DNA of 63,803 nt, the filler included, from Hausera hauseri (taxonomy: Eukaryota), in assembly GCA_046269625.1 (NCBI GenBank). It is 11 parts of 11 records of this genome, joined end to end, with 100 filler letters (N's around TTAATTAATTAA, not from the genome) between each part and the next. Parts side by side here need not be neighbours in the genome. Positions count along the whole stretch, not along the records: positions 16,418 to 21,889 come from JBJURY010246960.1; positions 21,990 to 27,618 come from JBJURY010217855.1; positions 27,719 to 32,339 come from JBJURY010500797.1; 8 more parts are not named here. One strand, given 5' to 3'. Numbering within the stretch: the stretch's first letter is position 1; every line of letters begins with the position of its first letter. The translations under genes were made by a program, and so were the position numbers. Shown here in pieces: positions 1 through 63,803 of the stretch. The notes beneath the pieces were generated by a model. It did not search any database. It saw nothing but the letters and a program-made list of their open reading frames with translations, and was not told where the DNA came from.

Positions 1-708
1 AAGGATGGTGTAGCGAATGCATACTGTTGAATGCTTGCCTTTGCAATGATGGTGCGAGAATTATTACGGAATGACCTGATTTGGAAGTGTCTAAAGCCAC
101 GCCGTCAAAAACTGTGCAAGACTTGAAAGAATTAAGCATGTCCTGAGGTGGCTGGTTCTGTTGGAGTTGAGCTTGCGTAAAAATCGGTAAAAAATTAATC
201 GAACTAACCGACCTAAATAAAAAATCGGCAACCAAATTATTAACCCCGTTAATATGTTTCATGTCGAAGTTAAATGTCGACAAGTATTATATCTGTCCTT
301 CTTGGCGTGTGAAAGGATATTTCATAGCCATGATGTTAAGTACGGGTTTGTGATCGATTTGTATAGTAAAATGGCGAGCTACAAGTATGTGAGTGAAATG
401 CTTTAAAGCAAGAACGATGGCCAATAACACTCGATCGAACGTTGAATATCTGGTTTCAGGGGATGTTAGCTTACGAGAGAAAAATTCTAGCGGTTGGTTT
501 TCTCCTTTGTAGATCTGGTGGAGTACAGCACCTATAGCAGTAGTTGAAGCGTCAGTAGTAAGGATAAGTTCTGCATCAGGCTTGGGAAAAGCGAGAATGT
601 CGACGGTCTTAATTCCTTCTCAAAACTTATGAAACTTGTCAACCAACTCAGGTATCCACTAGATTTGCTGATGTTTTTTGCCACCGTTTAAGTGTGCAAA
701 TAGTGCTG

Positions 709-1450
709 TCAATTCAGAGCAATATGGTAAATATTTATGCACAAACTGTAGTGTTCCAAGGAAGCTGCGCATGTCAGTGGTCGTACGTGGTAACTGGAAA
801 TTCTTAAGTGCTTCAACTCTGTCTGGTTGCGGGGAGTGGCCGTCTGGTGAAATAACGTGGCCCAAAAGTTGATGCGCTTTTTGAAAAAATGGCATTTGTC
901 GAAATTAACTTGGAGATTATGGTGGTTAAGGCGTTGGAATATTGCGTAAAGGTGTTTCTCGTGTTGTTTGGCCAAAGAGAAAACGAACACAGTATCATCA
1001 ATATAAAGGTGTGCAAACGGAAAATCTGAGAGAATTGAGTCGATATGTCTCTGAAAAGTCTGTGCGACATTTCGCAAACCGAATGGCATAAACAGGTACT
1101 CGTAGAGGCCAAAAGGAGTAGTAACAGCAGTCTTTTCTATGTCTTCGGGTGCAACTGGTATTTGGTGGTATGCTTTGGCTAAATCGATGATCTCATAAAT
1201 GGTAGTTGAATTAAGGCGATGCAAGATATCCTTGATGAGTGGTAAGGGGTACGAATCCATGATAGTCAAGTTGTTTAACTGTCGGTAATCACCGCATGGT
1301 CTAAAAGTTCCGTCCTTTTTTGTACAACATGTAAAGGTGACGACCAAGTAGATTTGGAATGGCGTACAATGCCGGAGCGTTCTAGTTTGAGGAATTCGGC
1401 TTCTACGGGCTGCCTACGACGAGATGACAGTGGTCGTACCTTTTGTCATA
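709..1450 (-). pseudogene. Reverse transcriptase of the gypsy element (frameshifted)
   Basis: ORF 709-1347 carries gypsy RT motifs (DSYPLP, MPFGLRN, YIDD) and continues in another frame in 659-895 (LLGHVIS...MRSFLG). Confidence 0.93.
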
Positions 1451-1837
1451 TTGGTCGTTGATGCTGTGCAATTATGTAACGCACAGTACTGTTTGCAAAA
1501 GTAAACGTACGATCTTTTTTGAGTACTCATGGACATGATGTGTTGATGAATTGCTTTAGAGTTGTCGGCAACTGTGAGGGATTCGGTGAAAATGGTGAAA
1601 CGGCTTGAGTAGTAGCGGATGCAATTTGTAAATTGTTTGGTAATGTACGGTCAAGTGGTATTTGGTGTAAGATGGTCGAATTGAAAATGGTGCTGGATGA
1701 AGTGATTTCGTCGAGTGAATGAACATTGGTGACAGTACCAGAATTGGCGACATCGAACCTCGACTGAATATCAATATTCTTATTTTAAAATTTACGGAGT
1801 GAAATATTACGAAAAATCAAAGTAGTGTTTGTTTTTG

Positions 1838-2314
1838 TCAAAATTGATCTTCGCGTCTCGATCTACCGCGCGGTAGTCGAAATGTATTGACATGCTCAAC
1901 AAAGCTGCTAGTGATGCCGCTCCTCATACATAATTGACAGCAGTTAGCCAATAAATTATAATGTGATAGAAAATCGGACCCTAAAATTGCCGTCTGGACG
2001 TTAGCAATTGTGAACGTCCAGTGGAAAGGTGAAGGAAATTTTGGTAAAATAAAAGATAGCTTAACCATGCCAGAAATGTGCAGCGGTTGACCTGAAGCGG
2101 TGTATAAAGGCTTGATTTTGAATGATGAATTCTGAACAGGAAAGGTTTGTGGTAATAAAGAAATAGATGCACCTGTATGAATGAGGAAATCAATGTAATG
2201 CGTTGTAGAAGCGGTGATTGCAGCCTTCAGAGCAAAAACAGCAAAAGAGGCGTGTCGGCTTGCAAAAAGTGAAGTAGTGCCTTTGCCAGAGTTTGCCGTG
2301 ACTTCTGGCGGCAA
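1838..2314 (-). pseudogene. Retropepsin-type aspartic protease of the gypsy element
   Basis: FLIHTGASISLLP...LYTASG...WTFTIANV...ILGSDFL; homologous to FLIDTGSALSLLP in 55126-55815. Confidence 0.88.
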
Positions 2315-2316
2315 AT

Positions 2317-3401
2317 TTAGTTTTCTTGAAAAGGCGAACTAGGACGACTATTAGAAGAAAAGGTAGTACGTCCATCGTTCGTATCTGGTTTGAAAGTGCA
2401 GCCTGGAATGCATTTACCAGCTTGATTTTTAAACTTTGCGTGGTAAATGCAAACAATAGTGTCTGAAGAAAAATTTTTATTATAAAATTTGCACCCTAGG
2501 CAGCACTTCTTGGTATTCTTATGGAATCGGCTGTAATAGTAGCAGACAAACAACCGCGCAAGCAATGGTGACCGGTTTCTAGATGCGGAATTGGCGAGGT
2601 CCGCGACAAATTCCCTTCGTCGGGAAAGGAAAAGTTCATTTAATTTGTTGTTTAAATTGTTGATTGTTGCTTGTAGTGCTGTATTTTCGGCACGTAGCTG
2701 ATTTAGTTGTTGCTCTGTTGATGTGTTGTTGTTTTGGATATCGGAGTGGCAACTGCCGCCGAAACGATTGGTGGGAAATTTAAGTGTATAACGTCGTGTG
2801 TTTTATCGGCTAATTCGGCAAATTTCTCAAGCGCCGTGGAGTCATCCACTACGGTAAGTAAAGCCCGATTTTGGATGGGTAACGCGTTGAGAAAGTAGTG
2901 GCGCAGTAGTTCTGGATTGTATTCTTTAGTGACGCCGAGAGTGCGTAAATGTGTTAAAGAAGTGCGTAAAAATTCTGATGGTCGTTGTGTGCTTATAGTA
3001 TTGTAGTGGAAGAAGCGTTGTATGATGGTGTCCATTGAGAATTCTGTGATTTTAAGAACAGCGTTGGAGAGCTGTGAGTATGAGTCAGGTAGTTTTAAGA
3101 TTTCAAGCATGTTGTGAATTAGTGTTTTGATATTGTTAGGAAGTAAGAAGAGGAGGTTGTGCGCCTTGGTTAAGGAATTGGTGTTATTGTTTGCCTGTAG
3201 CCACAGTTGATGGAATTGTAACCAAGTTTTGCTGGAGCCTTGGTTGTCAATGAAGAATTCGGTGCAGTTAGGGAAAGGAGCGGAAAAGGTAATGGGTGGG
3301 AGGTTGCTAGCAGGGGTAGGAATGGGTTTTAAAAGAAATATAACAGGTTTTGGTTTTGTGATGGTTTTATCCGTGGTGTCTATGATTGGCGATGAATTCA
3401 T
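2317..3401 (-). pseudogene. Gag (capsid-like domain plus two CHCC-type knuckles)
   Basis: WLQFHQLWLQAN...YSQL...QRPSEFL...FLNALP pattern aligns with the gag at 54189-55040; sits upstream of the protease. Confidence 0.85.
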
Positions 3402-3606
3402 GCCACCACGGATACGGAAATGTATGTGGAGACAAATGTAATTTAAGAAAGATGGTATGGTTCCGCTGAGGGGTATTATAGAACCGTTATGAGTTAGATA
3501 AAAATTGGAAGTTGAGTAGGTAAGAAATGAAGGTACGAAGGGTTGGAATATGTAAATGTGATGTAGTGAGTGTGTAAATGTGTGTATTATTTATGAAAAG
3601 GGAAAA
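3402..3606 (-). pseudogene. Ubiquitin-like domain fused to the Gag N-terminus (one frameshift)
   Basis: Manual translation: FSLFINNTHIYTLTTSHLHIPTLRTFISYLLNF/(frameshift)NFYLTHNGSIIPLSGTIPSFLNYICLHIHFRIRGG, directly in frame with Gag MNSS at 3401. Confidence 0.72.
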
Positions 3607-3739
3607 TAGAGAGGGAAGAAGTAGAGTGCCTGGGGACGTGCTGTGGGGCCGACGCAAAAGGCGAGGCCTGACCGACCAGCGCAAGGTTGACGGACAGGAG
3701 CTCCGCCCCGGCGCGACAGGCCCCAAATTGCAGGGTGGC

Positions 3740-4238
3740 CGAATCTCCCCTCAAAAGTGCGGCCATATCTTCAACGTCTTTAAATAGACCGGACTCAATC
3801 ATGTATTTAATGCAAAGACAATGTATCGATCCGCTGTGTCCATTGATTTAGACTCGTCCAAACGCTTACTGGCTAAATGGCAATTCCCAGCATCGTAATA
3901 AATACGACCTTTCAGTGCATAGAAGTCAATTAGAGTCGGTGTGGGATATAGCTGGTTTTCAACGAGCTCTAAGGCATCCAAAACTCGACCCATATGACTA
4001 TATTGTTGTGCCAACAGATGAGTAACAAATATTTCGGCCGTCGACGGTTCGATCTCAGCATCGACACCTTCCAATGTCTGATATTCGTAAATGTTACGTT
4101 TGTATGTTTCGTAGAGTGTCCCTAGACTATCGACCTTTTCCATATGTAATGTTAGTGAGTGAGTGAATGAATTTTGTTTCAAATTAATTTTATACAACTG
4201 GATTTTGAAATAAAGCCGTAATAAGGTCGTAGCGAAAG
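3740..4238 (-). pseudogene. NAA15: Fragment of the N-terminal acetyltransferase A auxiliary subunit (NAA15/NARG1)
   Basis: [21 protein letters not shown]...[20 protein letters not shown]...[14 protein letters not shown], then after a frameshift [17 protein letters not shown]. Matches NAA15 as recalled (EPPTTLLWV.YYLAQHYD...TPTLIELF..KAKIYKHAGN...DTADRFINSKCAKYML). Preceded by a 48-nt GT..AG intron-like segment at 4239-4286. Confidence 0.82.
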
Positions 4239-4290
4239 CTAAAATTATAAAAAAGGTAAAATTATTATCGTCAACGTTAAAATTACCAAG

Positions 4291-7200
4291 TCGTTCAACT
4301 TTGCTTTCGACCGACACTAAATCGGATTTTATTGTCTGTGCCTGACTGATGAGAGTAGCATATTCCTCCGTATATTTGGCGATACTGGCTTCAAGTTGCT
4401 TGATGAGATTCTCGGTTTCTTCCGCTTTTTTCTTGTTCACTTGGGCAGCTTCAGTTAACTCGGTTAATTCATTTCTAAGGGGTTCAACTCGTTTTAAAAT
4501 ATCGGCATAATTGACTTGAGCAATGACCCATTTTACCATCGGTCCACATGCATTACTAGCTTTGTTAACTTTTTCAAAATTGAAATCCGCGTTGCTCAAA
4601 TATTTCTTTTTCATTGTGTCACGTATGGAATCAGTGATGTCGTCAGTATTGAAATTCAATATATTCTGAACAAAATTATCTTTAACTATGAACTTGAGAA
4701 CCGATGTCCATTCCGCAGTTTTTTCTCCCAATAAAAAACATATCGCTTCTACAGCCATCTTTACCAATTGTGGAGGATTTTTCATAGCTCTAATTTCCTG
4801 AATGTCTTTCTTGCGAATATTCTGCACAGCCTGCTTGGCATCGTTAACGGATGGCTCGACTTGCTCTAGCTCCAGATTAACAGCTCGTTTCTTTTCATTA
4901 ATAAATTGCTCTTGTTTAACCAACTCTTCTTGTAATTCCTGATTAGTTGCCTTACGTTGTTCTGCCTCTTGCTGATCTTGAACCATCTGTTTCAACTTTT
5001 GATTGGCAGCATTGTTCATTCTTTCTAATTCTTCCCGTTTGCTGTTCAGAGATTTCTGTAATATTTCTACTTGATCGACAGTTTCTTGAATCTTTTTCAA
5101 GCCATTATTCAAATGAAGTTGTTGCTCTTCTAAATCGGATCGCTTTTCCCCAGATAATTTCATATAATGCGCAATAAAATCAAGATAATGACGAGGAGTT
5201 ATTGTAGCTGTGTGGCCTCCACGCTTGAGCACTCTAGTATTTGCTTGGTGCATTGTCTGATGAACAAATACTAATGCATTTACAATAGCATCTCGATATG
5301 TTGGCATTTCGGGTAATAAACCTTCCACAACATATGGCATAGTATCAGGCAAACGATAGCCTTGCCTTTCTAAATCTAATCTTGAAGTGAATTCTTTTCC
5401 AACTTGGAAATATGCCTCAAGAGACCAATCACCGAACCAATTAAGAACACATCTGTTAAATAAAGCTGGAGACGTACTTGCTCGATCTTTTAAGCCTTCA
5501 GAAGAAGGATTCATTGTAAAAACAACATGCAAATTTCGACATATTTGTTGAGTGAACCATTTATACAATTCTTCTTGCGAGTCTATCATTAGACCTTCAC
5601 GAATGGCACCTTCTTTACATTGAGTCATTAGGGTTGTCAATTCGTCACCTTCAAATAAACCAGGGACTTCACCATTTGCAAGTAATGTATTTATTCTTTC
5701 CAGAAAACTTGAATCCATAACGTTAGATTCATCCATGATAAACGTAATCTTTTCTCCTTTACAACCTGCTCTTCGAAGAACATTCCTTAGGTCTTCATCA
5801 AAATCCTCAGCCGTATACTTGTTGTGAACTTTAACTTGAAATACACTGAGACCATTAATCCAAGATACAAATCTAGATAATGTTGTTTTACCAGCTCCGC
5901 TGATTCCAATAAACAATAAATGACCTTGAGGTTGTCGAAAAACTCGATCTATTCGCAAAACATGATCTAGAACTTGGTTGAAAAGAACCAAAGGAACATC
6001 CAGCTCTTCTTCATAAAAGATTTTCAATCGTGCTTTGACGTATTCACGAAGTTCCTCCTGATCAACTGGACTGTAATCCTTACTCAACCAATTACTATAC
6101 AAAATAGGTCTATTTAGAGCTTCTCCTTTATTAATATTGGGGAAATGTTTCATTGCAACTGAATCAATTTTTGCATCTGTCCAATGACGTTCTTCGTCTT
6201 CAATTAATCGATCTTGGAACAATCTCAAAGCTTCATGAGCCCATATTCGTACTAAACCTTCAACTGACAAAGATTCTAGTGGTTTCAATGCTTCGTGAAT
6301 TCCTCTTACCCATCTTGTCATTTCTCGTGGACTATAGATATAATGAGGTTGCATATCTTGAGTAAAACGATCTTGAGTCTTCAAAAAAAACTCTACCATT
6401 GCATTTGTCAATGTATCGGCATAACCTCGAAGAGATGGCAACATTCTTAACATCGCTCGATTAAATGTACCGTAGATTTGTTTCAATGACATTTCTCCAG
6501 GATAATCAACATACACCACTGGAACGTGTCTTAAAAATCTGTGACTTAATGGTTTTCGACCAGGATCTGTTGGAGGATTACATGCACCAACAAACTGTAT
6601 TCGTTCGAAGCTTACCCATTGCATATCAGATGTTCGGTAAAATCCATGATGTTCAACCATTTGTCTCAGAAAACTAATTACTCGTTGAGTACCATATTTA
6701 TCCATATCTGGAAGATTTATCTCGTCACAGAAAAATATTAGCCATTTGTTTAATTGTTGAGGGGTTAAAATTATTCCATTTGGAGTCTTTCGATATTCAC
6801 AGTACTGATCGAATGTTTTCAGCATCAATTCTGGTGTGGTAGCACTGCTAAAGTTTAATCCAACAACTTCCATGTCTGGCAAACTTCGAAGAGCACTAAA
6901 CAAAGTCATAGTTTTTCCAGATCCAGGTGGTCCACATAAAAGAACTGGTCGATGTTCAGCTAACCAAGTATAAAGCAAACTCTCGTGGCGAACTGTATCC
7001 ATTGTCGGTACTACAACATCCGTTGCTGTTATTTTATGCGTCTCTATTTCAATCTGTGGTACTTTCTGCGACCATGGAACCCATGCTCCTTGGGATGTCA
7101 CTTCGAAATCAATAACATTTCGACTACCAGTAACTCCAATATTTGGCAAATCAATTGTACAAATTTCTCTAATATAACTACTCATTTCTTCACGAACCTT

Positions 7201-10200
7201 CAACTTGCTATCACCACTCATACTCCATATGATAGAAGTAATCAATGATTTTGAAACAAAACTTTCCAATTGCTCAAAACTTAGCGGAAAATCAGAATGC
7301 GTTTGGTTGTATTCGATCACATTTCTGATGACTTGTTTGATCATCGAAATCATGCTCGTCAGCGCACGAAGTCTAGTGAAATCCATAATATGTTCCAAAG
7401 TAGCTGCATAATCCAGACATTTTACAATAAGGCCATCTTCAGTAAAATACTGAGCCAAAATAGCAGAAATCTGTTTCTGTAATTGGAAAGTCGGAGAGCT
7501 TAAGAGATTGGAATCACCTGTTTCTTTATTTCGAATAATTTTACTTGCGCCTGGAAACTCTTCCTCGCTTTCAACTACAAGTACTTTATTAAGTTCGTTT
7601 AAGAAATGTGTCAAAATCATTCCGGCTGTTAATACATCTTCACTAAACCATACCATTCCACAACGTGAAACTGTTGCCAACGTAGCATATTTTAAGTCTT
7701 GTACTTCGAACATTATTCTTACATTGGGTGGAATTGCTAAACGTTCACCATTTGGAAGAGTAAGCAACTTATTATCGTCTAACACCGAATTCAAGTTTTC
7801 TACCCATTCTGGATCAACATCCCCATCGAAAATTATCCATTGTCTCTTGTTACTTTCTCCGCGAACACTGTCGATAATTTTCCTTAAAATATGCGTAAAT
7901 AGTCCATCTGTCCATTCTCGAGTATTTTGATCCATAAAACCGTATAACGAATCTTTACTGATAGATTTTGGATCAATGACATGTGCAACACCTTCGACGC
8001 CATCGATATTTTGCAAGGCTTCTAACAAAACTTTCCAAGCCATTGTTTTTCCACTACCAGAAGGCCCAACCATCATAAGACCATGATGAATTGTAGTTAT
8101 CTGATAAAGTTGGAGAACCTTTTCTACCCAAAGATTGCCTGGTGTATTTGGTTCGTCACTGTACACTAAGAAGCGACTCAATGAAACTTTTTTCAATTCA
8201 TCGCGAAGTTGTTTCATTTGACCTTGTCTGTACTCTACACCCGGGAACACGTCCGATAAAAGAGAGTATAAAAGAGGAATGTCATCGGCAATTAACTTTG
8301 GAACCACTGTCTCCATCACTGACTGAATTAAAATTTCTTGTTCTGGTAACTGCTCAGCGATAAGAGATTCATTTACTTCGTCTCCCTTTTCAAGAATCTT
8401 ATCCTTGATTTCGTGTATTCTATCTCGCTTAACATTTCCTGCTGACACAAGCACGCTCTTCAAAGCTCTTAATCCGAAATCGTAATGTGACTGAGGAGAC
8501 AGCTGCTCGTCACAAAGTTTGAAGAATGGAACAATTTTTCCTGCCAAAACTTCAGCAGTCCTGAATCCTTGTGAATATAACATGACTTGCGCAATCAACT
8601 GACGATCTGGCTGTGTCATTGCCAAAGATCTAAATAATTTTTTAAGATTATCTGGTAAGTTTGATCGACCAGCATATCCTGGATTCATTGTTATAAATAT
8701 GGCCATATCTGGATTAACATGAACTTGTTTTCCGAGTAATTCTACAGTAGCACTGTTAGTTTTAGTTGTTGCTAATTCTCTTAATGCTTCTTGAATGCCT
8801 TGGATTTGTTGAGAAACGGCTGACAACATTCTCTCCTCCAATCGATTGAATTCATCAAAGCAACCCCAAGCACCAACTTGACAAAGACCAACGAAAATTC
8901 TACCCATTGCCTGAAAATCAAATGTTTCGTCGCAGTTAAAGACGAGAACGAATCTTCCCAGTTGATTTCCAAGAGACTTCACTGATTCTGTTTTACCTGT
9001 ACCCGCCGGTCCAAATGGTGATCCTCCAAGTCTAGCTTCTAAAGCCTGGGTCATTGTCAAATAACATCGATCAGTCAAAGGTGTTTGTACAAGACGATCA
9101 CAAACACCAAGGTATTCAAACCCATAATAAAACTTCGCATTGGCAACATGAATGCTTAATTGATGAAGTGGTTCAGCTTGCTTCGGATCAAAAAAGAAAC
9201 GCATTTGACTCATCCAGTCGAAATTTTTGTTTGAATTAACTCCATCATTGATAAGTGTTCTCAAAACATCTCGCTGATGAACATGTTCTATAATTAAATG
9301 CTCGAGCTTTCTTCTTCTGACTGCTGGTTGATCATAGAGAACGGTGTCAGCCAAAACGTTAAGAGTGTTGAGCACTGTGTTTAAAGCTCCTTCTAGATTA
9401 ACTCCATTTGCGAGATTTGATTCTACAGTTTCTGACCAGTTGACCTGGGCTGCCAATACAACGATTTGTACTTGATATTTATCAAGCCAAACCATGAACT
9501 TGTCTTTATCAACATTGGCATCACTTCGCCATCCCGATATTTCTTTAACAGCAACATTCAGATATTTAGCAAGAGAAACTCTCATTTCCTTTTCAATAAG
9601 TGTTAGCCAATCATTAATTCTTGGATTTTCAATAACTGAAACTGGTGATACGAAATTTAATTCTTCACCTTCTTTGGACATCATTCCAGTTATGACAGTT
9701 TCATCTTCGTTAAAAATTATTGAATGTACACCAGCAAACATTTTCTTAAAATGTTTTTGAAGCTTCTTTAAATCTTTACTGTTTCCGATAATTTCCAACA
9801 AATCTTCATCACCAACAAAGTAAAACCGAGGAAATGAAGATCTCTGTCGTTCAAGATATTCTCCGAGGGATTTCTGAATCTTTCCTAACAAATCAGCAAG
9901 TCTTTCTAATTGTCGTTGTACATTTGGAATATTCAGTACGTCCGTTACCAGAGGCGATTTGGAAACTTTTTTCATTAAGCCCAAAAATTCTGTGCATACA
10001 CTTTGGAATCTCTGGGATTCAACAGGCAACAGAACTTTAATATCAGCAGATCCAGCAAATATGCCATCAAGATACACCCATCGTCGTTGAACATCAATCC
10101 ATATGTCAAATAAAGCGTTTATTTTGTTTAATCTATCTTCCCATGCCAAAGCTTCTTCTTCAAATTGTTTGAAATAAGGCGATGCCTTCATACCCGTGAC

Positions 10201-10472
10201 ATTATTGATGTGTTCCTTTACTTTATTGAACAAGTCATCCCAACCTTTGATAATTTTACATTTCGCCTGGTAATTCGTCAGCTCAAGCACATAATTTTTC
10301 CAAACTTCTGTGATTTGTCGTAAATATTCTTCGAGAGCCTTTTCCCCTTGAGCAATAGCCAAAACGTCACGAACTGCCTCATCATGCTTGAGTAAGTCCA
10401 CATCCCAGAGACGACCCAACTGCAGTTCTGATAAAGACCAATTAACATTAAGTTTTCTCATTAACATTCGCC
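4291..10472 (-). CDS. DYNC1H1: Cytoplasmic dynein 1 heavy chain, partial (linker, AAA1-AAA4, stalk/microtubule-binding domain); no introns or stops in ~6.2 kb
   Basis: P-loops [32 protein letters not shown]; [62 protein letters not shown]. Homology stops at ...VESKVER (4291); 5' end cut by the gap. Confidence 0.97.
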
Positions 10473-10572
10473 NNNNNNNNNNNNNNNNNNNNNNNNNNNN
10501 NNNNNNNNNNNNNNNNTTAATTAATTAANNNNNNNNNNNNNNNNNNNNNNNNNNNNNNNNNNNNNNNNNNNN
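10473..10572. other. Artificial contig spacer (44 N + TTAATTAATTAA + 44 N); also at 16318, 21890, 27619, 32340, 37933, 42100, 47130, 51401 and 57607
   Basis: Identical 100-nt linker with stops in all six frames occurs ten times. Confidence 0.99.
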
Positions 10573-10648
10573 CCCAGGACAGGAAAGGTTGGAGAGCTCT
10601 TGTAGACGACCTATGCTCCACAAAGGGGTCGCAGGGATAAGTAAGTAA
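10573..10648 (+). mobile_element. 3' end of an RTE-type LINE
   Basis: QDRKGWRALVDDLCST..G* followed by a short (TAAG)n tail. Confidence 0.65.
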
Positions 10649-10854
10649 ACATAGTCAGAAACGTGCATGTCCAACGCCATTCAAGGCACCATTGTTGCAT
10701 GATAAGGATGAGTTTGCTTGGAGCAGCGGGGATGGGCCTGCCTTTAATGCTGAAGGACTAGAAACGGCAGATTTAGAGTAGCAGGAGTTGGCTGATGTTA
10801 CATACCTGGTCTGCGAGATTCTTTCCATTCTACTGTTACCCGCAATTAGTCTTA

Positions 10855-11400
10855 GAAGCCACTGAGAGCAGAAAACTGACAGAGCTGAAAGATACTCTGG
10901 ACAAAATTAGCAGCCATCAACGAGTATCTATACAGTGGAACCCATCCCACTTGGGAATTCCAGGAAATGAGAAAACTGATACTCTGGCTAAAGGTGATAC
11001 TCTAATGGAGCAACCAAACATCCAAATAACGTATGACCACATGAAGAGTGTGATAAAGACACACAAGATATCACCTTCAGTATCACCAGATGCCTATCAT
11101 ATGTTGGATAGAAATGAACAAGTCATAATATTTCGCCCCAGACAAGGACACAGCCGACTCCGCAGCCACATGTACACACAATTAAAAACAGGAGAATCTG
11201 CCTTGTGCACGTGTAGACAGTCTCCCAAGATTGTGGAACATATCCTCAGTATGACGTACTGAGGCACATTCACTGGCCAATTGAAACTTCACTAGACACA
11301 AAGCTAAATGGCTCCATAATAGAACTTCAGAACACTGTGCAGTTCATCAGGGAGACACATCTGCAGATTGAGATCAACGTGAACGAAGAAGAAGAAGAGA
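10855..11400 (+). mobile_element. 3' fragment of an RNase H-containing non-LTR retrotransposon with a (GAA)n tail
   Basis: IQWNPSHLGIPGNEKTDTLAK (RNase H C-terminus); QVIIFR...GHSRLRSHMY...C.C...VEHIL (C-terminal Cys/His motif); GAA repeats near 11385-11398. Confidence 0.8.
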
Positions 11401-11459
11401 ATTACATTGCACAATGGTGGCTCTTTCTTCTTAGAGACTCATCGCTACTGTTTTGTGTG

Positions 11460-11490
<31 letters not shown>

Positions 11491-11499
11491 TAAGATGAG

Positions 11500-11770
11500 T
11501 CCATTCTTTACACTTTCAGTTATTACAGTCTTCAGCATCTATTGTAAATCCCTTTCGTTTGTTGCTATTAGCTCAGTGTCATCAGCATAGTGTAAGTTAT
11601 TTAAATTATTTTCACCAATTTTTAATCCGGGCATACCTGCTATTGATCTCATTATGTTCTCGCTATATAGGGAGAGCAGGTCTGGGGATAGAACACGACC
11701 CTGTCGTACACCACGTTTTATGTCTTGGAATGGTTCTGTTTGGTTTGTCTTTTCTCTATCGCGTTGAAAT
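11500..11770 (-). mobile_element. RTE-type LINE reverse transcriptase fragment
   Basis: KRGVRQGRVLSPDLLSLYSE...NNLHYADDTELIA (QG..LSP and YADD motifs). Confidence 0.85.
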
Positions 11771-14343
11771 GTGCAGTTGTAGTGGGGGGAGAAGGTGAAC
11801 GGTAACTTGGTCATTATAAAATGGAGCCACAGCCAAGACTCTGAAAACCACTGCTCTTCACTTTGTTTTATCACTGTGTAGGGGGGTTTAGAACAAAAAA
11901 AATACACCAAGACCTGCAGATCGCCGTGAACTGGGCAAACGACATTTTAACCTCAGAAGATGCCTCACAAATAGACCAGCTTACCAACGTTCCAGTGCAG
12001 CATTTAAAACATTTAGAAACCCAGGACCAAACAACGACGTAATGAGAACAGTCAAATCACGTATGCCACAGTGATATGGTCACGTGTTGAACATTGACTT
12101 AACAACAGCACCACGAAAAAAATTCACAATCCAGGATCCAATTTACGAGTTGTAGGTAACGCGGCATTCTTGATATACTAAAGCCCTGACCTGAGTAATA
12201 AACCAGGGTTCATGGGTTAAACGACCTATCAAACAATTCCATTGATGGTGATAAGATGCAGCACTGCTAACATTGCATCTTTGTCCCAGTGTCACTGTGA
12301 AGTCGGGAAATGCCGGCTTAATCTTCAGTATAAATTTGGTCAGTAGTATTAAGGAAGGAAGACGAACCTGTCAATCCAAAATGGACATGCTGAGATCTTT
12401 GTAGGACTTGACGATCTTGGTATGGGGACACCCTTATCTTTCTTTCTCTTGGGTTATATAAACAAATATCCTTCATTCCCCTCCCCTAAATAAAACAAAA
12501 ACCTACAAAACACTCTGATAATTATAGCATACTGTCTACCGCTTCAAGCAAGGTAGTGCAATTTTATGTTTGCCCCCACAGACGGTGGATTCATTATGGG
12601 ATTACTTGAACATACAGAAGACATAAAGAAACCAAAATTAACAAGGCATGCCATTCATCCCTAAAAAGAACATACATAGATAGAAACCGGAGAATTCACA
12701 CCAAACTTCAAACTCCAGTATAAAATTAGTCTTGTTTTGAGGCTTAAAAACACAGGTAAACATGGGGGCATTGAACGTAAACAAACTGTACACAGGCAGT
12801 AAGATACTCACTAAATAAATACAACAAAACCAAAATAAAGTAACTGAACACCGTGATTAATTATTGTATAACTAATAAGTTTTACTACAAGACTCTCGTG
12901 AAATACATAAATATGTATATAACAAGACCAGTCGCTAAGTAGTATACCAGCTAAAAATAAATTTCACTTCTTGACAGTCAGTATTGTAAATATGACACAA
13001 CAATATATACAATCACGTAAATATCGTCTAAAGTTAAAACTCGTAAACAGAAACAATGCTGTGACGATTTACGGCATTTACAAATGCTGTTACAATGGAC
13101 AAAAAATACTACATCTACAGCTTGTTTCTTGTCTAGCAATATTTCGTTTCTGGGTACAGGGCTACCATGTTTAGACGCGCAAGAAAGAAACAGGAAAATC
13201 ACTCCGAGCTGACAAGAAAACAACGTGTAATAAATACACAGTATATGTGTAAACAAATACATGACATTAACAGAACAAAAGCATGGATACGGTACACAAC
13301 AAGTGGAAACAATGTCTACAGGAAATGAGGAGGGGATGGAGATGTAGGGGAGGAAGAAACATTTCTACTCTGAGTTATGAGCTTGACCGTCCATACCACA
13401 CTCCAGCAGATCTCCTCCTCCGGCATATCTCCTCCTCCTTATGAATGACGACTGCAGCAGTTCTGTGTTGACTTATAATTCGTCTTGCGTGATCAGCGTA
13501 GTGATAATGTAATTAATCGTACATTACGTAAGGTTACGTAATTCTTTACCCTGAGCTCCCACGCCATGGACATCGATGCTGATTCACAATTTTCAAGGTC
13601 CTCAAACCACTTGATCCCCGTGACGTCATGATAATTGTCAATACAGCTTTCGTCCTCGCCAGTTGTTATTGAACAACATAAAAATAATCAATTAATCACA
13701 TATTTAATGAAACACATGCTGGGGAGTATGCTGCAGATAAGAAGAGACTGCTACAAAACTAAATGAGATAACACCAGAAGGAAATTAAAAAATGAACTGA
13801 AAGAGACGCAAGTAAACAAACATGAAAGTTACGAACGTAAAGAAGTGAAATAATCAAAATAAAATTAGTGAACAGGCAATAATGCTAATATTGAGTGGTT
13901 TGCACCTGTCATTACAACCAGCGATGTCATGGTCTTCTAGTGTCTGTTTCTGTCAAGTGGAAATCAAACATTAATAACCTGCAGATGACCAATAAACACA
14001 CGTGAACATCCAGTGGTGTACACTGTTACTGTAAAGCAACAAACAAATAGAGAGGCTCAACCTTGCAGAAGATATTAGAAATATTTCTAATTATAGAAAA
14101 CCACAGAAGATGCATCATGTATATAAAAATGATTATAATTATAAAACAATGAAAATTTCAGTAAATCAAGTAATCTGATCCAGACAAAAAAGTGGTTGGG
14201 AAGAACAAGAAAAACAAATTTAAGTGGGAAAACATAATAGCAACTGAGAAAGAAGGTGAGGACATTTTCAGCAAATCTATACAGAAATAAATTAATATCA
14301 ATAAAATAAACAGTTTACAGTGACTTTTCCATGAAGATTTATG

Positions 14344-14590
14344 TATCCCTTTTCAAAGGACAAGTACAATTTATTTATCCCTTTTCAAAGGACAAGTACA
14401 ATTTATTTATCCATTTTCAAAGGATAAGTACAGTTTATTTATCCATTTTTAAAGGATAAGTACAATTTATTTATCCATTTTCAAAGGATAAATACAGTTT
14501 ATTTATCCATTTTCAAAGGATAAGTACAATTTATTTATCCATTTTCAAAGGATAAGTACAATTTATTTATCCATTTTCAAAGGATAGGTA
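14344..14590. repeat. 32-bp minisatellite, ~7.7 copies
   Basis: Unit TATCCATTTTCAAAGGATAAGTACAATTTATT repeats with period 32. Confidence 0.95.
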
Positions 14591-14799
14591 AAATGCATAC
14601 ATTATTTTACACTGGAAAATTAGCACAATTAATTTCATTCTGCTTATTAACCCACATGAATATTAATAAGGTGCTTAGATACCCTGTGGCTGGAGCTGTT
14701 TCCTCAAAGTGTTAAGCTGACGTGGTAGGACCATTGACGGGCTGTGTTTGCACAGCAGGACCAGTTAATAATGCAAGGAGACCTGGTGCAACCATCTTT

Positions 14800-14955
14800 T
14801 GATTTGGGCCTTTGTGAACAATATAAACGTGGTCTCACAAGCAGGATTTGGGCCTTTGTCAAGCAGGATTTGGTGCGAACAATATAAACCTGGTCTCACG
14901 AGTAGGATTTTGGCCTTTGTGAACAATATAAACATGGTCTCACGAGCAGGATTTA
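14800..14955. repeat. Degenerate ~40-bp tandem repeat
   Basis: GGATTT(G)GGCCTTTGTGAACAATATAAAC.TGGTCTCAC.AGCA recurs about three times. Confidence 0.8.
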
Positions 14956-16074
14956 ACCCAATATCAAAACCAAGTAAACACATCTGCTTCAGGGTTAGCC
15001 AGCAGAACCCTGTCTGCTCCTAAAGGCGATCACCAAGTCCACAAAACTGCCTGAAGATGGGGGCTACTTTGATTCACCTATCTAGAATGTCTCAACCCTT
15101 ACACCACATAACCCCTTCCCCCACCCCTAACCATGTAGCAAACATCCATGCATTTCTTCTGGGCCAGACCAATCCTGACAACAAAATACCAACTACACAA
15201 ATGACATTGTTGTAGTGCTACATCTGCTCAAATTTGAGTTTTTACCTTCATCTGTATGGATATATATGAGAGATAAAATCAAGTATGCATGTATATGTGT
15301 TTGGATGGATGTGTGTGTGTATGTTTATGAGCAGATTTAAGTGTTTTATCTCCCTCTCTATGGGTATATAGCAAACTTTGTGTTATAGGATATGTGTTTA
15401 TAAGTGTGTGTGTGTGTATGTGTACACATATACTGCAAGCAAACATAATATAAAAAAGTAGTTTCTACTAGCTCCACCCACTCAACCACTGGAAACAGAA
15501 TGAAATATCAGTGTGTTTTATCTTTCAACTATGGAAATGTAGTAGAGACTTGACATACAAAATACACAATATGAGAGAAAAGTGTATATGAGATGATATG
15601 TTTTTAGCAGAATAGGAAAGGCAGATCAAAAAAGAATATAAATGCAAAGGAAACTAGGGAACATTAAAAAAAAAGTGCTATATATTCTGTAAATATTATT
15701 TGACAATGCTATTTGATTTCTATATATTCGAATAACAACAAATTATGGGATATCTTGTTTGATTCTAAACATGGGCAAAATATCATTGCTACAATAATAC
15801 TATTCTAGGTCTGCCACAAGATGGCGACACAGAAGAATAATTTTGCAAGTCTAAATTACATTCTTGGATGGCACAAAGTCACTTCCTGGAAGGCGATTAG
15901 CATTCTTGAATAAGATCTTGTGCTTACGTTTTCAATAAAAACATACCTTTAGCACAAAGCAACAGTTAAATATTATATCACAAGCTGTTAAAAATCATGC
16001 CACTGTTCTGGTCATGTGACAAACCAGAGTTAATTTATTGCTTAATAGAGTTTTATGAACACATAAAAAGAGTG

Positions 16075-16317
16075 TCAGACATAATAAATCGGGATCAATA
16101 ATTTGCCAATTTCTTCAGACATTATATTTTGACCCGTGTCGGCTTCCTCGGCCATATTCAGCAACCTGTTACCGTACAATTGGACCGCTTCTTCCCTGTC
16201 TTGCCGAATCTTTCTTAGGGCTGCTACCGCATAATGCGAATCACTTACTTCTGCGTATCTATTAGCAAGCGTTCTTTTAAATTCCTCCCAAGTTTCTTCA
16301 GGATATGCTGTAAATCG
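16075..16317 (-). mobile_element. Ty3/gypsy Gag capsid fragment at the contig end (not in the ORF track)
   Basis: Manual translation ETWEEFKRTLANRYAEVSDSHYAVAALRKIRQDREEAVQLYGNRLLNMAEEA fits the retrotransposon gag pattern TW..FK..L..R...L..I.Q...E.V..Y..RL. Confidence 0.72.
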
Positions 16318-16539
16318 NNNNNNNNNNNNNNNNNNNNNNNNNNNNNNNNNNNNNNNNNNNNTTAATTAATTAANNNNNNNNNNNNNNNNNNNNNNNNNNN
16401 NNNNNNNNNNNNNNNNNCTCCATTTGATGAGCATTTTACCCCACTGTTATCTATGATTGGATTGTTACCCATTTGATTTGTTGTTGGCTGGACAAGAGTG
16501 CAAGTTGCAGAAGGTCAAAAATTTCAGTTCAAAATAGAA

Positions 16540-16900
16540 CAATACAAATAATAATAACGCATATCAAATAATAATACAAATGACGCATATCCTAAAAACC
16601 TTGAATAACACAAATGATAATGACGCACATCCTGAAAACCCGACGATTAAATCGAAATTAGAATAACATAAAACAAATGACGTAAATGGAAATTTGAAAA
16701 TAGAAATAATGAATTTTAACATATGTCTTTGGAAGAAACAAAATATTTTAAAAATAGAAATGACGTATTTTGGTCGAAATTACAATAACATAAAACAAAT
16801 GACGTAAATGGAAATTGGAAAATAAAAATGATGAATTTTAAAAATACGTCTTCGGAAGGAATAAAATATTTTTAAAATAGAAATCACGTATATCGGAAAA
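16540..16900. repeat. AT-rich degenerate tandem repeat, ~123-bp period
   Basis: AATAACATAAAACAAATGACGTAAATGGAAAT at ~16661 and ~16784, with shorter ACAAATGACG echoes upstream. Confidence 0.75.
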
Positions 16901-17484
16901 TCGAGTATTGAATCGGTATATAAGCAGGCAGTAATTTGCAAACACAACACACAAAAAATAACCATCGATAAATTTTGAAGTTATTGCTGATCAATTTGAT
17001 CGAAACAGGTCGTTTAACAATTTAAGATAAGAAACCATACAGAGTTCCAATCGAAGATACCTGCCGAGACGAAAGAAAATACACTTTGAAGATAGTTATT
17101 ATTCGATAAGAAGTATTCCCGAATATTGAAAAATCATCACGATAAATCATCAATTCATTGAATTCGAAACGTATTATGGCCCAACATCCTTTAAATCACG
17201 AAAGTTCAAATTATGAAGTTTCAACGGTTATACTATTCTATATATTTTGATCATTCATAAGATTTTCATTTTTGTTCAAGCCATCATCAAATTTTATACA
17301 TACATGAGTCCTTTGTTTGTTATAATATTAATAAATATTTTATATCTTAAATGAAGCGCATCACAAACTTGACAACAATCTGTCGTGATGTTTAAACTAA
17401 TTATGACAGGGTGATTGTATGACCGAAATTATAGTACAAGAAAGTTTGAAGGATCTTATTTACTCCTACTGGGAAGGGACACGT

Positions 17485-18876
17485 TGTTAGAATATTTTAA
17501 AGATTGAAATGGTTATTTCGTAATGCTGATGAGCACACTTATGATCGGAATCTCTTATCAATTGTACTTTGTGCAGATTAGCAACTGCAAAACGATCGGG
17601 TGTGGACAGTATTCATGGGCGATTTATATTGTGGGGATGAGAATCCAGAGTAACCGTATAACTGGATATGGATAATTTGTCTATATTGAAGGTTATTCCC
17701 AATGTTTTAGAGGGGTCGGAGTACCCATATATATAAAAGTAACTTATGTGTGTCATATATGTATATAAGTAAAGGCTCAAATTTTACTAGAATTAATTAG
17801 TGTAGTAAGGTATCTGTGAGAGAATTGATGGTTTTATAAAATAATTTCCTTTTACCCTTGTATAGACCTATCAACCAAACCGAGCTAGTATGACGTTTTT
17901 ATGATAGTCAAGAAATTCAACGGTTTTAGAGTAGCACGACAATCACATCTGATTGGGGGTATATTGTGTTGATATTGTTAATCTGATGTTAAATTGGTCG
18001 ATAGCATTTTAGGGCATGTAATTGGGGAATAAATGTAACTCAGCGATTGTAATTAAAAAGGGTTTGTCATAATTCATAAATTTTGATTGATGAATAGAAT
18101 GTCATACTAGTTTCGTTATTGAATTTTATTAGTAACTCTTATTTACTATTACAGGGTGAATACATACATCTAAAACAAAACTCATAGATATCCTACTGAC
18201 AAAACAAACTGTGATATGGAAAGGTGTGATCCTTGGAATTTAGCAGGTGAGAAAGTGTCTACAGTTCCGTTTGCATTTATAGGGGTACCTGAGACGTTCG
18301 TGGTAATGGTAAATACTGAGAATATACCGCGCAAGACAATATATGGTAGACTATGTAATACGATATCTTACTGTAGAAATACCCTCTCACAGCGAAAGCT
18401 ACGAGTATTTATAATCCCATATATCCTGAAAGCTTGAATACAGAGACAAACTTACCTTGGTGGAATTGTGAAAGTCCTGTTCGACCATCTGGTTGACTGT
18501 TTGCATAATTACTCCCCGTTTCCTTTAAACAATCGAAGTTAATAATAAATAATCAACAAATGGATTAGAAAAAGGGTACCTGAACGGATAGAAGGGAATG
18601 CTTACAACTTATAAATTAGACGATATAAAGGAATCATTTTGAAATTAAATATGACGAATGACATATGCCGAACGGTTCGTTTTAAACTAAACTGACTCCA
18701 AAGAAGAATTAATTTTTTGAAGCGGATTATCAAAGTTAAATATCTGATGATTAATGATCGGTCTAGAGGAGTATGAAGTTAATAGCATAGATAATATGAA
18801 CTCTCCTTCACAGAGACTTATAATTTATATGTGGGTGCGCAGTCAAGGTCTGAAACATCGACCCCTGTATCCAACA
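17485..18876 (+). mobile_element. Putative LTR (~1.4 kb) of a large gypsy element
   Basis: Begins TGTTAGAATA after the purine tract GGGAAGGGA (17471-17479) and ends TATCCAACA (imperfect terminal inverted repeat) 7 nt before the PBS; TATA-like run near 17730. The 5' boundary is inferred and no second LTR is present to confirm it. Confidence 0.55.
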
Positions 18877-18883
18877 TATAAAC

Positions 18884-18901
18884 TGGTGCCCCGAGTGAGG
18901 A
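18884..18901 (+). promoter_or_regulatory. Primer-binding site complementary to the 3' end of elongator tRNA-Met
   Basis: TGGTGCCCCGAGTGAGGA is the reverse complement of ...CCTCACTCGGGGCA-CCA, the 3' end of animal tRNA-Met(e) as recalled, and follows ...CCAACA. Confidence 0.85.
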
Positions 18902-18973
18902 CACCGTTAGTATGAAAAGAAGAACAATATATGAAATTTAATGAGAAAGGTTGATATTATGATTGATGTTTAG

Positions 18974-19254
18974 ATAGCAGATACGATGGACCCCAATGTG
19001 AGATTTGTTTCAATCTATTGGGAAGACGATATGCGTTGTTGCGTTGCACGCATATCATGTGTGTAAATTGCGCCGATCAATGGCTGATGAAAAGTCAAAC
19101 ATGCCCATTTTGTAGGAGAAGGACCAGCTCTTACCACTGTGCAAAAGTTACAGTCGTAGTCCTCCCAGATTATGAAGAGCAAAGGAACCTACCTGAAGAT
19201 ATGACTCCTCTTTATGTAGTAGGTCCAAATGGACTGGTGATTATGCCTATTTAG
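18974..19254 (+). CDS. RING-finger (C3HC4) protein exon, retroelement cargo 1
   Basis: CEICFNLLGRRYALLRCTHIMCVNCADQWLMKSQTCPFCR. No in-frame ATG before the RING; follows acceptor TGTTTAG at 18973. Confidence 0.85.
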
Positions 19255-19414
19255 ATATTATTAAATTTTCTCTTTCATGTTTTAAGCGAAGTTAGAGGCA
19301 ATTGCTGGAAGGAAACATAGATATTGGGTATTGTAATTAGAGGAAATAAAAGAAATAGTTATTCCATAAACTGAATAATTAATTTGATGTTGAAAATAAT
19401 CGCATTAAATTCAG

Positions 19415-19648
19415 GATGCATCATATGTAAAAAACCTCCCGAAGTCAGTAACGAAGGAAAAAAACTCATGCCCATTATGCTACCTCGTTGAAAGTATGAA
19501 ATGCCGGGAAGACTTGTTCGAGTGTGCATATTGTGGGGAAGAGGCCAATATAAGTGTTATTGTGATGGATCAAAACTGTTTTCTAATATGTTCTGTCTGT
19601 GTTTTATCGTGGGAAGATGTAGAGAAAATTAATAAATTAATTGGATAA
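19415..19648 (+). pseudogene. Decayed CxxC zinc-finger exon, cargo 2
   Basis: CIIC, then after a frameshift FECAYCGEEANISVIVMDQNCFLICSVC; follows acceptor TTCAG at 19414. Confidence 0.5.
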
Positions 19649-19705
19649 TGAAAATTTGTAATAAAATATAGTAATAGTTAATGAAGTTAGTTTTATTGAT
19701 TGCAG

Positions 19706-20121
19706 ACATTTGCCCCATCTGTCTTGAAGCAATGACGAATGAAAGGACAATATTACCATATGGACATACATATTGCCAGCCCTGCATTAATACTTGGTTG
19801 AACGAACAAAGTAACTGTCCTTGTTGTCGACGAGCCTGCACATTTTGCTGGGTGTGCCTTAAATTAGTGGCAGATAATCTGATTGTCCTATCATGTCGCC
19901 ATGTGTTCTGTCGGCTGTGTATTTTGGAGTATTTGGGATCTTGTCAGTGGTGTCCTTACTGCCTTGAATCAGTGGACTTTTACATTGCAGAAGGAATGAT
20001 CACATATTTAAATATTGATAATCGGCCATCTATAGTATTGTTAATTGATGAGGATGATGGCAGTTGGCCGGAACAGTGGAGAAATCCACAACTAAATACA
20101 TTTTTAGATTATGAAAATTAA
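19706..20121 (+). CDS. Tandem double-RING protein exon, cargo 3
   Basis: CPICLE...LPYGHTYCQPC...CPCC, then CWVC...LSCRHVFCRLC...CPYC; follows acceptor TTGCAG at 19705. Confidence 0.85.
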
Positions 20122-20179
20122 TTGTTTGTAAAATTATTTATAAATCTTTAATTTGGCTTATTAAGGACTTCCCCTCGGG

Positions 20180-20476
20180 ATGAATAGAAGGAACATGTTG
20201 GATTACGGATTTTCTGCATTTTCTTACACTACTACAGCAGATAACAGTTATTCTATATATGACTTAAAAGGAACCTTTACTTATTTGGGAAAAGAGTGTG
20301 CCATTTGCTTGAGCGAATGCTCAATGGATCCGATAGAATTAACTATATGCAAACATCAATTCTGTCGACAATGCATTAAAGGGTGGTTTGCAGTCGAGAC
20401 TTTATGTCCAAAATGTTGCACTAACAATACATTATTTAGATATAAAAATGCTTATTATACTGTAAAAAATTTATAA
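20180..20476 (+). CDS. RING-finger protein, cargo 4
   Basis: ECAICLSEC...ICKHQFCRQCIKGWF...CPKC; AATAAA at the stop. Confidence 0.85.
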   Translation: MNRRNMLDYGFSAFSYTTTADNSYSIYDLKGTFTYLGKECAICLSECSMDPIELTICKHQFCRQCIKGWFAVETLCPKCCTNNTLFRYKNAYYTVKNL

Positions 20477-20531
20477 ATAAATGTTTATGTAAATCTAACA
20501 ATGTTATTGAATATATTACATTTTAGCCGAA

Positions 20532-21750
20532 ATGACAAAGGTCAAAGAATACAAATTCCGAACACCGAAACAGTATGAATATGTTAAACCAGCACAATCT
20601 AATATAGCGCAATATATATTACATTATCAGAATAGACAATTCGGACCGGCATCATTCATTAAAAAACTGATAAGCTACTTCAAAGTTATAGTACTGGATA
20701 ACTCCATGAGAGATGCTCAAAACAGAACAATACCGTTCCTGAAATACCCAAATTTGCCTATTCCCGAGGAACTAGCGCAAGAATATGCTAAAACAGGATT
20801 ATTCAGAACTATAACAGGACAAATTAGATGTATTTATTGCCAAGGAGAATTTCAATATGAATAAACGAAAAATCGACCAAATAAAACACATAATAAATCG
20901 CATGCCACTTGCCATTATTTATTAAATCTCGATGTCAGTGATATACCGCTCACAGATACATTTGTCAAAAGACCTGATCTTGACAAGGATACGAACTACA
21001 ATACAACAGTGTCGGTAAAGGTAATTTACTCAACGGATAATACAGCAGAGGAAAATGCATATTGGATTTCAAACACAGTGCAAAAGAGAAAATTAACTTT
21101 CAATGGAAAAAAGAGAGATTGAACATCTAGCCGAAGAAGGATTAATATTGATATCTAAAGAAGAAAAACAGTATGTCAAATGTACTATATGCTTACAAGA
21201 AAAGTATTGGTCTGAAGACCTTGATCAACAATGTCCAAAAATATTACACTCCAACAAGTGCGAATATTCAGTAAACAGAATCTTCGATAAACACACCAAG
21301 AGACAATGCATAATACAATTTAATATCGGAAAACTATATGAATGTTATCAAGATAGTCCAGTAGCTACATCGGTACTATTAAGACATCCTGCTAAGCCAG
21401 AAAATATATTACAGTATATCAAATGTCGGACAGACACTCAGCCAGACTGGTCACCAAATGTGTTCGAATTATGTCAGAATTTAAATTTTATCCCTCCAGA
21501 TAAAGAAAGAGAACCCGAACGAAATATTCTTGACAATCTTTATCTTTGTGACTTGGAATGCGTGATCTGCTATGTGGATGTAGCACAAGTTATTTTCTTA
21601 CCTTATGGTCACCTGAAAACATGTGAGAAATGTTCAAACCAAACAATGAATTGTCCAGTTTGTAGGAGTATTATAGAATGATGAGTGACGTATTTTCAGT
21701 TTTCAGAGGAAAATAGTGAAATAACTTTGGCAGATATGGACCTTGATTAA
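20532..21750 (+). pseudogene. Inhibitor-of-apoptosis-like protein (BIR-BIR-RING) with stops and a frameshift, cargo 5
   Basis: BIR-like 1: RTIPFLKYP...YAKTGLF...IRCIYC...H...C; BIR-like 2: LAEEGL...VKCTIC...W...H..KC; IAP-type C-terminal RING ECVICYVDVAQVIFLPYGHLKTCEKC...CPVCRS. Confidence 0.85.
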
Positions 21751-21851
21751 TAACTAATATAAATTTATTTGAATAAATATTATTTAGTTTGTATGAATTT
21801 GTTGTGATAAAGTTGAATAAATTTATTGTAGAACCATCGGTTATCGACAAT

Positions 21852-21889
21852 ATGACTCTAGCCAACCTTAATGAGTGGACAGTTCAAGT
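21852..21889 (+). CDS. Start of cargo 6 (homolog of 29406-29894), cut by the gap
   Basis: MTLANLNEWTVQ versus MTLADLDRWTTQ at 29406. Confidence 0.75.
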
Positions 21890-21989
21890 NNNNNNNNNNN
21901 NNNNNNNNNNNNNNNNNNNNNNNNNNNNNNNNNTTAATTAATTAANNNNNNNNNNNNNNNNNNNNNNNNNNNNNNNNNNNNNNNNNNNN

Positions 21990-22219
21990 TTTTTAAATGT
22001 AAGGGAATCAATCTCAAACAGACATACTTGCAGTTCAATAACTACTTGCAGGCGTATGAAACCGGTTACAGCAGTATGGTAGACCAAGAACGAATTGGTA
22101 CTAAAAACCACCAGCTCATGATAATCAGCTCAAAAGAGAAAGCACTGGATCCCTTCGACGACAAACGCCTCTGGGTTGATAAAAACCCAAGTGTAGCTTA
22201 CCGACATTACTCTATATAA
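21990..22219 (+). pseudogene. C-terminus of a protein-primed family B DNA polymerase (Polinton-type)
   Basis: KCKGINL...NHQL...KALDPFDDKR...SVAYRHY, homologous to the pPolB C-termini near 22922 and 32445. Confidence 0.8.
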
Positions 22220-22296
22220 TTACTGTTCATTATGTACATATACTTAATAAATATTTCATTCTTTACCGTCTTTGTTTTATTACTAATGAGTGCGTG

Positions 22297-22578
22297 GGAA
22301 TAGTGAAACCCATTCTAAGCCAGAAAATGATTTGTCCACAACGAAAATTTAAACAAATCTTTTACGCGCCAAATTTAAATTTTTCACATACCTAAAAACC
22401 ATACAGTTTGCCCGCTTGTGTGTATCCACTTTCTCACTGTGTGCCTCCCATCTCCGCCCTATTAACCATGCATGTGTGTATCATTTTTGTACCCCATGAC
22501 TCATCCGCGAACCAAATTTTTTCTCTTCCCTGGAGGAGGGGGAGTATTGGCGTGATTTGCTCACTTCTACCTACTTCT
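22297..22578 (-). repeat. Polinton-type terminal sequence (putative TIR) just downstream of a pPolB stop
   Basis: Aligns over ~270 bp with 42957-43223; reads inward from AGAAGTAGGTAGAAGTGAGCAAAT. Confidence 0.7.
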
Positions 22579-22921
22579 ATGTCAAAGGTCATTCTGATGG
22601 GAGAAAGAAGATATTTAATGGCGCATTTCCAGAATTTCGAATATGTCAATATGAATGTAACAAATTGGTAGTTATACCAAGGAATATTACATGTATTTAT
22701 CGCGAACATGGTTCACATTGTGCTTATTAAAGTGTTTAGCGTTATGCCAAATTTATATTGTTACTAAATAAATGTGTTATGAAATTAGTTGGTCTTAATC
22801 CATATAGTAGTTACTTAGTTTTACTTGACCTTATCCTATATTCCACATACTTGATCAAGAAGGCAACACGATATTTCTATACAAGATTTATGAAACAAAG
22901 AATAACAAAGAATAACAATAT

Positions 22922-25900
22922 TTACAATGCCACATGTCCGTGAGATAGTGTATGGTTTCCATCGCTTAGGATCTGCATCTTGTCATCCATCCAATCTAGG
23001 CTTTGCTTTTGCAGTGTTACTGTTTGGATGTTATGATCCCTAAATTATATCCTTCTCATTTCCGACATGATGTGAGCCTACTCCTGCAAAACTCTCACAT
23101 AGTCCTCAAAACTAATCTGCTTGGCCAATGTAGACCTTTGAACGCCCTTGCCTCTCTTTTTAATCTGGCCACATACGTCTAGAGCATACATTTTTGACCT
23201 AAGGGCTACAATTCTCTAGATGATTGCTCCATTCACCTCGTCTCTGAATTTCCAAAGGACTTTCTTATTGGCAATTGAATAGTTGGGATGATCCTTTGGA
23301 TAGTCCGAGGTATCCATGTGTTAAGCCAATTGGGCAAAGTCCTTATAAATATCCTCTGTATGGATCTGATAGATGAAGCTATCAGTATCCATATACATTA
23401 GCTGCATGGAGATGAACTTGGGCACCATGATATCATAATAAAATCTGTGCATTAGAGTCTTTGACAGGTTGAGGATTGCCATACCCACATATAAGGGCTT
23501 GTTGAATACCAATGCTGTTTTTAGCATATGGATGCAGACCAAGTTCTCCGTATATATGGTGGTGCTATAAAAGTTAGGCTTTGCAATAAGCTTCTTTGCC
23601 CGCTTCCAGTCACATACTATCTCAATGTTGATCCTATTGCGGATATTCTCCATAGTCTCGCCAAACACAGAGTTGATTTAAAGCTTGAACTAATCCTTCT
23701 CAAAGTCGTTCTTGGCATTAGTCCACAGCTTCGTATTGAGATCTATATATGACTGCAGCCACATGGACTGGCTGAACTGCAGGGATCTATGGATCTTGGT
23801 AATACGAAGTCCATATCTAATTGCCTGCTGGAGATTGATGCAGTGAACTACATACCTCTCCGTATTACCCAGATGACAGAGCAGCTTTCTCTCCTTTCCA
23901 CTGGGCGGAGGCCTGCTCTCAGGGAGGGAAGGCAGCTGTTGATACCTTGCGTGGATGGAAGCCGGACATTACATATCTACCTCCAGTATGTATCCCGTAT
24001 CTCCAGTGGGATCTAGGTCCAGTATAGGGATGTCTCCAGGATTCTCGTCCCATTTGAAGTTATCGTATGGCAGTGGGACGCTCATTGCCCATCCATACAA
24101 GTATATGAATATTCCTTTGTTGAGTCGTACTCCGTCATATACTTGTTGTTGGCCTCACTATACCGGTGAATGGCCTGGCATATTCCGCCTCTAATGCCTG
24201 TTTCAATTATAAGAATCATGTAGTAATCCTCAATGATCTGGAGCCTAATACTAGTGTTTTTAATAAAGTTATATAGTCATAGGGAAACACGCCTTTCCTC
24301 TTGACTAGGTCAAATGCAGTGGGGAAGAACCGCTTCGTCTCCTTGAGTTCTTCTGCAGGGAGGTTCTTCACTAAACTATCCGGTGACGAGCTTATGAAGC
24401 GGAAGCTCTTTATGAAGCGAAGTTTAACCCATATGCTTGGTGAAAGTGATGTATTTTTCATCACTATTGGGAACGAAATCAATGTTCCCATCAATGTTGC
24501 CCAGTTCCCGAACAATGAAGTGGGAATCATAGCCACTGAGTTTGTGGAACACTACAGGCACATATGTACATGTTTTGCAACGCAGATTGCAGTTATTGCA
24601 TGCTGCGCCCCGATATGTGCCTGTAAAATGGCAATGATCCTTGACTTTATGATTTTCCTTGGTGAATGATTTGTCGCACAAGTAACATGTTGTTGCCCTG
24701 CGCCATTCTTTAGCTTGTTTCCACGACATGCTCATATGATCCTTATGCTGCTGAAGCATGTTTTCAAGCTTATGAGCCATATCTTCAAGTCGCTTCATGA
24801 AACGTGCTGCTTCGTCTTGAACCCTGAATAGAAATGGTTCACTGTCCAGTCCGTTGGCATACATGCAATACGATGAGAGTTCATGATATTGGTATGCCGT
24901 TGTGCTTCTATGTTGAGGACTGGGATTGCATCTGTGAATTGGCCGGAGAATAGCTTCAAAGTCGCAATAGATAACTATTGTGACCTTGATCTTCTTCTCG
25001 AACTCCTTGAATTCAATATAGACCTCCTTGGGAAATTCTGGTCTTACACAGTAATTGTTTTTGCAGCACATTTTGTGCTCTGAAAGCTTGTCCACTGCTG
25101 TATCACCACTGAAATGGGAAAAGCATCGTCTACATATTTCTATTTGCCCATGATGATTAGTAATTTGGAATCTGACTGGACGCTCAAAATTCTTGATCCA
25201 AACATAATGTTTCTTTTCTCCATCGTCTAGTATGAGCAGATCCCTATGATCTTCCAATTCAGTATCATATATCTGCAGGGGATAAAATTTGTCCTCCTCA
25301 TCTAATCCAATGATGCTGATGGAAATGTTGTTGATTCGGCTGAACTTCTTAATTTCATCTATGGATGGAGGGAATGTGATACATTGGAAATCATAGTTGT
25401 GCTTCAGATCATTATATAGCCAAACTCGATCTGCTGCATGTTTTTGAACCAGTACGAGTTTTGATAGAATGGCATATATGAAACACTTGTTGTCATTATT
25501 ATGGGCATTGACACGTGATTTTTATTAGCAATCCATTCCGACAGCTGAATATAAGAACTGTCCCGCATTGGAGAGTACTTGTAAACTACACAAGCAAACT
25601 CTTGATGGTTGCCAGAGTCCATCCGCTTTTCTTACTCTGGCTCTCATCCGCTTCACGGATCAGCTTTGTATGCTTTTCATGCAGCCATTCTACTACATTG
25701 GTGGCTTCAAAAATGGGTATATTTCTGGTCTTGAAGGCCCTTTTGGACTTTTCGCCATCAACATTGACGTATGTGGCCTCAAGTTTCATATTAGCCTTAA
25801 TGACCTTGAGCTCAACTATGTTGTCCTGGAGAATCCCCTCTGTTTCTTCCTCTGTGTACTCCAGGAACTCCTTGATGTTTGTTTAGCAAGTTGCATGAAT

Positions 25901-26558
25901 GACATATTTTCGGCATTTTTTCTTTAATGCTACAGCATCAACTGGCCGCTCTCTGTGACTCTTTGATGGAGCCGGTACGCTTGATGCGTCGGATGCATAT
26001 TATAGTCCTGCATCTGGCTTTACTGCAGGCTGTGATACCGCAGGCTGTGGTACTACAGGTACTGCAGGTTGTGCAACTGGCTTATGTTTATTAAAGATGA
26101 TCTTCCTTGACTTTGACGCGAAGTCAGTCAAATGATGATTGTGATCTTCATAAAACTGTATGTATTCTCCATCACATACAGTCTCACATCCTGGGCATAT
26201 ATAATAAATGATCCTGTTGAATTTGTGTCCATAATAGCTCCTCATGGCATTGTGGCAATTCTGAGGGTTGTATACTGCACATGTGCAATACACATATGAA
26301 CTGCATCTTTGATTTTCCTTTAAAGTCGTCATTGGTATATTGGTACTGAATATGTTTTTTCGACTTGGTGAAGGAAATCAAGTGCTGTTAATAAACATTG
26401 TAAAAGTCTTTATAATAGATTTGGCACACCACCTCACATGTATGGCATATGTAATACTAAATCCTGTTGTACATATGGCCAAAGTACTTCTTCATAACAT
26501 TGTGGCAATTTTTCGGCTCGTGGATTTGAAACAAACATTCGCTGTAAAGTTTGCACAT
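22922..26558 (-). pseudogene. Polinton/Maverick-type pPolB polyprotein (Cys/His modules, N-terminal domain, endonuclease VII-like Zn motif, exonuclease, polymerase), decayed
   Basis: HYVWIKNF, ICRRCF, IYCDFE (Exo I), CYLC...DHCHFTGTYRGAACNNCNL, KRKGVFPYDY, LYGWAMS.PLP, NSVFGETMEN, YMDTDSF, DDK..GH. The in-frame copy 52540-53106 shows that ORF 26000-26332 is the N-terminus of the same protein. Confidence 0.9.
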
Positions 26559-27718
26559 CTAAAATCAACCAATTATTTGAGGTGCACAATTAAAAAAGTC
26601 ACCATTCGTTGAAGTGATTTTGCAAATAATGAAATATATTGCCATATCACCATGTACTGCCTCGCTTATTGATAGGCTTTAATGCGCTTTTGTTTTAATG
26701 CATCAGTTAAATTAAATAGAAGGCGGCACCAAATTCAAGCAGGTTTTCGACCATGGGGAATCGATTGAAGCCATCATATTCTTCGAATAATGCATGCTTG
26801 ACCGAGTTTTCGAGTTCAAATAGATAAGTATTCGACTTGTAAACTCGAACTTGAATACCTGGTGCCATATTCCGATTCAACATGGATAACTTCCTATCCA
26901 GCCCACTACTAGATTTATTGATTTCCGCTTTACTGGGCTTTAAATGCAGATTTTGTTTAATTTGAAATATTGATTTTATATCTATATAATACATTTTCAC
27001 GGAATAATTTTTATGCATTAGGGAGTTTTCATATATGCCGAATCGATTGCCGCTGTTGGGTTTTTCAAATAGTTCGATATTCTATATTCGAGCCAAAAAT
27101 ATTCGAATTTCGAATATTTGACTCGAGATTCAAGATCACCATACTCAATTTCCTATCTGTCCCCGGTAATTATAATATCTAATTTTGCTTCCTTAGGACC
27201 TAAAAAATCTATGCGCGTTCTCCATCAGTTGCACTTTGGATTGATATTATTCGAAATCGGCTCCATAAATTTAAATTCTAACTGCACATTCATATAGTAC
27301 ATCGTATTTCCAATCGATTGCACCCGGTCACGTGTCCTAATAATCAATATCGGAAATATCGGAAATGCCATATTATTGATTTTTGCACACTTGCACACAT
27401 GTTTTTGCACTGCACACCACATATCAAAGTGTACCTCGATGTGCTCTATCTACCTGCACTTGTCCCCAATCGATTCCATCAATCCTACGCTGCACAGTGA
27501 CCAAAATATAAAAAGTGAAAAAGTGCCTTGGCAACCGTATCCAAGATAATACCTTACTCGAGTATTGCACTGATCGATAGTACATCAAGTACTGCACCCG
27601 CCAGTATATGTGCCATATNNNNNNNNNNNNNNNNNNNNNNNNNNNNNNNNNNNNNNNNNNNNTTAATTAATTAANNNNNNNNNNNNNNNNNNNNNNNNNN
27701 NNNNNNNNNNNNNNNNNN

Positions 27719-28390
27719 TGTGGGTCGCTCCGAGGTTCTGCCGGGACAATGGTTCTCTCTGTGGAAAGACGCTGGACATGCCATCACACATCACTCTTTC
27801 TCCGTCTCAGGCTCCGTCCTTTTGAATGTCTGTATCTCCGCGTGTCTTCTGAGGGAAAATGCCTATCACATGGATAGGTTGACGCTGAAGGGGAAAAGCG
27901 AGCGCTGCAATGAGAGACGCAGAGTGAGAGATATGAAGCGCTGGGAGATAACTGTCCTTTCAGAGCCTCGACATCAAACTGTTGAACACATCTGCAGCTA
28001 ACCTGAACCTGCAAAATATTCCGTTTATCAGCCTTTGTGGGCTTTTTCTGGGAGTTTTTCGGACAGGATGGCCATCCTGCGATAAGCGTTTCACATTCGG
28101 TGGTAGCCAGAAGGCTGCTGAGGCTGCTGGGAAGTCTAATCAGTCTCTTTCCACCTGCCTCCATCGCACTCTTTCAAGTGAGTTACTGATCCACTTCTGG
28201 ACAGAAATCATATGTTTATTTTGTTTTCTCTCTCGCAGCAAACTTTTGCCTCAAAAATTGAATTTGATGCCCAGGGGCAGGATGGAAAATTGGGCGTACA
28301 TTGAACAGCCGTATGAAAACACAAAACATAAATGACAACACATACAGCATGAACAGACAGGTTCAAAATATCATATTCAGGCTGTGAACG
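27719..28390. other. GC-richer, vertebrate-like genomic fragment joined to the AT-rich element
   Basis: Abrupt composition change near 28390-28415; possible minus-strand terminal exon after TCATTGCAG reading RSLFPFSVNLSM*. Gene not identified. Confidence 0.45.
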
Positions 28391-28415
28391 AATTGTCACC
28401 CTAAATAATAAAGAT

Positions 28416-29304
28416 TTATGAAAAATCAATCAAAAAGGATACATAAGAAATTATTTCCCACCTGTCCTTACTTATTAAATATCAATGTTAATAACATACC
28501 ACTTACGGACAATTTTGTTAAACAACCTGATCTGGATCCGGATACCGATTATGATGCGGCAATACCAGCGCGTATAGTTTATGTAGTGGATAACACAGCT
28601 AAAGATAATGCATATTCGATTTCAAACACGGTGCAAAAGAGAAAATTTACTTTTAAAGGAAACAAGAATATCAAACATTTAGACAGACAAGGATTGATAT
28701 TGATATACAAGGAAGAAGCACAATATGTTAAGTGTACTATATGTCTAAAAGAAACATACTGGTTGGAAAATATCGACCAACGATGTCCGAAAAGCTTACA
28801 CACTAACTTATGTGAGTATTCAATATACAGAATTCCTAACAATCATACAAAGAGACGATGTCGAGTGCAATTCGACATTGGAAATTTATATGAAAGTTAT
28901 CAAGATAATCCAGTAGCTACGTCAGTAATATCTCGAAATCCAACAAAACGTGAATATATTTATATCAATACATTAAATATAGAACTGAAACTCAACCAGA
29001 TTGGTCATTAAATGTATTTGAATTACTTCAGAATCTGAATTTTATTCCTCCAGAGAAAGAAAGGGAACCTGGACGAAATGTACTGGACAACCTTTACTTA
29101 CGCGATCTAGAATGTGTAATTTGTTATGTAAACGTATCACAAATTATCTTCCTACTATGTGGTCATTTAAAAACATGTGAGCTATGTTCCATTCAAGCAA
29201 CAGATTGCCCAGTTTGTAGAAGTATTACAGAAAGACGAGTGACTTATTTCCAATTTCCGGATAGAAATAATAAAATAATCGTATTTGATATGGTTATTGA
29301 TTAA
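28416..29304 (+). pseudogene. Second, diverged copy of the IAP-like gene (end of BIR1, BIR2, RING)
   Basis: Colinear with 20870-21750: IPLTD.FVK.PDLD, SNTVQKRK.TF, YVKCTICL, YQD.PVATSV, LNFIPP.KEREP, LECVICYV...GHLKTCE.C...CPVCRS. Confidence 0.88.
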
Positions 29305-29405
29305 TAACCAATGTTACTTTGATTTTTGTGAATAAATATTTATTAGTACAAATGTGTTATATCAAATTAAATAAACGTATTATAGCATGTAGGAATATCG
29401 ACAGT

Positions 29406-29894
29406 ATGACACTAGCCGATCTTGATAGATGGACAACTCAATTGTTAACCATAAGGGACCAACCACCTAAAGTGGCGTATGGATGGTATAAATCGTACAA
29501 CGACCCTCTACTCGACAGAATAATTGAGTTGGTATATTCCAAGTATTTATAAATGATCGCTGTTAAAATTGATGAGAAGGTCGAGTGCGAAACCCTACCA
29601 CGAGTGATTGCCAATATGTATCAAATGCAACTAATCGATGATAGTTATTACCAAAGAATTCAATATTTGATGTTAATACTAAAAGAAAAGGAGGAAGAAG
29701 TAGAAAGGAAATGCACAGATATTGGTCATACAATTTGGACTTGCTCAAGTTGTGGAAAAAATCAGTCTAATACAATTTATTTACCATGTGGACACATTAT
29801 CCATTGTAAGAACTGTATTCCTAAAGATTTCATGATATCAAAATGTACTGTGTGTGAATTGCCTATAGATGAAATCTGTACTATATACACATAA
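29406..29894 (+). pseudogene. Helical domain plus IAP/MDM2-type RING protein, cargo 6 (one in-frame stop)
   Basis: ORFs 29319-29552 and 29553-29894 share a frame; CSSC...YLPCGHIIHCKNC...CTVC. Confidence 0.8.
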
Positions 29895-29929
29895 TAAAAT
29901 GGCTAGTTATTTAGATTTTTCCAACAACA

Positions 29930-32339
29930 ATGGCGTAAGGAAATCAGTACAATACCCGATCTCGAGGACGACTATTACAGAATCAGACAAAAGCAATAAA
30001 TGAAATTAACTCGAACGAGGAAGATATTAACTTTGCCAATAACACAGACACTTCAAGCACAGCTTCGGCTCCAGACATATCAATCGATAATAATTCATTA
30101 CAATTATCTCCTACTCCAGTGCAACATCATTGGGTACGAGGAGCTAACGGGAGGCAAAGGCCATCTCGAGGACAGTACCGCAATACATCTAACTCCAGAC
30201 AATTAACACAGAGAATAATTAATCATGAAATAGATTGTCAAAAACGTCACGAAGCACACCAAATAATTGAGGATGATCTAAGAGCAAGACAAAAGTGGAC
30301 AGATAACCATATCCAAGAGCTGGCGGACGAAATACACAATATACCTCGACAAAGAAAAGACGATATAATAGACTCGGATATCGTGAATAATGGGTTAAGA
30401 TTGGATAGAGTCAAAGAAAGAACTGCGCAAATAGAACAAAGGGTGAATGATATAAATTTAAATGAATTGGCAGGGAGAAGTACTTAGTTGGAACAGAATG
30501 TAAACACCAATACTAGACAAATATTTAATTTACGATATCAAACTGAAGATTGCAGGACTATGATACAAAGAAATTAAGAACAGATTGATAATAACGAAAG
30601 ACAAGTAAGACAAAGGATAGGCGAAATACAAGATCGAGTAGCAATTATAGTAGATGAACAGGAACAATTTTCAGGAAGAAAATAATTGTATCAGAAATTG
30701 AATATAGATATTAACACGGGGAATAGACCAGTTAAATGAACGGGTTGGACAAGTAAGGGTAGAGGAAATGATATCTCGACGACAAGAAGAAGTACAATCA
30801 CCAGAGTTTTCAATAGACGTAGATTCTATACCTTGTTAAATTTCTGACACTGATAGTAACAACATGTATCCGCAAGGGAATAACCAAGGGCCAGCGGCCC
30901 ACCGCGAAGAGTATGGTTGTAACAACGTCGGTTGTGGTTTACCAAATGGTGATGAGAGAAGAAGGGAAGAAAAATACCAGTTACTGCCTTGTCTTCAACC
31001 ATACGAAGGACGAGTATCAGAGTTGGAAGACTTCCTAGATGAAAACGATTCTTTGGCTACAGCTATGCATTGGGATGATGCAAATAAAATATCCATGTTA
31101 CCAGTACATGTGAATAGTGATTTCAGAACGGCAATAACCCGTCTACCTAGATTGGATAATGAAACTTGGGCTCGTTATAGAGAAAAAATTTTACGAAATC
31201 AACAGGTCAATATACAAGAAGATAGATATTTAAAATTTCAAAATTGTAAACAGAAACCAAATAAGGAAGTTTTAACTTATATTAACAGGTTCAAAACGAC
31301 AATGAATATATATTTTGGTCCTAATGTGGATGCTTGCAGCGCTATGATTATGAAGCAGTTTGTACCTGGGGTCCTACCACCCTTACGAGAAGGAGTTAAA
31401 TTTTATACAGCTAACAATATTAATGAATTAATTGATTATACACGAAAAATGGCGACTCGAGTGGACGAAGCACCTTTATGGACTAATCAAACACAAGTAG
31501 CAGCAGTAGCTACAACACCACAATTGGTACGACCCTACGTACCAAATCGTAGTAGTTCACCTTGGAGAGACCCTTCAAGAAGTCAAAGCCCTAACCAACA
31601 AAGTAATAATACACCACAGCGAAGTAATACCCCAGAAAGAGGAAATTATAGTCAATCACCCAGGAACTATAACAATAACCAAAGAGATACACAATACCAA
31701 CGAAACAGAGGAAACTATGATGATCGACCACGAAATAATACAGGATATGACAGAGCACGAGTTTATTCAAGAGACAGAAATGATAACAGAAATATATTTC
31801 TTAGCAGAGAAAAATAGAACAATGACCGAAATTCCAATCGTTACGAAAATAAAAATAATCAAATGAGCTCATACTATAGACAATAAGATAGTCAAACATG
31901 ATATCCACGAGACGATAGCCGAACGCCATATCCCAATAATCGCTCAGAAGGTGCAAGACCTAGCTATTTTAATGATAGACGAAATGAAAGTCGTGAGATA
32001 TTTAGAAGGGGATGACAGCCGAGAACGATATGGTGGATTTAATAGAAATGACAGCAGAGAAAGAAATAACCAACAAGGTGATAGTAGAGATAGGTATAAT
32101 TCTGATAACAGAAACAGATATAACGATTCAAGATCAGGAAACCTCGATAGAAGACGTGATTATACGCCACCTCGACGAGAATCGGAGATATAATAGGAAT
32201 ACTAGTCCATATCCACCAAGAAATCGAAACCAAACTCCTTCCCCGAGACCAAATAACAATAACGACAGATACACTCGACCATTAGATTATGATAACAGAC
32301 GAAATGATTCAGCAATAAATAAAAGCATTTCCGCACCTA
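29930..32339 (+). pseudogene. Long Gag of a large Ty3/gypsy element (YNTRSR N-terminus, coiled coil, capsid domain, R/N/S/D-rich tail), cut by the gap
   Basis: Capsid-like LQPYEG...LEDFL...WDDANKI...TWARYREKI...KQKPNKEVLTYINRF...MKQFVPG in 30864-31817; upstream coiled-coil ORF in frame with the ATG at 29930. Confidence 0.78.
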
Positions 32340-32444
32340 NNNNNNNNNNNNNNNNNNNNNNNNNNNNNNNNNNNNNNNNNNNNTTAATTAATTAANNNNN
32401 NNNNNNNNNNNNNNNNNNNNNNNNNNNNNNNNNNNNNNNGTGTT

Positions 32445-35400
32445 TTATTTCAACCTCCAATGTCCATATGTCCAACTCTTATTCCACCCCACCCACTTTC
32501 ACTTATCATCGTTGCATTACAAAACGACTTTCGCACTAGTTACTGTGTACAGCTGGTGCTCAATCGATCGGATGATCGTTTGAGAAACAACAGCCTTTGA
32601 TTGTCCTTCTTCTTCTTCTTCATAGATACGGGGATAATCACCGTGGTCGATTTCCATCTGTCTCAGCTGGACTCCTTTTGCCCGCATTTTCGGTCCACAG
32701 TCCGTCAGAAGACTGTAGCACTTTGGGCTTAGGAATATCCATTCCTGATACTGAATCCGACCTTCACTTTTATCCTTGAAGCAGCCGATTTTGTTGGTGA
32801 TCCAGGTGCTGTACAACAGATGATCCGGTGGGTAGTTTGACGTGTCCAGTAGTCCATTTGCCATCATTTGCCGGAGCTGTTGGTCGCGATTAACGTTTTT
32901 CTACTCAAGGAAAAAGCTGTCTGTGTTATCGGCAACGATACTGATCTCACAGCCGTCGAACATTTGCCTGTAACGTGCCAAGTCGCGATACAGGAGCTTG
33001 TACATTCGCAACTTGCTCAGGTCTAATACCACTTGTCCGACGTAACTTAGCCGGCCTTGAACGACTTCTTCCCAGTTTAACAGCACTGCAACCAATCCAT
33101 GGGCAATGTGCACTGACCGCCTGAACTGAACCTTGTTGGTGTACTTAATCAGCTGCTTTTCGTTGTTACATAGGCACACATTGAGTCCCTTTTTGAGATT
33201 CTCTACTGTTTTGCCATAGAAAGAATTATTTTTCAACTTGTAGTAGTTCTTTCTGAACTTTGTACAAGCTGCAGCTCGTTTCTCTCAATTTCCGTCAATG
33301 TATGCCTTGAATATCGGTGCCTGATTTAAGCGGATTGCGAGATGCAGCTGTGTGACGCGTACACCGGGCTGCATGTAAAACTGCAGTAGACGCCAATAAA
33401 CCACGTAATTTGATTTGAGTTCATGTGTCATGAGCAGTTTCTTTACTTTTGAGCCCGGCGGACATTGGCTGATTGGTGCCACGGGTAATTCGTCCAGAGC
33501 GTCGTGCAGCTAATCTGGTACCAAAAGATCGACTTCCATTAGGTAGCCTACTGAGCTGCTTTCTGTCGTGTTTGCTGGCATACTATCCAGAAATGTATCC
33601 ACTTTTTGTTTGTCTATTATCCATTCAAGTGAACCATACGGCAAGGGTTGCGAAAGCGCCCAGCCGTACAGGTTATTAATATCGATGTACAACATTGACG
33701 TTGTATCATCGTCATCACTGGTTAGATGATGCTTGTTCACAAATATCATGCCGCCACGAATGCCAACGTAAAACAGTCGGTACATTTCCGTGTCTTGTAG
33801 CAGTTCAATGTCCCGACCCAGTGTTGTTAGTGCCGATGCACAACTCATTCCCGGTATTGGGTAAAAGTTGAGAAGTTCCAACCTATCTTCCTCCAACGCT
33901 TTAGCCCGATATGTCTGAGACACATCGGCTAATAGGTACACATTGAGCTTTAGATACTGAAGCATGTAGTCCAACATGTTACTACAACCGAGCTCTGTCC
34001 AAGATTCCTGTGCTCTCTGATATTCATCTTCTGTGATACCTGTCCATAGCGGCGGTAATTCCTCTGTTGTCCGGAGTCGCTAATATGACACGGCAAAGTC
34101 ATACGGGAATATGCCTTTGCGGCGTGCAGTATGTGTGGGGAACCGGGTAAGTGTTAGCGGCACCTCCGACAAGGCATTTACGAGCTTTGCTAGAGACTCA
34201 TTGAGGAATTGCAATGAGTCAAGAAACCATACCTGAAACCGGTTTATGCGTTCCGATAGGGACAGGTACTTCTCCATCGTTTTTGGGATTATGGATAGCT
34301 GCCAGTGCGGAAATACGTTTATGGCCCATTTCAGAATATGGTGACAGTTATTACCCCTTAAGTTATAAAATATCGCCGGCAGGAATGGCCGCACACGTCT
34401 TGCCAAATTGCATGCATTGCATGCTGCTCCCAAGTATCGATCGGTAAAATGGTCGTGATCCGGTACGAGCCGTTCCGGTAATATTTTGTTGCAAAGGTAA
34501 TATTCGTCGGTGGCTGCAAACGTCAGGCGTTCATCTTCATCTGTCCAAATCAGGTCTTTGGTGCTGTTATTGCGATACCACGGTGCCATTTCCGTTTCTA
34601 CTATCGTTTCCAAATGTTGCAGAAAATCACGCACACGAATCCAGCCGTGAAATGCGTAATACTGCGGCTGACCGACCGCTTTTATTGGTATAATCAACAT
34701 ATCAACGGCGATTGGAACGTGTTTTTGATCATACACGTTGTGCCGTGGTAAAATTGTTTGAATATCGGCATATACCACATACGCCGAACTGTCTGTTTTT
34801 GACCAATCTGTAAACCTGAGTTCCTTTTTGACGGGCATGATATACATTGTGGCTCCCAGTGAATTTTGTCTGCACAGAGTTACATGTTTCTCCCGTGATG
34901 TTTCCGACCTGAACTTATGCAGACATACAGGACACCATTTACATTTAATACGCTTTTGAACAAATTGATGGTGATTCATGTTAAGTAGTCTGTCCAAGTT
35001 GGTTACTGTCACGTAATGAAATTTATCTGCTTGCTCCAGTAGCAACAAATTTACTACTAAGTTACCATTTGGGTTCCGACTTCGATAGAGTATATCTACA
35101 TGAGGGTTTTCGTAAATTTCTGCATCCGTCGATATTTCGAGGACTGTGTTGTACCGAAACACGTTGATTGTCAGTGTCGGATTACGTCGTTCAAAAGCCG
35201 GAATGGATTTCAGTTTCATCGGCATTTAGTTTTTATCGAAATCCAATTCGGAAAAATATTTCTGATACTGTTTTGGACAAAATGCACTATGTCTGTCCAC
35301 TTCGTCGTATTTTAATACCACCAGAATACTGTAAAGAAAATAGTATTTATCGTTGGTATTTTTTACTTTTACTACCGCCAGAGACTGCTTCAGAGCTTCA

Positions 35401-35792
35401 GGTGTCGGTATGAATGATCGTCCAGACAAAAGTATCGCATCACTCGACTTTGTTATGATAAAGCCGGGAGTGACATTTTCCATAATTCGCCATCAACTAC
35501 CCTTTTCAGTTTAGTTGACGATTTTCTCTTTGAGCTTTTTGCCTACGTCGGCAATAAAATTTTCAGCATATGGTATGACTCGATGAGACAGGTACCATTG
35601 TTTCCTGTCACCTTCCAAATTTTCAAATTCTGCAAGTGCATAATATTGCACTTTGCGGTAGTGTTGTTGGAATTTGGCCACCTCTATTTCCAACCGGTTA
35701 CGCACGTGAGCGGGTACATCCTTCAGTTGCGTTGCTGTTTTTGCCGTCATGTTCACCTTCATGTCTACGTACGAAGAAATATGTGGGGCCAA
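32445..35792 (-). pseudogene. Second-family Polinton-type pPolB, decayed
   Basis: FERRNP.LTINVF, HYVTVTNLDRL, WCPVCL, VVYADIQ, DHDHFTDRYLGAACNACNL, FLDSLQFL, RKGIFPY, YIDINNLYGWALSQPLP, KNNSFYGKTVEN, DNTDSFF. Confidence 0.9.
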
Positions 35793-37741
35793 TCTAATAT
35801 ACTTGTATATTCCCCGTTATAATTAAGAAACCAGGCAATGGAAGTAATGAAAGGTGTTGGACGTTTCATATGTAAGTTAAGTAGGTAGAAAATATTCCTT
35901 CGATCTCACCCATCCGCGTTGGGTGCGAGTTCCATAACCCTGAAACATCAATATATCAATTCGGAACTGTGGTCATCGAAACAGTCACTGGTGACCCTTG
36001 GCATGGCAACTGTTTCCATAGTAAACGGTAATCGATTAAGCGTGGAAATCAATAAATTGATTTTCGCAGATCGATAAATCTATGGTGAACTAATCAATAA
36101 ATCGATCAAGTGAAAGTGTTAGACGGTAGTGCTAATGTGTATGCATCGATCTGTAAACTTGAAACATTTGATGCACTATTCGAAATGGACAAGAATCGAT
36201 AATATTGGTTTGCCGATAACTCCAGTATATTCGAGCTTGAAAACCAGTCATATCAATCAAATAAAGTGTGCTCTATATAACCGCAAGCCGTTTTTAAATC
36301 GGTCAATTGAATTTGGAATAATATCGATTAGAAATTTGGTGGAACCGATACCCCATTCTTTATTCTGCCCCAAGGATGCAAAATTCAAAAAGTCTTTAAG
36401 CGTAGACAGATAGGAAACCATATATGGAGATTCCGAATCCGGTGTCCGTTGTTCGAAAATAAGTTTTAGAATTGAATAATTACAAACTCGAACCCGGAAA
36501 CTCGATGAACTGTATGTTATTCGAAGCATCTGACAATCCTATTAGATTCTCCATATAGGAAAACCTTACTACAGCATAATTGACGCCAGGCAATAAATCT
36601 ATGTTTATTAAATTAACATTATGCAATACAACGATACTTGTTTGTTTTAATTAACAACCAAAAATCTGAATTTCAAGGTGAATGACGCAGGAATCGTAAA
36701 ATCTTTAAGCGTAGATAGATAGGAAACTATATATGGAGAATCAGAATATGACGTCGGATATTCGTAAATAGGTTCACGAGTCAAGTATTCGAAGACTGCA
36801 ATGTTAAAAACTCGAAAGTTTGTGCAATTGATGCATTAAAACAATTTCAAATTTTGTTGCATCTGTGCAGCACGTTGTCAAAACAAGTGTAACAGGTTGA
36901 CAAAACAGGTTCATGCAATTGATGCATTGAAACAATTCCAAATTTTGTTGCATCTGCAATATTCGAAAATCGGTAAATATAAATTTCAAATTTTAATTAT
37001 ACGTCAATAAAATTCAAATTTTAAAATCTTTAAACGAGGCAGTGTGCGTTGACATTGTTATATTTTATTACTATTTCAGAAATCCTTCCGAAAAATGGTG
37101 AGTTTTTAATTTTGTTTACCTAAATTATCAATTTTATTTAACTCCTTTTAGTTTGATTTGTATATTTAGATCAATCGACTTCTTCATACATTCCCTTTAT
37201 TAGAGTATTTAATATTTTTACGTTAATTGTGACTGATTCTTATTATTGTTCTTCATCAAGAATTATTAGGGCTACCAATTCAAACATGATCTTCGATCAT
37301 TAACTTTTACTGTTGCTGTAAATAGTGAGTTAATTCTTAACACCGAACATATATCTCCAAAAAGAAATCAACTTTGCTATCAATTGAAACTTTCTTGTCA
37401 TCTATGGATCAATAAATATTTATTTTAATCTATTCATTTTTGAGCAAATAATTTAACCAATTTTCCCACATGTTTTTCTTGTTGTTTGATCCGTTCGAAT
37501 TTGTTCAGATGTTTTATGTGCATTTTTGGTACATATCAATAAATCTCCTTGTGATTATCACATTGTGTTGTAATTATATTTTATGTTTTTGCTGGTAAAT
37601 CGTACATGGATTTGATTTTTAAAATGGAACAGGAGCCAGGTCAGTTTGGTTAACCCATAGGTGATAAATATGTAAATGGCCCCGGGGTCAAAGGGTGAAG
37701 AGCCCGTCCTCTAACTGGTCCTTGGGTCTCTCTCTCTCCAG

Positions 37742-37932
37742 GGAAGCTGATCGAGTCGGGCGAGTTTGAGAGGAACCTGTACGGGACGAGCAGCGACTCT
37801 GTGCGGCAGGTTATCAACGCCGGGAAGATCTGCCTGCTGTGTCTGCACACACAGGTAGGTGGCGCTCTGGAGGCGCCGCTCCAGGCCCAGGCGACCTCTG
37901 ACCCTCTGCCCCCATCCCCAGGCCCTGAAGGT
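37742..37932 (+). CDS. MPP5: MAGUK p55-family guanylate-kinase-domain exon (37742-37854), 67-nt intron and start of the next exon; GC-rich, vertebrate (teleost-like)
   Basis: [38 protein letters not shown]|ALKV matches MPP5/PALS1 as recalled ([33 protein letters not shown]); canonical CAG and GT splice sites. Confidence 0.85.
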
Positions 37933-38374
37933 NNNNNNNNNNNNNNNNNNNNNNNNNNNNNNNNNNNNNNNNNNNNTTAATTAATTAANNNNNNNNNNNN
38001 NNNNNNNNNNNNNNNNNNNNNNNNNNNNNNNNTTGGTATGGACTTCATTGTGCTTCCATAAGTGATCATGGGTAAAGTAGCTAATAATCAATAATTCTAC
38101 GACACACGGTGAGAGGGTCGATGTAACAGATTACTTATGCAACGGTGTAACAACAAGCGGGTCGATTGTTCTTTTATAGAGATATTCTGGATTAATTTAT
38201 GTACACTATGTACGACACTATTTATTTTCTGCTGCTGCTACTGCTGCTGCTGCTGCTTGGTTTTATTTTTTACTTCAGACACATGATTGACACACGAAAA
38301 ACAGGGTTCAGAAATATACAAATGTGAATAATAATAATAATACAAATGCAAATAAGAATTAAAATTAAACAATT

Positions 38375-38593
38375 CCATTTATAAATATATTTCGATGGAT
38401 TAACCATCATCGTCAGTAAATTAATATTTTATAGAAACAAATTTTCCACTGCTTTTCACTAGTAAATTGCAATGTCAAACTCATAGATTCTATTTTACAT
38501 TGCAATTTACTAGAAAAAAGCAGTGGAAAAATTTTTTCTATAACATTAATTTACTGACAATGATGGTTAATCCATCGAAATATTTATAAATGG
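38375..38593. repeat. Long imperfect palindrome (~100-bp arms, ~13-nt loop), foldback/MITE-like
   Basis: CCATTTATAAATAT..TTCGATGGATTAACCATCAT...AGTAAATTGCAATGT is mirrored by ACATTGCAATTTACT...ATGATGGTTAATCCATCGAAATATTTATAAATGG. Confidence 0.92.
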
Positions 38594-39060
38594 CGTTTAT
38601 TTATTTTTTCTAAAAATTTGCCATTATTTTTCAGTTGAGTGTTTAAAGTAAATTGGCGGATGAACAAGTGCGAACAGGTATCTTATACCGCGTACGTTAT
38701 TATAAGTTCGTCAATGTAATTTCGCTGTTGTATCTTCGTCAGTATTATATATTTTGTTAGAAAGTTCAGGTTTTCATAAAAGGAAACTGTTGTCGATCTG
38801 ATTCGCTCGTCGCTCGGTGAACTCACAGATACTAGGAGTGTCTTATACTGTCGAATTTAAATGAAGCAGATTATCGCCATGCACAGGGATCGGCCGATCG
38901 TTGGATGATAGAGATAAAGAGAGGTACAGTAGATCGGTGGGTATGAATGACTGACCGCCCGAATCATTTATTTGAAATACTGATAGATCACCCTGTAGAT
39001 CTGATAAACCCAAAGCTTTGTTAAAATAATCAAACTGACGTTTACGAATCGGTCGTTTTA

Positions 39061-41210
39061 CAGGGTGCGATTAAAAAATGCTCAATTATTTTAAGTGCTT
39101 AGTAAAAAAGTTTAAAATTTTTTATATTTCCCGTCAGATGAGATGCCTTTGGTTAAAACATAGTACTTTTGAACTCTAAACCTTAATTTGTAAACAATCA
39201 ATAAAAATAATATGAAAACGTCTTCAAATCAATCAATTGTCGATATGTTTCATTCCGGAATAACCATCAAAGACGAATCGAAGGCTAATCGAAAAGCTTT
39301 CGTCGTTTTCCGTCTGCATAGAAATTGTCGAGATTGTCGACGGGTATGTAATAAGGATCATGCTTAGGCAGTTACCTTAGGTGGCGCACGCAGTGGCTAC
39401 ACTGCAGTAACTCACGCATCGTTCGGCAATCCGAATAGGATCGATGCGTAGTTTGACGATCCTGGCCGCGGTGTCGTCTTCTGTTGACGTTGGAGTTTTG
39501 CCGGTTTGGCCGTTGGCCGTCTCCAGCGGTGGATTCTCGTACTACAGCATGGTTCTCCATCTGCATCGTGTCTTCAGATTTGGCTGGTGAATGATCTTTG
39601 GAATTTGTATGGTATGGTCGTTGTCTCTGAAGATTTTTTCACCAGTACGGACCCTCGTTGGCGGAGACGAAAGCTTCGCTACCGTGTCTGGACCTCGGGT
39701 GATTAGTTCACCGGGCCGATGTCCTGGGCCTCGTAAAATCAATTGTTCTTTCTGGGCTACTGCTATTTTTCGTAAGCTTTGTTGATGCATTGTGAATTGA
39801 ATTTTTTGAGTGATTTCCTTTTTTGTTTGATTGACTGTTTTTTGCTACGTTTTTTCCTTTTTGCTAATTGAATGAATCTGATTTTTGATTGTAGACTTTC
39901 TTTGATGTTCAAATCTTGATTATTTATATAGTAAGCGCGTTACATAATAGTCAAGAGTTGTCGCGCAATTTCTCATATTTACTAGCTGGTGGCTAGTATC
40001 TGTGTGAGATTTTACTCGTTGTCGGGTAGTTTTTTAGAGTGTTACGAAATGAAGTAACTTTAATTTAATTTTTATTGTAGAGCAATTGGTAATGCCGTAG
40101 ATGCTTTTATGAAAAGCAGAAAAGCAGGGTGATTTGTATAGATTACGGTGGGTGCAATTCCCACCTGCTTTATGATTATTGTCAGTATGATTTTTTGTCT
40201 AGTAATTTTTACGAAATCAAAAATTTTCAAATTTAATTTTTAATTTATTTTATGATTTATTATTTTAACGGAGCTGTGTTTGATATTTATTTTGGATTTT
40301 AAAATTTCTGTGATTGTAAGGTGGAACCGTACTCCGGGGGTAAGCAACTTCACGATTCGGATGGTGGTGAAGGAAGACTTCAAGGCCAAGTCAAGGGCCA
40401 GGACAAAGAGACAGCTGATCATAACAAGCCAGAATAAAGCCAGACTAGAAAGAATTAAGAAGTTGCTCCAGATTCTGAAGAGAGGCATGCCTGCCATGCT
40501 CTTCACAGATGATAAGGAATTCATCGTCGACTCTGCCTCCAACAGACGGAATGGTAGGTACATCAGTAGGGATGACCCAAAGGATGTTCATGACAATGTT
40601 AAACATATATTTTAAACTACGTATTCGGCCTTAGTCATGATGTTGGCCTGGTCTCCTCTGATGGTAAGAAAATGCCTCAGGGCTTCTTCATAAAGAACGA
40701 AAAAGTGACCAAGGAAGTGTATCTGGAGTTTATGAAGAATGATGTTAAGCTCTGGATTGACTCCAACTACACAAAGGAGGCCAACATCGTCTTCGGGCAG
40801 GACGGGCTCCGGCCCACACTTCGAACTTGGTCCAGAATTGGCTTGAGAAAAACATGAAATATTTCTGATCTAAAGCAATGTGGCCAGCCAGCTCTCCGGA
40901 TTTGAATCCCCTGGTTTATTCAATATTGGCGTATGTTGAGGTCAAGGCCAACACCAACAGCTTGAAGAAGTACATCATCAAGGAGTGGACAAACATGTTA
41001 TAGGAGTACATTCTGACAACTTGTTCCAAGTTTCGACCTCGTCTTGAGGCTGTAATTGCTGCTGAAGCGGGACACTTTGAACAATTATATTCTATATTTA
41101 TTGCAAAATAAATAATATTATATAATCTTTTTGTCTTGGAAACTCCTTATGATTCTGACTCCAGTTCCAGATTATGTTAGGCTTATAGAGCGTTTTTTAA
41201 TCGCACCCTG
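39061..41210 (+). mobile_element. Tc1/mariner transposon, maT/DD37D-like, both TIRs intact, transposase decayed and interrupted
   Basis: TIRs CAGGGTGCGATTAAAAAATGCTC and GAGCGTTTTTTAATCGCACCCTG, each flanked by TA; transposase motifs LFTDDKEF, VFGQDG, WPASSPDLNPL in 40325-41090. Confidence 0.92.
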
Positions 41211-41859
41211 TACATTTAATGCTTGACAATGAACAATATTTTTCAAAATTCCATTATTTTCGGCCGTTGCCATATCTAAATGTGGAACACTGTTATCTGT
41301 ATTAAAAAGCAAATTTGTCGGTCGAGAATGTTATTCGTAACGACGATATTTGCGATTATTTTTCAAACGTAAATGCTTTGCACACACTTTGCTAATTAAT
41401 TTTATTTTATCCAAATGTTCTGATTTGCCACGTTTCAAATACCACCGTAGTAATTTAACTGTAGCAAATCCATTGCCAAATTCTGTATATCGTTGGTTTC
41501 GTTTGATGAATATATCAACTGTGTTTCTATAACATGATTTAACAGCTTTAATTTTCGATATGAAATTCGGTAAAACCTTTGCACCATATGTTGCATCTGT
41601 ATAAAGATCTTTTAGTTTACAAGCAGCTTCCTGAAACAAATCCCATTGCTTGACTAAATCAATATTTTCCAAATATTTGAATTCATTTTTGAGATAAAAT
41701 TCCGTTGAATCAAATGAATAATTTAATCATGCAATTATAAGACAGTTTTCTTGTAAGACCGTCGAACGGCAAACACACAAGTTTCTACTTATTCAAATAT
41801 TAAAAGAAGAAATAGCTTTTTTGAACAAATCACCCATTGGGTGAACGTGGGCACCACGT

Positions 41860-42099
41860 TCTCCATCACATACAGCCTGACAAACTGGACAGATATAAAT
41901 GATCCTATTTAATTTGTGTCCATAATAACTCCTCATGGCATTATGGCAATTCTGAGGGTTGTGTATTACTCATGTGCAATACACATGTGAACTGCATCAT
42001 TGATTTTCCTTTGACACAAAAATCGTTATTGGCATATTGGTACTGAATATTTGTTTTTTCGACTTGGTGAAGGAAATCAAGTGCTGTTTATGGACATTG
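41860..42099 (-). pseudogene. Copy of the Cys/His module from the pPolB N-terminus
   Basis: High nucleotide similarity to ~26170-26400 (GTCCATAATA.CTCCTCATGGCATT.TGGCAATTCTGAGGGTTG). Confidence 0.85.
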
Positions 42100-42319
42100 N
42101 NNNNNNNNNNNNNNNNNNNNNNNNNNNNNNNNNNNNNNNNNNNTTAATTAATTAANNNNNNNNNNNNNNNNNNNNNNNNNNNNNNNNNNNNNNNNNNNNT
42201 GGGTCAGTCCAAAATTTTTTTCGACTCAACTCATCCCGCTGAGTCCAAATATGCAGGTGTCCGGAACTGGGTCAGTCCAAATTTTTTTTTTTTTTTCGAC
42301 TCAACTCATCCCGCTGAGG

Positions 42320-42690
42320 ACAATGTCACGTGTGTGAGTCTAGACAATGTCACGTGTGTGAGTCTAGACAATGTCACGTGTGTGAGTCCAGACAAAGTCA
42401 CGTGAGAATAACGAATGTCTGGTGACTTTTCGCACGCATCGCGTGATCAATCACGTGACGCGTGTGAGTCTAGACAATGTCACGTGTGAGCCTCGACAAT
42501 GTCACGTGAGAATAACTATTAAAAGTAACAAATGTCTGGTGACTTTCCGCACGCACCGCGTGACCAATCACGTGCACGCGTGGGCGATCACGTGACGCGT
42601 GTGCGGATCACGTGACCAATCACGTGACGCGTGGGCGGATCACGTGACCAATCACGTGACGCGTGGGCGGATCACGTGATGCGTGGGCGG
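42320..42690. repeat. Dense CACGTG (E-box) minisatellite followed by a C-tract
   Basis: Units such as GACAATGTCACGTGTGTGAGTCTA and GGATCACGTGACCAATCACGTGACGCGTGGGC; more than ten CACGTG sites. Confidence 0.9.
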
Positions 42691-42956
42691 ACCCCCCCCT
42701 CCCCCCTTGTTCCAGAACCCGCTTTTTTCCCCTACTCATATTTCATTTGGGAGCCGTTTAATTTCATCTTCTAAATCTATTTTGTAATACTAAGTATCTA
42801 GATAATTTCGAAAAACAGATTTAAAATCATACCATTTGTCGTACTATTCCTTGAAACAACGCAATGTTTGTTTGAAGGCCCATATATATACCCAACAACC
42901 AAAATTAAAACAATTTTTGACACAAACCGACCAATCAGATTGAACCAAGAGAGATT

Positions 42957-43223
42957 GGAATAGTGAAACCATGACCAGATAAGAAAATGATTTGTCCACA
43001 ATTTAAATTTTTTTCCACGCGAAATTCAAATTTTTACACGTACATAAAATCCATACAGTACGCCCAACTGTGTATATCCACTTTCTGACTGGCTCCTATT
43101 TCCGCCCTATTATCCGTGTGTGTGTGTGTATCATTTTTTCTACCCCATGAATCATCCGCGAACCAAATCTTTGCTCTTTCACTCGGGGGGGTCTGATCTG
43201 GTGCACTCCTATCCATCTACTCT
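42957..43223 (-). repeat. Polinton-type terminal sequence (putative TIR) abutting the satellite
   Basis: Homologous to 22297-22578; reads inward from AGAGTAGATGG, followed inward by CCAAT-box and TATA-like motifs at ~42880-42960. Confidence 0.7.
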
Positions 43224-46200
43224 CGAAGGATTCAGTACCAGTACTTCAACTTACGTAGACTTACGTGACTTCCGTCATCATTAATAATAGTTTATTTCTT
43301 CATTCTTATTAAATAATTTTACCTAACCTTGGTTCAATAGTTTCTCACCGCCCATTGAGAAAGGTTAGTCTTGACTAAAATAAATACTTATAGTTGCTAC
43401 ATTTTGTAGAAAACTTTTAAAAGGCACTCAACACTCGAAGCATTCACAAGCACGTCAACTTCCGTAGACTTACGTAACTTCCTCATCACTAATAATTGTT
43501 TATTTGTTTACTGTTATAAATTATCTTATCTAACCTTCGTTCAATAGGTTTTCATTGCCCCTTAATGAGACAGCCATCACTAAGCTTAAATCGTACTTAA
43601 CTATGAGGTTACAGAAAAATTTTAGAACAGCCATGCTCGAAGCATTCAGTACAAGCACGTTAACTAACGTAGATTTACGCAGCTTCCGTCGTCAGTAATA
43701 ATGACTTATTTGTTTCTTGTTATTAAATTATTTTATCTAACCTTCGTTCAATAGTTTCTCACCGGCCTTCAGGAAGGTTAGTATTCACTAAAATAAAATC
43801 ATACTTATAGTTGATATAGTTTGTAGAAAACTTTTAAAAGGCAGTCAATACTCGAACCATTAAGTACCAAAACGCAAACTTACGTAACTATCCTCGTAAT
43901 AAATAATGCTTTATTTGTTTATTGTTAATAAATTAATTTATCTAACCTTCGGCCAATAGTTTCGCACGGCCCCTTAAGGAAGGTTAGTCATCACTAAAAT
44001 AAAATCATACTTATAGTGGCTATAGTTTGAAGAAAACTTAAAAAGCAGTCAATATTCGAAGCATTCAGTACCAAAATGTTAACTTACCTAGACTTATAAC
44101 TTCCGTCGTCAATAATAAAGGTTTATTTAGTTATTGTTATTATGTTATCTAACCTTCTTTCAATTATTTCGCACCGCTCCTTAAAGACGGTTAGTAATCG
44201 CTAAGCTTAAATCGTACTTAACATGTCATAGAAAAATTTTAAAACAGCAATGCTCCAAGGAATCAGTACCATCACGTCAATTTACGTAGACTTAAGTAAC
44301 TTCCGTCATCAATAATAATGGTTTATTTTTTTACTGTATTAAATTATTTTATCTAACATTCATTCAATAGTTTATCACCGCCCCTTAAGGAAAGTAAGCC
44401 ATCACTAAGCTTACATCATACTTAACTCATGAAGTTATTGAAAAATGTTAGAACAGCCATGCTCGAAGCATTCAGTATCAGCACGTTAACTAACGTAGAT
44501 TTACGCAGCTTCCGTCATCAGTAATAATGGTTTATTTGTTTATTGTTATTAAATTACTTTAACTAACGTTAAATAAATAGTTTCTCACCGCCCATTAAGG
44601 CTAGTCATCACTAAAATAAAATCATACTTATAGTGGCTACATTTTGAGGAAAACTTTTAAAAAGCACTCAATGCTCGAAGCATTCAGTACCAGAACGATC
44701 ACTTACGTAAACTTACGTAACTTCCGTAGTCATTAATAATGGTTTATTTGTTTATTGTTATAAAATAATTTAACCAACTTTCGTTCGATAGTTTTTCACC
44801 GCACCTTAACGAAGGATTGTCATCACTAAAATAAAATCATACTTATAGTGGTTACATTTTATGGAAAACTTTAAAAAAGCACTCAATGCTCAAAGAATTC
44901 AGTACCAGCACATCGAATTACGTAAATTTACGCAGATTCCGTCGCCAGTAATAAAAGTTAATTTCTTTATTGTTATTAAATTATTTTATCCAAACTTCCT
45001 TCAACAGTTCCTCACCGCCCCCCGAGGAAAGTTAGCCTTCGTTAAAATAAATAATACTTAATTGCCATAGTTTGTACAAAACTTTTAAAAAGCACTCAAT
45101 GCTCAAAGCATTCAGTACCAGCACGTCCACTGACGTCGACTTACGTAACTTCCGTCATCACTAATAATGGTTTATTTGTTTAGTGTTATTAAATTATTTT
45201 ATGCAACCTTCGTTCAAGTTATTCACTGCCCATTAAAAAAAGTTAGCCATCAGTAAGCTTAAATCGTACTTAACTTATAAAGTCATAAAAGAATTTCACA
45301 ACAGCCATGCTCGAAACATTCAGTATCAGCACGTTAACTAACGTAGATTTACGCAGCTTCCGTCGTCAATAATAGAAGCTTATTTCTTTATTGTTATTAA
45401 ATTATTTTATCTAACCTTCGTTCAATAGTTTTTCACCGCCCCTTAAGGAAAGTTAGCCATCACTAAGCTTAAATCATACTTAACTTATGAGCTTACAGAA
45501 AAATTGTAGAACAGCCATGTTCGAAGCATTCAGTATCAGCACGTTAACTAACGTAGATTTACGCATCTTCCGTCGTCAGTAATAATGGCTTATTTGTTTC
45601 TTATTAAATTATTTTATCTAACCTTCGTTCAATAGTTTCTCACCGCCCCTTAAGGAAAGTTAGCCATCACTAAGCTTAAATAGTACTTAACTTATGAAGT
45701 TATAAAAAAATTTTACAACAGCCATGCTCGAAGCATTCAGTATCAGCACGTTAACTAACGTAGATTTACGATGCTTCTGTCGTCAGTAATAATGTTTTAT
45801 TTGTTTATTGTAATTAAATTATTCTATCTAACCTTCGTTCAATAGTTTCTCACCGCCCCTTAAGGATAGTTAGATATCACTAAAATTAAATCATACTTAT
45901 AATGCCTACATTTTGAGGGAAACTTAACAGGCAGTCAATGCTCGAAGCATTCAGTACAATAACGTTAACTTACGTAAACTTTCGTAACTTCCCTCGTCAT
46001 TAATAATGGTTTATTTGTTGATTTTTAAATTATTTTATGTAACTTTCGTTCAATAGTTTCTCACCGCCCATTAAGGAAGCTTAGTCATCACTAAAATAAA
46101 ATCATACTTATAGTAGATACAATTTGTAGAAAACTTTTCAAAAGCAGTCAATGTTCGAAGCATTCAGTATCAGCACGTTAACTAACGTACATTTACGCAG

Positions 46201-47129
46201 CTTCCGTCGTCAGTAATAATGGTTTATTTGTTTATTATTATTAAATTATTTTACCTAACCTTCGTTCAATAGTTTCTCACCGCCCATTAAGGAAGGTTAG
46301 TCATCACTAAAATAAAATCATACTTATAGCGGCTACATTAGAAAAAAACTTTTAAAAAGCACTGAGTGCTCGAAGCATTCAGTACCTCCACGTCAACTGA
46401 CGTAGACTTACGTAACTTCCGTCATCACTAATAATGGTTTATTTGTTTAGTGTTATTAAATTATTTTATCCAACCTTCGTTCAAGTTATTCACCGCCCCT
46501 TAAAAAAAGTTAGCCATCACTAAGCTTAAATCGTACTTAACTTATAAAGTTATAAAAGAATTTTAGAACAGCCATTCTCGAAACATTCAGTATCAGCACG
46601 TTAACTAACGTAGATTTACGCAGCTTCCGTCGTCAGTAATAATGGTTTATTCGTTTCTTGTTATTAAATTATTTTATCTAACCTTCGTTCAATAGTTTCT
46701 CACCGCCCATTAAGGAAGGTTAGTCATCACTAAAATAAAATCATACTTATAGTGGCTACATTTTCAGGAAAACTTAAAAAATCACTAAATGCTCGAACCA
46801 TTATTCAGTACTAGCACGTCAACTTACGTAGACTTACGTAACTTCCGGCATCAATAGTAACAGTTATTTCTTCATTGTTATTAAATTATTTTATCTAACC
46901 TTCGTTCAATAGTTTCTCACCGCCCCTTAAGGAAGGTTAGTCGTCACTAAAATAAAATCATACTTATAGTTGATATAGTTTGTAGAAAACTTTTAAAAAG
47001 CACTCAATGCTCCAAACATTCAGTACCAGCACGTCAACTTACGTAGATTTGAGCAGCTTCCGTCGTCAATAATAGAAGCTTATTTCTTTATTGTTATTAA
47101 ATTATTTTATCTAACCTTCGTTCAATAGT
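43223..47129. repeat. ~210-bp satellite, ~18.5 monomers of two variants
   Basis: The TCGAAGCATTCAGTA anchor recurs 19 times (43223, 43435, 43637 ... 46793, 47011) at 198-218 bp spacing; the array runs into the gap. Confidence 0.97.
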
Positions 47130-47819
47130 NNNNNNNNNNNNNNNNNNNNNNNNNNNNNNNNNNNNNNNNNNNNTTAATTAATTAANNNNNNNNNNNNNNN
47201 NNNNNNNNNNNNNNNNNNNNNNNNNNNNNGAAAAAACAGATTTCAGGTGCCCCCCCCCCCCCCCCCCCCCCACAGCGAGGTGAACTGGCGCTTAGAGCTG
47301 CTGACCTTCACCTTGACCGTAAGAATGCCAAACCATTTGGCTACTGACAAGCCCCGAGACTAGCATAGCAGTCATGTGAACTTAATCATGCCCAGAAACG
47401 CCACAGGTCAATCGCTAATGAAAAAACGAACACACGTACAAATAATAATGTAACCCAAGATGATCTTTGTATTCATACCAGCCCATAAATCCATTTTTTA
47501 ACACAAACTCCGTCACTGACCTTCACCGGCCGATTTATTTTGGGTCCAATAACACCACCGTGATGCACGATATTACGAAAAAAGCCGTTCCAAGGTTTAA
47601 TTGGCGCCCACACAAGGGTCACTTTACTCTCTCCGGTATATTGATTAATTTCTCTGGTTTTTCTGGTTCCAGTCTCATTGTTTCTAATCTGGGATACGTT
47701 GTTAGTTTTTGTGCGGTCTTGTGTGGGCTTGTTTTTGTTTCTTTCCCTTCCGTGATTAATATGTTCGCGTGTATGTGTGTGTTTTCATCCGAGTGGACTA
47801 CAGGACTGGTGATAATACA

Positions 47820-48360
47820 CACGTGTATTGAAAATATTTCAAACTTCGAGTATCTGGACGCCACAATATACAACAATGGGGATTGATCAAGGGAAGTGAG
47901 AAGGAGATCAGCCATAGCAATGCAGAGGTTAACTAGTATGAAGAATCTATGGCAAGCTAAACAAAATAAAGCTTCTTATAGCATGTATTTTCCCTGTGGT
48001 GACCTATGGACGCGAATCACGGACACACAAGCAGTAAAGACAAATATACACTCATTCGAAACAAAGTGCTGCAGGAAAGAATATCATTGACTAAAAAGAA
48101 AAAAAAAAACAAAGATATACTTCAAGAACTGAACGTCACGAGCAACTGGATCATCAAAAGTGTCAAGTCTCGAAAATGTTAAACTTCATGGTGGCCTGGA
48201 GAGAACAGTAAGAGAAGGTACTGTAGACCAAGACGGCATTGAACACAAGACAGCAAGGAAAACTTGTGAAAGGCAGGCGAGCTGACTAGAGACAGAGAAT
48301 CTTGCAGACGGGCTGTAATGAGAGCGATGTTCTGCAAAGGACATGCCACATGATGATGAC
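47820..48360 (+). mobile_element. Decayed 3' part of an RTE-type LINE
   Basis: IENISNFEYL..I.NNG...EVRRR.AIA...L..LW...IHSFETKC.R, and a short (TGA)n tail near 48350. Confidence 0.7.
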
Positions 48361-51300
48361 GAAACAAAGAATGGACCCCGTTAACACCTTAAAGTCGTAT
48401 AAGGGAAGATGATGTTTCCAGTGACCAACGACCCGTAATTATGTATGTTGTGAGCATAACGCCAGGCCGCCTTTACTTTCCAAGATAATTTCTCCGGTAT
48501 ACGTTTTCTTAGACTGGATTGACTTCTGGGGTAAAAAAAAAAAAAAATTAATTCAACCTGACACATCTGGATTTGAAACCATACCGTTCGATCGAACTTC
48601 TAGGCTGTCTCTCTATGCCAAGATGCCATTTTTCACAGAAGTAGATCTCAACAGAACGCCTTGATAGTTCGAATATGTAACTATAATTGTACCTTCATTC
48701 TTCAGATTTTTGTCTTCTGTGGGGTTTCCATTCATGACTGTGACTAAGAAATGCTTGTAGCAGATCCCCCGGCATAGAAGCCATTTCAATGCAGTGGCAT
48801 TACAACGTTCGCAAGGATGTAAGGCAAAATAACTTATAAAAAAATAGTTTGCTCCTAAAGTTCCTGGAGTTGGTCGATATACTGAAGAAAAATCACTGTT
48901 CAGTAGAACAGCAGACAACTATGAAACCATATGACAAGAATAAAAAGACCATTATCAATTGACACACATCATCAACATTTATATAACGTTTATTTTCCTC
49001 ATTTTCATTTGTCTATGCTTGCTTGTGTTTCCTTACACTGTTTCATGATCACTCATCTCAGTTCTTCATTCTCTCTTCTCTTTCTTTCTGTCTCTTTCGG
49101 TGTATGTCCCAAAATGTTTACTAAATCTGATGTTATTCTTCATTACCATTCAGTTCCGAAACATCGACTTCAATACTCATTTACGTATAACTAATTTTCA
49201 GTAGTCACTTTCAAATTTTAATTCACCTTTTTTCGAGTGCATAAAATTGTTTGAACATTTCGATATTTAATTTGCTTAGTTTTTTCACGAGATGTTAGTT
49301 TCTACCTTTTTTGTTAACAAATCGATGTCAATGGGGATTTTATTTTTTTACTAACCAATATGCAATAAGCGGTCTGTGTGACTAGAAAGTGTTTTGACTA
49401 AGTGGGAATTGGTCATATATGCTTATGTATATAATCTTAAATGATATTTTCTTTCAGTGTTCTACTACCGAGTCTATATGTGCGTGCTAGTGCCTCGTGT
49501 GAGATTTATACAATATATGAATAATCTTATTTAATTGGCCAAAAAAAAACATTTTAAATATACAATAAAATTTTTGAACACGTTTGAATTTAATTTGTGT
49601 TTACAATTTGCTGCGCCATTTTTTACTATTTTATTCGACATTTTGAATCCAGTCAGTAAAGAAGACTTTGCTCGGCAAAGTCGGAGGATCGAAATCCTTG
49701 AGTTCATCCGCTTTGTTTTCCATCATAATTGAAATAAGTCCAAAGAGTTTTTAAAGTGTTTATTTATCCATTATTTAAACAAATTAAAATAAATAATAAT
49801 TTGCTTATTATTTATTTTTGCTACTCCTTTACTAAAATAGTTCAAATTATGGATCCGTATCGCTTTTGTTATACATTCACAAGCCAAACAAGTGTTCAAT
49901 CAAATTATTCAGCCCTTACTCGGGATAACATTGAAAATTATGTCCTTCTGGTATTTAGTCATTCCGAGGATGACATTTTAAACGATAGCTTAACATTGGA
50001 AAATATTTAAAACTTGAGAACAAATGAAATTGAAAACCATGAGAATTGACTCGATGGATATCATAAAATAAAAGTAGAAACGTTTTGCTGCTCAAATACA
50101 ACAGTGTTGTCATTTATATATGTTATGTGAAAAAGTACAAAACATTAACTCTACATTGGTTGCGTAATAATCAAAAAGTTGGATTCCTGGAGGCAACAGT
50201 CTAAAAAAGAATTAGATAGCAGTTTTGCAAGTTCTACAGGTTCTCAACTACAAAGGTTTTAATCTTATTAATGATATAAAAACAGTATTTAAAAAGATAA
50301 TATTATGCAATTTGGAGTTCTAAATGTTGCGTCATTCTGCACTTCTTCAATTTTCCATGTAACATGCACAAGAATTTTTTGAATTATGAAAATTGTTATC
50401 AATATTTGACTTATTGTGTTTACCTGATGTTTTGTCGACCTAATAAATATCCATGTAATATTTGACTCATAACATGTTATCGTTCACGTATGTAAAGTTA
50501 ATATTTATATAGAAGGAAGAAATATTAGTAATGTAGCTGATAATTATACGAATACATTGTACTTTGACATAACAAGACCGACAACCTGGAAATTCGACCT
50601 TAACAAAATATTGATTGAAAAAAGAAACAAACGCTTTTTTCAGAATTTCTTTGAATGTTTGGGAGAAAATGGAAGATATGCAAAATGATGTAAAGTTTAG
50701 AAGCCCATATTACACAATCTTAACTTTGCAAAAATATTTTCATATTATTAATCAGTATAAAATATTACACTCGTAGAACANNNNNNNNNNNNNNNNNNNN
50801 NNNNNNNNNNNNNNNNNNNNNNNNNNNNNNNNNNNNNNNNNNNNNNNNNNNNNNNNNNNNNNNNNNNNNNNNNNNNNNNNNNNNNNNNNNNNNNNNNNNN
50901 NNNNNNNNNNNNNNNNNNNNNNNNNNNNNNNNNNNNNNNNNNNNNNNNNNNTCCTTCTTCCCTTCCTAATATCTATACAGTAACCAAATCAGCAGGTATT
51001 GAAGCAAGTATCAGTGGTGATGAGCGTGATTCATAATACACATTCTGAGCATAACGTAATGGAACTGTAGAGCACACACTATCTTCAGGGTTTGATTAAA
51101 AATAGTTAAAAGAAATTGTTTGGTATGAATTCTCAAAGTAATATGTTTACTGCATTACTGTGTCAGGTTGCCAGAGGTAAGAGCAAACGTAGGATTGTGC
51201 AAAGATGAAAAATACTTTAGAACACGCAATCTACAATATTGCTGCCAGAAATCAAGGTCACTGGGCTGTCTAGCAATTTTCCACAAGGTAAGGTAGATAA

Positions 51301-51500
51301 AGTCACAGACAAGCTGTCAGTTATTGTCAAGGGAATGAAATACAGAATTAATACAATCCCATTCATCGTAGACAAGAACACTTTCGTCGTAGTATCACAT
51401 NNNNNNNNNNNNNNNNNNNNNNNNNNNNNNNNNNNNNNNNNNNNTTAATTAATTAANNNNNNNNNNNNNNNNNNNNNNNNNNNNNNNNNNNNNNNNNNNN

Positions 51501-51742
51501 CCTTGATGTGCTCTATCGATTAGCACTTTGTCCCGATCGATTCGATCAATACTGCACTGTGCAGCGATCGATAAGTGGAAAGTGCAAAAGTGCCCTTAGC
51601 AACGGTGTCTAGCGGCACCGCTGCTAGGCACTTTATGGATCGATAGTGCACAGTGTGCATTATCAATCGGCACATGTGCAAATTCGATTTATCGATTACG
51701 CCCCCCACCAGGGTGGGCCAGAACCTCTATTTTCTCACTACT
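51501..51742 (-). repeat. Polinton terminus (5'-AGTAGT) inserted into a pPolB copy
   Basis: The plus strand ends ...CTCACTACT at 51742, exactly where pPolB homology begins; the interior matches 27434-27546, upstream of the contig-4 pPolB. Confidence 0.75.
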
Positions 51743-53055
51743 TATTGGTATGCCGTTATGCTTCTATGTTGAGGACTTGCAGTGAAGCTGTGATCTGGAC
51801 GCAGGATCGCTTCAAAATCGCAATAGACAACTATTGGGACCTTGAGATTCTTCTCAAACTCCTTGAATTCAGTATAGTCCTCCTTGGGAAATTCTGGACT
51901 AATACAGTAATTGTTGCTGCAGTAGATCTTGTGCTCTGCAATCTTGTGCACTACAGTATCACCAACAAAATGAGACACGCATCGCTTACCTATCGCAATT
52001 TTTCCATGATGATTCGCAATTTGGGATCTTACTAGCCGTTAAAAATTCCTTATCCAAACATAATGTTTTTTTTCGCCATCATCTAGTGGGAGCACATCCT
52101 TATGATCTTCCAATTATTTATCATACATCTGCAGGGGATAGAATTTATCTTTCTCATATAATCCAAAGATATTGGTTGATATGTTGTTGATTCGATTGAA
52201 CTTCTTAATTTCATCTTAGGATGGAGGGAATGTGATACATTGGAAGCCGTAGTTATGCTGCACATCCTTATATTGCCAAACTCGTGAGGCATTATGTTGA
52301 TACCGTACGAGTTCTGATAGAATGACATATATGAAACACATGTTGTCATCATTAAGGACATTGATGCATGCCTTTTTCCTTACGATCCATTCCGGAAGCT
52401 GAATATAGGAACTGCCCCACATTGAAGAGTACTTGTGCATGTGCACATGCAATATTTTTACTGTTGCTAGAGATCAGCCGCTCTTCTCCTGGGTCTCCTC
52501 GGCTTCATGGATCAGCTTCCTATGTTCATCATGCAGCCATTATAAAATATTTGTGTTATCCAATATTGACCTATTTTTGGTCTTGAAGGCCGTATTGGAT
52601 TCTTCGCCATCAACATTAATGTATGTAGCCTCCAGTTTCATATTCACTTTAAGGGCTTCGGTTTCACCCATTTTTTCCTGGAGAATTCCCTCTGTTTCTT
52701 CTTTTGTATATTCCAGGAACTCACGGAGCGTTGTTTGTCCAGCTGCATCAATAACATAGCTGCGGACTTTTTTCTTTAATTCTGCAGGATCAACTGGCCG
52801 CTGCCTTTGGCTTTTTGGTGGAGCCGCTGCGCCTGATGTAGCTGCGCATGATGTTGCTGCGCGGTTCAATTCTCTAATATGCTTCACAGCTGCTGAAGTA
52901 GCCCCCGCAGCATACTGTGAAGCAGAATACTGTGAAGCATCATATTGCGAAGCAGATGCATTAAGATTATGTTGCGCATTGAAGATAGTCTTCTTGGACT
53001 TTGATGCGGAGTGACTCAAATGATGTTTGTGATCATAATAGAACTGTATGTAATA
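51743..53055 (-). pseudogene. N-terminal part of a pPolB polyprotein, same family as 22922-26558
   Basis: EFLEYT.EETEGILQ, NMKLEATY.NVDGE, SSYIQLPEWI..KKACINV.NDDN.CF, VVYCDFEAILRP. Confidence 0.88.
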
Positions 53056-53861
53056 TGTGTTGCGCCTAAAACAAGTGGATTTCCAAACACGGATCTTTAA
53101 CGACATTGTATAAAATAAATTTCATAAATACATAATTAAATATTTACAACTTCAGTAAATCCTTAATTCCTAATTTTATTTTTATAAAGACACGGCAAAC
53201 AGTAATAATGTGTGGGGGAAACAGGGTAAGAACCGTAATTACATAAAATAACGTGGCGGTTTTAAAAGAAAAAAAATAAAGAGAATTTTTTTTGTTTAAA
53301 TAAACAGTTTTTTGGCTGCTTCAACAACTTAAAAAGTTTGACTTTTGACATGCTGTTAAACCTTTTTATCCGAACATTTTTTATCCTCATCGTATTAATC
53401 GACACGGGACTGCCGAAGGAGAACGAGCATCATCTGATCGGAAACGAGCACTCTCAGAGTATTCAGAACTGCAAAAAAGACGATAACCCCGACTATCGAT
53501 GCGATTTCGGTCATGACTACTGCGTCCACAGCGAAACAATTAAATACCAAAAACGCAATAATGGTGTCAGGAACATGATTTCAACCCACGCCAGGAGCCG
53601 AATGTCACTGATCCCGAACATCCTGAAGACGATCAAGGTAATACTCTGTTTCCCCACCATTTTCTGTTTGCCAATGATTTCTGTAGAATACTTTAGTATT
53701 TTAAATCTAAACTACCAGTACTGTACATTTGTCATAATTTTAATAGCCAGAACATTTATTTATTTCTATTTTTATTTACAAAATACGTCAGTAAATATTC
53801 TTTTTGTAGCATATATATTTTCAATTGTAGAACTAATAAAAAAAATACTTCAACCTTTTTT

Positions 53862-56800
53862 ATGTACAATGTCAGCGAGTATGTCGTCTATGAAATTGCA
53901 CTAAGGATTCACAAACCAAATAAAAGTATCAAAACCCCTAAATCACGAAGAGATAAGTTCACCATCCTCTGCAAGACTAACGAACAAATCTATTCCCTAC
54001 AAATTCTTAAAAGCAAACGAACTCGATATTTGCACAAGGCTATAGCCCAAAAGTTAAACGTTAATAGGCAACAATTTTACCTCCATTTAAATGGCCTGGT
54101 AGTCCCCTCTAATAATAAACTTCTTTCCGGCTGTACAATTTTCAGATTAACAGGTATCTTATCAGTGTCTTTTTGAGTACGTGGCGGCACAAACCCTTCA
54201 GATCAGTCGACAATTTACACGTCCCCAAAGTTAACACAAGACAAATAAATAAATACCTTTCCAGCAGCGACAGCTTTTCATACACTTACGCGTGCCCCAT
54301 TCTCTCTAGATAGTCAAAACTCCGCAGCGATCTGGCTCGAATTCCATAACAATTAGTTCGCTGCGAACCTCATAAAAGACAAAACAATGCGAGCAAACTC
54401 ACTCTTCACACTCCTACCCCCAAAATAATTACAACGAATCCCCAACTTAGTTGACATTTTAAAACAAGTAGACCCTTACGACACACTAGTCAAGACTATT
54501 CGTTCCCTTACCGAACCATCAGTAGACGAATTAATTAAAAAATACTTGAATCAAACAGCAATAGGTAGCCAGCGCCCTTCACAGTTCTTGCAAACTGCGG
54601 CTACTCAGCTTGAACAATTAGGCGTATTCAGAACGACAAATACGGCACTTTTCAGACGATATTTCATAAACAGTCTACCACCACAATTTCAGATATTCTT
54701 AGTAGTCGTTGACGAAACATACCCCCTCAAAAAATTAGCCAAAATCTCTGATAAGGCTTATGACTTAATAGGCGCACAAACGCCAGTAATCTCTGCCGCT
54801 ACAACGAATAATAGTTCAGAAATTGATGAGCTACTTCAATCGAATAAACTATTGCAAGAGAGTATACTAGCAGTAACCAAAAAATAGATGCGCTGATATT
54901 AAATAATTCTCCCGCCAGACGAAATAATAAGAATCTTTCACGCATAAGGAGACGTTCACAGTCAGTCGAAAGATCGCTCATATGCTTTTATCATAGGTGC
55001 TTTAGACAATCAGCTCAAAAATGTAATATAGGATGCAGGTTTTACAACCCAGCTGTCCACAAAGAGGCAACACCGTGTATCTACCACGCAAAGTATAGTC
55101 ACGAAGCTGAACACTGCGTTTCAGGATGTACATAAATTCCTCCACGACCAAATTCACCTTTAAACTAATCAGGCCACCAAAGGCAGCGGTCGACTCTGGC
55201 AAAGGACTAACCGTCCCCTATACCGCTTCATCAAATTATGCAGTATTTTTATTACCAGCAGTTTTACAAAATAATCTTCAGTCAACACTAAATTTCCTCA
55301 TAGATACTGGTTCCGCACTATCGCTCCTTCCAATGCAATACGCTGTTTCCAATCATGTAGCTAACCCCCAATCTCTTTACGCTGCTAATGGCACACCGCT
55401 AAAAACGGCAGGTTACAGAAATCTCACTTTAACTTTTGACGGATTTCCAGAACCATTTACCTGGTGCTTTTCTGTCGCTGATGTAACTTTTCCAATTATA
55501 GGTTCAGATTTTCTCGCAAACTTCGAACTCCTCGTCGATTGTAAAAATAAACGTATCTCCCCGATTAATATGGATACTCATTCAAGAAAAACTATAGCCG
55601 CGATAACAGAGATAAAAAATTTATTTTTTTTACCAAAAAATATAAACACGACAAATAACAAAACTCGTAACCAAATGGAAAAAAGCACAATAAACAATGC
55701 AGTTGTGTCCAACTCAATCCCGGCTAAGCTTACCGATTACATAAAACTTCATTGCCAAAATACGATAAAGAAAAACAAATCCCTACGCCAAACTGCCCTG
55801 AACACCACGTCGTAACATCTCACAACAGACCTATCCGCCAACGAATGAGACCTTTATCGCCAAGGAGACGCCGGGCGGCGGAAATGGAATTTAACTAACT
55901 CGAAAAAGACGGTATAATCAGAAGGTCCAAATCTCCATGGGCGTTACCGTTGACATTGTCAATAAAAGAAATGGAACAATTTGCCCGTGTAGTGATTACA
56001 GAATGTTGAACACGGCAACAGTCCCAGACGCGTATCCGTTACCACCAGTATCAGATATTTTTCAAAGATTATCAGGGTCAAAAATTTTCTCAACAATAGA
56101 CCTCAAAAAGCTTATCATCAAATCCCAGTCGCCAGTAATGATATTCCCAAAACAGTAGTGATTACACCCTTCGGACTGTTTGAACATCTTTTCATGGCTT
56201 TTGGCCTTAGAAACGCAGCACAAACGTTTCAGAGCCAAATCGATGTCGTTTTATCTGGTCTGCAATTTGCATACCCATATATTGACGATATATTGGTCGC
56301 GTCCCCTAACGAAAACGACCACGAACAGCATTTAAAACTCGTCCTAAAAAGTCTCAATGCCTATAACTTTTAAGTCAATTGGGAGAAATATACATTCTCC
56401 GCATCTTCAGTGAAATTCTTAGGACACTTAATTTCCGCAATGGTCATTCACCCCTTCCAGATCGTTTAACGCAAATTAAAAATGTCCCATTACCTACGAC
56501 AATGACGGAACTCCGAAGGTTCTTAGGAGCACTTCACTTTGTACACAGATGCATCCCGAATTTCTCAGCGTTAACCGCAAATCTGTCGATTTTAAGCGCA
56601 GGAAAGAAGAGAGCAACACTAAAATGGATCGAAGCACTAAAAACAGATTTCCGAGAACTAAAAGAGAAATTACAGGCAGTAGAACTGCTAGCCTTTCCGG
56701 TTCTAAGCGCAAAATTATTTCTCACTACTGATGCATCAGCAGTCGCAGCAGGCGCTGTGCTTCACCAAGAAGTTAATGGTCGAACCGAACCTCTGGAATT

Positions 56801-57606
56801 CTTCTCCAAAAAGTTTCCTGAAGTTGAGCGTAGGTATTCCACGTTCGATCGCGAATTATTAGCAGTAGTCAATGCGATTAAACATTTTAAGCATATTTTG
56901 CAGGCTCGAACATTTACTTTGCAGACCGATCATAAACCTCTTCTGTACATGCTCAACATGAAACAACCTTCGCTCAGGCAAGAACGCCAAATTTCTTACT
57001 TGTCGACTTTTCATTTTGACATCGTGCACATCCCGGGAGCGCAAAACATTCTCGCAGACTTCTTATCACGTCCCGTAGCTTCATTGACTTTTTCTTCAAT
57101 AATTACGGCAGACGAACTTCGAGAAAGGCAGCCCTCACAGGAGGATTTAGGCCATTTCAAGCACGTCAATCTACTAGACGGCATATATTGTGATACCTCA
57201 ACCCACGGTAAGAAAAGACAAATACTGCACGATTCGTTTCGAAAAAGGGCATTCGATCACGTGCACCGACTACACCACCCAGGAGCAAAAAACACCTATA
57301 ATCTCCTACACAACCAGGTGGTCTGGCCTTTTATGCGAAAGGATGTCCAGGATTGGGTCGCTCAATGCGTAGCGTGCCAAAAATTTAAAGTAAACAAAAA
57401 TATCAAGCCACCAAACTTCTATTTCCCCTGTACCTCGCGGTTTGAAACCGTACACTTGGACATAGTCGGCCCGTTACCACCAGCCCAAGGACATCAGTAC
57501 TTACTGACGATGATGGATCGATCCACTCGATGGCCCGAAGTAGTTCCCCTAAGACGCACAGACGCAGAGACGGTAGCCAACGCTTTCGTGAATACTTGGT
57601 TAACCC
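53862..57606 (+). mobile_element. Decayed CsRn1-like Ty3/gypsy element (UBL-gag-protease-RT-RNase H-integrase), cut by the gap
   Basis: Gag QRPSQFL; knuckle CFYHRCF..SAQKC..GC; FLIDTGS; YIDDIL; TDAS / YSTFDRELLA / TDHKPL; integrase H..HHPG...CVACQ and HLDIVGPLP. Confidence 0.94.
53958..54188 (+). pseudogene. Ubiquitin-like domain in frame with Gag
   Basis: FTILCKTNEQIYSLQILKSKRTRYLHKAIAQKLNVNRQQFYLHLNGLVVPSNNKLLSGCTIFRLTGILSVSF*VRGG. The TGA at 54174 sits where Arg (CGA) is expected; same frame as gag ORF 54546. Confidence 0.78.
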
Positions 57607-57836
57607 NNNNNNNNNNNNNNNNNNNNNNNNNNNNNNNNNNNNNNNNNNNNTTAATTAATTAANNNNNNNNNNNNNNNNNNNNNNNNNNNNNNNNNNNNNN
57701 NNNNNNCTGTTCAAAGATGGATTTACTTGAAATATCAAATTTACAATGGTGTCAGGATTTAATGAAGTTTCTAAATGCAAACAGTGAATTGGAAATTTTT
57801 TGTACATACTTCGATCAATCAGGATATGAAAGACTT

Positions 57837-60524
57837 ACTGCCGTTACGACACCTTTTGGCTTTTGCGAATACATTTTTATGCCTTTTGGTTTACGCAACG
57901 CTGCACAGACTTTCCAACGTCAGATCGATTCCATCCTCTCGGATTTCACTTTCGCGCATTCATATATCGACGATATCTTGATTGCTTCGTCTTCAACTAA
58001 ACAGCATGAGGAACACCTTAGTTCCATTTTCGAACGACCTAACCACCATAATTTACGAATAAATTTTACCAAATGTCACTTCTTCCAAAAACGTATTAAC
58101 TTTCATGGTCACATCATTTCAGCAAATTGTCATTCTCCCCAGCCAGAACGTGTTGAAGCTCTCAAAAGCATACAACTGCCTAGAACCACCACAGAAATGA
58201 GGTGTTTCTTGGGAACTTTACATTTCGTTCACAAATATGTCCCATACTGTTCGGAACTCACGGCACCTTTCGCACATTTAAGCAGTTAAGAAAAACATCA
58301 ACCTATCCAATGGACACCCGATTTGCTTGATAAATTAGACAAAGTATAAGAAGGTCTCAAAACCGTAGAAATTCTGGCATTTCCTAAGCCGGACGCTGAA
58401 CTTATTCTTACCAGAGACGCCTCAACCATAGCGGTAGGCGCGCTGTTACATCAGTTATACAAAGGCAAAAACCAACCACTCAAATTATTTCTAGAAAATT
58501 AACACCACCAGAAAGTAAGTATTCTATATTCGATCGAGAGCTACTAGCGATAGTTTTGGCCTTAAAACATTTTTGTCACTTACCCACAGCTCGCAGTTTT
58601 GTTATCCAAACTGATCATAAACCTTTAGTCAATATTATGTCTATGAAACACCCGTCTGTACGTCAAGAGCGACAAATATCATATCTGTCGACATTCAATT
58701 TCGACATAAAACATATTAACGGTGTTAATAATTTGGTTGCCAATTTCTTATGTAGGACGGTTGGTTTTATTAATTTTTCACCAATCTTCTCTCGTGTACA
58801 ACTTCAACAGAACCAGCCACCTAAGTACATGCTTAATTCTTTTAAGTCTTACACCATTGTTGATGGCGTGGCTTTAGACTCTTCAAAACCAGGTCATTCC
58901 GTAATAATTCTCGCACTGCCTTTACAAGGGCAAGCGTTTAACAATGTACACTCACTGCACCATCCTGGCGCTAAGACAACTTTTCGTTTACTCCACCGGC
59001 AAGTTATATGGCTGACTATGCGTTCTGATGTATAAGCGTGGATTAAGGCGTGCATGGCTTGCCAAAAATTTAAAATCACCAAACATTTGAAGCCACCACT
59101 TTATCATTTCCATTGCACATCACGTTTCGAGTCTGTTCACATTGATCTTGTTGGCCCTCTTCCTCCTGACAATGGTCATTAGTTTATCTTGACCATGATG
59201 GATCGTTCCTCACGTTGGCCAGAAGCTGTCTCACTATGGAGCACTAACATGGACAATATAGCTGACCTTTTTGTATGCACTTAAATCAGCAGATTTGGAT
59301 CCCCTAGATTCATTATTGCGGACCAAGGTACTCAGTTTGAGTTCAATTTGTTTAAATCTCTCGTTAACCGATTAGGAATTAGCTATACACACATCACCCT
59401 ATCACCCCCAATCGAATGGTCTTCTTGAGAGATTCCATAGAACACTAAAAACATCACTGAGAATCCTCGCAGAATCCAATAGTAGTTGGACTACTCTTCT
59501 TCCGTTGGTTCATCTGAGTTGGCGTAACACCCTTTCTACTTCTACTGCTTGTTCACCTACGGACGCCCTCTTCGGAACACTTGTACTCTCATTATTTGAG
59601 TTCACTGCCTCGGAAGATACACCTACGGACGAAGCTATACGAACGGCACAGGACCATTTTGTCTCAGTTAGTAAAAATTTCTTCTGCAGGATCTTAAATA
59701 ACAATAAAACGTACTTACACGACGATTTATATTCGGCAAAGTTCGTCTGGCTAAAAAACCAGACGCCGTGCGGTTTTCAACCACGGTATTTGGGTCCTTA
59801 CAAACTCATTCAGTTGCATTCTCACAATGCCATTATTTCCAAAGATGGCAAGGAACTAGCGGTGCATATCAACAACGTCAAGCCCGCCTTTTTTGTAGGT
59901 GATATCCTTCAAATTGAAACTTCCAACCTCTTACTGACTCCTCCTCCTTTTCTTCGTCAAATTCTTCCACCATCTGCACACTTTCCCACGCCGACTCCTA
60001 CTTTTACTCCTTTACCAGAAACTGCTCCAAACTCCTTTTCTCCCAGCCTTCCAACCTTTCCTTCCTTTTCTCCTATATCCCCTTCCCCGGCTACCCTTTT
60101 ACTCCCGAACAACACAACACCTTCAACGACTAAATACGACATTGTTCTACCTCCATTACCTCCACAACCAGATTCGAAGACATCGAAATAACGCAAATCA
60201 GTCACATTCAGTACTTACAGTTAAGTGCTAAATACTGAAGGAATACAACGTCTCGTACATACGAAGACCACATAGTTAGTCTACACTGTTACATTTAGCG
60301 TTCGTTCCGTATTTCCTTTTGTCTTTATAGTTCACACCTTGCCACGGGGGGTGATGTTGTGCTCAACAAGGTCATACTTCCTTATTTATTTTATTTTCTT
60401 TTACCTGTAAATACAATTTTATTGTTTCCCTTTTCATTGTTACTTCTTTTGCATTTGCCGACAAATTGGTGTGCTTTTGGTGTTTTATCTCGTCGTGCCG
60501 GAACATCTCATTAGGACTACAACA
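57837..60524 (+). mobile_element. 5'-truncated CsRn1-like gypsy copy A (RT 3' half, RNase H, integrase, PPT, 3' LTR)
   Basis: TAVTTPFG...YIDDIL, TDHKPL, HHPG, DQGTQF, NGLLERFHRTLK, GPY motif, Pro-rich tail. Confidence 0.92.
60355..60524 (+). repeat. 3' LTR (170 bp) of copy A
   Basis: PPT GGGGGG at 60346-60351, then TGTTGT...ACAACA; homologous to 63683-63803. Confidence 0.82.
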
Positions 60525-61220
60525 AACCAACTAATCAATGAGTGCATTCGAAAACCAGTAAAAGAATGTTTACTTCAATTGCACAAGTCAGCGGTCTTAC
60601 CGAAACTATTTTTAAACTATCGCCAGTGAAGAAATTTAAAATTCAATGACAATAATGACGATCTTATTTCCGCAAACGATCGCGTTTACGGTCGGAAACA
60701 TATTATTAATCTCTGCCCAAAATAAAGAAGTTACAATAAATTTAACTGTTACGTTTGGAAATGGCTACATGATGGTACTCCCAATTGTCAAGATGAAATA
60801 TTGTTTATTTATATTGTTCTGCAAAAATAAAGATATTCTTCGAATTTTCAGGGCTCGTCATTGCGAAATTCTCAGGCTGATGTCTTACGACTAGCTACCA
60901 TTTTACTCGGCAGAATGCCGTGGTTACACTGTGAAAGACTTTGAATTGATATGTGCTGTATATAAATATATATATACGTGTATGTTTATACTTTTATGAC
61001 CTGCATAGAAATAACGATTTACCATTGAAAATTGATTTTTTTTGAATTTGAACTAAAAGAATAGAATCAGTTGTTAAATTTCCGTTGTTTCTGTTCAAAG
61101 ATGGATTTACTTGAAATATCAAATTTACAATGGTGTCAGGATTTAATGAAGTTTCTAAATGCAAACAATGAATTGGAAATTTTTTTGTACATACTTCGAT
61201 CAATCAGGATATGAAAGACT

Positions 61221-63803
61221 TACTGCCGTTACGACACCTTTCGGCTTTTGCGAATACATTTTTATGCCTTTTGGTTTACGCAACGCTGCACAGATTTTCC
61301 AACGTCAGATCGATTCCATCCTCTCGGATTTCACTTTCGCGCATCCATATATCGACGATATCTTGATTGCTTCGTCTTCAACTAAACAGCATGAGGGACA
61401 CCTTCTTTCTATTTTCCAACAACTTAACCACCATAATTTACAATTTAATTTTGCGAAATGGCACTTCTTCCAAAAGCGTATTAACTTTCTCGGACACATC
61501 ATTTCATCAAATGGTCATTCACCTCAGCCAGAACGAGTTGAAGATCTCAAAAGTATACAATTACCTCGAACAACAACAGAAATGAGGAGCTTTTTAGGAA
61601 CTTTGCACTTCGTTCACAAGTATGTGCCGTACTGCTCTGAACTTACCGCACCACTTGCTCACTTAAGCGACGGCAAAAAACATTAGCCAATCCAGTGGAC
61701 ACCTGACATGGTTGATAAGTTTGATAAGCTGTGCAGAGGAAATAAAACCGTCGACATTCTCGCTTTTCCCAGGCCTGATGCGGAACTGATCCTTACTACA
61801 AGCGCTTCAACCATCGCGGAAGGTGCTGTGCTTTACCAAATACACAAAGGAGACAATCAACAGCTAGAATTTTTCTCTCGTAAGCTAACATCCCCTGAAA
61901 CTAGATATTCGTACTCGCTTTAAAGCTTTTCTCCCACCTACTTGTCGCTCGGCGTTTTACCATACAGACCAATCACAAGCCCTTGCTAAACATCATGGCT
62001 ATGAAACATCCTTCCTCACGCCAAGAACGACAGATATTATATTTGTCGACATTTAACTTTGACATAAGACATATTAACGGGGTTAATAATTTAGTTGCCG
62101 ATTTCTTATCTAGGACCGTTGGTTTCATTAATATTTACCAATCTTCTCTCAAATACAACTTCAACAGAACCAGACACCTCAGAACATGATTAATTATTTT
62201 AAGTCTTGCACAATTGTTGACGGCGTGGCTTTAGACACTTCCAAACCAGGTCATTCCGTAATAATTCTCGCACCACCTTTACAACGGCAAGCGTTTAACG
62301 GTGTACATTCGCTACACCATCCTGGCGCTAAGGCCACTTTTCGTTTACTCCATCGAAAAGTACTTTGGCCGTCAATGCATTTTGATCTGCAAGCGTGGGT
62401 TAAGAAGTGCGTGGCTTGCCAGAAATTTAAAACCACCAAAGATTTGAAGCCACCACTATATCATTTCCCTTGCATATCACGTTTCGAGTCTGTTTATGTT
62501 GATATCGTTGGCTGTCTTCCTCTGCAACGGCCATCACTTCATCTTGACCACGATGGATCGTTCCTCACGTTGGCCAAAAGCTGACCCCCTACGGAGCACT
62601 AACACGGACACAATAGCCGACGTTTTCATACGCACTTGGATAAGCAGATTTGGGTCCCCTAGATTCATTATTACGGATCAAGGTACTCAGTTTGAGTCCA
62701 ATTTGTTTAAATCTCTCGTTAACCGATTACGAATCAGCCATATACACACATCACAGTTTCACCGTCCACAGAACAATAAAAACGTCATTGAGAATCCTCA
62801 CAAAATCCAATAGCAGTTGGACTACTCTTCTTCCGTTGGTTCTCCTGGGTTGGCGTAACACCCCTGCTACTTCTACTGGTTGTTCACCTACGGAAGCCCT
62901 CTTCGAAACACCTGTACGTTCATTATTTGAGTTAACTGCCTTGGAAGATACACCTACAGACTAAGCTATCCGAACAGCACAAAATCACTTTGCCTCAGTC
63001 AGTAAATATTCATTCTGCAGGATCATAAATAACAATAAAACGTACCTACCGGAGAATTTATATTTGGCAAAGTTTATCTGACTGAGAAACCAGACTCCGT
63101 GCAGTTTTCAACCACGGTATTTGGGGCCCTACAAACTCGTTCAACTGCATTCCCACAATGCCATTATTTCTAAAGACGGTAAGGAACTAGCGGTGCATAT
63201 TAGCAACGTTAAGCCTGCTTTTTTCGTAAATGATACCCTCTCCCAAATTGAATATTCTACCCCATTTTGACTCCTCCACCTTTTCCTCCTTCGGTTCCCC
63301 CACCACCTGCACCCATTTCCATGCCGACTCCTATTTCTACTTCTCTATTAGAACCTCCACCAAGCTCCAATTTTACTACCCTAACAACTTTTACTTCCTC
63401 TTCTATTACATCTTATCCTCCATCTCCTTCTTCGCTCTTGTACGACACAACACCTAACACAACCAAATCCGACTTTGTTGTATCTCAATCACCTCAACAA
63501 GCAGGTTCAAAGGCATTGAAAATTCACAAATCTGTCACATTTAGTGCCTACAGTAAGGAGATTAACACTGAAGGAGTACAACGTCTTACCAACACGAAGA
63601 TCATTTAAACAGCCTGCATCGTTTCTACCCATTTTCTAATTTCTTACCTTGATAGTTTTTGCTTTGCCACGGGGGGGAATGATGTTGTGTCCCACAAGAC
63701 TTTTTAAATACACCGTTATTGTGTTCCTCATTTGTCGTTATTTGTTTGTAATTGTCGACGAATTGATGCGCTTTTGCTGTCTTTATCTCATAGTGCCAGA
63801 ATA
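61221..63803 (+). mobile_element. 5'-truncated CsRn1-like gypsy copy B with PPT and partial 3' LTR (from 63683)
   Basis: Same domain order as copy A; GCCACGGGGGGGAATGA then TGTTGT at 63683. Confidence 0.92.

What the first reader, a model, noticed from the sequence alone, without database searches (positions are those of the whole stretch)
3402..3606. A second, diverged gypsy copy has the same UBL-RGG-Gag junction
Seen: on the minus strand the 35 codons before the Gag ATG read NFYLTHNG...LHIHFRIRGG|MNSS, and one frameshift upstream gives FSLFINNTHIYTL...LRTFISYLLN. This matches the contig-10 domain (IYTL/IYSL, FYLTHNG/FYLHLNG, FRIRGG/F*VRGG) although the two Gags are only distantly similar. 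Inference: the di-Gly junction is an old, selected feature of the lineage, not a one-off capture.
Basis: partly seen in the sequence, partly recalled or inferred. Interest (0 to 1): 0.8.

Follow-up and report, generated by a model that had tools for sequence, protein, structure and literature searches.

The report
Ubiquitin-like domain fused before retrotransposon Gag
The 72 codons before the Gag start of this decayed gypsy-type retrotransposon copy are a worn ubiquitin that ends in Gly-Gly exactly where Gag begins, and many distant relatives share the layout, so host ubiquitin-cutting enzymes probably release Gag.

Summary

- **Reading.** The minus strand reads ...NFYLTHNG...LHIHFRIRGG|MNSS at 3402-3509. 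The N-terminal half lies in another frame because this copy lacks 2 bases after 3512. It also carries one surplus base near 3594-3602.
- **Other copies.** The window holds one of more than 1000 copies (about 83% alike) of a 5.4-kb Gag-PR-RT-RNaseH-integrase element. Many other copies keep the whole segment open and in frame with Gag.
- **Sequence tests.** Pfam and PDB sequence searches do not see ubiquitin in it.
- **Fold.** A natural intact copy folds with mean pLDDT 86 into the ubiquitin topology. Its 50 best Foldseek PDB hits are all ubiquitin-family proteins (TM up to 0.78).
- **Sister families.** Two sister families in the same genome carry the same junction with no Met after GG. One starts at the ubiquitin Met.
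- **Public relatives.** A profile search found 32 public Gag relatives with R/K-L/I-x-G-G directly before Gag. They grade from near-canonical ubiquitin to unrecognisable.
- **Selection.** Coding-type constraint is clear in family B. In the window's family it is weak but detectable.
- **Not shown.** Cleavage by host deubiquitinases is inferred. No RNA data exist.
- **Unexplained.** The copies lack LTRs and abut host mRNA fragments.

The parts
3764..3766 (-). ATG at the extreme 5' end of the element. In naturally open copies it is in frame with the leader, UBL and Gag.
   Evidence: The window, L013, L015 and L016 start at or within 3-5 nt of ATGGCCGCAC. L015 reads MDALLRG...UBL...RGG|MNSS as one open frame.
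3618..3766 (-). G+C-rich leader of about 50 codons (MAALLRGDS...LVGQASPFAS...). Probably an N-terminal extension of the polyprotein.
   Evidence: The VGQ(A/T) motif is shared with family C and P0001. There is a third-codon-position excess of shared variants in the Gag-contiguous frame (15/48 against 15/96, p = 0.027). No Rfam match and no unusual fold.
3402..3617 (-). Ubiquitin-like domain, 72 codons in intact copies. In the window it is broken by one surplus base at about 3594-3602 and a 2-base loss after 3512.
   Evidence: AF2 of a natural intact copy gives pLDDT 86 and the ubiquitin topology. The Foldseek top 50 are all ubiquitin-family proteins.
3402..3410 (-). Arg-Gly-Gly tail (cgt ggt ggc). 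The predicted cleavage site lies between 3402 and 3401.
   Evidence: GG is invariant in 35 of 35 junctions. G is kept in 97-100% of family-A copies at these codon positions, although the UBL sense strand in the window is only 6% G.
2703..3401 (-). Gag ORF (232 aa here, cut short by a private 1-base loss near 2745; 326 aa in L015). It is of the DUF7041 type.
   Evidence: Weak DUF7041 hit. Profile A6 retrieves DUF7041 Gags. Strong third-position excess, p = 1e-12.
1..2702 (-). Decayed remainder of Gag and Pol: zinc-knuckle region, putative protease, RT (709-1347) and the start of RNase H (287-430). The element runs off the contig at position 1.
   Evidence: RVT_1 scores 1.2e-28 and RT_RNaseH 1.7e-7. 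Full copies add RT_RNaseH_2, Integrase_H2C2 and rve.
3770..4150 (-). Flank: intronless fragment of an N-acetyltransferase A auxiliary subunit (NAA15-like). It has the same orientation as the element and abuts its 5' end.
   Evidence: NatA_aux_su, 2.5e-20. The same joint occurs in at least 10 other loci with different 5' partners.
4300..10467 (-). Flank: intronless cytoplasmic dynein heavy-chain fragment in one open frame of more than 2000 codons, truncated in the stalk.
   Evidence: Dynein stalk domain in the paralogous locus L031.

Best explanation
The segment is the remnant of a ubiquitin-derived domain (UBL) that forms the N-terminal part of the Gag polyprotein in a broad lineage of Ty3/gypsy-type retroelements with DUF7041-type Gag.

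Shown:
- The domain has a ubiquitin (beta-grasp) fold.
- It ends in R/K-L/I-x-G-G exactly where Gag begins.
- The arrangement is shared by deeply diverged relatives.
- In at least one family the domain evolves under purifying selection.

Inferred mechanism:
- Translation starts upstream. In family B it starts at the ubiquitin Met. In the window's family A it starts at an ATG at the element's 5' end, followed by a leader of about 50 residues.
- Host deubiquitinases then cut after Gly-Gly, as they do for polyubiquitin and the ubiquitin-ribosomal-protein precursors.
- This releases Gag with a defined, Pro-free N-terminus (mostly Ser, Met, Thr or Gly).
- The ubiquitin moiety would act as a cis folding and expression aid or as a host-operated first processing site.

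The window's own copy is a dead one. Two private indels break the UBL, one more truncates Gag, and Pol is riddled with stops.
For: Fold.
- AF2 on a natural intact family-A UBL, using an alignment of natural A, B and C copies only, gives mean pLDDT 86 and pTM 0.71. Strands are 2-8, 11-18, 39-43, 46-48 and 60-67, the helix is 23-34, and the RTRGG tail is floppy.
- The Foldseek PDB top 50 are all ubiquitin-family proteins. The ISG15 C-terminal domain scores E = 2e-4 with TM 0.75-0.78, and ubiquitin scores TM 0.76-0.78.
- Family B has the same topology at pLDDT 77.5.

Homology chain.
- hhalign of family B against ubiquitin gives P = 4.9e-4 over ubiquitin residues 2-64. Family A against B gives P = 2.9e-4.
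- Profile A6 hits polyubiquitin itself at E = 2e-4 among 1.84 billion proteins (P0048).
- At the homologous site, relatives grade from near-canonical ubiquitin to unrecognisable. Against a local ubiquitin HMM, P0042 scores 90.9 bits over positions 1-76, P0058 2.8e-8, P0062 1.4e-7 and P0008 8.8e-6. These alignments end at HMM position 76, which is the junction.
- Pfam gives sub-threshold ubiquitin hits next to DUF7041 in P0017, P0037 and P0062. Precomputed annotation lists PF00240+PF23055 for P0058 and P0073.

Junction.
- 35 of 35 junctions have GG, 33 of 35 have L/I at P4, and none has Pro at P1'.
- Families B and C have no Met at the junction.

Selection.
- pN/pS of the UBL is 0.32 in family B, against 0.49 for its Gag.
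- In family A, leader plus UBL show a third-position excess of shared variants (33/120 against 37/240, p = 0.005). Rotated-frame controls give p = 0.86-0.98.
- All 13 UBL columns that keep G in at least 70% of family-A copies are codon positions 1-2, in Gly, Arg, Asp and Cys codons.

Age. The Gag tree shows the UBL label in several deep clades.
Against: - No Pfam or PDB sequence-level hit for any natural family A, B or C copy.
- hhalign of family A against ubiquitin covers only the last 11 columns (P = 0.008).
- The family-B model gives only weak structural matches: Foldseek E of at least 0.28 and VIA Z of at most 5.
- Family A has no Met at the UBL start and has a Met right after GG, so Gag could be made without the UBL.
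- Constraint on the family-A UBL alone is not significant (18/72 against 22/144, p = 0.06) and is far weaker than on Gag.
- The family-A UBL has an odd make-up: almost no acidic residues, 0-3 Lys and 4-9 His. That make-up may no longer be recognised by deubiquitinases.
- The upstream ATG sits 0-5 nt from the 5' end of the copies, which leaves no normal 5' UTR.
- No transcript, protein or cleavage data exist. The single run found is not on record as RNA and its library type is unknown.
Confidence: 0.7

Rival explanations
1. In the window's family A the UBL is only a fossil. The family gained a Met at the junction, Gag is translated from it, and the upstream 120 codons are now a leader drifting under mutation pressure. 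The layout would be functional in relatives but not here.
For: - There is no ATG at the UBL start and there is an ATG directly after GG.
- The third-position signal in the UBL alone is not significant, while Gag gives p = 1e-12.
- pN/pS is 0.58, with off-frame controls at 0.71 and 1.05.
- The UBL sense strand has 6% G and a skewed residue make-up.
- Pfam and PDB see nothing.
Against: - Leader plus UBL together show a frame-specific third-position excess (p = 0.005).
- Retained G's sit only at codon positions 1-2 of Gly and Arg codons.
- Length, frame, GG and a confidently predicted ubiquitin fold are kept, despite Gag divergence of more than 1 substitution per site from families B and C.
- A Met after GG also occurs in five relatives whose called ORFs run through the UBL (P0001, P0010, P0017, P0023, P0030).
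Confidence: 0.2
2. The UBL is translated but not cut off. It stays on Gag as a built-in ubiquitin signal, for example to recruit ubiquitin-binding trafficking or budding factors, or a proteasome shuttle.
For: Ubiquitin fused to retroviral Gag can replace late-domain function in budding (PMC2958808, found). The UBL fold is kept.
Against: An uncut domain gives no reason for an invariant Gly-Gly exactly at the domain end, for the R/K-L/I-x-G-G tail, or for the absence of Pro at P1'. The ubiquitin surface residues are not conserved across families.
Confidence: 0.12
3. After release, the UBL itself is the active product: an element-encoded ubiquitin-like modifier or decoy with an exposed Gly-Gly that is conjugated to targets or interferes with host ubiquitination.
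For: The invariant GG would be exposed by cleavage. From general knowledge, some large DNA viruses encode their own ubiquitin. One example is the ubiquitin-eL40 gene reported in PMC11499249.
Against: The UBL sequence diverges extremely between families, with 18-24% identity and surface residues not kept. That is not expected for a modifier that must be handled by E1 and E2 enzymes.
Confidence: 0.06
4. Chance resemblance: a G-poor 5' untranslated leader that happens to read like ubiquitin.
For: No HMM-level hit was found for families A, B or C. Stops are few in all three frames of this T/C/A-rich stretch.
Against: - Shuffle tests are significant.
- The fold prediction and fold search point to ubiquitin.
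- The junction is in register in three families and in 32 public relatives, including near-canonical ubiquitin.
Confidence: 0.02

Closest known systems
Natural ubiquitin-fusion precursors (polyubiquitin; ubiquitin-eL40/UBA52 and ubiquitin-eS31/RPS27A). This genome's own copies are in L037-L039.
   Same: Ubiquitin-type domain at the N-terminal side. An R-L-x-G-G tail is followed directly by the partner protein, and there is never a Pro after GG. Family B starts at the ubiquitin Met, as these genes do.
   Different: The partner is a retroelement Gag. The domain is far diverged, with no Pfam hit in families A, B or C. Family A and several relatives carry an extra N-terminal leader of 15-130 or more residues before the UBL. 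Cleavage is not shown.
Host ubiquitin inserted in the polyprotein of cytopathogenic pestiviruses (BVDV), processed by host ubiquitin hydrolases. This comparison is from general knowledge and was not tested here.
   Same: A mobile RNA-based genome captured host ubiquitin in frame, so that a host enzyme creates the N-terminus of the downstream viral protein.
   Different: In pestiviruses the insertions are recent, sporadic, strain-level and nearly identical to host ubiquitin. Here the domain is inherited across deeply diverged retroelement families and is mostly degenerate.
DUF7041-type Gag proteins (Pfam PF23055) of animal retroelements without a UBL
   Same: The Gag core and the double zinc-knuckle region are homologous. 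Profile A6 retrieves them, and 21 form one clade on the tree. The Atlas lists such clusters mostly from arthropods (a lead only).
   Different: They begin directly with Gag. The UBL-GG module is absent.
Ubiquitin + DUF1759 (BEL/Pao-type Gag) ORFs of the same genome (L043-L066)
   Same: A ubiquitin domain ending in GG lies upstream of a retroelement Gag (PF00240 at about 70 bits plus DUF1759).
   Different: The Gag family and element superfamily differ. The ubiquitin is well conserved. About 130 residues of coiled-coil lie between GG and the Gag core, and 200-500 residues of extension lie before the ubiquitin. This is probably an independent acquisition.
Experimental Gag-ubiquitin fusions in retrovirus budding (PMC2958808)
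   Same: Ubiquitin covalently joined to Gag has a functional effect on particle release.
   Different: Those are artificial, uncleavable fusions used to replace late domains. Here the fusion is natural, N-terminal, and carries an intact cleavage-type tail.

Membership tests
Ubiquitin family / beta-grasp UBL (Pfam PF00240) | Sequence match to the family model at or above its threshold | tested here: not met
   There was no PF00240 hit at E up to 10 for 11 family-A, 5 family-B and 3 family-C natural translations. The PDB profile search was empty. Relatives at the same site do match: P0042 scores 90.9 bits against a local ubiquitin HMM, and P0058 and P0073 carry precomputed PF00240.
Ubiquitin family / beta-grasp UBL (Pfam PF00240) | Beta-beta-alpha-beta-beta-(turn)-beta fold with a flexible C-terminal tail | tested here: met
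   AF2 gives pLDDT 86 for family A and 77.5 for family B. For family A, the Foldseek PDB top 50 are all ubiquitin, ISG15, SUMO or parkin-UBL, with TM up to 0.78 and probability 1.00. The family-B model matches only weakly.
Ubiquitin family / beta-grasp UBL (Pfam PF00240) | C-terminal Gly-Gly preceded by an R-L-R-like tail | tested here: met
   The window reads FRIRGG. Over 35 junctions, GG occurs in 35, P4 L/I in 33 and P5 R/K in 28.
Ubiquitin family / beta-grasp UBL (Pfam PF00240) | Processing by deubiquitinases, or conjugation through the exposed Gly | not testable with these tools
   This needs biochemistry.
Ty3/gypsy (Metaviridae-type) LTR retrotransposon | Pol order PR-RT-RNaseH-integrase with gypsy-type RNase H and integrase zinc-binding domains | tested here: met
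   RVT_1, RT_RNaseH_2/RT_RNaseH, Integrase_H2C2 and rve occur in this order in the window and in L031 and L032. The protease has no Pfam hit.
Ty3/gypsy (Metaviridae-type) LTR retrotransposon | Long terminal direct repeats flanking the internal region | tested here: not met
   Three copies are complete from the 5' end to the 3' end (about 5.4 kb, with different flanks). Their contigs show no direct repeat at all, and their termini share no significant direct or inverted match. Both ends are ragged.
Ty3/gypsy (Metaviridae-type) LTR retrotransposon | Primer-binding site after the 5' LTR and polypurine tract before the 3' LTR | tested here: inconclusive
   A purine-rich run (GGGGAGGTGATGTGG) lies about 115 nt from the 3' end. 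No tRNA-complementary site was identified. This genome's tRNAs were not compared.
Ubiquitin-fusion precursor architecture (Ub-GG-partner) | ORF starts at the ubiquitin Met | tested here: inconclusive
   Family B meets this feature. Its copies read MFTIFYKF or MVTIAYKF, with stops just upstream. Family A does not: there is no Met at the UBL start, and a leader of about 50 codons runs from a terminal ATG.
Ubiquitin-fusion precursor architecture (Ub-GG-partner) | The partner follows GG directly, and P1' is not Pro | tested here: met
   P1' is S in 16, M in 6, G in 3, T in 3, N in 2, A in 2, and D, V and Q once each. It is never P.
DUF7041-type Gag (Pfam PF23055) | Match to the family model | tested here: inconclusive
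   The family-A ORF L034:2096-3019 scores E = 0.0015 and 19.4 bits, below the cut-off of 28. The window Gag has no hit. Profile A6 retrieves proteins with strong DUF7041 matches, such as P0017 at 109 bits and P0062 at 47 bits.

The most novel reading that the evidence does not exclude
An N-terminal ubiquitin-Gly-Gly module is an ancient, previously undescribed accessory domain of a wide clade of gypsy-type (DUF7041 Gag) retroelements, and independently of BEL/Pao-type (DUF1759 Gag) elements. Host deubiquitinases would then act as the first processing protease of the retroelement polyprotein. The host-mRNA-to-element 5' mosaics seen around these copies would show the route by which such N-terminal host modules are captured in frame.
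Probability: 0.45. Interest if true: 0.8.

Novelty: new variant of a known kind. Interest (0 to 1): 0.68.

Why it matters
Accessory domains fixed in retrotransposon polyproteins are rare and informative. Known examples are chromodomains, exonuclease and methyltransferases.

A ubiquitin module placed so that its Gly-Gly defines the first residue of Gag would mean that these elements hand over one maturation step to the host ubiquitin system. That makes an experimentally simple prediction: cleavage after GG by deubiquitinases, lost when GG is changed.

It also gives a natural series of ubiquitins, from about 80% identical to host ubiquitin down to unrecognisable by sequence, that apparently keep the fold and the tail. 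Such a series is useful for asking what deubiquitinases really need.

I found no report of such a fusion in seven full-text searches of the held open-access library. That library does not cover subscription journals or Repbase notes.

Tried and rejected
- **Rfam and RNA folding of the G+C-rich leader.** No family matched and the z-score was -0.3. A ribozyme or structured-RNA reading was dropped.
- **LTR or ITR search.** Self-BLAST and local alignment of the termini against shuffles found nothing. An inverted terminal repeat I thought I saw by eye was not significant and was dropped.
- **Pfam and PDB HMMER on the UBLs.** Both were empty.
- **Word-index protein search.** With the family-A UBL+Gag as query it found nothing. 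With P0058 it found only 3 proteins.
- **JGI metagenome contigs.** Two scans gave no loci.
- **Sequencing runs.** One run of unknown library type was found and it is kept only as short contigs. No RNA run exists, so the transcript-start test could not be done.
- **Literature.** Seven searches gave no report of a ubiquitin-Gag retroelement fusion.
- **NAA15 origin of the element's first 25 nt.** The idea was considered and dropped. The same AAL(L/F) start occurs in family C with a different flank.
- **Majority lines.** The majority lines that the alignment tools print were not used as sequences.

Full report
**1. What is in the window**

The minus strand carries three things in the same orientation:
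- an open frame of more than 2000 codons for a cytoplasmic dynein heavy-chain fragment (10467 to about 4300);
- a fragment of an NAA15-like N-acetyltransferase auxiliary subunit (about 4150-3770; NatA_aux_su, 2.5e-20);
- a retroelement that runs from about 3769 down to position 1 and off the contig.

The element has Gag (ATG at 3401), RT (RVT_1, 1.2e-28) and RNase H. Complete copies elsewhere add RT_RNaseH_2, Integrase_H2C2 and rve. It is therefore of the Ty3/gypsy type by its Pol.

The genome (868 Mb in 909,086 contigs) is an animal's. Nuclear-receptor DNA-binding and ligand-binding domains lie next to another copy. Because it is an animal, I only observed the copies.

**2. The observation**

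Positions 3506-3402 read NFYLTHNG...LHIHFRIRGG, then ATG. A second frame from 3606 reads FSLFINNTHIYTL...LRTFISYLLN.

The element belongs to a family of more than 1000 copies that are about 83% alike (family A). Against 29 of them, the window copy has three private indels:
- one surplus base at about 3594-3602;
- a 1-base loss near 2745 in Gag.

In 9 of the 29 fetched copies the 72 codons before the Gag ATG are open, in one frame with Gag, and carry no internal frame shift. In four of these the frame stays open for 123-173 codons upstream. In L015 one open frame runs from an ATG at the very 5' end of the element through a 50-codon G+C-rich leader, the UBL and 326 codons of Gag.

**3. Is it ubiquitin-like?**

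Sequence models say no. There is no Pfam hit for any natural family A, B or C translation, and no PDB hit with a family-A profile.

More sensitive tests say yes.

*Shuffle tests.*
- Family A against ubiquitin gives z = 3-7, mostly from the tail: LHIHFRIRGG against LHLVLRLRGG.
- Family A against family B gives z = 5-6.
- Family A against P0002 gives z = 11.7.
- Family A against P0017 and P0008 gives z of about 6. These two in turn score z = 13-15 against ubiquitin.

*hhalign.*
- Family B against ubiquitin gives P = 4.9e-4 over ubiquitin residues 2-64.
- Family A against family B gives P = 2.9e-4.
- Family A against ubiquitin covers only the last 11 columns.

*Structure.*
- AF2 was run with an alignment made only of natural A, B and C copies.
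- A natural family-A UBL folds at mean pLDDT 86 into beta-beta-alpha-beta-beta-beta with a floppy RTRGG tail.
- Its 50 best Foldseek PDB matches are all ubiquitin-family proteins. The ISG15 C-terminal domain scores E = 2e-4, and ubiquitin reaches TM 0.76-0.78.
- The family-B model has the same topology at pLDDT 77.5, but its structural matches are weak. The VIA list (Z of at most 5) is mostly beta-grasp domains, and the Foldseek list (E of at least 0.28) mixes in other small folds.

**4. Relatives**

*Inside the genome.* A back-translated FYLHLNG pattern found two further families.
- Family B has about 70 candidates. It reads M[FV]TI.YKFNEQI...FYLHLNGLV...SVSFRGRGG|TNPLDQ.
- Family C has about 100 candidates. 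It reads ...FYLHLNGFLLHPTDD...ITPRLFGG|SDINSD.
- Their Gags align with family A's through shared FF[IL]DNQ..., TWLxFHxxWL and TEPS.D.II motifs, and the GG falls in the same column.
- B and C have no Met at the junction. B has its Met at the ubiquitin start, with stops just upstream.

*Outside the genome.* A UBL+Gag profile searched against 1.84 billion representatives gave 68 hits. One of them is polyubiquitin itself (P0048, E = 2e-4).
- Of the 67 Gag relatives, 32 have a UBL ending in GG 15-50 residues before the Gag core.
- They grade from near-canonical ubiquitin to sequences as degenerate as family A (P0001, P0002). P0042 scores 90.9 bits over HMM positions 1-76. P0073, found separately, keeps a near-canonical C-terminal half.
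- Intermediates are P0058, P0062, P0008, P0017, P0019 and P0037.

*Junction rule over 35 junctions* (32 public relatives plus one representative tail for each of families A, B and C):

| Position | Residues |
|---|---|
| P5 | R or K in 28 |
| P4 | L or I in 33 |
| P2-P1 | GG in 35 |
| P1' | S 16, M 6, G 3, T 3, N 2, A 2, and D, V, Q once each; never Pro |

*Tree.* On a Gag tree built without the UBL columns, the UBL label needs 10 changes against 24 for shuffled labels (0 of 500 shuffles as low). It occupies several deep clades separated by more than 1 substitution per site. Three UBL-less rows inside those clades (P0007, P0025, P0039) are N-terminal fragments.

All relatives come from unnamed ENA, JGI or Logan assemblies. 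The taxonomic span is therefore unknown. The Atlas points to arthropod DUF7041 clusters, but only as a lead.

**5. Selection**

*Family A, 30 copies.*

| Region | Diversity at codon positions 1 / 2 / 3 | Shared variants, pos 3 against pos 1+2 | p |
|---|---|---|---|
| Gag | 0.114 / 0.089 / 0.195 | 54/233 against 22/467 | 1e-12 |
| UBL | 0.131 / 0.141 / 0.166 | 18/72 against 22/144 | 0.06 |
| Leader | 0.157 / 0.162 / 0.216 | 15/48 against 15/96 | 0.027 |
| Leader + UBL | 0.187 at pos 3 against 0.147 at pos 1+2 | 33/120 against 37/240 | 0.005 |

Rotated-frame controls for leader plus UBL give p = 0.86-0.98.

In the window copy the UBL sense strand has only 6% G. All 13 columns that keep G in at least 70% of family-A copies are codon positions 1-2, in Gly45, Gly52, Arg, Asp and Cys codons and in the Arg-Gly-Gly tail.

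*pN/pS between natural open copies*:

| Family | UBL | Gag |
|---|---|---|
| A | 0.58 (off-frame controls 0.71 and 1.05) | about 0.53 (noisy) |
| B | 0.32 | 0.49 |
| C | 0.62 | 0.41 |

The module is therefore clearly constrained in B. It is weakly but detectably constrained in A.

**6. Mechanism**

*Shown:*
- a ubiquitin-fold domain with a ubiquitin-type tail, fused in frame to Gag;
- the arrangement is old and conserved.

*Inferred:*
- translation starts upstream;
- host deubiquitinases cut after GG, as in polyubiquitin and the ubiquitin-ribosomal-protein precursors;
- Gag is released with a defined N-terminus.

The R/K-L/I-x-G-G tail, the invariant GG and the lack of Pro at P1' are what such cleavage requires. 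That requirement is established knowledge of ubiquitin-fusion processing and was not tested here.

Alternatives are listed as rivals: the UBL is a fossil in family A, with Gag started at the junction Met; the UBL stays attached as a cis signal; or the released UBL acts as a modifier.

**7. Unexplained context**

Family-A copies have no LTR or ITR and have ragged ends. They abut intronless host-gene fragments in the same orientation on both sides. The 5' partners seen are:
- dynein plus NAA15;
- PRP8-like plus NAA15;
- another ORF plus NAA15;
- a long NAA15 piece;
- alpha-tubulin;
- a PP-binding protein.

A nuclear receptor or an RRM protein follows downstream.

The NAA15-to-element joint is shared by at least 10 loci that differ 5' of a variably truncated NAA15 piece. 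Public relatives show in-frame Rrp44+CNOT1 (Pfam) and, by my reading of the sequences, histone H2A and HSP90-like pieces upstream of the UBL.

This looks like RNA-level copying with 5' template switching, which would also be a plausible route for the original in-frame capture of ubiquitin. Alternatively the assembly may contain RNA-derived material. I could not decide between these.

**8. A second ubiquitin-Gag set**

The same genome has BEL/Pao-type ORFs with a well-kept ubiquitin (about 70 bits) followed by ...RLKGG|SELTAEELEDR... and DUF1759. This suggests that ubiquitin-Gag fusion arose more than once.

**9. Verdict**

This particular copy is dead.
- I found no published description in the searchable library.
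- I rate it a new variant of a known kind: an LTR-retroelement Gag with a new accessory module that works like a ubiquitin-fusion precursor.

Noticed in passing
window 3770-10467 (minus strand); also L031, L017, L008: A dynein heavy-chain fragment of more than 2000 codons, intronless and fully open, is joined through about 60 odd codons to an NAA15-like fragment and then to the retroelement. All three are in one orientation. Paralogous versions 88-92% alike exist on other contigs.
   Followed up: partly
L004, L006, L022, L033, L035, L036 (5' flanks); L032:8848-9324; L034:1321-2262: The same NAA15-to-element joint has different 5' partners: PRP8-like, another ORF, or a much longer NAA15 piece. 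Other copies abut alpha-tubulin or a PP-binding protein, always in the same orientation. This looks like cDNA mosaics made by 5' template switching.
   Followed up: partly
L031, L032, L034 (complete 5.4-kb copies): There are no LTRs or ITRs, the 5' and 3' ends are ragged over about 25-30 nt, and there is no poly(A). The copies are shaped like the element's RNA rather than like a provirus.
   Followed up: partly
L043-L066, e.g. L050:1-2862:+, L056:3-2006:+: BEL/Pao-type ORFs carry a well-conserved ubiquitin domain (PF00240, about 70 bits) ending in RLKGG, then a coiled-coil and DUF1759 Gag. There were 847 first-look ubiquitin candidates in the genome.
   Followed up: partly
window 1-3617 (minus strand): The element's sense strand is strongly G-poor: 6% G in the UBL, 11% in Gag and 15-17% in Pol, against 21% in the neighbouring host fragments. 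This is compatible with G-to-A mutation pressure on the element.
   Followed up: no
L032:2050-3372 (minus strand): Nuclear hormone receptor DNA-binding (zf-C4, 4.5e-23) and ligand-binding domains lie directly downstream of an element copy in the same orientation. This shows that the genome is an animal's.
   Followed up: no
P0001-P0068 (public Gag relatives): Many of the Gag ORFs end at a conserved ...KN just after the second zinc knuckle. This may be a conserved Gag stop, readthrough or frameshift site.
   Followed up: no
L033:2978-3098: The 3'-terminal 120 nt of the element occurs in inverted orientation next to another copy, which points to nested or head-to-head insertion.
   Followed up: no

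Follow-up and report, generated by a model that had tools for sequence, protein, structure and literature searches.

Two decayed copies of a probable Ty3/gypsy-type element of Hausera hauseri with RING and IAP-type genes between primer binding site and gag

Results

Two colinear copies of a probable retroelement family

The Hausera hauseri sequence contains two decayed copies that probably belong to a single Ty3/gypsy-type LTR family. The family would combine a tRNA-Met primer binding site (PBS), six cargo genes and gag, and the cargo is likely to be expressed via one leader exon upstream of the PBS that is spliced to six alternative last exons; judged from the sequence, we regard this reading as moderately probable. 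The window analysed (63,803 nucleotides, filler included) consists of 11 joined contigs, whose borders were checked and are as stated, and the host was judged to be an animal by a dynein sequence. To our knowledge, the accessory genes of a retrotransposon seldom exceed one or two and hardly ever precede gag. New here is the splice-site pattern (phase-1 acceptors, AATAAA, leader exon), which suggests how six such genes might be expressed.

Contig 3 reads, in this order, tRNA-Met PBS, a RING gene, a Cys-pair finger gene, a double RING gene, a further RING gene, a BIR and RING (IAP) gene and the start of cargo 6, and contig 5 reads the 3′ part of the IAP gene, cargo 6 (RING) and a long Ty3-type gag (Table 1). 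The two contigs share a colinear stretch of 1036 bases (72%) that extends through the IAP gene, the spacer and the start of cargo 6, and this colinearity persists to the final base of contig 3. The initial annotation was thus right in taking contig 5 for a diverged colinear copy and contig 4 for unrelated DNA, the latter as judged by profile search and comparison with contigs 3 and 5. Its order for contig 5 (IAP, cargo 6, long Gag) also stands, but the IAP gene is present there with its 3′ part only and gag starts at 29930, not at 30864. The order from PBS to gag was pieced together from two copies that are 28% apart, no single record covering both ends, and both copies are broken by stops and frameshifts. 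No pol was found on contig 3 or on contig 5, which ends inside gag. The tandem units in the left part of contig 3 may be host flank or the 3′ internal region of the element.

Table 1. Positions of contigs and features in the window
Feature	Position	Strand	Remarks
Contig 3	16418-21889		JBJURY010246960.1; Hausera hauseri, GCA_046269625.1
Contig 4	21990-27618		JBJURY010217855.1
Contig 5	27719-32339		JBJURY010500797.1
AT-rich tandem units	16652..16896	+	two, ~122 bp each; left part of contig 3
Putative LTR (limits of the initial annotation)	17485..18876	+	imperfect TGTTAG..CCAACA ends; contains candidate leader exon; AATAAA at 18028 and 18544
Candidate shared leader exon, 92 nt	18155..18246	+	its acceptor and donor are the best within the 2.5 kb upstream
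PBS complementary to tRNA-Met 3′ end	18884..18901	+	16/18 bases equal to published PBS (PMC1084362 Table 2)
Cargo 1, RING gene	18974..19254	+	zf-RING_2, 40.3 bits; phase-1 acceptor 18973
Cargo 2, four CxxC pairs	19415..19648	+	frameshift near 19460; phase-1 acceptor 19414
Cargo 3, double RING	19706..20121	+	zf-C3HC4_2, 60.7 bits, two stretches; phase-1 acceptor 19705
Cargo 4, RING gene	20166..20476	+	zf-C3HC4_2, 29.4 bits; phase-1 acceptor 20165; AATAAA overlaps stop
Cargo 5, IAP-type gene	20527..21753	+	BIR, divergent Cys/His domain, IAP-type RING; phase-1 acceptor 20526
Cargo 6, start	21832..21889	+	phase-1 acceptor 21831; cut by contig 3 end
IAP 3′ part, second copy	28418..29304	+	unrelated DNA in place of the 5′ part; frameshift near 28960
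Cargo 6, second copy	29386..29894	+	N-terminal domain and IAP-like RING; zf-C3HC4_3, 35.9 bits; stop at 29550; AATAAA overlaps stop
gag, long Ty3-type	29930..32339	+	coiled coil, capsid core, Arg/Asn/Asp-rich repeats; cut by contig 5 end

Cargo genes

RING, BIR and gag domains were called against Pfam cut-offs. RING domains scored above the cut-off in ORF1, ORF3 (two), ORF4, the C-terminus of the IAP in both copies and cargo 6, in agreement with the annotated order on contig 3 (single, double, single) and with the RING assigned to cargo 6. In the contig 3 copy the first RING of cargo 3 lacks one Cys ligand. A CxxC finger gene had been placed second in the cassette, where four CxxC pairs were indeed found across a frameshift, with no Pfam family above cut-off. 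There are six cargo genes, as annotated, but they are not all of the E3 type: five are RING genes and one is a Cys-pair gene. On contig 5, the distance from acceptor AG to ATG in cargo 6 equals that on contig 3, and an unbroken relative of this gene, P0012, shows 52% identity over 99%.

The contig 3 copy of the IAP gene is interrupted by stops at 20862, 21679 and 21682 and a frameshift near 21110, and on contig 5 other, GC-richer DNA (27719-~28415) stands in place of its 5′ part. With the stop read as X, the first BIR reached 25.1 bits (cut-off 22.9) and has the canonical C-x2-C-x16-H-x6-C spacing; its best PDB match was NAIP (E 6e-5), DIAP1 and XIAP being also among the PDB matches. The C-terminal RING scored 39.9 and 43.3 bits (zf-C3HC4_3), with cIAP1 (E 9e-7), cIAP2 and XIAP as best PDB matches. 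Cargo 5 resembles IAP proteins (cIAP, XIAP, DIAP1, baculovirus IAPs) in having one BIR that passes the Pfam cut-off and keeps the canonical zinc spacing, and in its C-terminal RING. The proposed BIR-BIR-RING architecture holds for the first BIR and the RING, but not for the second BIR: this domain gave no Pfam BIR match at E<=1 and no PDB match at E<=10, and its C-x2-C-x18-H-x3-C spacing is non-canonical, whereas baculovirus and insect BIR-BIR-RING IAPs do have a second BIR. It may be a degenerate BIR. In sequence, cargo 5 is far from every IAP found in protein collections. Between the two IAP copies, the pair that had been singled out for this comparison, dN/dS was 0.152 (bootstrap 0.09-0.23, 285 codons), and the differences by codon position were 66/46/120. 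The IAP evolved under purifying selection, although both copies are now broken.

gag and related sequences

Positions 30864-31817, annotated as Gag, match Retrotrans_gag above the cut-off (26.7 versus 24.1 bits). The nearest representatives carry Retrotrans_gag/Ty3_capsid, and the Atlas neighbours are gag families (0.94). This gag begins 36 bases past the stop of cargo 6, on the same strand and behind a spacer resembling the other cassette spacers. It contains many stops and three frameshifts and is colinear with residues 1-815 of an unbroken relative of 1339 aa, P0001 (62% in the core). No CCHC was found in the contig 5 gag or in P0001, which also has no Cys in residues 561-900 and no D[ST]G motif.

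Contigs lying on contig 3 at >=80% numbered 3667 from run X1 and 491 from run X2, most of them less than 95% alike. In both runs the PBS and the cargo-1 RING are joined on single contigs, and several breaks of the window copy are absent from most of the contigs aligned there. X1, P0001 and P0012 may share the source of the window or a close relative of it. Taken together, PBS, Gag, colinear copies, look-alike contigs and purifying selection support the proposal of a Ty3-type family of retroelements in which a RING/IAP cassette separates the PBS from gag.

PBS and upstream region

The PBS annotated at 18884 agreed with a tRNA-Met PBS printed in PMC1084362 (Table 2), against which it was scored in place of the host's own tRNA. 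In L001 and L002, two unrelated loci of LTR type that served as controls, the same 20-mer is likewise followed directly by a gag-like start. The LTR proposed at 17485-18876 was not confirmed. A contig of run X1 spans 17091-17881 unbroken across the proposed start, with another letter at 17485, and X1 has no break or depth step at this position, one element end only being available for comparison. The purine run before the proposed start (17471-17479), a candidate polypurine tract, is shorter than 10 bases and has two differences in X1. A loose end in X2 carries on the ~25 bases immediately upstream of the PBS. Summed contig depth, which is not a copy number, was 12-45 upstream of the PBS versus 130-9460 on the cassette.

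Splice-site pattern

An acceptor-like AG in phase 1 with an open frame heads all six cargo genes of contig 3. Spacer shuffles gave six AGs in any one phase once in 20000 and five or more seven times in 20000; the figure of 1 in 20000 is optimistic, because the acceptors were spotted by eye before scoring and the threshold of 4.5 was set at the weakest observed site, and a simple estimate of the probability that all six phases agree by chance is closer to 0.005. By a threshold-free rule (last AG with T at -5), phase 1 was obtained in 6/6 cases versus 97 of 365 control sites. The top-scoring AG of the cargo-2 spacer is in phase 2, as is the site selected by the last-AG rule in the cargo-6 spacer of contig 5. 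AATAAA occurs in five of the six spacers (P about 5e-4, spacer shuffles), which are 33-165 bases long and 73-85% AT. No in-frame ATG lies between acceptor and first domain in cargo 1-3 (the RING in cargo 1, the first Cys pair in cargo 2), and cargo 4, 5, 6 and gag have an ATG of their own. The candidate leader exon provides an ATG (18216) and ten codons plus one base, that is, phase 1. Of 3000 block shuffles, 129 yielded a comparable exon; for the donor alone the figure was 11%. The best AG ahead of gag is weak (3.4) and in phase 0, and hence gag is outside the splicing scheme in the contig 5 copy.

Discussion

Proposed expression scheme and alternatives

We propose that a promoter in the upstream (LTR) region would drive one transcript, whose leader (donor after 18246) would place the same ten first residues on every cargo product. 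Use of an acceptor would activate the polyA signal behind that exon, whereas unspliced RNA would pass all polyA signals and serve as genome; spliced messages would not be copied because they do not contain the PBS. From their domain families, the IAP might keep a cell with an active element from dying, and the RING proteins might ubiquitinate host restriction or signalling proteins, so that the anti-apoptotic and E3 activities are predictions from domains. There is about an even chance that the family represents an undescribed lineage of 'complex' invertebrate retroelements, with a ubiquitin-ligase/anti-apoptosis set of six genes before gag, one LTR-encoded leader and six separately polyadenylated last exons, a plug-in cassette open to any captured domain with a phase-1 acceptor that was kept under purifying selection during the spread of the family.

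The same retroelement could instead carry its cassette in the manner of a DNA-virus gene block, each spacer with its own TATA-type promoter and polyA signal and the phase-1 AGs being chance or relics. Large DNA viruses often carry BIR and RING genes, the short, AT-rich spacers have AATAAA/TATAAA boxes at a distance of 21-60 bases from several of the ATGs that follow, and the ATGs of cargo 4, 5, 6 and gag also fit. We consider this unlikely, since cargo 1-3 would be left without a start codon behind the acceptor, six equal phases are improbable by chance and a search of viral_contigs, which reaches close relatives only, gave no relative of Gag, cargo 6 or IAP. Still less probable is an operon of the kind known from nematodes and flatworms, in which spliced-leader trans-splicing would resolve a polycistronic transcript. 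Trans-spliced operons do show the layout of the cassette, short spacers in which a T-rich acceptor comes after a polyA signal, but phase 1 would not be imposed unless the leader consisted of ATG plus one base; the flatworm spliced leader ends in AUG, which gives phase 0, and a phase-matched cis donor is present upstream.

Between these two in probability, and close to the virus-like block, lies the view that there is no single LTR element and that a separate block of mobile or host genes, such as one within a composite DNA transposon, adjoins a PBS in one copy and gag in the other. The divided records, the thin coverage of the putative LTR and the missing pol on both contigs would fit it. Against it stand the contigs of both runs that join PBS and cargo 1, the position of gag right behind cargo 6 on the same strand with a similar spacer, and the colinearity with contig 5 up to the last base of contig 3. 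Least probable of all, and very much so, is membership in or close relationship to the planarian Burro family, which the initial annotation had considered and which was not borne out. As far as described in the parts of PMC6431247 used here, Burro is gypsy-like and carries a BIR, a RING-containing AIR1 motif and, in one species, an upstream accessory ORF; its Gag, however, is the N-terminus of a polyprotein of ~4900 aa with BIR and 2-3 CCHC knuckles, whereas in the present element a stand-alone IAP gene, closed by its own stop, precedes a CCHC-less gag. P0001 ends at 1339 aa, and its profile search gave no BIR, MATH, BCL2 or ankyrin match.

A family in which selection maintains five RING genes and an IAP would be an example of a transposon that counters cell death and protein-level defences of its host, much like large viruses, and that came to such cargo independently of the Burro polyprotein. 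The shared-leader design would account for both gain and expression of cargo, and it would pose an RNA-processing puzzle, namely how full-length RNA gets past six polyA signals. It predicts six named splice junctions, which are exact and cheap to test.

Comparison with known systems

Burro and GYPSM1 are giant gypsy-like planarian elements with one Gag-first polyprotein of ~4900-5100 aa including BIR and 2-3 CCHC, and Burro domains also comprise MATH, BCL2-like, ankyrin, dUTPase and env (PMC6431247, in part). None of the latter five was found in the sequenced parts of the element, which exclude the 3′ half, or in P0001. Compared by description in the same portion of that source, the likeness lies in a many-copy gypsy-like element with BIR and ubiquitin-system domains, proposed to disturb host apoptosis and ubiquitination, and the difference in domains fused in a polyprotein with CCHC and env versus six small separate genes with exon-type signs. 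Bdelloid Vesta/Juno are Ty3/gypsy elements with a captured enzymatic ORF3, for which expression from spliced messages is described as typical (PMC5408684); plant Ogre elements, also Ty3/gypsy, have 1-2 extra ORFs (PMC6431247). Both differ in having one or two extra ORFs instead of six, and the parts of these two sources drawn on here report no RING/IAP cargo for them. Foamy viruses, according to the part of PMC5035957 used, are vertebrate retroviruses with accessory genes 3′ of env and a single LTR polyA site, not one per gene. Their major splice donor, however, lies in the R region of the LTR upstream of the PBS, serves all subgenomic RNAs and suppresses premature polyadenylation, as in the scheme suggested here (PMC5035957).

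A probable RING/IAP cassette ahead of a Ty3-type gag

The follow-up partly confirmed the initial annotation as a whole and makes it likely that contigs 3 and 5 derive from a family of Ty3-type retroelements in which a RING/IAP cassette of six genes lies ahead of gag. On contig 3 the primer binding site (PBS) is followed, on one strand, by cargo 1–6 (see Table): first a RING gene, second one containing four CxxC pairs, third a double-RING gene, fourth a further RING gene, fifth a gene of IAP type, and last a sixth gene of which the contig includes the initial 58 bases. This order stood as first read, except for a second BIR in the IAP, which was not confirmed: the middle domain carries Cys/His in non-canonical spacing and gave no BIR match in Pfam or PDB. 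The first BIR, read with X at the stop, scored 25.1 bits against a Pfam cut-off of 22.9, and PDB matches of the BIR include NAIP, DIAP1 and XIAP. For the C-terminal RING the nearest PDB structures were cIAP1, cIAP2 and XIAP. Judged by domain family, the IAP would block caspase-driven death and the RING proteins would serve as ubiquitin ligases or ligase decoys. None of 124 candidates at longer lengths proved to be a homologue of the IAP C-terminal half, which is weak evidence, and a viral_contigs search sensitive to close relatives found none for cargo 6 or the IAP.

Contig 5 aligned with contig 3 over 1036 bases (72%), a stretch that covers the 3′ part of the IAP, the spacer after it and the beginning of cargo 6. 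After the shared stretch it carries a complete cargo 6 (RING), and gag begins 36 bases past its stop. The intervening contig 4 is unrelated by Pfam and blastn, as had been stated. In place of the IAP 5′ part, contig 5 has about 700 bases of GC-richer DNA. An AlphaFold model of its IAP piece, run without an alignment, was unusable (pLDDT 31).

Gag is of the Ty3 type according to Pfam, Atlas and its relatives, and contains no CCHC knuckle. The 317-aa ORF first read as Gag does belong to gag but forms its middle, as shown by colinearity with P0001, an unbroken Gag relative of 1339 aa. P0001 was the single close relative among 1.84 billion representatives (62% in the core). No homologues of the middle piece at near lengths were obtained from 520 candidates, and no close relatives of P0001 were found in metagenome_contigs or viral_contigs.

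The C-terminus of P0001 contains two copies of a domain of about 100 residues (~940–1040 and ~1225–1339), which are 33% alike over 43 residues. Their resemblance to (dead) DEDDh exonucleases is by eye only, and this reading, a lead at most, drew no support from the tests: the best Atlas match (0.84) was unrelated, Pfam gave no support, pairwise and shuffle tests against the two unrelated LTR-type loci L001 and L002 were unsupportive, and the hhalign probability was 2.5%. AlphaFold without an alignment gave an unusable model of this part (pLDDT 33).

Coordinates of features on the window and on two metagenomic loci
Feature	Position	Strand	Remark
Gypsy fragments	2-3590, 54429-57605, 57707-63698		ordinary, short gags
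Dynein-1 heavy chain frame	3802-10470	-	2223 codons, contig 1
Non-LTR-like fragments	10777-11946		RNase H, RT pieces, by eye
Short tandem repeats	14337-14954
Proposed polypurine tract	17471-17484		unsupported
Proposed LTR start	17485		unsupported
Candidate leader exon	18154 (acceptor), 18246 (donor)		92 bases
tRNA-Met PBS	18884-18901		contig 3
Donors after the PBS	18894, 18905		rejected; phases 0 and 2
Further donor	18949		rejected; 24-base intron
Phase-1 AG, cargo 1 to 6	18973, 19414, 19705, 20165, 20526, 21831		T-rich
Endonuclease VII pieces	21990-27618, 32440-37932, 41859-42099, 51501-53121		related, decayed; domain by Pfam
GC-richer DNA	27719 to ~28415		47-52% GC; no Pfam match in six frames (27719-28417)
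Gag, colinear with P0001	29930-32311		contig 5
Tandem array	43216-47129		~210-bp unit, about 78-81% alike
L001	210-229, 1714-3732	-	PBS-bearing locus
L002	381-400, 2010-3524	-	PBS-bearing locus

Primer binding site and putative LTR

The proposed tRNA-Met PBS was confirmed, with 16 of its 18 bases identical to the tRNA-Met PBS listed in PMC1084362 (Table 2). A scan of metagenome_contigs with the PBS 20-mer returned two loci, L001 and L002, and since the 20-mer stands directly before a gag-like ORF in both, they provide a fair control for the identity of the PBS. The pattern was not found in viral_contigs. The two loci represent another LTR-type family with an identical 20-base tRNA-Met PBS before the gag start. 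This family has a long upstream ORF whose profile had DEDDh nucleases as its two best PDB matches (E 0.18 and 0.69), and which recalls the ORF3 exonucleases of rotifers.

The start assigned to the LTR was not borne out by contigs of X1, one of two public sequencing runs aligned to contig 3: under thin coverage, one contig spans 17091–17881 unbroken and differs at the proposed start. A polypurine tract preceding it was likewise unsupported by the aligned X1 contigs. A contig of the other run, X2, extends the last bases before the PBS, and these therefore belong to the element. Neither pol nor a second LTR nor a target-site duplication was present on contigs 3 and 5.

Selection and decay

Both copies of the element are pseudogenes with stops and frameshifts. 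Between the two IAP copies dN/dS was 0.152 (bootstrap 0.09–0.23; 285 codons, those at breaks excluded), and P0012 is an unbroken relative of cargo 6 (52% over 99%). At ≥80%, 3667 contigs of X1 and 491 of X2 were placed on contig 3, most of them less than 95% alike; the source of X1 may be closely related to that of the window. In both runs there are contigs that extend from the PBS into the cargo-1 RING, and several of the sites where the window copy is broken have a different sequence in almost all aligned contigs. Summed X1 depth, which here does not equal copy number, was 130–9460 on the cassette compared with 12–45 upstream of the PBS. The overall impression is of a large and diverse family of repeats in which selection maintained the cargo as individual copies decayed.

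A shared leader exon as a candidate expression design

Scanning ribosomes could presumably not serve six ORFs plus gag. Read from DNA alone, shared-leader splicing is the best mechanism and appears reasonably probable: a single leader exon would be joined to any of six alternative last exons, all of them ending in a stop and a polyA signal of their own. By analogy to foamy viruses, unspliced RNA would pass the internal polyA signals and act as the genome. The candidate leader donor lies upstream of the PBS, like the major splice donor of foamy viruses, which is described in PMC5035957 as also suppressing early polyadenylation.

A T-rich AG in phase 1, splitting the codon after its first base, was located at the head of all six cargo genes. 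When the six spacers were shuffled, six sites in one phase occurred in 1 of 20000 trials and five or more in 7 of 20000, figures that are optimistic because the sites had been seen beforehand and the threshold was set at the weakest one. A rule that needs no threshold, taking the last AG that has a T at −5, gave phase 1 in 6/6 genes compared with 97/365 control ATGs; the chance of six in any one phase is then about 0.005. Contrary to the pattern, the top-scoring AG of the cargo-2 spacer is in phase 2. On contig 5 the last-AG rule selects a phase-2 AG, although phase 1 is found for the AG whose distance corresponds to that on contig 3. In cargo 1, 2 and 3 the stretch from the acceptor to the first domain contains no in-frame ATG, and these genes therefore need one from upstream. 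Five of the six spacers contain AATAAA (spacer shuffles, P about 5e-4), and in two cases the signal overlaps the stop.

The best acceptor and the best donor (8/9 consensus positions) of the 2.5 kb upstream bound a single exon, in which an ATG lies ten codons before the phase-1 donor; an equivalent arose in 129 of 3000 shuffles. Together, the phase-1 acceptors, missing ATGs, AATAAA signals and upstream exon suggest the leader-exon design. Other leader donors were rejected: the two after the PBS are out of phase to the only upstream ATG, and a third would leave too short an intron (see Table). Gag fits the leader scheme poorly, its best upstream AG being weak, in phase 0 and in an indel-rich copy.

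Comparison with known elements

The nearest precedent for the cargo content is the gypsy-like Burro of planarians, for which PMC6431247 describes BIR, RING-containing motif, MATH and BCL2-like domains in one polyprotein of ~4900 aa whose N-terminus is Gag with CCHC knuckles. The suggested kinship with Burro was not upheld, as a Gag-first polyprotein with BIR and the CCHC knuckles, two defining features, are both absent here. The element is thus Burro-like in cargo and is not classed as Burro, a comparison made by the PMC6431247 description and on which the Burro subfamily maps of Grohme et al. (2018) may bear. The rotifer elements Vesta and Juno are described with single extra ORF3s (PMC5408684). 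In the literature covered, which omits Repbase and most subscription papers, no paper was found to describe RING/IAP genes as separate units lying between PBS and gag.

Host and other repeats of the window

The window consists of 11 contigs joined by N linkers, with contig 3 at 16418–21889 and contig 5 at 27719–32339. ARAGORN detected no tRNA genes in it, and none of eight window ORFs checked had exact full-length identity to the protein collection. Contig 1 carries an intronless open frame for cytoplasmic dynein-1 heavy chain, which ends against a gypsy fragment. Its scores were far higher to the human protein (3429 bits) than to those of Dictyostelium (2688) and yeast (1400), indicating that the host is an animal.

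In blastn the gypsy fragments showed no relationship to the cargo element; contig 11 holds two tandem pol copies, 80% identical. The endonuclease VII pieces resemble, by eye, DNA polymerase B regions of Polinton/Maverick elements, and the pieces on contigs 4 and 10 are 79% alike.
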